Assembly: GCF_000007145.1 (NCBI RefSeq)
Contig: NC_003902.1
Span: 3,626,497 to 3,658,496, forward strand
DNA from: Xanthomonas campestris pv. campestris str. ATCC 33913
GTDB taxonomy: Bacteria > Pseudomonadota > Gammaproteobacteria > Xanthomonadales > Xanthomonadaceae
Direction: 5' to 3'
Length of the DNA: 32,000 nt
In this document: positions 1-32,000 of the stretch, piece after piece
Layout of the letters: each line of letters begins with the position of its first letter
Numbering within the stretch: position 1 is the stretch's first letter
Notes under the pieces: model-generated
Seen by the model: the letters and a program-made list of their open reading frames with translations, nothing else
Told to the model about the DNA's origin: nothing
Database searches by the model: none
Translations under genes and position numbers: made by a program

Positions 1-541
1 ACGCCGGCGCACGCGGCAATGCACCCAGCCACTGCAGCGGAGGCGGCACGCTGTCGCGCAGCAGGCGGGCGTGATGCGCGCTGCCGATGCGATTGGCGGC
101 CACGCCATACAGCGGCAGATCGTCGCGATAGCGGGCCAGCCCAAGCGCCAACGCGCCGAAGGTTTGCGCCATGGCGGCGCCATCGATCACCGCCAGCACC
201 GGAATGCCGAAGTGCACGGCCAGATCGGCGCTGGAGGGCGCGCCATCGAACAGCCCCATCACGCCTTCGATCAACAGCAGGTCGGCGTCGCACGCGGCGG
301 CATGCAGGCGCTGACGGATGTCCGCCTCGCCGGTCATCCACAGATCCAGCTGAAACACCGGCGCGCCGCTGGCGCGTTCGAGCAGCAGTGGGTCGAGAAA
401 ATCCGGCCCGGTCTTGAACACCCGCACGCGCCGCCCCTGCCGCGTATGCCAGCGCGCCAACGCAGCAGTCACGCTGGTCTTGCCCTGCCCGGAGGCAGGC
501 GCAGACACCAGTAACGCGGGGCAGTACGCGGGCAGTGTCAC
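1..541 (-). CDS. cobB: Cobyrinate a,c-diamide synthase (CobB/CbiA family), N-terminal part; the gene continues past the left edge of the window
   Basis: Absent from the ORF track (GTG start at 541, no stop within the window). Manual minus-strand translation from 541 gives VTLPAYCPALLVSAPASGQGKTSVTAALARWHTRQGRRVRVFKTGPDFLDPLLLERASGAPVFQLDLWMTGEADIRQRLH..LLLIEGVMGLFDG.. The SGxGKT P-loop and KTGPDFLDP motif are typical of CobB/CbiA. The GTG lies 3 nt after the cobO stop (544-546). Confidence 0.8.
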   Translation of the reverse strand, partial: MTLPAYCPALLVSAPASGQGKTSVTAALARWHTRQGRRVRVFKTGPDFLDPLLLERASGAPVFQLDLWMTGEADIRQRLHAAACDADLLLIEGVMGLFDGAPSSADLAVHFGIPVLAVIDGAAMAQTFGALALGLARYRDDLPLYGVAANRIGSAHHARLLRDSVPPPLQWLGALPRAPA

Positions 542-543
542 GG

Positions 544-1155
544 CTATAGCTCGACGCCGAGCTGTGCCTTGATGCCGGCGTTGAAGGCGTGCTTGATCAG
601 GCGCATTTCGGTGACCGTATCGGCCGCCTCGATCAGGCCGGCCGGCGCGCCGCGCCCGGTGATCACCACGTGCTGGCGTGGCGGCCGTGCAGCGACTGCC
701 GCCAGCACCTCCTCCAGCGCAACGTACTCCTTAACCAGCGCGATGTTGAGCTCGTCCAACAGCACGAAGTCGTAGCGCGGGTCGGCCAGCATGCCGCGCG
801 CCAGCTGCCAGGCCGCCTGTGCAGCGACGATGTCGCGTTCGCGGTCCTGGGTTTCCCAGGTAAACCCTTCGCCCATCACGTGATAGTCGAGCAGATCCGG
901 AAAGCGTCGGAAAAACGCTTCTTCGCCAGTAGAAAATGTGCCCTTGATGAACTGCACCACGCCGCAATACAGCCCGTGGCCCAGCGAGCGCGCCAGCATG
1001 CCGAAGCCGGACGAACTCTTGCCCTTGCCGTTACCGGTATTGACCAGCAACACGCCGCGATCGATCACCGCACGTGCGATGCGCCGGTCCACCAGTTCCT
1101 TCTTGCGTTGCGCGCGTTCGCGGTAATGCGCGTCGTCGTGCTCGGGTGTACTCAT
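544..1155 (-). CDS. cobO: Cob(I)yrinic acid a,c-diamide / cob(I)alamin adenosyltransferase (CobO/BtuR type)
   Basis: C-terminal 203 aa of ORF 544..1668, starting at MSTPEHDDAHYRERAQRKKELVDRRIARAVIDRGVLLVNTGNGKGKSSSGFGMLARSLGHG..VLLDELN..VVITGRGAP... The GNGKGKS P-loop and overall layout are typical of CobO/BtuR. The ATG at 1155 overlaps the upstream gene stop (ATGA at 1152-1155). The N-terminal extension in the ORF track is Arg/Ala-rich and was rejected. Confidence 0.9.
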   Translation of the reverse strand: MSTPEHDDAHYRERAQRKKELVDRRIARAVIDRGVLLVNTGNGKGKSSSGFGMLARSLGHGLYCGVVQFIKGTFSTGEEAFFRRFPDLLDYHVMGEGFTWETQDRERDIVAAQAAWQLARGMLADPRYDFVLLDELNIALVKEYVALEEVLAAVAARPPRQHVVITGRGAPAGLIEAADTVTEMRLIKHAFNAGIKAQLGVEL

Positions 1156-1757
1156 GTGCCAACTCCAAGGGTGGAACGCGGTATCGCAGCATGCACGCTT
1201 GCACGTACGGCCAGCACGGCGCCCACATAAGCGGCCAGGCCACCGAGCGCCGGCGGGTAATACTGCGGCACCCGCGCAATGAACCCTGCCAGCGAGGCCT
1301 GCGGGTAGCGCCCGGAAAAGACATAGAACCCGCCCTTCGATAACAGATAGGCCACGCTGCCACTGAGCACCAGCGCCAGCAACAGGCGCGGCAGATCGCG
1401 CCATCCACCACGGTGCAGCCGCATCGCATACACGCGGCCGCCACACCACAACGCCGCGTAGGCCAGCGCCAAGACCCAATACGCCGGCGACACGCACCAA
1501 TCGGAGAGGCTGCCGGCGGCCATGCCGGCCAGGTCCAGCGCCGAGGCCAGCCCGAACAACAGCGGCAGCATCCACACCGGCCGCAATAAGGCGCCGGCCA
1601 GGAAGAACACCGCCCAGGACGCGCTCGGCAAGCCATCCAGACTGGCCACATGCTGGCCGCGCGTGCATACCATCAACGCGGCCAACAGTAGGCCGCCGGC
1701 CCAGGCCGCGGCACCGTGCACAGTGAGCCCGTCACTGCCGCGCCAGGGCAAGCGCAC
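1152..1757 (-). CDS. Hypothetical polytopic membrane protein (about 6 TM), paralog 2 of a tandem pair in the B12 operon
   Basis: Lies in ORF 1152..2075. The proposed GTG start at 1757 is 5 nt after the stop of paralog 1 (1763-1765). It aligns with paralog 1, e.g. GLPSASWAVFFLAGALL / HLPDASMALFFLGGLAL, SLSDWCVSPAYWVLALAYAALW / VSDFCITAAYAALPFAYGVLW, YLLSKGGFYVFSGRY / FLISNAAFYWWGGRY. Its stop overlaps the cobO ATG. The exact start is uncertain. Confidence 0.6.
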   Translation of the reverse strand: MRLPWRGSDGLTVHGAAAWAGGLLLAALMVCTRGQHVASLDGLPSASWAVFFLAGALLRPVWMLPLLFGLASALDLAGMAAGSLSDWCVSPAYWVLALAYAALWCGGRVYAMRLHRGGWRDLPRLLLALVLSGSVAYLLSKGGFYVFSGRYPQASLAGFIARVPQYYPPALGGLAAYVGAVLAVRASVHAAIPRSTLGVGT

Positions 1758-1762
1758 CGCGC

Positions 1763-2356
1763 TCACGACGGCTCCAGCGCAGATGCACTGGCCGCACTGC
1801 GTCGCGTGGTACGCCAGCGCAACACGCACCACCCCGCTGGCAGCGCCACCGCCAGATACAGTGCAGTGGTGCGCACGAACAGCGGCCCCCACTGCCAGGC
1901 ACGCGCCAGATACTGGCCCCAATGCGGATCGGCATAACGCCCGCCCCACCAGTAGAACGCTGCATTGGAGATCAGAAACGACACGGCCGCAGCCAGCACG
2001 CCCACGCACCACACACCGCCCAGGGCCACTGCACTGCGGCCCACGCGCGCGTGCAACGCACTGCCGGCGTACCACAGCACGCCATAGGCGAACGGCAACG
2101 CGGCGTAGGCCGCGGTGATGCAGAAGTCACTGACACCGGCCAGCGTCACCGCCGCCCAATCGATCAGCACCGACATCAGCAGCAGTCCGATGAAATACCG
2201 ATGTCGCCGCAGCGCCAGGCCACCGAGAAAGAACAGCGCCATGGACGCATCCGGCAGATGCAGCCAATCGCTGGTGTGGTGAAAGCGCGTAGCGGTCATC
2301 ACCAGCAGCGCGGCAATGAACACCGCGCGTTCGGCAGGACGGGATAGCGGCAGCAT
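1763..2356 (-). CDS. Hypothetical polytopic membrane protein (about 6 TM), paralog 1 of a tandem pair in the B12 operon
   Basis: Lies in ORF 1763..2482. ATG at 2356 (MLPLSRPAERAVFIAALLVMTA...) is preceded by AAGGAG (reverse complement of ctcctt at 2363-2368). The sequence has six hydrophobic segments. A GTG at 2482 overlapping the btuB stop is an alternative start, but it would add a non-protein-like Ala/Arg/Pro leader. Confidence 0.6.
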   Translation of the reverse strand: MLPLSRPAERAVFIAALLVMTATRFHHTSDWLHLPDASMALFFLGGLALRRHRYFIGLLLMSVLIDWAAVTLAGVSDFCITAAYAALPFAYGVLWYAGSALHARVGRSAVALGGVWCVGVLAAAVSFLISNAAFYWWGGRYADPHWGQYLARAWQWGPLFVRTTALYLAVALPAGWCVLRWRTTRRSAASASALEPS

Positions 2357-2478
2357 CGGCAATCTCCTTCGGGGCGTGACATCAACTGCAGGTGGCGGCG
2401 ACGCGAGCGCCGGAATCGCCGCGTGCGTGGCAATTCCGGTTGCCGCCGTGGCCCACCTGCACGCTGTACGGCGCAGGG

Positions 2479-4356
2479 TCACTGCGCCGGGTGATAACGC
2501 AACGTCAGCAGGTAGGCGCGCCCCGGCTGGTTGTACCAGCGCGCGGTTTCGTACTGGCGGTCGAACACGTTGTTGGCGCTCAGCGACACCTTCCAGTCTG
2601 CGTTCACCGCATAGCTCACGCGCAGATCGAGCAGGCCGTAACCGGCCAGGCGGTCGCTGTTGGCCAGGTCGTCGTAGCGCTTGCCGGCGCCGAACAGGCT
2701 GGCGCCCACGCCGTACGCGCCGAAGCTGCGGTCCGCATCGATGCGCCCGCTCTGGCGTGCACGCCGCGGCAGCCAGTTGCCATGGTTGACGTCGCCATCG
2801 GCACGCGGGTCCAGCCAGGTCAGCGCGCTACGCACGGTCCAGCCGGCCAGTTCGGTGTCGTAGCCGGCTTCCACGCCGCGGATGCGCGCCTGGTCGATAT
2901 TGTTTGGCTGGCCGAACGGATGCGTGGCATCCACCAGCCCGGCGTCGTAGGCAATCAGATCATCGATGCGGGTCTGGAACGCGCTCAGCGTCCAGGTGCC
3001 CCAGTCGTAGTTGCCACGCAGGCCCAGCTCGGCGCTCCTGGAGGTTTCCGGCCCCAGCAGCGGATTGCCGTAGTCCGGGTAATACAACTCGTTGAACGTG
3101 GGCGCCTTGAACGCGGTGCCATAGCTGGCGGTCACACGCAGATGCGCGGCAATATCCCAGCCCCACAGCAGGCTGCCGGTGGTTTTGCCACCGAACTGGC
3201 TGTTGTCGTTGCGACGCAAGCTGGCCTGCAGCGACTGCGTGCCGAAGCTCTGCTGCCACTGCGCGAATGCGGCGCGGTCAATGCGGCTGTCGGCATCGTA
3301 GGTGTCGCTGCTGGCAATCGCATCGCGCTGCCAGTCAAACCCCACCGTCAGCAAGCCCGGGCCGGCATCCACATCGGCCTGCAACGAACCCTGCTTGCGC
3401 CGCGTGTCGTAGGTGGACACGTAGGTGCCGTCAAAATACGCATCGCTAAAATCCACGCTGCTCCCGAGGCTGGCAGTGAGCTTGAACGCGTCGGTCGGCG
3501 CATACCGCACGCGGCCGCCCACGGCTTGCTGCACACCCTTGGACAGGTTGCCGCCAAAGGCCGAGCCGTCGTATTCGTTGCGGCTCTGCGCGCGCAAGGC
3601 GTGCACGTCGGCATCCCACTGGCGGTTGAAGCGCCAACCGCCCTGCACATTCAACGAATCGTTGCGGTAGCCGTCGCGGTCCGGGTCGTAGCTGCTGGAG
3701 CGGGTGTCCAGATAGGCGTTGATGCCGTCGGTCTCGTCGTGCACCGCGTTGACCGAATACCAACCGCCGCGCTCGCCCAGATCGCCATCGCTGCGCCCGG
3801 CCACGCCGGCGCTGTAGCGGCGCGCGTTGTCGCTGCCAGCAGCAGCGCCGAAGGTCGGCACGAAGCGGCCTTCCGGGCGCCGGGTAAACAGCTGGATGAC
3901 GCCGCCAAGTGCCTCGGAGCCGTACAGGCTGGAGAACGGGCCACGCACGATCTCGATCCGTTCGATCTGCTCGAACGGGATGTCCTGCAACGCCGCGCCG
4001 CCGGCGGTGGCCGAGCCGACACGCACGCCGTCCACCAGCACCACCAGGTGGTCGGCCTCGGTGCCGCGCAGGAACAACGAGGTCTGCTTGCCGGGGCCGC
4101 CGTTATTGGCCAGCGACACGCCGGCTTCGCCGCGCAACAGGTCCTGCAGCGAATTGATCTGGCGGCGCTCGATCTGCGCACGGTCGATCACCGTCACCGG
4201 CGCCAGGGTCTGGTCCTGGGTCTGCGCGGTGCGCGTCGCGGTGACCACCACCTGGTCGAGATCGACAGCGGCCTCGGCCTGGGCCAGCGCGGCCACGCAC
4301 ATCGACAGGCACACGGCCAGCACGGCACGGCACGGCGAAACGGAAGAAAGGGACAT
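2479..4356 (-). CDS. btuB: TonB-dependent outer-membrane receptor, cobalamin/corrinoid type (BtuB-like)
   Basis: ORF 2479..4452 trimmed to the ATG at 4356 (MSLSSVSPCRAVLAVCLSMCVAALAQA signal peptide). It has a plug region DQVVVTATRTAQTQDQTLAPVTVIDRAQIERRQINSLQDLLRGEAGVSL..LFLRGTEADHLVVLVDGVRVG and a beta-barrel C-terminus. It sits directly downstream of a cobalamin riboswitch. Confidence 0.85.
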   Translation of the reverse strand: MSLSSVSPCRAVLAVCLSMCVAALAQAEAAVDLDQVVVTATRTAQTQDQTLAPVTVIDRAQIERRQINSLQDLLRGEAGVSLANNGGPGKQTSLFLRGTEADHLVVLVDGVRVGSATAGGAALQDIPFEQIERIEIVRGPFSSLYGSEALGGVIQLFTRRPEGRFVPTFGAAAGSDNARRYSAGVAGRSDGDLGERGGWYSVNAVHDETDGINAYLDTRSSSYDPDRDGYRNDSLNVQGGWRFNRQWDADVHALRAQSRNEYDGSAFGGNLSKGVQQAVGGRVRYAPTDAFKLTASLGSSVDFSDAYFDGTYVSTYDTRRKQGSLQADVDAGPGLLTVGFDWQRDAIASSDTYDADSRIDRAAFAQWQQSFGTQSLQASLRRNDNSQFGGKTTGSLLWGWDIAAHLRVTASYGTAFKAPTFNELYYPDYGNPLLGPETSRSAELGLRGNYDWGTWTLSAFQTRIDDLIAYDAGLVDATHPFGQPNNIDQARIRGVEAGYDTELAGWTVRSALTWLDPRADGDVNHGNWLPRRARQSGRIDADRSFGAYGVGASLFGAGKRYDDLANSDRLAGYGLLDLRVSYAVNADWKVSLSANNVFDRQYETARWYNQPGRAYLLTLRYHPAQ

Positions 4357-4477
4357 CAACTGCTGCTCCAGGAACCGCGCCAACCCGCGCGGGGGCAATG
4401 GGGGCGGCAGGCAGCACGGGCCAGGCGTCCGGCGCGCAAGCACCAGACGCACAAGGCCACGCCCACCGCGTGCCGGG

Positions 4478-4688
4478 TCAATCCCTCAGGCCGGTCTCCG
4501 GGCTCGCGAGTGGAAGCCTGCGCTTCCGGTACCGCGCCTTCCCATGCGTGTGCACAGTGGCCTGTTGCGGCACCTGACCTCGCCCACCGTTGCGGGGGCA
4601 GCTCCGGACTTGCGTCTCGCCAAGGCGATGCGCGCACCGGATTCCCGTTTAAACCACCGGAATTCCGGCAGTCACCTCAGGGGCGCGC
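4478..4688 (-). promoter_or_regulatory. Cobalamin (B12) riboswitch in the 5' leader of btuB
   Basis: The minus strand reads ..GGTGGTTTAAACGGGAATCCGGTGCG..AGTCCGGAGCTGCCCCCGCAACGGTGGG..GCCACTGTGC..GGGAAGGCG..AGCCCGGAGACCGGCC. This matches the conserved core (GGGAAnCCGGTG, GCTGCCCCCGCAACGGT, GCCACTG) and a B12 box (plus-strand 4489-4504). Boundaries are approximate. Confidence 0.85.
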
Positions 4689-4781
4689 ATGGTAGCAGGA
4701 TTGGCTGGGGCGCCTCGGCAGTCTCCGGCAACCGGCCAAGCGCAGCGCGACGCCTCGCGCCGGGGCGGTGAATTGCCGATT

Positions 4782-4964
4782 CCTTCTCCCACCGGGAGAA
4801 GGTGCCCCGAAGGGGCGGATGAGGGTACGGGGCGAAGCCGCATACCATGTATGGAGCCGCATGCCGGGGTTGCCAGCACGTCCGCGACTGAGCTTCATCT
4901 CGCACATAGGAGTGGGCTTTGCCCCGTACCCTCACCCCAACCCCTCTCCCAGCGGGAGAGGGGC
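4782..4964. repeat. Composite palindromic intergenic repeat (REP/MITE-like), single copy with a long central segment, inverted relative to the array at 20471-21068
   Basis: Left module: ccttctcccaccgggagaaggtgccccgaaggggcggatgagggtacgg. Right module: ccgtaccctcaccccaacccctctcccagcgggagagggg. These match the reverse complement of the two modules in the 154-bp units at 20.5-21.1 kb. The hairpins are CTTCTCCC/GGGAGAAG, GCCCC/GGGGC and CCCTCTCCC/GGGAGAGGG. Confidence 0.8.
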
Positions 4965-5198
4965 TAGCCGTTGCCGAGGAGAGGGGGCTCAAGCACGCAT
5001 CTTGGCTTGTTCAAGATTTCCAGGTCATGGACGCAACGTGCCGAGGCGGCAGCGTGGCCGGGGATTGGCGGAGAGCGGCACACGGATGTGCCGCGCGGCG
5101 AGTCAGACAGGATGTCTGACCGAGCCGAAGAGCCGATCCCCGGCCGCGCTGGCGCCCATTACCGAAGCCAGTCCCGGCAGGCATCGTGCTTCGCTAGG

Positions 5199-5240
5199 CC
5201 TCACCCCCAACCCCGCTCCGCGCCCCGACAGGAGATGGGC
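5199..5240. repeat. Degenerate half-copy of the same repeat family, directly 3' of metY
   Basis: cctcacccccaaccccgctccgcgccccgacaggagatgggc resembles cctcaccccaacccctctcccagcgggagaggggc at 4929-4964. Confidence 0.5.
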
Positions 5241-5250
5241 TAAAAAAGCA

Positions 5251-6537
5251 TCACGCGCCCTGCAGCGCCTGCTCCAGATCCGCCAGCAGATCATCGATGT
5301 GCTCGATCCCAATCGACAACCGCACGGTGTCCTCGCTGACGCCGGCATGCTCCAGTTCGGCCGGGCCGAGCTGACGGTGCGTGGTGGAGGCCGGATGCGT
5401 GGCCAGCGATTTGGCGTCGCCAATGTTGACCAACCGTGTGAACAGCTGCAGTGCATCCAGAAACCGCGCACCCGCCGCGCGTCCACCCGGCAGTCCGAAG
5501 GTCAACACGCCCGAGCCATGCCCGCCCAGATACTTCTGCGCCAACGCATGCTCGGGGTGATCCAGCAATGCGGCGTAATTGACCCAGGCCACGCGCGCGT
5601 GTTCCTGCAGATACCGGGCAATCGCCAACGTGTTGGCATTGATGCGCTCCATGCGCAGCGGCAGGGTCTCGATGCCTTGCAAAATGAGGAATGCATTGAA
5701 CGGCGACAACGCCGCACCGGTATTGCGCAGCGGCACCACGCGCGCACGACCGATATAGGCGGCCTCGCCCAGGGCTTCGGTATAGACCACGCCGTGGTAA
5801 CTCACGTCCGGCTCGTTGAGACACGCAAAGCGCGCCTTGTGCGCCGCCCACGGGAAGCGCCCGCTGTCCACGATCGCACCGCCGATGCTGTTGCCGTGCC
5901 CGCCCAGGTATTTGGTCAGCGAATGCACCACGATATCCGCGCCGAAGTCGATCGGGCGCAGCAGCGACGGCGTGGCGACGGTGTTGTCCACGATCAGCGG
6001 CACACCGTGCGCATGCGCCACTGCCGCCACCGCTTCGATGTCGGTGATGTTGCCGCGCGGGTTGCCGATCGACTCGACGAACACCGCCTTGGTGCGCTCG
6101 TCGATCAAGCCGGCAAACGCCTGCGGATCGCGGTAATCGGCAAAGCGCGTGGTGATACCGAACTGCGGCAGCGTGTGCGCGAACAGATTGTAGGTGCCGC
6201 CATACAACGCGCTGGAGGAGACGATGTTGTCGCCAGCCTCGGCAATGGTCTGGATCGCATAGGTCACCGCCGCCTGCCCCGACGCCAGTGCCAGCGCACC
6301 GATGCCGCCTTCCAGCGCAGCCACGCGCTGTTCCAGCACGTCGTTGGTGGGATTCATGATGCGGCTGTAGATGTTGCCCTGCACTTTCAGGTCGAACAGA
6401 TCCGCGCCATGCTGGGTGTCGTCGAAGGCATACGCCACGGTCTGATAGATCGGCACCGCCACCGCGCGGGTGGTGGGATCAGGACGGTAGCCACCGTGCA
6501 CGGCGATGGTTTCAGGCTTCCACTGCGGATCGGTCAT
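5251..6537 (-). CDS. metY: O-acetylhomoserine sulfhydrylase (PLP-dependent Cys/Met metabolism family)
   Basis: 428-aa ORF: MTDPQWKPETIAVHGGYRPDPTTRAVAVPIYQTVAYAFDD..NIYSRIMNPTNDVLEQRVAALEGG..VVHSLTKYLGGHGNSIGG (PLP-lysine motif)..ATHPASTTHRQL. Length and motifs are typical of MetY. Confidence 0.9.
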   Translation of the reverse strand: MTDPQWKPETIAVHGGYRPDPTTRAVAVPIYQTVAYAFDDTQHGADLFDLKVQGNIYSRIMNPTNDVLEQRVAALEGGIGALALASGQAAVTYAIQTIAEAGDNIVSSSALYGGTYNLFAHTLPQFGITTRFADYRDPQAFAGLIDERTKAVFVESIGNPRGNITDIEAVAAVAHAHGVPLIVDNTVATPSLLRPIDFGADIVVHSLTKYLGGHGNSIGGAIVDSGRFPWAAHKARFACLNEPDVSYHGVVYTEALGEAAYIGRARVVPLRNTGAALSPFNAFLILQGIETLPLRMERINANTLAIARYLQEHARVAWVNYAALLDHPEHALAQKYLGGHGSGVLTFGLPGGRAAGARFLDALQLFTRLVNIGDAKSLATHPASTTHRQLGPAELEHAGVSEDTVRLSIGIEHIDDLLADLEQALQGA

Positions 6538-6719
6538 GGCGCGGCTCGCTCAGGAGGAGGCCCAACGATACCCGGCCTGCCGCGCCTGCCTCATGACGAC
6601 CGGCTATGAGCAGATTGCCAGCGCGCAGGTTCGCTAACGCAGAATCGAAGTCGCACCAAGTTCGAACAGGATACAACCGCGTGCACGCATGCCATCAACG
6701 CACCGGCACGCGATACCCC

Positions 6720-7613
6720 TCACGCAAGGTTTGTCTGTACTCGGCCATGGGCGGCAACCCAACGGCGCGACGCCGCGCCCTCCAGTCCCGCGATATCTTC
6801 GGTGGGCCGCAACGCCATGCTGCCATCGGCCTCTGCCCTGAACTGCGTGCCGTAGCGCTGCGGCCTATTCTGTCCAACCAACACGCGGTCTGTCAGCAGC
6901 GCGACCTCGCTAGGCGCCACATCGCGTCTGGTGAGCGCAGCCTCCATCAGCTTCAATGCCTGCTCCTGAAAGGCGAGGTCCGCGTCGGCATGCTGAACCA
7001 GCGTCCATGCAGCATTGGCGCCGTCCTCACCAACCAGCGAACGACCTGGCCAGCCCTTGCGAGCAATCACCTGCTTCAACCAAGCCGTATTGTCGCGATC
7101 GACTGGCGCGGTACGTACCCAGTCTTCCGGCTTGCCGCCGACAGCAATCGCGGCATGGCGGACTCTTTGATCCTGTTCAACCCGTGCCAGCAGCTCGTTG
7201 CGCAATGGCTGATCCACTGCTGCAGTCTGCTGCGCACTGAGATGCTCCGCTTTCGCTAGCAACGCGGGCCATCCAGCCGTCGTGCGCAGCCGATTGAGCC
7301 CAGGACGATCCTTGCTGCGCAGATCCTCCACCGCAATACATCTGCTCGGCATTTCATTATCGAGATACCGTAATGCTTGATCGGTCTGCCCGGCCGCCGC
7401 CAGGCATTCGGCATACAGAAGCTCGCCATTGCTGGGAAACGGAATGACGGCACCTTGCAGCGCACCCAGGATCTCCGCGCAGCGCGCGTAGTCTTGCGCC
7501 TGATACGCATCGACAGCTGCCTTGAAATCGGGCTGTGCGTCCGCGTGAGCCGCAACTGCCAACGTGATCGACATGCAGAAGCCAAAAAGCAGATGACAGA
7601 TGCGCATCTGCAT
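6720..7613 (-). CDS. Secreted hypothetical protein, DUF6624-like C-terminal domain; the C-terminus appears frameshifted (see findings)
   Basis: 297-aa ORF with signal peptide MQMRICHLLFGFCMSITLAVAAHA. The segment DNTAWLKQVIARKGWPGRSLVGEDGANAAWTLVQHADADLAFQEQALKLM..LLTDRVLVGQNRPQRYGTQF matches my recollection of the DUF6624 pattern. The family assignment comes from memory, not a search. Confidence 0.65.
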   Translation of the reverse strand: MQMRICHLLFGFCMSITLAVAAHADAQPDFKAAVDAYQAQDYARCAEILGALQGAVIPFPSNGELLYAECLAAAGQTDQALRYLDNEMPSRCIAVEDLRSKDRPGLNRLRTTAGWPALLAKAEHLSAQQTAAVDQPLRNELLARVEQDQRVRHAAIAVGGKPEDWVRTAPVDRDNTAWLKQVIARKGWPGRSLVGEDGANAAWTLVQHADADLAFQEQALKLMEAALTRRDVAPSEVALLTDRVLVGQNRPQRYGTQFRAEADGSMALRPTEDIAGLEGAASRRWVAAHGRVQTNLA

Positions 7614-7686
7614 TCCTTGCCTGAGTGCCTGCCACGATCATAGCGCCGTGCCGATGCGGCGCGCACCCACCGCTACCAATGATCCT

Positions 7687-7721
7687 CCGCCAAACACATC
7701 GCCCCGCATCAGCGGGGCGAT
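7687..7721 (-). terminator. Probable intrinsic terminator downstream of clpB
   Basis: Perfect 10-bp stem ATCGCCCCGC (7698-7707) / GCGGGGCGAT (7712-7721) with a 4-nt loop. On the minus strand it is followed by GTGTTTGG. It lies 22 nt after the clpB stop. Confidence 0.55.
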
Positions 7722-7743
7722 CGTGACTGCGTGAACCTCAGGA

Positions 7744-10329
7744 TCAGCCCTTGGTAAACGCCAGATGTCCACCTTCGGTGCGTACACGCACGGTGTCGCC
7801 GCTGGTGTACTGGCCGGAGAGAATCTGCTGGGCCAGCGGGTTTTCCACCTGCGACTGGATCGCACGCTTCAGCGGGCGCGCGCCATACACCGGGTCGAAG
7901 CCGACATTGCCCAGCAATTCCAGCGCCGGGTCGTCCAGGTCCAGCTTGAGGCCGCGTTCGGCCAGGCGCTTTTCCAGGCCCTGCAACTGGATGCGCGCGA
8001 TCGACTTGATCTGCGCCTTGTCCAGCGGATGGAACACCACGATGTCGTCGAGCCGGTTGATGAATTCTGGGCGGAAGTGCGCCTGCACCACGCCCATCAC
8101 CGCCGCCTTCATCTGCGTGTAGGCCTCGGCGCTGCCGTCGCCGGACAACTCCTGGATCTGGTGCGAGCCCAGGTTGGAGGTCATCACGATGACGGTATTG
8201 CGGAAGTCCACGGTACGTCCCTGGCCGTCGGTGAGGCGGCCATCGTCGAGCACCTGCAACAGGATGTTGAAGACATCGGCGTGCGCCTTCTCCACTTCGT
8301 CGAGCAGGATCAGCGAATACGGGCGCCGCCGCACCGCCTCGGTGAGGTAACCGCCCTCCTCGTAGCCCACATAGCCCGGAGGCGCACCGATCAGGCGCGA
8401 GACCGAATGCTTCTCCATGAACTCGCTCATGTCGATGCGGATCATGGCCTCGGTGCTGTCGAACAGGAAATCCGCCAACGCCTTGCACAGCTCGGTCTTG
8501 CCCACGCCGGTCGGGCCCAGGAACAGGAACGAACCGCTCGGACGATTGGGATCGGACAGGCCGGCACGCGAGCGGCGCACCGCATCGGACACCACCTTGA
8601 TCGCCTCTTCCTGCCCCACCACGCGGCGGTGCAGTTCGTCTTCCATGCGCAGCAGTTTGTCGCGCTCGCCTTCGAGCATCTTGTTGACCGGGATACCGGT
8701 CCAACGCGACACCACCTCGGCGATTTCTTCGGCGGTCACGCGGTCCTGCACCAGCTTGAAGTCGTGATGCTCCACTTCGTTGGCCAGCAGCATCTGCTTT
8801 TCCAGCTGCGGCAATACGCCGTACTGGATCTCGCTCATCTTGGCGTAGTCCTGGCGCCGCTGCGCCGCTTCCAGCTCCAGCTTGGCGTGCTCGATCTGCT
8901 CCTTGATCTTGGTGGTGCCCTGCAGCGCGGCCTTCTCCGACTTCCACACTTCGTTGAGGTCGGAGAATTCGCGCTCGAGCTTGTCGATGTCGCTTTCCAG
9001 ATCGGCCAGACGTTGCCGCGAGGCCTCGTCCTTTTCCTTCTTGAGCATCTCGCGCTGGATCTTGAGCTGGATCAGGCGGCGCTCCAGGCGGTCGAGCTCT
9101 TCAGGCTTGGAATCGATCTCCATGCGGATGCGCGATGCGGCTTCGTCCATCAGGTCGATGGCCTTGTCCGGCAACTGACGGTCGGTGATGTAGCGGTTGG
9201 ACAAGGTGGCCGCGGCCACGATCGCCGGGTCGGTGATCTCCACGCCGTGATGCACCGCGTAGCGCTCCTTCAAGCCGCGCAGGATGGCGATGGTGTCTTC
9301 CACCGTCGGCTCGCCCACGAAAACTTTCTGGAAACGGCGCTCCAGCGCAGCGTCTTTTTCGATGTACTTGCGGTATTCGTCCAGCGTGGTGGCGCCGATG
9401 CAATGCAGCTCGCCGCGCGCCAGCGCCGGCTTGAGCATGTTGCCGGCATCCATCGCGCCATCGGCCTTGCCGGCGCCGACCATGGTGTGCAGCTCATCGA
9501 TGAACAGGATGATCTGGCCTTCGTTCTTGGACAGGTCGCTGAGCACCGCCTTCAGGCGTTCTTCGAATTCGCCGCGGAATTTGGCACCGGCAATCAGCGC
9601 GCCCATGTCCAGCGACAGCACGCGCTTGCCGCGCAGGCCTTCGGGCACCTCGCCGTTGATGATGCGTTGCGCCAGGCCTTCGACAATGGCGGTCTTGCCC
9701 ACGCCCGGTTCGCCGATCAGCACCGGGTTGTTTTTGGTGCGTCGCTGCAACACCTGGATGGTGCGGCGGATTTCTTCGTCGCGGCCGATCACCGGATCGA
9801 GCTTGCCGCTCTCCGCGCGCGCGGTCAGGTCGATGGTGTACTTCTCCAGCGCCTGGCGCTGCTCCTCGGCATTTTCCGATTGCACCGTTTCGCCACCGCG
9901 CAATTTATCGATGGCCGCTTCGATCTTCTTCTTGTCGCCACCGGCCGCGCGCAAGGCCACGCCCAGCGGGCTGGCATCGTCGGCAGCGGCCAGCACGAAC
10001 CACTCGCTGGCGATGAAGGCATCGCCATGTTGCTGGGCGAGCTTGTCGGTCTGGTTGAGCAGGCGATTGAGATCGTTGCCGATCGACAGGTTGCCTTCCT
10101 GCCCGGACACCTTGGGCAGGGTGTCCAGCGCTTCGCCCAGGCGCTCGCGCAGTGCCGGCACGTTGACGCCGGACTGCGACAGCAGCGGGCGCGTGCTGCC
10201 GCCGCTCTGGTCGAGCAAGGCGGCCAGCACGTGCACGGGTTCGATGATGTTGTGGTCGCGGCCCACGGCCAGCGATTGCGCGTCGGCCAGCGCCTGCTGG
10301 AACCGCGAGGTGAGCTTGTCCATCCGCAT
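7744..10329 (-). CDS. clpB: ATP-dependent chaperone/disaggregase ClpB
   Basis: 861-aa ORF. It has two AAA+ modules ([18 protein letters not shown] and [15 protein letters not shown] Walker A motifs; ILFIDELH and [11 protein letters not shown] Walker B motifs), the middle coiled-coil domain and an N-terminal Clp_N domain. Confidence 0.97.
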
Positions 10330-10375
10330 GAGAAATCCTCTGAACTGGTGGCCGGCGTTTCCGGCGATACCGTGC

Positions 10376-10403
10376 AGATGCGGCTGGCGGGCGGCGTTTC
10401 AAG
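10376..10403 (-). promoter_or_regulatory. Sigma-32 (RpoH)-type heat-shock promoter of clpB
   Basis: The minus strand reads CTTGAAA (10403-10397), then 13 nt, then CCGCATCT (10383-10376). The consensus is CTTGAAA-N13/14-CCCCATnT. It lies about 45 nt upstream of the clpB ATG, and AGAGGA precedes the ATG. Confidence 0.6.
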
Positions 10404-10482
10404 GCTGGGCGCTGTGTCCACGCCCCTGGCAGCGGGCGGTGACGCCGCCGCTGTTGGCCTGGCGTGGGTCTGCAGAGGGCCG

Positions 10483-10815
10483 CTAGGCGAACCGCCGCAA
10501 CGGTTTACCGACCTGCGCGGCAGCGCCAGGTTGCGCCTCTGCCGCCGCCGCGGCACCGGGCGACGGCGGCCCCAGCAGACGCGACAACACCTGTGCCTGG
10601 ATCGCCGCTATCGCTGGCGTACCGGGCAGGCGCGGATGTGGCGCGGGCACCGCCACCTCCAGACCGACCTGGCCGTGCTCGATCACCACGATGCGGTCAG
10701 CCAGTGCGCTGGCCTCGGCCACGTCGTGGGTCACCAGCACCAGGGTGAAGCCATGCTGCCGCCAGAGCTGCGCGATCAGCTGCTGCCGGGAACACGCTGG
10801 AGGCAGCAGTGGAGT
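10483..10815 (-). pseudogene. Remnant (C-terminal third) of an SsuB/TauB-type ABC transporter ATP-binding protein
   Basis: The ORF 10483..10896 tail [67 protein letters not shown] matches the H-loop and C-terminal region of sulfonate/taurine/nitrate-type ABC ATPases. Walker A and Walker B are missing. Only a very degenerate signature-like stretch ([12 protein letters not shown], about 10930-10960) is visible in the same frame. The upstream boundary is uncertain. Confidence 0.6.
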
Positions 10816-11068
10816 CGGCCGGGGACCGGTAGCGCACGGACATGCAGTTCCTTGTGGATGCGCCATGCCAGGCATGGCGGCAGCGATGGCGCGCAAGCCG
10901 ACTCGGCCGCGCAGCGCGATGCCTGCATGCTGTTTGCCACCACCACAGGCGTCAAATAACCAATGGCTTGGTGGTTATTCGCTCACGCACGCAACCGTCT
11001 GTGTTGCAGCCGGCGCACGCAATGCGCGCGCGGCTGTGCAGCGCGCACGAAGCGGCGATAATGCGCCG

Positions 11069-11377
11069 ATGGATGCACCCAAGCCCTGGCACCTCTATCT
11101 GCTGCTCTGTCGCAATGGCAGCTACTACGCCGGGATCACCAACGATCTGGAGCGGCGCTTCCAGGCGCATCTGCGTGGCACCGGCGCCCGCTACACACGT
11201 GCGAACCCGCCACTGCAGGTGCTGGCCAGCCATCCCTATCCGGACCGGGCCACCGCTTCACGCGCGGAGTGGTTGCTCAAGCAGCAGCCGCGCGCACGCA
11301 AGCTGGCCTGGTTGCAGGCACAGGGCCTGCTGCCTGCCGAGTCACGGCCCGACGACACGCCGCTCACGCCCGCCTAG
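11069..11377 (+). CDS. GIY-YIG nuclease superfamily protein (small UPF0213/YhbQ-like)
   Basis: Internal ATG at 11069 of ORF 10691..11377: [52 protein letters not shown].. This is the typical GIY-YIG core. 102 aa. Confidence 0.8.
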
Positions 11378-11420
11378 CCGTTGATTGCCTAGCCTGCCCT
11401 GCCTTCTCCTGGAGCAGCGC

Positions 11421-12128
11421 ATGCATTACCAGCTCTATTATTGGACCGGCCTGCAGGGCCGCGGCGAATTTGTCCGCCTGGCCCTGGAAGACGCCGGTGC
11501 CGACTACACCGATGTGGCCCGCGTGGAAGGCGACGAGGTCATGAACACATTCCTGGACGGCAGCGCAGACGGCGCGCGCCCGTTTGCACCGCCCTTCCTC
11601 AAGGCCGGCCGCACGGTGGTGGCACAGGTGGCGGCGATTTTGCATTTCCTCGGCCCGCAGCTGCAGCTGGTGCCGGAATCAGAAGCCCGCCGCCTGCAGG
11701 CGCTGCAATTGCAGATGACCATCGCCGACCTGGTGGCCGAGGTGCACGACACGCACCATCCGATCGCCAGCATGCAGTATTACGAAGACCAGAAGGACGC
11801 CGCCAGGCAACGCGCCAAGGACCTGCGCGAAAATCGGCTGCCGAAGTTCCTGGGCTACTTCGAGCAGGTGTTGCAACACGCCGGCGGCAACCACATCCTG
11901 CGCGAGCACTCGTATGTGGATCTATCGTTGTTCCAGCTGGTCAGCGGCCTGGAATACATGTTCCCCAAGCGGATGGCGACACTCGCCACCGATATTACGG
12001 GCTTGAAGGCACTGCAGCAGCGCGTTGCGCAACGGCCGCGCATTGCCGCGTATCTGGCCTCGGAACGCCGCGTCGCCTTCAACACCAACGGCATCTTCCG
12101 GCATTACCCGGAGTTGGATGCGGCGTGA
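11421..12128 (+). CDS. Glutathione S-transferase family protein
   Basis: ATG at 11421 preceded by GGAG. MHYQLYYWTGLQGRGEFVRLALEDAGADYTDV.. (thioredoxin-like N-domain) followed by a helical C-domain. 235 aa. Confidence 0.7.
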   Translation: MHYQLYYWTGLQGRGEFVRLALEDAGADYTDVARVEGDEVMNTFLDGSADGARPFAPPFLKAGRTVVAQVAAILHFLGPQLQLVPESEARRLQALQLQMTIADLVAEVHDTHHPIASMQYYEDQKDAARQRAKDLRENRLPKFLGYFEQVLQHAGGNHILREHSYVDLSLFQLVSGLEYMFPKRMATLATDITGLKALQQRVAQRPRIAAYLASERRVAFNTNGIFRHYPELDAA

Positions 12129-12321
12129 TGCTGTCGCGGCGATCGCGCCGCGTTGCGCGTGTGCGTCGCTGTGTGCACAGCACAGAGGCGCACTGAAGCA
12201 GGCCAGCACGCCACCGGTCGCCGCGCGCCATCGCGTGCTGCGACCGATGTGGCCGATGGCGGTCGTGTTTAAGCACAGGTCTTCGGCAGCGTGATCGACG
12301 CGCTGCCTGACTAGATACCGC

Positions 12322-13134
12322 TCACCGCCCGCGCAGCACCGCCGCACGGATTCGCTGCAACTGCGCCTTTACCGCGGCCGCCTGGGTCGGACCAAGCCGC
12401 AGCAGGGCCTTCTGGCCCACCGAAAGCGACTCCAGCGCCGGATCCGCGTAGCGGTAACGCCCGCGCTCGTCTTTCACCACCACGATCGGCTGCGCCGCTT
12501 CCGGGGTCAGCAGCAGGTGATCGATCACCGCGATCAGGCGATCATTGAAATAACGGTCCGGCGCGCCCAGCTCCGCATACGCCTGTTGGATCAGTGGATA
12601 GAAGCGCACATACGTGGCGACCAGCGCCTGTGCATCCAGCGCGGTGAACGCGGCCACGTAGGGTGCGTAACGTGTGGCGTTGGGGGTGTCGATCACGCTG
12701 CGCCCGTCGGCCTCGGCCACCTGCAACTCACCGGGCACCGGCTGCAACACCGAGGCACGTCGGCTCATGCTGGGCTGGGTGAGGTTGTCGATCATCACCA
12801 CCGCACGCTGGATCAGGTGATCGCGCAGCACGATGGCTAGCGCAGCCTCGTCGGGCACCAGCGCGCGCAGGGCCTCCCAGGCGGCGCTATCGCTTTTCGC
12901 CAGCGGTGGAATTGCCGCATCGGCGGCATCGGCCGGGTGCGCCGGCAGCGGGTGCTGTGGCGCGCTGGGGGCAGCGGGCGCGGGCGGTGTGGGCGCCGCA
13001 GCCGCCACGGCTGTGGGCTTGGGCGTGGAAGCCGCATTGGGCGCCTCGACAGTGCCGCGGAACAGCCACCATCCGGCACCGATCACGACCGGAATCGCCA
13101 GCAGCCACGGCCAGCGCGAAGGTCTGGATTGCAT
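12322..13134 (-). CDS. DUF3014-like membrane-anchored protein
   Basis: ATG at 13134 preceded by TAGGAG. It has an N-terminal TM segment (WPWLLAIPVVIGAGWWLF), a Pro/Ala-rich linker, and a conserved-looking C-domain (..VMIDNLTQP..RYAPYVAAFTALDAQALVATYVRFYPLIQQAYAELGAPDRYFNDRLIAVIDHLLLTPE..SVGQKALLRLGP). The family call is from memory. Confidence 0.65.
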   Translation of the reverse strand: MQSRPSRWPWLLAIPVVIGAGWWLFRGTVEAPNAASTPKPTAVAAAAPTPPAPAAPSAPQHPLPAHPADAADAAIPPLAKSDSAAWEALRALVPDEAALAIVLRDHLIQRAVVMIDNLTQPSMSRRASVLQPVPGELQVAEADGRSVIDTPNATRYAPYVAAFTALDAQALVATYVRFYPLIQQAYAELGAPDRYFNDRLIAVIDHLLLTPEAAQPIVVVKDERGRYRYADPALESLSVGQKALLRLGPTQAAAVKAQLQRIRAAVLRGR

Positions 13135-13517
13135 CAGGGAACTCCTAGAAATCGACAACACACCAAGGTGTGACCATGCGATCGCGCGGTGGTTCCATCG
13201 ATTGCTGCACGCGTCCGGGCTGCTGCATGCGCATCGGCGCAGCGCAGCCGCCGCCATGCGCAGCAAAGCGCGGCTGCTCAATCGTGTGAATAGGTGCGAG
13301 AGACTGCGAACGCCGCAGGGAAGCTGCAGCACACGCAGGCTACATGCGGCCTCCAAGCGCGGCAGCACGCCAGCGATAGTCGGTTTTCGCAAATAACAAA
13401 CGAGCCCCGCGTTTACGCCTCGCCGCAAACACGTGCGTCACCGCAAGCAACGAAAGCGCGCGGCCAACCAGCGCATCCGCAACTGCCATGCAGTCGCGGT
13501 TGCAGGCCGCCGCTGCC

Positions 13518-14684
13518 TCAGCTGTCGAAGTCCAGGCGGGCGTCCACCCAGGCAGTGACAATCGCAGCAGCCACTTGCTGCGCCTGTGCGGCCGGCAAGT
13601 GCTTCTCGCGCACCAGCCAGGCGGCGGTGTCGGCACGCACCTTCGGCAGCAGTGCACGTGCGGCCTTGCGGTCGTCGGCCGGCCATGCGCTGGCGTCGCC
13701 GGTCCAGGCAGCCAACGCCTGGTCAGGATCGCCGCTATAGCGCTTGCGCAAGGCCGGCTGCAGATACAGCAATGGCGACACCGACGCACGCAGCGCGATG
13801 ACCTCCCACTCGGCGTAGCTGGCGTAGCGAATGGTGCCGGCGTCCTTGCTGATCGATTCGATCAACGACGCAAACGCCGCATCGAGCTGGGTCCAGGCCG
13901 GCAGCGCGAACAGGCCGCCCGGCGGCTCGCACAACGGCGCGAAGCTGTCGCGGGTGGAACCGTACAGCGGGCCGAATGCCTCGTACGCCGGCTCGCCAAG
14001 CGTGCTGAAGATGAAGCAATGCACATACGGGCGCGTGCTGTCGTTGCGTTCGATCCACATGCGCAACAGCGTCAGTGTCTTGTCCGGTTCCTGCACGTCA
14101 GGACCGGTGGCCTCATCGTTCAGCACCGAATCGGCAAAGCTGTCGACCTTGCGCAATGCCGCGCGCGCACTCTGAAAACGCGCCGCAGACAGCGCTGCAT
14201 CGACACCCGCGGCCGGCACGAATTGATGCAGGTACACCAACCACGCCGACGCCAGCGGCGTGTCGTAGGCCTGCAATTGGCGCGCCGCGGCCGCCGGTGC
14301 GCTCGGGATGCTGGCAATGATGCGGTCCAGGGCCTGTTGTTGCGCGGCCAGCGCCTTGTCCAGCGCATCGGCCCTGGCAGTGAGGCTGCGCTGCAGGCAG
14401 TCGTCCGGCGTGGCGTTCTGCGCGCAGGCATTGCGCTGCCGCAGCCAGGCGCGTTGCTGCTCGCGCACAGCGGCCACCGCGCTGCGCGGCGTGGTCTGCA
14501 GCAGTTCCTGATAGGACGCATCCAGGCGTTCGTCGAGCAGGCCCAGCGCCTTCACCGCACACAGGCGTTGTTCCACCGCCGTGCTTGCGCGCGCACAGTC
14601 GAACGATGCAGACCACGCGCCACCGCTGGCCAGCAACGCCGCACCGGCCAGCACCACCCGCAGCGCGTGCGCGCGCCGATTCAT
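13518..14684 (-). CDS. Secreted protein with an N-terminal LprI/DUF1311-like (lysozyme-inhibitor-like) domain and an uncharacterised C-terminal region of about 270 aa
   Basis: 388-aa ORF with signal peptide MNRRAHALRVVLAGAALLASGGAWSA. SFDCARASTAVEQRLCAVKALGLLDERLDASYQELL..REQQRAWLRQRNACAQ..DCLQRSLTARADAL fits the Cys-containing DUF1311 pattern. Its ATG overlaps the stop of the upstream permease (ATGA at 14681-14684). Confidence 0.65.
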   Translation of the reverse strand: MNRRAHALRVVLAGAALLASGGAWSASFDCARASTAVEQRLCAVKALGLLDERLDASYQELLQTTPRSAVAAVREQQRAWLRQRNACAQNATPDDCLQRSLTARADALDKALAAQQQALDRIIASIPSAPAAAARQLQAYDTPLASAWLVYLHQFVPAAGVDAALSAARFQSARAALRKVDSFADSVLNDEATGPDVQEPDKTLTLLRMWIERNDSTRPYVHCFIFSTLGEPAYEAFGPLYGSTRDSFAPLCEPPGGLFALPAWTQLDAAFASLIESISKDAGTIRYASYAEWEVIALRASVSPLLYLQPALRKRYSGDPDQALAAWTGDASAWPADDRKAARALLPKVRADTAAWLVREKHLPAAQAQQVAAAIVTAWVDARLDFDS

Positions 14685-16282
14685 GCCAGCGTCTCTTTAC
14701 GTGCCGGCAGCAGCGACAGCAGCAGCAGCGTTGCCGCCATCGCCACATACGCACCCACGAATTGCCAGCTGATCACACGCGCCAGGCCCTGCAGCGACCA
14801 GGGCAGATAGATGCCGCCGCGCGGGTCCACCGAGTGGATCAACCCGAACAAAGTCAGCCCGGCCGCGACCAGCAGGAACACCGCGCCGCGCCGCAGCCTG
14901 CCGTCGATCATCGCCACCACCGCCGCAATCCACAACATCGCGGTGATGATGAAGCCATTGCCCAGCGCGAAGACCACGGCCAGTTCCGGCAGGCCATGGC
15001 TGTCGACCTTGGTGGTCAGCGCCACCAGTTGCTCCGGCGCGATCCAGATCGGCGCCTTGATTGCCAGCAGGTAGGCCACCGATGGCAAAAAGCCCAGCAC
15101 CATCGCACCGGCGTGCTGCTTCGGCGTGGCCTGGAAGGCCTGCGTGGTGATGTCGATCGACACGTACACGATGATCGGCGCCAGCACCGCCAACGGCAGC
15201 CACTGCACCAACCCGCTGATGATGCCGAGCATGCCGCCGATGCCGACGAACAACCCGGTCAGCAGCGTATAGCCAGTGCGTGCGCCCATATGCTTGTAAG
15301 CAGGTTGGCCAATGTACGGCGTGGTCTGCGCCACACCGCCGCAGACGCCGGCCACCAACGTGGCCAGTGCTTCCACCAGCAGGATGTCGCGGGTGCGGTA
15401 ATCATCGCCGGCCGCACGCGCGCTTTCGCTCACGTTGATCCCGCCCACCACCATCAACAGGCCAAACGGCAGCAGCAACGGCAGATACGGCAAGGTGGAC
15501 GGCAAGCCATCGATAAAGCCCAGATTCGGCAGCGGCAACACCACCTGGGGCGCCACCCAGGCCGGAACTGCGAATCCAGGCGCACCCAGGCCGGCCAGCC
15601 CCAGGCCGTAATACAGCGCCGTGCCGACCACGAAAGCCACCAGCACGCCGGGCAACTTGATCGGCAGGCGGCCCTTGGCCAGCAGCACATATAGCAACAA
15701 GCCCAGGGTGACGAAGCCGGCCACCGGCGAGCGCAGGGTTTCCAGCAGCGGCAACAGGCCCATCAGCACCAGCGCGATGCCGGCGATGGAACCCAGCAAT
15801 GCGGCGCGTGGCAGCGCGCGCGTAACCGCTTCGCCAACAAACGACAGCACCAGCTTGAGCAGCCCCATCACCACCAGCGCGGCCATGCCCAGTTTCCAGG
15901 TGGCGATCGCCGCGGCCTGCGGGTCCAGTCCCTGCGCCTTGAAGCCGGCAAACGCCGGGCCCAGCACCAATAGCGCCATGCCGATGCTGGTGGGCGCATC
16001 CAGGCCCAGCGGCATGGCGGTGACGTCACCGCGACCAGTGCGCCGGGCCAGGCGGCGCGCCATCAGGGTGTAGAGCAAATTGCCCACCAGCACGCCGAAT
16101 GCGGTGCCGGGGAACATGCGGCCGTACACCACGTCGGGCGGGAACTGGAACAGGCCGATCAACGCCATCGCGATGAAGCCAAGGATAGAAAGATTGTCGA
16201 CCACCAGGCCGAAGAAGCCATTGAGGTCGCCGGAGACGAACCAGCGCGGCGATGCCGCAGTACGCGAGGAAGGGGCCGACAT
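14681..16282 (-). CDS. Polytopic inner-membrane permease, NCS2-superfamily-like (xanthine/uracil/vitamin C-type), substrate unknown
   Basis: ORF 14681..16330 trimmed to the ATG at 16282 (MSAPSSRTAASPRWFVSGDLNGFFGLVVDNLSILGF...). It is 533 aa with at least 12 hydrophobic segments. The N-terminal WFV.GDL.GFFGL..DNL motif recalls proteins annotated as NCS2 family permeases. The assignment is from memory. Confidence 0.6.
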   Translation of the reverse strand: MSAPSSRTAASPRWFVSGDLNGFFGLVVDNLSILGFIAMALIGLFQFPPDVVYGRMFPGTAFGVLVGNLLYTLMARRLARRTGRGDVTAMPLGLDAPTSIGMALLVLGPAFAGFKAQGLDPQAAAIATWKLGMAALVVMGLLKLVLSFVGEAVTRALPRAALLGSIAGIALVLMGLLPLLETLRSPVAGFVTLGLLLYVLLAKGRLPIKLPGVLVAFVVGTALYYGLGLAGLGAPGFAVPAWVAPQVVLPLPNLGFIDGLPSTLPYLPLLLPFGLLMVVGGINVSESARAAGDDYRTRDILLVEALATLVAGVCGGVAQTTPYIGQPAYKHMGARTGYTLLTGLFVGIGGMLGIISGLVQWLPLAVLAPIIVYVSIDITTQAFQATPKQHAGAMVLGFLPSVAYLLAIKAPIWIAPEQLVALTTKVDSHGLPELAVVFALGNGFIITAMLWIAAVVAMIDGRLRRGAVFLLVAAGLTLFGLIHSVDPRGGIYLPWSLQGLARVISWQFVGAYVAMAATLLLLSLLPARKETLA

Positions 16283-16419
16283 GGGAGCCAGGATGCGTGG
16301 GGACAGGCGATGGTAGCCGCTGCCCCGCATGCGCGACAGCGGCGCGGTGGATCAGAGCGTGCTGCTGCAGCGCCGCCGCTGAGGACCGCCTGCGGCGGCA
16401 TCCCGATGCACGCGACGAC

Positions 16420-17292
16420 TCAGGGCATGGCCTGGTCGGCGCGGATCCAGCCAGTGCTCTCCGCATGGCCGGCACTGCGAAACCGCACCTGCAGGCGGGT
16501 CTGGTCCGTGCTCACGTCCAGCGCTTCGAGGCGATCGCCCTCGATCAGATAGCGCCGCGTGGTGGTCGCGGTGGGCGTGGCATACAGCGGCAAGCGCGGC
16601 ACCTGCACCTGAAATGTGGCAGGCCGGGGCGCTTCCAGGCTCTGGCCGATCTCCGTGCCGATCACCCTGCCCTGCGCATCGAAACGCGGCCACACCGAAA
16701 ACGGCATGCCCTCTTCGGTACCCGGGCCCAGCACGTCCAGGATCGCCTGCGCGGCAATCGGCTGCTGGGTGGTGGACACATACAGGCGCCCAGCGGCGTC
16801 GTAGCGGTACACGTCCGCGTACCACATCGGCCCGCTGCGGCAGGAGCTGCTCATGCTGCGTTGCTGCGGGTCCGGGGTGAGATTCCAGAACCCTGCGCAT
16901 TGCACCTGCGGGCGCGTGGGCGCGGTCAGCAGGCAAAACTGCCGCTGCGCCGGGTCATACAGGAAGACCCGGGTGGCCTCGTTGACCTGCCCGAGCATCA
17001 CGGTCACCGCCAGATCCGGATGGCCATCGAAGTTGTAATCGTCGCTACGCACGCTGCCGGTGGCTTCGCCTTCGTCCAGGTCCGCGTCCAGCCATTGTTC
17101 CTGGCCGCCGGGCGCCAGCACCACATGCAGGCGCGTGCCCACCAGGCTGGCAGTGGCGCGGGTGTGCGCATCGAGCGTCAGTTGCACGTGGGTGTCGCGT
17201 GCCGACGCGGCGCACATGAGCAGCGCGGCTGCGGCGAGCACACTGCTGCTCGCCACGGTGCGGAGGTGTGGCGCCTGCCAGCGGCGGCGCAT
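16420..17292 (-). CDS. Secreted hypothetical protein with one FG-GAP/Ca-binding-like DxNxDGxxD motif
   Basis: ORF 16420..17568 trimmed to the ATG at 17292 (MRRRWQAPHLRTVASSSVLAAAALLMCAASA signal peptide). It contains the motif SDDYNFDGHPDLAV. It starts 23 nt after the upstream lipoprotein gene. Confidence 0.55.
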   Translation of the reverse strand: MRRRWQAPHLRTVASSSVLAAAALLMCAASARDTHVQLTLDAHTRATASLVGTRLHVVLAPGGQEQWLDADLDEGEATGSVRSDDYNFDGHPDLAVTVMLGQVNEATRVFLYDPAQRQFCLLTAPTRPQVQCAGFWNLTPDPQQRSMSSSCRSGPMWYADVYRYDAAGRLYVSTTQQPIAAQAILDVLGPGTEEGMPFSVWPRFDAQGRVIGTEIGQSLEAPRPATFQVQVPRLPLYATPTATTTRRYLIEGDRLEALDVSTDQTRLQVRFRSAGHAESTGWIRADQAMP

Positions 17293-17315
17293 GCGGCTGC
17301 CCGCAGAGATCCGGC

Positions 17316-17789
17316 TCAGAACGACACGTCCACCGGCTGCCGCGCCCACAGCACCGACTGGTGACCGGTGGCCTGCTTCCACGCCAGGCGGATCGCCTCG
17401 ATGTCGTTGCGCCGCTGCGGGCTGTCTTCGTGCAGGATCACCAGCACCTTGGTGCCGAGCCGGTTCGGTTCCTTGGCGCCGCGGAACAGCCACTGGCCGT
17501 AGGCGTCGAACACGGTGAGCCCGTCCGGAAAGCGCGGGGTCACTTCCTTGTCCAAAAACGCGCGCCACTGCGCGTCGCTGATGGTGCGGGTCTGCGGTCG
17601 GTCAGCCGGGCCGGTTTCCTCGCCCACTCCAAAATACAGTTCGCTCCGCACCCAACCCCGCGCTGCCGCCGGGCGCGCGGCATCGCCCTGCAGGCTGGCG
17701 GTGGTGGAGGCCGGCGCGTGCCCCGGCGTGGTGGCGCAGGCAGACAACGCCAACACGGCGGCGAACAGGCAGGACGGCAACAACTTCAT
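17316..17789 (-). CDS. DUF3574-like lipoprotein
   Basis: MKLLPSCLFAAVLALSAC (lipobox LSAC). ATG at 17789 is preceded by GGAGAG; the first codon shown in the ORF track is a TTG at 17792. WVRSELYFGVG..ISDAQWRAFLDKEVTPRFPDGLTVFDAYGQW..KVLVILH fits my recollection of DUF3574. Confidence 0.65.
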   Translation of the reverse strand: MKLLPSCLFAAVLALSACATTPGHAPASTTASLQGDAARPAAARGWVRSELYFGVGEETGPADRPQTRTISDAQWRAFLDKEVTPRFPDGLTVFDAYGQWLFRGAKEPNRLGTKVLVILHEDSPQRRNDIEAIRLAWKQATGHQSVLWARQPVDVSF

Positions 17790-17993
17790 CAATCTCTCCA
17801 GGCGGGGGCCGGCTCATGCAGGCGGGATATCAGCTCATGCCGGCGCGGGGGCACTGTGCCATCTCGCGCCGGCCTGAACAACACGATAATATCTCTCCAT
17901 CCGGATGGAAGTGGAACACTCCCGGCCCCCACCTTGCACGCCAGCGCGGCCGGATGCCGACGCGCGGCGGCCTGCCGTATTTCAGGAGACAGC

Positions 17994-20429
17994 ATGACCC
18001 GCCCCACCCTTTCGGTTATCGGCCTGGCCGTGGCCGCCGTCCTCAGCGCCAACGCCCAGGCCCAGCAAGCCGCGCCCGGCGCCACCACGCTGGACACGGT
18101 GATCGTCACCGGCACCCGTGCCAGCGACCGCACCGTGCTCGAATCCACGGTGCCGGTGGACGTGCTCACCGCCGAGGACATCCGCAAGGCCGGCGTGGTC
18201 AACGGTGAACTGGGCAGCGCGCTGCAGGCGCTGCTGCCATCCTTCAACTTCCCGCGCCAGTCCAACTCCGGTGGTGCCGACCACATCCGCGCCGCACAGC
18301 TGCGTGGGCTCTCGCCCGATCAGGTGCTGGTGCTGGTCAACGGCAAGCGCCGGCATACCTCGGCGCTGGTCAATACCGACAGCAAGATCGGCAAGGGCAC
18401 CACGCCGGTGGATTTCAATTCCATCCCGATCAACGCCATCAAGCGCATCGAAGTGCTGCGCGACGGCGCCGGCGCGCAATACGGCTCCGATGCCATCGCC
18501 GGGGTCATCAATGTCATCCTGGACGACAACCCCGAGCGCGGTGAACTGGAAGCCAGCTTCGGTGCGTACAACACCGATGTGGAGCCGATCAATCGGCGCG
18601 TCACCGATGGCCAGACCAGCTACGCCAGCGCCAAGGTCGGCACGCTGCTGGGCGACGACGGTGGCTTCTTCAAGGTGGGCCTGGAGCTGAAGAACCGCGA
18701 GGCCACCAACCGCGCCGGCTTCGATCAGATTCCGCCGTTCGAAGAACAGACCCCCGCCAACCTGGCCCTGGCCGGCCAGCGCAACTACGTGCTCGGCGAT
18801 GGCGCCACCAAGGGCCTGAACGCCTGGCTCAACACCAAGATTCCGTTCAGTGCCACCGGCGAGTTCTACGCCTTCGGTACCTACAACCAGCGCGACACCG
18901 AAGGCGCCAATTACTTCCGTTACCCGGACAGCAGCGCCAACTGGCGCGAGATCTACCCCAACGGCTACCGCCCGATTTCCGAAGGCGAAAACCGCGACCT
19001 GCAGATCGTGGCCGGCGCCCGCGGGCAATGGGGCGACTGGGACTACGACGCCAGCCTGGATTACGGCCGCAACGACTTCACCTACCGGCTGCGCAACTCG
19101 CTCAACGCCTCGCTCGGCCCGGGCAGCACCACGCGCTTCAAGACCGGTGATTTCGCCTTTGCGCAGACCGTGGGCAATTTCGATTTGACCCGCGTGTTCG
19201 ATGCGGCCGATGCCACCCACACCTTCGGCACCGGCGCCGAATTCCGCCGTGAGCAGTACCGCACGCATGCCGGCGACCCGGCCAGCTACGCGGCCGGCCC
19301 GTTCACCGATCGCCCCACCGGCTCGCAGGCCGGCGGCGGGCTCACCCCGCAGGACGAGGCCGATCTGTCGCGCAATGTGGCCAGCGTCTACGCCAACGTG
19401 TCCAGCCAGTTCGGCGACAAGTTCTCCACCGACCTGGCCGGCCGCTACGAGCACTACCAGGATTTCGGCAGCCAGTGGACCGGCAAGCTGGCCGCACGCT
19501 ACGCGTTCGCACCGGCATTCGCGCTGCGCGGTGCGGTCTCCAACAACGTGCGTGCGCCCTCGCTGAGCCAGATCGGCTACGAAGCCACCTCCACCGGCTA
19601 CGACGCCGCGGGCCGCCTGACCCAGGGCCGCCTGCTGTCGGTCAACAACCCGATCGCCCGCGCGCTCGGTGCCACCGATCTGAAGCCGGAAAAGTCGATC
19701 AACGCCAGCCTGGGTTTCACCAGCAAGCTGGGCGATCACTTCGACCTGTCGCTGGACTTTTTCCAGATCGACATCGACGACCGCATCGCGCTGTCCGAAG
19801 ACATCACCGGCAGCAGCCTCACCGATTTCGTGCAGCAGAACTTCGGCGTCACCGGCGTGCAGAGCGCCAGCTACTTCCTCAACGCCGCCGACACCCGCAC
19901 CCGCGGCGCCGAGCTGGTCGCCAACTGGCGCCAGTACGCCTTCGGCGGCGACCTGCTGCTGACCGGCACCTACAGCTATGCCAAGACCGAGTTGAAGAAC
20001 GTCATCGCCACGCCGTCGCAACTGCTGGCGCTGGATCCGGACTACGTGCTGTTCGGCGTGGAAGAGAGCAACACGCTCACCGATGCAGCCCCGCGCACCC
20101 GCGCATCGCTCGCCGCCAACTGGAGCAACGAGCACTGGAACCTGCAGAGCCGCATCAACCGCTACGGCAGCGCCACCCGCGTGTTCGACTTCGGTGCCGG
20201 CTTCGTGCCGCGCCAGACCTACGGTGCGGAATGGCAGTTGGACCTGGAAGCCGAATACCGCCTGGGCACGCAATGGACGCTGGCGATCGGCGGCCAGAAC
20301 ATCCTGGACAACTACTCGGACCGCTCCATCGACGACATCGCCTACTTCGGCAACCTGCCCTACGACGTGCTATCGCCGATCGGCAGCAATGGCGCGTACT
20401 GGTATGGACGGGTGCGGTATAGCTTCTGA
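17994..20429 (+). CDS. TonB-dependent outer-membrane receptor (substrate unknown)
   Basis: ORF 17268..20429 trimmed to the ATG at 17994 (AGGAGA RBS). It has signal peptide MTRPTLSVIGLAVAAVLSANAQA, plug TLDTVIVTGTRASDRTVLESTVPVDVLTAEDIRKAG..AQLRGLSPDQVLVLVNGKRRH, and a C-terminal GAYWYGRVRYSF with terminal Phe. 811 aa. Confidence 0.9.
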   Translation: MTRPTLSVIGLAVAAVLSANAQAQQAAPGATTLDTVIVTGTRASDRTVLESTVPVDVLTAEDIRKAGVVNGELGSALQALLPSFNFPRQSNSGGADHIRAAQLRGLSPDQVLVLVNGKRRHTSALVNTDSKIGKGTTPVDFNSIPINAIKRIEVLRDGAGAQYGSDAIAGVINVILDDNPERGELEASFGAYNTDVEPINRRVTDGQTSYASAKVGTLLGDDGGFFKVGLELKNREATNRAGFDQIPPFEEQTPANLALAGQRNYVLGDGATKGLNAWLNTKIPFSATGEFYAFGTYNQRDTEGANYFRYPDSSANWREIYPNGYRPISEGENRDLQIVAGARGQWGDWDYDASLDYGRNDFTYRLRNSLNASLGPGSTTRFKTGDFAFAQTVGNFDLTRVFDAADATHTFGTGAEFRREQYRTHAGDPASYAAGPFTDRPTGSQAGGGLTPQDEADLSRNVASVYANVSSQFGDKFSTDLAGRYEHYQDFGSQWTGKLAARYAFAPAFALRGAVSNNVRAPSLSQIGYEATSTGYDAAGRLTQGRLLSVNNPIARALGATDLKPEKSINASLGFTSKLGDHFDLSLDFFQIDIDDRIALSEDITGSSLTDFVQQNFGVTGVQSASYFLNAADTRTRGAELVANWRQYAFGGDLLLTGTYSYAKTELKNVIATPSQLLALDPDYVLFGVEESNTLTDAAPRTRASLAANWSNEHWNLQSRINRYGSATRVFDFGAGFVPRQTYGAEWQLDLEAEYRLGTQWTLAIGGQNILDNYSDRSIDDIAYFGNLPYDVLSPIGSNGAYWYGRVRYSF

Positions 20430-20470
20430 GCGAAAGCGAAGAGCTTGAGACCTCTCTCCTCAGAGAGACT

Positions 20471-21068
20471 GCTTTAGCCCCTCTCCTACGGGAGAGGGGT
20501 TGGGGTGAGGGTAAGGAGCGAAGCCCTCGTGGCGTTCCAACTGCACGAGGCTTTGCCCGTACCCTCATCCGCCCCTGCTGGGCACCTTCTCCCGAGGGAA
20601 GAAGGGAAGAACACCGAGGCTACCGCTTTAGCCCCTCTCCTGCGGGAGAGGGGTTGGGGTGAGGGTACGGAGCGAAGCCCTCGTGGCGTTCCAACTGCAC
20701 GAAGCTTCGCTCGTGCCCTCATCCGCCCCTTCGGGGCACCTTCTCCCGATGGGAGAAGGGAAGAACACCGAGGCTACCGCTTTAGCCCCTCTCCTGCGGG
20801 AGAGGGGTTGGGGTGAGGGTACGGAGCGAAGCCTTCGTGGCATTCCAACCGCACGAGGCTTTGCCCGTACCCGCATCCGCCCCTGCGGGGCACCTTCTCC
20901 CGAGGGGAGAAGGGAGAACACCGAGGCTACCGCTTTAGCCCCTCTCCTGCGGGAGAGGGGTTGGGGTGAGGGTACGGAGCGAAGCCCTCGTGGCGTTCCA
21001 ACTGCACGAGGCTTTGCCCGTACCCTCATCCGCCCCTGCGGGGCACCTTCTCCCGACGGGAGAAGGGA
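20471..21068. repeat. Tandem array of four ~154-bp composite palindromic units (REP/MITE-like)
   Basis: The string gctttagcccctctcct recurs at 20471, 20625, 20779 and 20932 (periods 154, 154, 153). Each unit contains CCCCTCTCC-tgcg-GGAGAGGGG, then ttggggtgagggtacgg, a central stem, ccgtaccctcatcc, GCCCC-tgc-GGGGC, and CTTCTCCC-gagg-GGAGAAG. Both strands stay open across the array, which explains ORFs 20628..21476 and 20659..21093. Confidence 0.9.
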
Positions 21069-21123
21069 TGGCAGTCGCCGTTGCATAACCTGAATATCAC
21101 ATCGCTTTGCGCACACTAGCGCG

Positions 21124-21882
21124 ATGGCAGACTTGCATTCCCCCCTTCCGTCGCCGCCATTGCTGGACGATGCCTGCGCATTGTTCCTGGACGTGGACGG
21201 CACCCTGATCGACTTTGCGCACACCCCCGAAGCAGTGCAGTTGCTGCCGGAGGTACGCGACGCAATCGCGCGCCTTAGCGAGCGCCTTGGCGGCGCCGTC
21301 GCCCTGGTCAGCGGGCGGCCGCTATCCCAACTGGACGCCCTGTTCGCACCCCTGCTGCTGCCGGCCGCCGGCCTGCACGGGCACGAGTTGCGCAGCGACG
21401 CAGCCGCACGCGCGGCAATGCCGCAAGACACCTCCGAATGGTTGCACGGCTTGCATAAACGCGCCGCTGCACTCACGCATCAACATCCTGGCGTGCTGGT
21501 CGAAGACAAAGGCGTCAGCGTCGCTCTGCATTGGCGCGCGCAACCACTTGCCGGCCCCGACGTACTCGCCTTCGCACAGCAGGAAATCGCGGCGCTGTCG
21601 GGTTACCGCCTACAGCCCGGCGATCACGTCGTTGAATTTGTTCCCGAAGGCAGCAACAAGGGCCTGGCGGTCGAGCAGCTGATGCAGCAGCCGGCATTTG
21701 CGGGCCGCACGCCGGTGTTTGTCGGCGACGACCTCACCGACGAATTCGGTTTCCAGGCGGCCAATCGCCTCGGCGGCTGGAGCGTGCTGGTCGGCGACCG
21801 CGCCCAGACCGACGCACGCTTCCGCGTGTCGGGCACCGCCGCCGTGCATGCCTGGTTGCAGCGCAGCGCGCACACCGCGTGA
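21124..21882 (+). CDS. otsB: Trehalose-6-phosphate phosphatase (HAD superfamily)
   Basis: 252-aa ORF. It has HAD motif I FLDVDGTLIDF, later VSGRP and GDDLTDE motifs, and sits in an operon with otsA. Confidence 0.85.
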   Translation: MADLHSPLPSPPLLDDACALFLDVDGTLIDFAHTPEAVQLLPEVRDAIARLSERLGGAVALVSGRPLSQLDALFAPLLLPAAGLHGHELRSDAAARAAMPQDTSEWLHGLHKRAAALTHQHPGVLVEDKGVSVALHWRAQPLAGPDVLAFAQQEIAALSGYRLQPGDHVVEFVPEGSNKGLAVEQLMQQPAFAGRTPVFVGDDLTDEFGFQAANRLGGWSVLVGDRAQTDARFRVSGTAAVHAWLQRSAHTA

Positions 21883-21931
21883 GCGCGTTACGCGCTCCCC
21901 ATCGTTTTTCCCCCAAGACGTTACGCATTTC

Positions 21932-23710
21932 ATGACCGAGTCTTCTCTGGATCTGGGCGTCATCGGCAATTGCAGTTTTGGTGCACTGGTGGACCGCCAG
22001 GCACGTGTGGTGTGGAGCTGCCTGCCGGCGTTCGACGGTGACCCTGCGTTTTGCTCGCTGCTCTCGCCCAAGGGCGAAGGTGGCGACTTCGCGGTGGAAC
22101 TCGAGGATTTCGAGAGCAGCGAACAACACTACCTGCCCAATACCGCGGTGCTGCGCACGGTGCTGCGCGACAGCAAGGGCGGCGAAGTCGAGGTGATCGA
22201 CTTCGCGCCGCGCTGGCGCAACAACGGCCGCTTCTATCGGCCGGTGAGCATTATCCGGCAGATCCGCCCGTTGGCCGGCAACCCGCGCATCGTGGTGCGC
22301 GCACGCCCGCTGGCTGATTGGGGCGGACGCACGCCGGATACCACCTGGGGCAGCAACCACATCCGCTGGGTGCTGCCGGACTTCACCCTGCGCCTGACCA
22401 CCGATGTGCCGGTGCGCTTTGTCCGCGATGGCCTGCCGTTCGTGCTCAGCCATCCGGTCAGCCTGGTGCTGGGCGTGGACGAATCGCTCACCCGCTCGCT
22501 CACCGGCTATGTACAGGAAGCGCAGGAACGCACCGAAGAGTACTGGCGCGAATGGGTGCGCTATCTGTCGATTCCGCTGGACTGGCAGGAAGCGGTGATC
22601 CGCAGTGCGATCACGCTCAAGCTCTGCCAGTACGAAGACAGCGGCGCAATCATTGCGGCGATGACCACCTCCATCCCGGAAGCGCCCAACACACCGCGCA
22701 ACTGGGACTACCGCTATTGCTGGCTGCGCGATGCCGCCTTCGTGGTGCGTGCGCTCAATCGCCTGGGCGCCACGCGCACGATGGAGCAGTTCATCGGCTA
22801 CATCTTCAACATCGCCACTACCGACGGCACCATGCAGCCGCTGTACGGCATCGGCTTCGAATCGCAGCTGGAAGAGCACGAAGTCGACACCATGGACGGC
22901 TACCGCGGCATGGGCCCGGTGCGTCGCGGCAACCTGGCCTGGATCCAGCAGCAGCACGATGTTTACGGTAGCGTGGTGCTGGCCTCCACGCAGTTGTTCT
23001 TCGACCTGCGCCTCAAAGATCAAGGCGACGCGTCCACGTTCCGCAAGCTCGAACCCTTGGGCGAGCGTGCCTTTGCCCTGCACAACGTGCCGGATGCCGG
23101 CCTGTGGGAATTCCGCGGCCGCGCCGAGGTGCACACTTACACTGCGGCGATGTGCTGGGCGGCCTGCGACCGGTTGTCGAAGATCGCCGAACGGCTCGCG
23201 CTGGACGATCGCAGCGTGTACTGGCGCGAGCGCGCCGACACCATCCGCGAACGCGTGCTGGCAGAGGCGTGGAGCGACGAACACGGCCATTTCACCGACA
23301 CCCTGGGTGGCCATCGCCTGGACGCCTCGCTGTTGCTACTGGCCGACATCGGCATCGTGGCCAACGACGACCCGCGCTTTGTGCACACGGTCGAGGCAGT
23401 CGGGCGCGTGCTCAAGCATGGCGATGCACTGTACCGCTACATCGCACCGGATGACTTCGGTGAGCCGGAAACCAGCTTCACCATCTGCACGTTCTGGTAC
23501 ATCGACGCGCTGGCCGCGATCGGGCGCAAGGACGAGGCGCGTGAATTGTTCGAGCGCATCCTTTCGCGCCGTAATCACCTCGGCTTGCTCTCTGAAGACC
23601 TATCGTTTGAAAACGGCGAAGCCTGGGGCAATTTCCCCCAGACCTATTCGCATGTGGGCTTGATCATTGCAGCAATGCGCTTGTCGCGGAGTTGGCAGGA
23701 GGCGTCATGA
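21932..23710 (+). CDS. Glycoside hydrolase family 15 protein (glucoamylase/trehalase-like)
   Basis: ORF 21698..23710 trimmed to the ATG at 21932 (MTESSLDLGVIGNCSFGALVDRQARVVWSCLPAFDGDPAFCSLL..). The region ..AMTTSIPEAPNTPRNWDYRYCWLRDAAFVVRAL..GLWEFRG..TFWYIDAL..GLLSEDL..GNFPQTYSHVGLI.. is typical of bacterial GH15. 592 aa. Confidence 0.85.
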   Translation: MTESSLDLGVIGNCSFGALVDRQARVVWSCLPAFDGDPAFCSLLSPKGEGGDFAVELEDFESSEQHYLPNTAVLRTVLRDSKGGEVEVIDFAPRWRNNGRFYRPVSIIRQIRPLAGNPRIVVRARPLADWGGRTPDTTWGSNHIRWVLPDFTLRLTTDVPVRFVRDGLPFVLSHPVSLVLGVDESLTRSLTGYVQEAQERTEEYWREWVRYLSIPLDWQEAVIRSAITLKLCQYEDSGAIIAAMTTSIPEAPNTPRNWDYRYCWLRDAAFVVRALNRLGATRTMEQFIGYIFNIATTDGTMQPLYGIGFESQLEEHEVDTMDGYRGMGPVRRGNLAWIQQQHDVYGSVVLASTQLFFDLRLKDQGDASTFRKLEPLGERAFALHNVPDAGLWEFRGRAEVHTYTAAMCWAACDRLSKIAERLALDDRSVYWRERADTIRERVLAEAWSDEHGHFTDTLGGHRLDASLLLLADIGIVANDDPRFVHTVEAVGRVLKHGDALYRYIAPDDFGEPETSFTICTFWYIDALAAIGRKDEARELFERILSRRNHLGLLSEDLSFENGEAWGNFPQTYSHVGLIIAAMRLSRSWQEAS

Positions 23711-25074
23711 GTCGTCTGGTGGTAGTATCCAATCGTGTGGCCGTGCCTGGTGAAAGCCGTGCCGGCGGCCTGGCAGTGGGCTTGTTGGCGGCGTTGAAGG
23801 AGCGCGGCGGGGTGTGGTTCGGCTGGAGCGGCAAGACCGTGCGCGGCGACAGCGGCGGCATGCACGAGCAGACCGACGGTGACATCAAGTTCGTCACCAT
23901 GGACCTCAACAAGCGCGACATCGATTCCTACTACAACGGCTTTGCCAACCGCACGCTGTGGCCGCTGCTGCACTTCCGCCTGGACCTGGTCGATTACGAC
24001 CGCGCCACGCGCGAAGGCTACCTGCGCGTCAATCGCCTGTTCGCCGAGAAGCTGGCGCCCTTGCTCAAGGACAGCGACACGCTGTGGATCCACGATTACC
24101 ACATGATTCCGCTCGGCGCGATGCTGCGCGAGCTCGGTGTGGGCTGCAAGATGGGCTTCTTCCTGCATGTGCCGATGCCGTCGGCCGACCTGATGCAGGC
24201 GATGCCGGATCACGCGCGCTTGTTCAGCACGTTCTACGCGTACGACCTGGTTGGCTTCCAGACCCAGCGCGATGCCGAACGCTTCAAGGCGTATGTGCGC
24301 CTGTTCGGTGGTGGGCGCGTGCTGGAGGGCGATCTGGTGGAAGGCCCGGGTGGGCGCCGCTTCAGCGCTGCTGCGTTCCCGATCGGCATCGACACCGATC
24401 TGATTGCCAATCAGGCCAAGGCGTCGGTCTCCAAGCAGGCAGTGCGCGATCTTCGCGAAAGCCTGCGCGGGCGCCAGCTCGCGATCGGCGTGGATCGCCT
24501 GGATTATTCCAAGGGTCTGCCCGAGCGCTTCCAGGGCTTTGAGCGCTATCTGGAGCGCTACCCGGATCAATCCGGCAGCCTCACCTATCTGCAGATTGCA
24601 CCGGTCTCGCGCGGCGACGTCAACGAATATCGCCAGCTGCGCGGGCAGCTTGAGCAGATCGCAGGCCACATCAACGGTGGTCATGCGGAGCCGGATTGGA
24701 CGCCGCTGCGTTACGTCAACCAGAACTTCAGCCATGCCACGTTGACCGGATTTTATCGCGCTGCGGCCGTGGGTTTGGTGACACCATTGCGCGACGGCAT
24801 GAATCTGGTCGCCAAGGAATTTGTGGCAGCGCAGGATCCGGAGAATCCGGGTGTGCTGGTGTTGTCGTTGCTGGCCGGTGCGGCCGATGAGATGAAAGAG
24901 GCGCTGTTGGTCAATCCGCATGATCTGGATGGTGTGGCCGATGCAATTGCGACGGCGGCGAGCATGCCGTTGGCAACGCGGGTGGAGCGTTGGCACGCGA
25001 TGATGGATCACTTGCGCAAGAACAACATCAATCATTGGCGGCAGCGGTATTTGCAGGCGTTGGCCGATATCTGA
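23707..25074 (+). CDS. otsA: Alpha,alpha-trehalose-phosphate synthase (UDP-forming), GT20
   Basis: The ATG at 23707 overlaps the GH15 stop (ATGA at 23707-23710). MSRLVVVSNRVAVP..GGLAVGLL..WFGWSG..YYNGFANRTLWPLLHFRLD..LWIHDYHMIPLG..FFLHVPMPS..VDRLDYSKGL..GMNLVAKEFVAAQ are GT20 hallmarks. 455 aa. Confidence 0.93.
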   Translation: MSRLVVVSNRVAVPGESRAGGLAVGLLAALKERGGVWFGWSGKTVRGDSGGMHEQTDGDIKFVTMDLNKRDIDSYYNGFANRTLWPLLHFRLDLVDYDRATREGYLRVNRLFAEKLAPLLKDSDTLWIHDYHMIPLGAMLRELGVGCKMGFFLHVPMPSADLMQAMPDHARLFSTFYAYDLVGFQTQRDAERFKAYVRLFGGGRVLEGDLVEGPGGRRFSAAAFPIGIDTDLIANQAKASVSKQAVRDLRESLRGRQLAIGVDRLDYSKGLPERFQGFERYLERYPDQSGSLTYLQIAPVSRGDVNEYRQLRGQLEQIAGHINGGHAEPDWTPLRYVNQNFSHATLTGFYRAAAVGLVTPLRDGMNLVAKEFVAAQDPENPGVLVLSLLAGAADEMKEALLVNPHDLDGVADAIATAASMPLATRVERWHAMMDHLRKNNINHWRQRYLQALADI

Positions 25075-25249
25075 GTCTGGCTGTTTCATGCGCGGTGTCG
25101 CGTTTCGCGTCACTGCGTTGATGCAATTTTCTCGCCGTGAGCATGAGAAAGCGTTGCCTAGATGACTGCGCGCAGGGGTTCAGCTGCTGAGTTGTTGATA
25201 GCGTCTTTCGATGCAAGGCACTTCACGGCAAAACAATGCAAGTGCAGAG

Positions 25250-25480
25250 CTTTCGCGCCTGCGGCGCGAGTTCCTTTTGTCTTGGCAAAAGGAACCAAAA
25301 CCGCTGTCGCCGACGCAATCCGGTGCGGTGAAGCCGCACCGGTGCCCTGCGCTCCTCGCCACGCGTGGCACGGCGCCCAAACTCGCTACGCTCAGACAAG
25401 GGCGCCTCTTCGGCCACGCGTGACTGCGGTGCTCGGCTTGCTTTAAGGCGACTGGGTGAAGCAAGAGCAAGAGCGGAACA
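25250..25480. repeat. Hairpin-rich intergenic element (probable dispersed repeat family; only one copy in this window)
   Basis: Four consecutive short perfect hairpins or palindromes: TCGCGCC/GGCGCGA (25253-25269), CCTTTTG/CAAAAGG (25273-25292), CCGGTGCGG/CCGCACCGG (25320-25342), and the palindrome GCCACGCGTGGC (25358-25369). Both strands are open (ORFs 25162..25446, 25180..25470, 25211..25423, 25223..25495), as is typical of repeat-derived spurious ORFs. Confidence 0.4.
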
Positions 25481-25548
25481 GCGCTGCCGAAGCAAGGTTT
25501 CAGGCTTGGCAGGCGACGGATCGCTGTGTTAATCGCAAATAGGGCAAT

Positions 25549-25626
<78 letters not shown>

Positions 25627-25997
25627 AGGCTACGGATATGAGCTACGTGTGCGTCACCGAAGCTGATTAGAGAAATTCAAGAATCGGCACCGTCACTAGT
25701 ATCGGCAATCAGCACAGGCGACCGGCGACTAACGACTATCAGTCAACGAATCAGCAATTGCGTTTAGTTTTTGCCTACTTCGTGTGCTTCAGGTGTGCAG
25801 GTTGGACCGATGGTTCCTATTCCGTCACGGACACGGGATAAGGATGGGTCTAAAATATTCACATGATTAGCGCCGAGGACCCTGGGAGGGGCGGCGCGTT
25901 CATATCCAGGTGCGGCCGCTTTCGCCAGTCCGCTGCCTCTCTCCCTCCACGACCTGCACCGTTTGTTTGGTGCCCGGGTCCTTCCTGATAACTCAAA

Positions 25998-28472
25998 ATG
26001 ACTGATCAATCCTCTAAACGCGGGCTCGGCACTTGGCTGTTGGTAGCCTATGCCGTGGTGCTCGCCGTGCTTGGTGCGGCGCTCGCCTATGAAGGCGGGC
26101 GCCTGGTGGCCGTTGGCGGCTCCTGGTATTACGTGCTGGCCGGTATCGCCGTGCTGGTGGCCGGTGTGCTGCTGGCACTGGGCAAACGCGCTGGCCTGTG
26201 GCTGTTTGGCGCTACGTTGGCGGCCACCATCGTGTGGGCGCTGTGGGAAGTGGGCCTGGATGGCTGGGGCCTGATCCCACGTCTGGCCTGGATCTCGGTG
26301 CTCGGCCTGGTGCTGTTGCCGTTCTGGGGCGTGGCGCGGCGGCGCATGCAGCCGTTGTCCGGGCTCGGCTATGTCGTGGTCACCGGCGTGCTGCCGGTGC
26401 TGGGTGCGGCGCTGATCCTGTGGCCGCTGCTGGTGCCGCGCAATGTGGAACTGGCCGATGCATCCAAGCAGCCGGCCGATGCGGCAACGCCGTTCAGCCG
26501 TGGCAGCGTGCCCAGCCCGGACGGGAACGTGGCGGCCAACCACGATGCCAGTAACTGGACCGCCTACGCCGGTTCCAACCTGTCCAACCATTACACCCCC
26601 GGCGCGCAGATCACGCCGGAGAACGTCAAGGGCCTCAAGGTGGCCTGGGAATTCCATACCGGCGATCTCAAGCCGAAGGATTCCAAGCTGGGCTATGCGT
26701 TCCAGAACACCCCGCTCAAGGTCGGCGACCTGCTCTACATCTGCACCCCGACCCAGAAGGTGATTGCGGTGGAGGCGGCCAACGGCAAGGAGCGCTGGCG
26801 CTTCGACCCGCAGACCAATCCGAAGGCGATGGCCGGCGTGGCCGCCACCACATGCCGCGGCGTGTCGTACTACCAGGCGCCGGAAGGCACTGCCGAGTGC
26901 CCGACGCGGATCTTCTGGCCGATGGTCGATGGCCGCCTGGGTGCGCTGGATGCGCAGACCGGCAAGCTCTGCGCCAGCTTCGGTAACAACGGCTATGTGG
27001 ACCTCAATGCCGGCACCGGCAACACCAAGCCGGGCTTCGTCGGCCCGACCTCGCCGCCGGTGGTCATGCGCGGTGTGGTGATCCAGCCCACCGGGCAGGT
27101 GCGCGACGGTCAGGAACGCGATGCGCCGTCCGGCGTGGTGCGCGGCTTCGACGCGCTCACCGGCCAGCTGCGCTGGGCCTGGGATCTGGGCAACCCGGCC
27201 ATCACCGCCGAACCGCCGGCCGGCCAGACCTATACCCGCTCCACCCCGAACGTGTGGTCGCTGATGGCCGCCGATGACGAGCTGGGGCTGGTGTATCTGC
27301 CCACCGGCAACGCTGCCGGCGACTTCTTCGGCAAGGGCCGCACCCCGCAGGAAGAGGAATACACCGCCTCGCTGGTGGCCGTGGATGCGGCAACCGGCAA
27401 GGAGCGCTGGCACTTCCGTACCGTCAATCACGATCTGTGGGACTACGACATCGGCCCGCAGCCGAACCTGGTTGATTGGCCGGTTGCCGGCGGTGGCACC
27501 CGCCCCGCCGTGATCCAGGCCACCAAGTCCGGCCAGGTGTTCGTGCTCGACCGCGCCACCGGCCAGCCGATCATGCCTGTCAAGCAGATCGCCGTGCCGC
27601 AGGGCACCGACCATGGCGACTGGACCGCATCCACCCAGCCGGTGTCGCCGGGCATGCCCAACACCGTGGGTGCGCCCAGCCGTGACTACGAGACCATCGT
27701 TGAATCTGACGCGTGGGGCATGACCCCGTTCGACCAGCTCGCTTGCCGCATCGAGTTCAAGAAGCTGCGGTACGAAGGCATGTTCACCCCGCCAAGCCTG
27801 CAGGGCTCGCTGTCGTTCACCGGCAACCATGGCGGCATCAACTGGGGCGGCGTGTCGGTCGATCTGCAGCGCGGCATCATGGTGATGAACAGCAATCGCC
27901 TGCCCTATACCGAGCACGTCTACCCGCGCACGGTGATGAACGAGCTGGGCGTGGTGTCGGTGTTCAACGGCAGCAGCAAGACCAAGGGCTACATGGCGCA
28001 GGAAGGCCTGGCCTATGGCGCGCGCAAGGAGCCGTGGATGTCGCCGCTCAACACGCCGTGCGTGGCACCGCCGTGGGGCTATATCTCCGGCGTGGATCTG
28101 CGCACGCAGCAGGTGATCTGGCGCCGTCCGCTGGGCACCGGTTACGACCAGGGCCCAATGGGCATCCCGTCCAAGACCAAGTTCGAGATCGGCACCCCGA
28201 ACAACAGCGGCTCGCTGGCCACTGCCGGCGGCGTCACCTTCATCGGTGCCAGCCTGGACAACTTCATCCGCGGCTTTGACACCCGCACCGGCAAGCAGGT
28301 CTGGGAGACCCGCGTGCCTGCGGGCCCGCAGGCCGCGCCGCTGAGCTACACCATCGATGGCAAGCAGTACATCGTTGCCGCGGTGGGTGGCCATGACCGC
28401 ATGGAAACCAAGTCCGGCGACAGCGTCATTGCCTGGGCACTGCCCGACGACGCGGCCGCCAGCGCCAAATAA
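25998..28472 (+). CDS. gcd: Membrane-bound PQQ-dependent glucose (quinoprotein) dehydrogenase
   Basis: 824-aa ORF. It has an N-terminal 5-TM anchor (LLVAYAVVLAVLGAAL.., YYVLAGIAVLVAGVLLAL.., etc.) followed by a PQQ beta-propeller (..YTPGAQITPENVKGLKVAWEFHTGD..DLWDYD..GGINWGG..). Confidence 0.93.
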   Translation: MTDQSSKRGLGTWLLVAYAVVLAVLGAALAYEGGRLVAVGGSWYYVLAGIAVLVAGVLLALGKRAGLWLFGATLAATIVWALWEVGLDGWGLIPRLAWISVLGLVLLPFWGVARRRMQPLSGLGYVVVTGVLPVLGAALILWPLLVPRNVELADASKQPADAATPFSRGSVPSPDGNVAANHDASNWTAYAGSNLSNHYTPGAQITPENVKGLKVAWEFHTGDLKPKDSKLGYAFQNTPLKVGDLLYICTPTQKVIAVEAANGKERWRFDPQTNPKAMAGVAATTCRGVSYYQAPEGTAECPTRIFWPMVDGRLGALDAQTGKLCASFGNNGYVDLNAGTGNTKPGFVGPTSPPVVMRGVVIQPTGQVRDGQERDAPSGVVRGFDALTGQLRWAWDLGNPAITAEPPAGQTYTRSTPNVWSLMAADDELGLVYLPTGNAAGDFFGKGRTPQEEEYTASLVAVDAATGKERWHFRTVNHDLWDYDIGPQPNLVDWPVAGGGTRPAVIQATKSGQVFVLDRATGQPIMPVKQIAVPQGTDHGDWTASTQPVSPGMPNTVGAPSRDYETIVESDAWGMTPFDQLACRIEFKKLRYEGMFTPPSLQGSLSFTGNHGGINWGGVSVDLQRGIMVMNSNRLPYTEHVYPRTVMNELGVVSVFNGSSKTKGYMAQEGLAYGARKEPWMSPLNTPCVAPPWGYISGVDLRTQQVIWRRPLGTGYDQGPMGIPSKTKFEIGTPNNSGSLATAGGVTFIGASLDNFIRGFDTRTGKQVWETRVPAGPQAAPLSYTIDGKQYIVAAVGGHDRMETKSGDSVIAWALPDDAAASAK

Positions 28473-28497
28473 CGTCTGAGGTTGTGCAGTGACGTTG

Positions 28498-28529
28498 AAC
28501 CGGCCGTCGCAAGACGGCCGGTTTTTTTG
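28498..28529 (+). terminator. Rho-independent terminator of gcd
   Basis: AACCGGCCGTC (28498-28508), loop gcaa, GACGGCCGGTT (28513-23), followed by a T-run. It lies 26 nt after the gcd stop. Confidence 0.9.
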
Positions 28530-28914
28530 TGCGTGCCTGAAGAGCGCCGCGCTCCGAGGGGCACTTTCCGCCGCGTCGTGCGTGCGGCCGCAAGCGAATC
28601 ACAGCGAGTTAGCGCACGCCATTGCCCGCGGGGCGAGCTGCGATGCGGCAGCGGCGATCGGCCCAGCCTCGCCATCGCGGGGGGGGTTCCTGCCTGGGGT
28701 ACGGAGCGCAGGCTGCACCCTTCGTCTTGAACCCCATGCACTGTCGGGCAGGCCGAAAGTTCACATTTCAATAACAAAATAAATGTGCGCTTCGTCAGGA
28801 AATCGCCGGGAGCGCCCAACCCTGCCTCAGGACTGAAAACCGCTTCCAAATCAAGCACATCGGCATTTTTAGGGTACCGGCGTGCTGATTCCGACGAACG
28901 GCGCCTTCACACCG

Positions 28915-28941
28915 TCATGATTCGGGCCCGGCCGCCGATAC
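28915..28941 (+). promoter_or_regulatory. Possible sigma-28 (FliA)-type promoter for the chemoreceptor gene
   Basis: TCAT-N15-GCCGATAC, with GCCGATA at 28934-28940. The consensus is TAAA-N15-GCCGATAA. It lies about 65 nt upstream of the ATG at 29005. The -10 element is strong and the -35 is weak. Confidence 0.3.
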
Positions 28942-29004
28942 CCCCTTGCAGCTACACACTGCCGGACGCGCTCCCCACCCAGAACACCAGTCGGACACCA
29001 GCCT

Positions 29005-30873
29005 ATGTTGCCTACCCTCGATGCCGCACCCGCCTCTCCTCCGCCCACCGGCCGGAACGTTGCGCGTGCCACCTGGACAGCCTGGTTGCCGGCCGCGGCG
29101 CAGGCCGCGTTGCTGATCCTGCTTGCCGTCTACGCCGCCACGGCCATGCCCGGCGGCTTCTGGCACACCCTGGGCACGCTGCTACCGGCATTACTGGTGC
29201 TCGGCGCCGCCAGTGCGGGGCTGTGGTGGTGGTCGCGCCGGCGCACTGCCACCCAGCTCGACCAGGCAGTCACCGCCATTGCCGCCATCGGCGAAGGCCG
29301 CTTCCAGCGCCTGGACGCGCGCAGCGCCAGCGGCGAACTCGCGCCGTTGCTGCGCACCCTGCAAGCCACCCAGGACAAGCTCGCCCTCCGCCTCGACGTG
29401 ATGGAGCAAGGCTTGCGCCACGGCCAGTTCGTGATCAAGGCGCTGGACGATCTGGACACCATGATCCGCATCGCCGATGACGACGGCCAGGTGCTGTTCG
29501 CCAACCGCAAACTGCTCAAGATGCTCAAGCTGATCGAGCCGGACGTGCAGAGCTTCCGCCCCAGCTTCCATGCCGAAGGTTTCGTCGGCGGCAGCATCGG
29601 CGACATCTATCCGGACAGCCAGGCCGCCATCGACCGTATGCGTGCGCTCACCGCCTCCAAGGCCGTGCGTGCGCCGTTCTTCGGCCGCCAGATCGACTTC
29701 GTCTACAGCCCGATCATCGCCGCCGACGGCACCAAGCTCGGCACCATCGCGCAGTGGATGGACGTCACCGCGCAGGTCAACGCCGAGCAGGCGCTGATCG
29801 AGATCATCGATGCCGCTGCCGCTGGCGATTTCAGCCGCCGCATGCAGATGGACGGCATGGACGGCGTGCTGCTGTCGCTGGCGCAAGGCATCAACCGCAT
29901 TTACGACTCGGTGGAAACGCATCTGGCTGCATTGGCGCGCGTGATCAGCGCGCTGGCCGAGGGCGACCTCACCCAGCGCGTGGATGGCGATGCGCATGGC
30001 ATTTTCGCGCGCCTGCGTGACGACACCAACCAGACCGTGATCCGCCTGACCGAAATCATCGGCGGCATCCAGACCGCGTCGGACACCATTCGCCGCGCTG
30101 CGGTGGAAATCGCTGCCGGCAACACCGATCTGTCCGAACGCACCGAGCAACAGGCCGCGAGCCTGGAAGAAACCGCCAGCTCCATGGAAGAACTCACCTC
30201 CACCGTGAAGCAGAATGCCGACAGCGCGCAGCAGGCCAACAAGCTGGTGCTGGGCACCGGCGAAGTGGCGCAGAACGGTGGCCAGGTGATGGACGATGTG
30301 GTGTCCACCATGAGCCAGATCAGCACTGCCTCGCGCAGGATCGGCGAGATCATCGGCGTCATCGACGGCATCGCGTTCCAGACCAACATCCTGGCGCTCA
30401 ACGCCGCGGTGGAAGCAGCGCGCGCCGGCGAACAGGGCCGCGGCTTCGCGGTGGTGGCCTCGGAAGTGCGCGCCCTGGCGCGACGTTCGGCCGATGCAGC
30501 CAAGGAGATCAAATCGTTGATCGCCGACTCCACCGACAAGGTGGAACTGGGCTCGGGTCTGGTGCACCGCGCCGGCGCGACCATGCGCGAGATCGTCGGC
30601 TCGGTGAAGCACGTCACCGACATCATGAGCGAGATCACCTCGGCCAGCGCCGAACAGTCCAGCGGCATCGAGCAGGTGAACCGCACCGTGGCGCAGCTGG
30701 ACGAAGTGACCCAGCGCAACGCCGCCCTGGTGGAAGAAGCCACCGCCGCCGCGCGCAGCCTGGAAGAACAGGCAGTGGAACTGGCCGATGCGGTGTCCAT
30801 CTTCCGCCTGCAATCAGACACCCGCGGTAGCTCGAACGTGGTACGCGGCAGTTTTGGAAGCGCGGCGGCGTAA
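29005..30873 (+). CDS. Methyl-accepting chemotaxis protein with two N-terminal TM helices, HAMP, a cytoplasmic PAS-like domain, further HAMP and an MA signalling domain
   Basis: 622-aa ORF. TM1 is [18 protein letters not shown] and TM2 is [21 protein letters not shown], with a loop of about 10 aa. The PAS-like region is [39 protein letters not shown]. The highly conserved signalling hairpin is [47 protein letters not shown]. Confidence 0.92.
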
Positions 30874-30884
30874 CCCCGCACACC

Positions 30885-31479
30885 ACCCGCATTCGTAGGA
30901 GCGCGCTTGCGCGCGATGGGGCCTCGCCGGTAACGCCCCATCGCGCGCAAGCCTCCTACGTCATGTGTGTCGTTAAAAAACGGCGGCGCGAATCCCCATC
31001 TGTGCACCGCAATCGAAAGCAGCCTCTGTGTGACCGGCGCGCGGTGCGTGCACGCGTGTGCCAGCCGATATCGGCAGACATTGCGGACTAGGTTTTGCGC
31101 GCCTATCGACAACGCGGCGGCATCACCAAAGCGCTAGAAATCGCAATCCGCGTAGGAGCGCGCTTGCGCGCGATGGGGCCTCACCGGTAAAGCCCCATCG
31201 CGCGCAAGCGCGCTCCTACGCTCATGTGTGTCGTTAAAAAACGGCGGCGCGAATCCCCATCTGTGCACTGCAATCGAAAGCAGCTACTGCGTAACCAGCT
31301 GCGGTGCGTGCACGCGTGTGCCAGCCGATATCGGCAGACATTGCGGACTAGGTTTTGCGCACGTATCGACAACGCGGCGGCATCACCAAAGCACTAGAAA
31401 TCACAGCACGCGTAGGAGCGTGCTTGCGCGCGACGTGGCCTCGCCGATAACGCCCCATCGCGCGCAAGCGCGCTCCTAC
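30885..31479. repeat. Tandem 260-267-bp duplication bounded by three REP-like long hairpins
   Basis: The hairpins GTAGGAGCGCGCTTGCGCGCGATGGGGC..GCCCCATCGCGCGCAAGCGCGCTCCTAC lie at 30885-30949, 31152-31219 and 31412-31479. The spacers at 30950-31151 and 31220-31411 are about 90% identical, e.g. tcatgtgtgtcgttaaaaaacggcggcgcgaatccccatctgtgcac.. and gtgcgtgcacgcgtgtgccagccgatatcggcagacattgcggactaggttttgcgc. Confidence 0.9.
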
Positions 31480-31507
31480 CCAGCACCGCATTCCACATGC
31501 GGCGGCA

Positions 31508-31990
31508 TCAATCCAGAAACAGCGCGCGTTGCTCAGGCGTGGGCAACATGCAGTGCGTGCTGCGGCCAAACCAGCGGTAGCGGTTGCGTGCCACCACGCG
31601 ATAGCCGATGTCGCGCAACGAACGCGGCACCAGGCGCAGCACTGCCGCCACGCGCCACAGGCCACCAAGCCCGCTCAGTACCCGCACGATTGCATCGGTA
31701 TCGGTCCAGGCACCTGCCGCGTCCACCAGCAGGAACGAAAGCGGGTCGTCCGGGTCCAGCCCGTGCTGGACCAGCAATGCGCGCCCGGCCGTGCCCTGCA
31801 TGGCGGCATAGCGATAGCGCCTGCGGTGGTCGTGGCGCAACAGGAACCTGACCCAGCCATTGCACAGCAGGCACACGCCATCGAACACGATGGTGGCAGG
31901 CGGCGCGGCGTGCTCAGTGCGGTTCAAGCCAACCCTCGTAGCGAATGAATGGCCCCACCCACGGTAGATGCACGTCGACCAGGAAGCCAT
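31508..31990 (-). CDS. Thiol-disulfide oxidoreductase DCC family protein (DUF393)
   Basis: The 160-aa ORF contains VFDGVCLLCNGWVRFLLRHD (the DxxCxxC signature of DCC proteins) and ..RNRYRWFG... The start is uncertain. ATG at 31990 gives a 36-aa leader before the motif; TTG at 31927, preceded by GAGGG, would give a more typical short N-terminus. Confidence 0.75.
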   Translation of the reverse strand: MASWSTCIYRGWGHSFATRVGLNRTEHAAPPATIVFDGVCLLCNGWVRFLLRHDHRRRYRYAAMQGTAGRALLVQHGLDPDDPLSFLLVDAAGAWTDTDAIVRVLSGLGGLWRVAAVLRLVPRSLRDIGYRVVARNRYRWFGRSTHCMLPTPEQRALFLD

Positions 31991-32000
31991 AGCGGCCCTC

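Follow-up and report, generated by a model that had tools for sequence, protein, structure and literature searches.

Two Old BtuM Subfamilies Share a Cobalamin Riboswitch Operon in Xanthomonas campestris

Introduction

Which proteins carry vitamin B12 across the inner membrane when an operon encodes an outer-membrane receptor and a cytoplasmic adenosyltransferase but no recognizable importer between them? The question is raised by a stretch of 32,000 nucleotides from Xanthomonas campestris pv. campestris ATCC 33913 (hereafter the window). A preliminary description of this sequence placed two tandem genes for membrane proteins of about 200 amino acids on the minus strand between btuB and cobO, which is where they lie. 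It proposed that their products, here called A and B, are corrinoid transporters that either resemble BtuM or form a new family.

The characterized member of the BtuM family is the protein of Thiobacillus denitrificans (BtuM_Td), and base-off cobalamin binding with a Co-S bond, decyanation, and B12 uptake have been shown for this protein only (PMC6072759). BtuM_Td functions alone in Escherichia coli, where it restores B12-dependent growth to a transport mutant, and a C80S substitution abolishes the rescue; the transport claim rests on this in vivo growth assay (PMC6072759). Rempel et al. also found that BtuM co-localizes with btuR and proposed metabolic trapping of the imported vitamin (PMC6072759).

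Operon Layout

The operon lies on the minus strand in the order riboswitch, btuB, btuM-A, btuM-B, cobO, and a cobB-type gene. Its leader contains a cobalamin riboswitch aptamer (4472..4694) that matches the full Rfam model RF00174 (positions 1-189) with 106.4 bits. The next gene (2479..4452) encodes the TonB-dependent outer-membrane vitamin B12 receptor BtuB; its product scores 913 bits against NCBIfam TIGR01779 (cut-off 600) and also matches the Pfam families Plug and TonB_dep_Rec_b-barrel. The earlier observation of a riboswitch ahead of btuB holds. A spacer of 122 nt (2357..2478) separates btuB from btuM-A (1763..2356, 197 aa) and carries the AAGGAG ribosome-binding site of the latter. The spacer can form a long imperfect hairpin, which folds no better than shuffled sequences (z = -1.4), and a scan of its 122 nt found no terminator-like site. 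Downstream of btuM-A follow btuM-B (1152..1766, 204 aa) and cobO/btuR (544..1155), which encodes ATP:cob(I)alamin adenosyltransferase (Pfam PF02572, E 3e-59; NCBIfam TIGR00708, 214 bits). The stop codon of btuM-B overlaps the cobO ATG as ATGA, as described before. The last gene (1..541) is the 5' part of a cobB/cbiA-type gene (cobyrinic acid a,c-diamide synthase-like) that is cut by the window edge. It starts with a GTG at 541, two bases past the cobO stop, and the translated fragment matches Pfam PF01656 (CbiA; E 6e-10).

The preliminary description found no BtuCDF-type importer in the window, and a Pfam scan of the window ORFs of at least 90 aa with coding-like GC3 agrees: none contains a BtuCDF-type component (FecCD, ABC ATPase, or Peripla_BP_2). 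Genes for an ECF module are likewise absent from the scanned ORFs of the 32-kb window. The scan covered all but a few short or doubtful ORFs, and two of those scanned, at 14681-16330 and 21215-21682, match no Pfam family.

Gene Starts and Paralogy

The boundaries of btuM-A are as first described, with an ATG seven bases downstream of AAGGAG. A longer form of 239 aa, starting at GTG 2482 and overlapping the btuB stop, was considered and rejected; homologues are only 190-197 aa long, and elsewhere the frame does not stay open ahead of the gene. For btuM-B, the preliminary description had the correct ORF and started the gene at GTG 1757, 5 nt past the stop of btuM-A (1152-1757, 201 aa; AAM42336.1, Q8P6A5_XANCP). 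A start at GTG 1766 (204 aa) is more likely, since this codon overlaps the stop of btuM-A as GTGA, the same site reads ATGA in X. maliensis and X. floridensis, and the 204-aa form is the commonest call among X. campestris genomes. Many RefSeq calls of the gene are shortened to 173 aa.

A and B were described as clear paralogues, and the comparison confirms this. BLASTP aligns them with 33% identity over 156 aa (E 8e-16), a similarity far above chance, and the shared sequence blocks quoted earlier are present. Cys79 of A and Cys88 of B (201-aa numbering) occupy one alignment column, with a Cys in every homologue of two alignments (96 and 90 sequences); the column is invariant in a third alignment as well. 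The conservation of this single cysteine was correctly recognized; its location at the start of helix 4 needs adjusting, as it lies in the loop just ahead of that helix, which corresponds to loop L3 of BtuM.

Family databases say little about either protein. Scans against Pfam and NCBIfam returned no usable match for A or B, the sole hit being DUF5993 below threshold (E 0.04). Many database entries name proteins of these types “hypothetical protein,” and UniProt lists B as “Cobalamin ABC transporter.”

Both Proteins Belong to the BtuM Family

Direct comparison with BtuM_Td is more informative. In phmmer searches, the BtuM_Td chain of PDB entries 8c7p and 8ovv is matched by A over residues 3-172 (E 6.7e-22) and by B over residues 20-191 (E 2.6e-38). 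This chain, labeled “Tagless BtuM in complex with cyanocobalamin” in Foldseek, shows H28, D67, C80, Y85, and R153 when numbered as in Rempel et al. (2018), and both A and B retain equivalents of all five residues; Cys80 corresponds to Cys79 in A and to Cys88 in B. A profile of the family collects 718 representatives at E <= 1e-3. Across 244 family members, D67 and Y85 are kept in every protein and Cys80 in 243, while H28 is found in 215 and R153 in 187.

The structure-based search against BtuM and S-components that had been proposed earlier points the same way. AlphaFold2 models of A (pLDDT 87.8, pTM 0.85) and B (pLDDT 85.3, pTM 0.85) are both predicted to adopt the six-helix ECF S-component fold. 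Foldseek aligns them to 8c7p/8ovv with TM scores of 0.76-0.88 and a probability of 1.00 (0.77/0.84 for A to 8c7p; 0.79/0.88 for B). The runner-up matches are other S-components (RibU, ThiT, BioY, and FolT) with TM scores of about 0.5.

Sequence, residues, predicted fold, and context together establish A and B as members of the known BtuM family, which settles the choice between BtuM-like proteins and a new family in favor of the former. Membership is not new in itself, as the species already appears in the 2018 list of BtuM homologues and the UniProt name of B refers to cobalamin. X. campestris ATCC 33913 occurs three times in that list; only Thiocapsa marina is flagged there for an ECF transporter, and the X. 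campestris strain is unflagged (Rempel et al., 2018; PMC6072759). A tblastn search of the 32-kb window found no third BtuM copy.

These data also bear on the idea that A and B have nothing to do with B12 and sit in the operon by accident. The empty Pfam and NCBIfam results and the many “hypothetical protein” entries speak for such an idea. It is effectively refuted by the strong homology to a characterized B12-binding protein, by the retained cobalt-ligating cysteine, and by a place behind a cobalamin riboswitch beside btuB and cobO that is conserved across two proteobacterial classes.

Two Subfamilies Rather Than a Recent Duplication

The preliminary description regarded the genes as a tandem duplicated pair. 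A recent duplication is ruled out by phylogeny: A and B (about 34% identical) are monophyletic in 0 of 100 bootstrap trees, and A is equidistant from all BtuM groups (34-38% identity). The A-type clade has a bootstrap support of 83/100 and so far can be named only from the Lysobacterales/Xanthomonadales. B clusters with the BtuMs of Pseudomonas, Stutzerimonas, and Azotobacter and with Solimonas, and it shares 52-55% identity with the single Pseudomonas proteins. Its orthologue is the canonical BtuM that occurs singly in Pseudomonas and in betaproteobacteria.

The dN/dS ratio within Xanthomonas is about 0.22-0.27 for both genes, and identity inside each type is similar (62% and 66%), from which we conclude that both A and B are maintained. 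Fifteen positions are at least 90% conserved inside each type yet differ between the types. Several of them fall close to the cysteine ligand and within helices 5-6, and they include the neighbor of the cysteine, which is F in A and W in B. A carries the signature SFLISNGAFYWxGGRY...WQWGPLFVRTT. A and B represent two old, distinct BtuM subfamilies that have been kept together across the Xanthomonas order. What is new here is this pairing, so far undescribed.

Distribution and Operon Context in Relatives

The comparison covered 80 gamma- and betaproteobacterial loci, which were ranked by how closely they match B. Most have the arrangement btuB-btuM-cobO. The linkage of relatives to a cobalamin riboswitch, which had been put forward for checking, was found in 21 of the 21 related loci tested, with the riboswitch upstream. 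A protein-level inspection of the 80 loci, aimed at btuB, cobO, and salvage genes, showed no ECF module. Frameshifted copies in two loci (L020 and L048) were not read as pseudogenes; L048 also has interrupted btuB and cobO genes, which points to assembly errors.

A tandem pair had been thought unusual, but within the Xanthomonas order (Lysobacterales/Xanthomonadales) it is the norm: 24 of 25 sampled loci have the order btuB-A-B-cobO, with A and B tightly coupled by a 4-nt overlap or a short gap. Outside this pattern, each type also occurs alone. Dyella caseinilytica, D. jiangningensis, and Fulvimonas soli have A without B at the equivalent place in the operon. B or a B-like protein without A is found in Pseudomonas, Azotobacter, Methylobacillus, Sulfuricella, and one Stenotrophomonas MAG, including all sampled loci of Pseudomonas, Methylophilaceae, and Sulfuricella. 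Independent duplications of BtuM have occurred in Nitrosomonas, which has a tandem pair with 65% identity, and in Methylovorus, which has two modules that each comprise a riboswitch, btuB, and btuM.

The solitary occurrences weigh on a suggestion made for the pair from the start, namely that A and B form a heterodimer. In its strongest form, an obligate or preferred A:B complex would be the working transporter in Xanthomonadaceae and Lysobacteraceae, with one protomer acting as a membrane scaffold against which the other topples, in place of the missing EcfT. The fixed and tightly coupled A-then-B order would suit such a complex. Furthermore, the mechanism of BtuM without an ECF module is still termed unclear and the transport mode of solitary S-components is unsettled (PMC11109136), and BioY, an S-component able to act in solitary form, has been reported to oligomerize in vivo (PMC3246461). 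However, an obligate heterodimer is weakened by the finding of A alone and B alone in the same operon slot. BtuM_Td also needs no partner in E. coli (PMC6072759), and both A and B have a full ligand site, which would be superfluous in a pure scaffold. We consider the heterodimer very unlikely.

The A-only operons also speak to a different division of labor, in which one of the pair, most likely the divergent A, is a membrane-bound corrinoid decyanase, chaperone, or sensor that feeds B. Decyanation by BtuM is a chemical activity separable from binding (PMC6072759), the S-component fold is also employed by sensor kinases (PMC11109136), and several conserved positions of A differ from all other BtuMs. 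Yet the btuB-A-cobO operons found in Dyella and Fulvimonas contain no BtuM other than A, which must serve the inner-membrane step there, barring an importer elsewhere in the genome. A also has no extra signaling domain, as all of its 197 aa belong to the S-component fold. A role of this kind is very unlikely.

Comparison with Known Transport Systems

A and B resemble BtuM_Td in size (about 200 aa), in the six-helix S-component fold with Cys80, H28, D67, Y85, and R153 all conserved, and in a gene position near btuB and btuR/cobO behind a cobalamin riboswitch with no ECF module nearby. Identity to BtuM_Td is about 43% for B and 37% for A in a profile alignment (42% and 34% by Foldseek). Unlike T. 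denitrificans, Xanthomonas has two tandem copies from different subfamilies. In A, residues W40, F137, and S139 are replaced by M, W, and G, respectively, and helix 6 contains WQWGPLFVRTT. In B, the residue before the cysteine is W rather than F, and the N-terminus is extended by 10-20 aa. The single BtuM genes of Pseudomonas, Stutzerimonas, and Azotobacter share the btuB-btuM-cobO-cobB order and the riboswitch but directly follow btuB, with no A-type gene in between.

More distant systems share the fold or the task. Most BioY proteins do possess an ECF module (PMC6072759). Solitary BioY is similar to A and B in its S-component fold and in vitamin transport without EcfT or EcfA; it differs in its biotin substrate, in the lack of sequence similarity to A and B (Foldseek TM of about 0.48 to 4dve), and in having no cysteine-metal ligation or substrate chemistry. 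CbrT, another S-component, is typical of Firmicutes and is not known to have a counterpart of the BtuM cysteine ligand. ECF-CbrT is alike in being a B12-specific S-component fold of the inner membrane (Santos et al., 2018, eLife, cited in PMC7329351) but requires an EcfAA'T module, and ECF genes are absent from the scanned ORFs of the Xanthomonas window. The type II ABC importer BtuCDF performs the same step, from periplasm to cytoplasm after BtuB, with an unrelated architecture of FecCD permease, ABC ATPase, and periplasmic binding protein. Neither A nor B matches these Pfam families (FecCD, ABC ATPase, and Peripla_BP_2).

Proposed Roles of A and B

The most probable reading is that A and B are two independent BtuM-type corrinoid importers, each likely specialized. 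The mechanism envisaged for them is borrowed from the findings on BtuM_Td. Each protein would be a solitary S-component, a six-helix protein of the inner membrane, that binds base-off corrinoid in a pocket facing the periplasm, with the thiolate of the conserved cysteine as axial cobalt ligand. Cyano-forms would lose their cyanide, and passage of the corrinoid through the membrane would need no ECF ATPase module. The two genes lie in a single operon repressed via the B12 riboswitch, together with btuB and cobO. A and B would therefore provide the inner-membrane step that follows uptake by BtuB and precedes adenosylation and remodeling in the cytoplasm. The imported cofactor is probably also trapped through adenosylation. 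The two proteins most likely act independently, and they probably differ in corrinoid preference or affinity. The two corrinoid specificities mentioned in the preliminary description are one form that such a difference may take.

Specialization has to be set against a plainer account, in which A and B are redundant BtuM transporters for the same substrates and the second copy serves dosage or robustness. Both proteins retain all residues known to matter in BtuM, and their genes are translationally coupled under one riboswitch. Operon context fits as well: cobB-cobD-cobC-cobQ-cobU lie downstream in nearly all A-only, B-only, and A+B operons, and a comparison of the downstream salvage genes among these operons found no difference, so that the roles of A and B cannot be told apart from context. 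Nevertheless, two proteins of such low identity that are never sister groups, kept as distinct types across an order with 15 type-specific conserved positions, are not what mere redundancy would lead one to expect, and redundancy seldom lasts so long with a dN/dS of about 0.25 on both copies. We regard redundancy as possible but rather doubtful, and favor two importers with probable specialization.

Implications

With A and B, candidates can now be assigned, from sequence comparison, to the inner-membrane step of B12/corrinoid salvage in Xanthomonas, a genus of important plant pathogens. The assignment leaves the current understanding of B12 uptake unchanged. It does concern a family that is known yet poorly annotated, with no Pfam or NCBIfam model, and it reveals at least two old subfamilies within BtuM that are held in one operon across an order. 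If the A:B heterodimer were true, it would offer a concrete model for how “solitary” S-components move their substrates without an ECF module. More generally, the A/B pair and the pairs of Nitrosomonas and Methylovorus are natural comparisons for corrinoid preference in a cysteine-ligating transporter, and they also bear on whether solitary S-components act alone.

A btuB-btuM-cobO operon with two BtuM genes

One compact minus-strand operon occupies the first 4.7 kb of the window. A cobalamin riboswitch (4472-4694; RF00174, 106 bits) precedes btuB (2479-4452; TIGR01779, 913 bits), which is separated by 122 nt from btuM-A (1763-2356), a 197-aa reading frame whose ATG lies seven bases after AAGGAG. 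btuM-B follows (1152-1766), and its stop, ending at 1152, overlaps the start of cobO (544-1155; PF02572, TIGR00708) as ATGA, as the preliminary description had read it. A cobB/cbiA-type gene (1-541) begins two bases past the cobO stop and is cut by the window edge. BtuM-A and BtuM-B are real paralogues, with 33% identity across 156 aa (E 8e-16), which bears out the pair proposed between a riboswitch-controlled btuB and cobO.

The preliminary description also reported no BtuCDF-type importer in the window, and this holds for the ORFs scanned against Pfam, those of at least 90 aa with coding-like GC3. Two scanned ORFs gave no match at E <= 1e-5: 14681-16330 (-), which encodes 549 aa with high GC3 and adjoins genes for an LprI-domain protein and a DUF3014 protein, and 21215-21682 (+), which encodes 155 aa. 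A second TonB-dependent receptor (17268-20429, +) is 1053 aa by its longest ORF; its Plug domain begins at residue 291, which implies a long N-terminal extension unless the start has been called too far upstream. After it, 21698-25074 encodes GH15 (trehalase-like) and glycosyltransferase family 20 (trehalose-6-phosphate synthase-like) proteins.

Start site and database records of btuM-B

The reading frame and stop first described for btuM-B stand, but the GTG at 1766 is a likelier start than the GTG at 1757 chosen then. The former overlaps the btuM-A stop as GTGA, an ATGA occupies exactly the matching place in X. maliensis and X. floridensis, and the resulting 204-aa product is the form called most often across X. 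campestris genomes. Public annotations differ in start, giving 204, 201, 175, and 173 aa. The 201-aa form is identical to AAM42336.1/Q8P6A5 of X. campestris pv. campestris ATCC 33913. The 173-aa form begins at Met29 of the 201-aa form and is probably a truncated call; it lacks the greater part of the first transmembrane helix (AlphaFold model residues 15-33), which aligns with residues 12-21 of BtuM from Thiobacillus denitrificans (BtuM_Td). BtuM-A matches an X. campestris pv. raphani cluster representative at 97% identity, and X. campestris genomes on record contain the exact BtuM-A sequence.

Both proteins belong to the BtuM family

No Pfam or NCBIfam model covers BtuM-A or BtuM-B. In a PDB sequence search, each has a single strong match, chain A of 8c7p/8ovv (E 6.7e-22 for BtuM-A and 2.6e-38 for BtuM-B). 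This chain is BtuM_Td: it carries H28, D67, C80, Y85, and R153 at the published numbering (Rempel et al., 2018; PMC6072759), its nearest database relatives are Thiobacillus proteins, and Foldseek titles the entries ‘Tagless BtuM in complex with cyanocobalamin/hydroxycobalamin’. Cys80 of BtuM_Td serves as axial cobalt ligand; it is invariant across the family and needed for both complementation and decyanation (PMC6072759). The cysteine noticed earlier in both proteins aligns with it, as Cys79 in BtuM-A and Cys88 in BtuM-B (201-aa numbering), and the equivalents of H28, D67, Y85, and R153 are all kept in both. Of the 244 family members aligned, 243 have the cysteine, and all have D67 and Y85. 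The sole exception, the family protein P0475, has Ser at the cobalt-ligating position, which may reflect a sequencing error or a C80S-like variant occurring in nature.

The AlphaFold models are predicted with confidence (pLDDT 87.8 for BtuM-A and 85.3 for BtuM-B; pTM 0.85) and superpose on BtuM with TM scores of 0.77/0.84 and 0.79/0.88, respectively; other ECF S-components come next, at about 0.5. By PDB match, retained residues, and predicted fold, both proteins thus belong to BtuM in every respect testable in silico. The initial guess of BtuM-like proteins is borne out, while its alternative, a new family with the same role, falls away, X. campestris being already in the published homologue list.

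Two BtuM subfamilies with a conserved order

In a neighbour-joining tree of 244 sequences (100 bootstraps), the A type forms a clade (83/100), and A and B are never monophyletic (0/100). Identity between BtuM-A and each of the other groups is 34-38%; BtuM-B is 52% identical to the single BtuM proteins of Pseudomonas and 43% to BtuM_Td. Named A-type matches all come from Lysobacterales/Xanthomonadales, except for one MAG labelled Pseudomonas. The tree, identities, and taxon spread make BtuM-B the orthologue of canonical BtuM and BtuM-A an old, divergent subfamily. A recent tandem copy is ruled out by the lack of A+B monophyly and the equal distance of BtuM-A from all groups. Within Xanthomonas, dN/dS is about 0.22-0.27 for both genes, with dS close to saturation, and purifying selection on the two is comparable. 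At 15 positions the two types differ while each is at least 90% conserved, examples (BtuM_Td numbering) being W40->M, F137->W, S139->G, and Y157->W in A and F79->W in B. The nearest outgroup of the A clade is P0450 (43-44% identity), from a metagenome contig (L085, 678-2289), where it adjoins a Peripla_BP_2 gene for a BtuF-like periplasmic binding protein; a BtuM-like gene beside an ABC-type binding protein was seen at this locus only.

Eighty loci, retrieved by family profile from species-representative genomes, were searched for BtuM types, btuB, and cobO. The order btuB, A type, B type, cobO occurs in 24 of 25 loci from Xanthomonas, Stenotrophomonas, Lysobacter, Luteimonas, Pseudoxanthomonas, Marilutibacter, and Frateuria; the exception is a Stenotrophomonas MAG with B only. 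Pseudomonas, Stutzerimonas, Azotobacter, Methylobacillus, Neptunomonas, Sulfuricella, and others have btuB, one BtuM, and cobO, and this single protein scores B-like. This neighbourhood is the basis on which BtuM was first predicted (PMC6072759). The expected riboswitch linkage extends to relatives, with a cobalamin riboswitch upstream in 21/21 loci tested with Rfam. A Solimonas MAG (L025) has a pair of such riboswitches, one on each strand, within 3 kb (3981-4237, -; 6676-6891, +), one of them directly 5' of a BtuM gene without a preceding btuB.

The genes cobB-cobD-cobC-cobQ-cobU follow cobO almost everywhere, irrespective of BtuM type. The presence of cobB varies within Xanthomonas: a cobB/cbiA-type gene follows cobO in the window, and five Xanthomonas and Stenotrophomonas loci (L001, L017, L020, L044, L048) have cobD directly after cobO with no cobB match. 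Lysobacter, Dyella, and Pseudomonas loci keep cobB. Each of btuB, btuM-B, and cobO is in two reading frames in X. phaseoli ATCC 49119 (L048), as is btuM-A in X. axonopodis DSM 3585 (L020); indel errors in the assembly are a likelier explanation than pseudogenes, since several adjoining genes are also broken in L048.

Probable independent action and proposed corrinoid preference

Across the order, the A and B genes lie close together, some overlapping by 4 nt and others separated by at most a few tens of bases, which fits co-translation. An obligate A:B heterodimer is nevertheless unlikely. In Dyella caseinilytica, Dyella jiangningensis, and Fulvimonas soli, the syntenic operon has an A-type gene as its only btuM, between a riboswitch and btuB (divergent in one case) on one side and cobO with salvage genes on the other. 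Many genomes of the 80-locus survey have a B or B-like protein by itself, and BtuM_Td alone complements E. coli (PMC6072759).

BtuM has also been duplicated independently in Nitrosomonas and Methylovorus. A Nitrosomonas MAG (L076, 6345-7591) has a tandem pair between btuB and cobO whose members are 65% identical and each other's closest relatives. Methylovorus loci L041 (812-6619) and L050 (1562-7531) carry two consecutive modules of riboswitch, btuB, and btuM; their BtuM proteins share only about 30% identity, with a weak family-profile score for the upstream copy. In Methylovorus a separate outer-membrane receptor accompanies each BtuM, which suggests that additional copies may serve different corrinoids.

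With homology, conserved residues, fold, operon, and regulation established for both Xanthomonas proteins, Co-S ligation, decyanation, and transport are carried over from BtuM_Td by analogy. Under B12 scarcity, the riboswitch would permit operon expression, and BtuB would bring corrinoids into the periplasm. BtuM-A and BtuM-B would each bind corrinoid base-off via the cysteine thiolate, strip cyanide where present, and move the corrinoid over the inner membrane without ATP, by toppling-type motion as proposed for S-components. CobO would then adenosylate it, and downstream enzymes would complete or remodel the cofactor, also trapping corrinoid in the cell. We infer that BtuM-A and BtuM-B act independently, with different preferences.

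Family membership of the Xanthomonas proteins is already known from the UniProt/UniRef name of BtuM-B and some A orthologues, ‘Cobalamin ABC transporter’, and from Supplementary Data 1 of Rempel et al., where X. campestris pv. campestris ATCC 33913 appears three times among 131 jackhmmer hits, as do X. oryzae, Lysobacter capsici, L. enzymogenes, Stenotrophomonas panacihumi, and Frateuria (PMC6072759). By that list, a third X. campestris homologue lies elsewhere in the genome; none was found within the 32-kb window. Neither the text nor the supplement of Rempel et al. comments on paralogues or tandem arrangement (PMC6072759), and the relevant literature mentioning BtuM that was found by search does not treat subfamilies, pairing, or the copies in Xanthomonas. 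Neither the split into two subfamilies nor the conserved A-B operon appears to have been described so far. Two old BtuM subfamilies in tandem are a modest new observation for the family, accompanied by useful annotation corrections.
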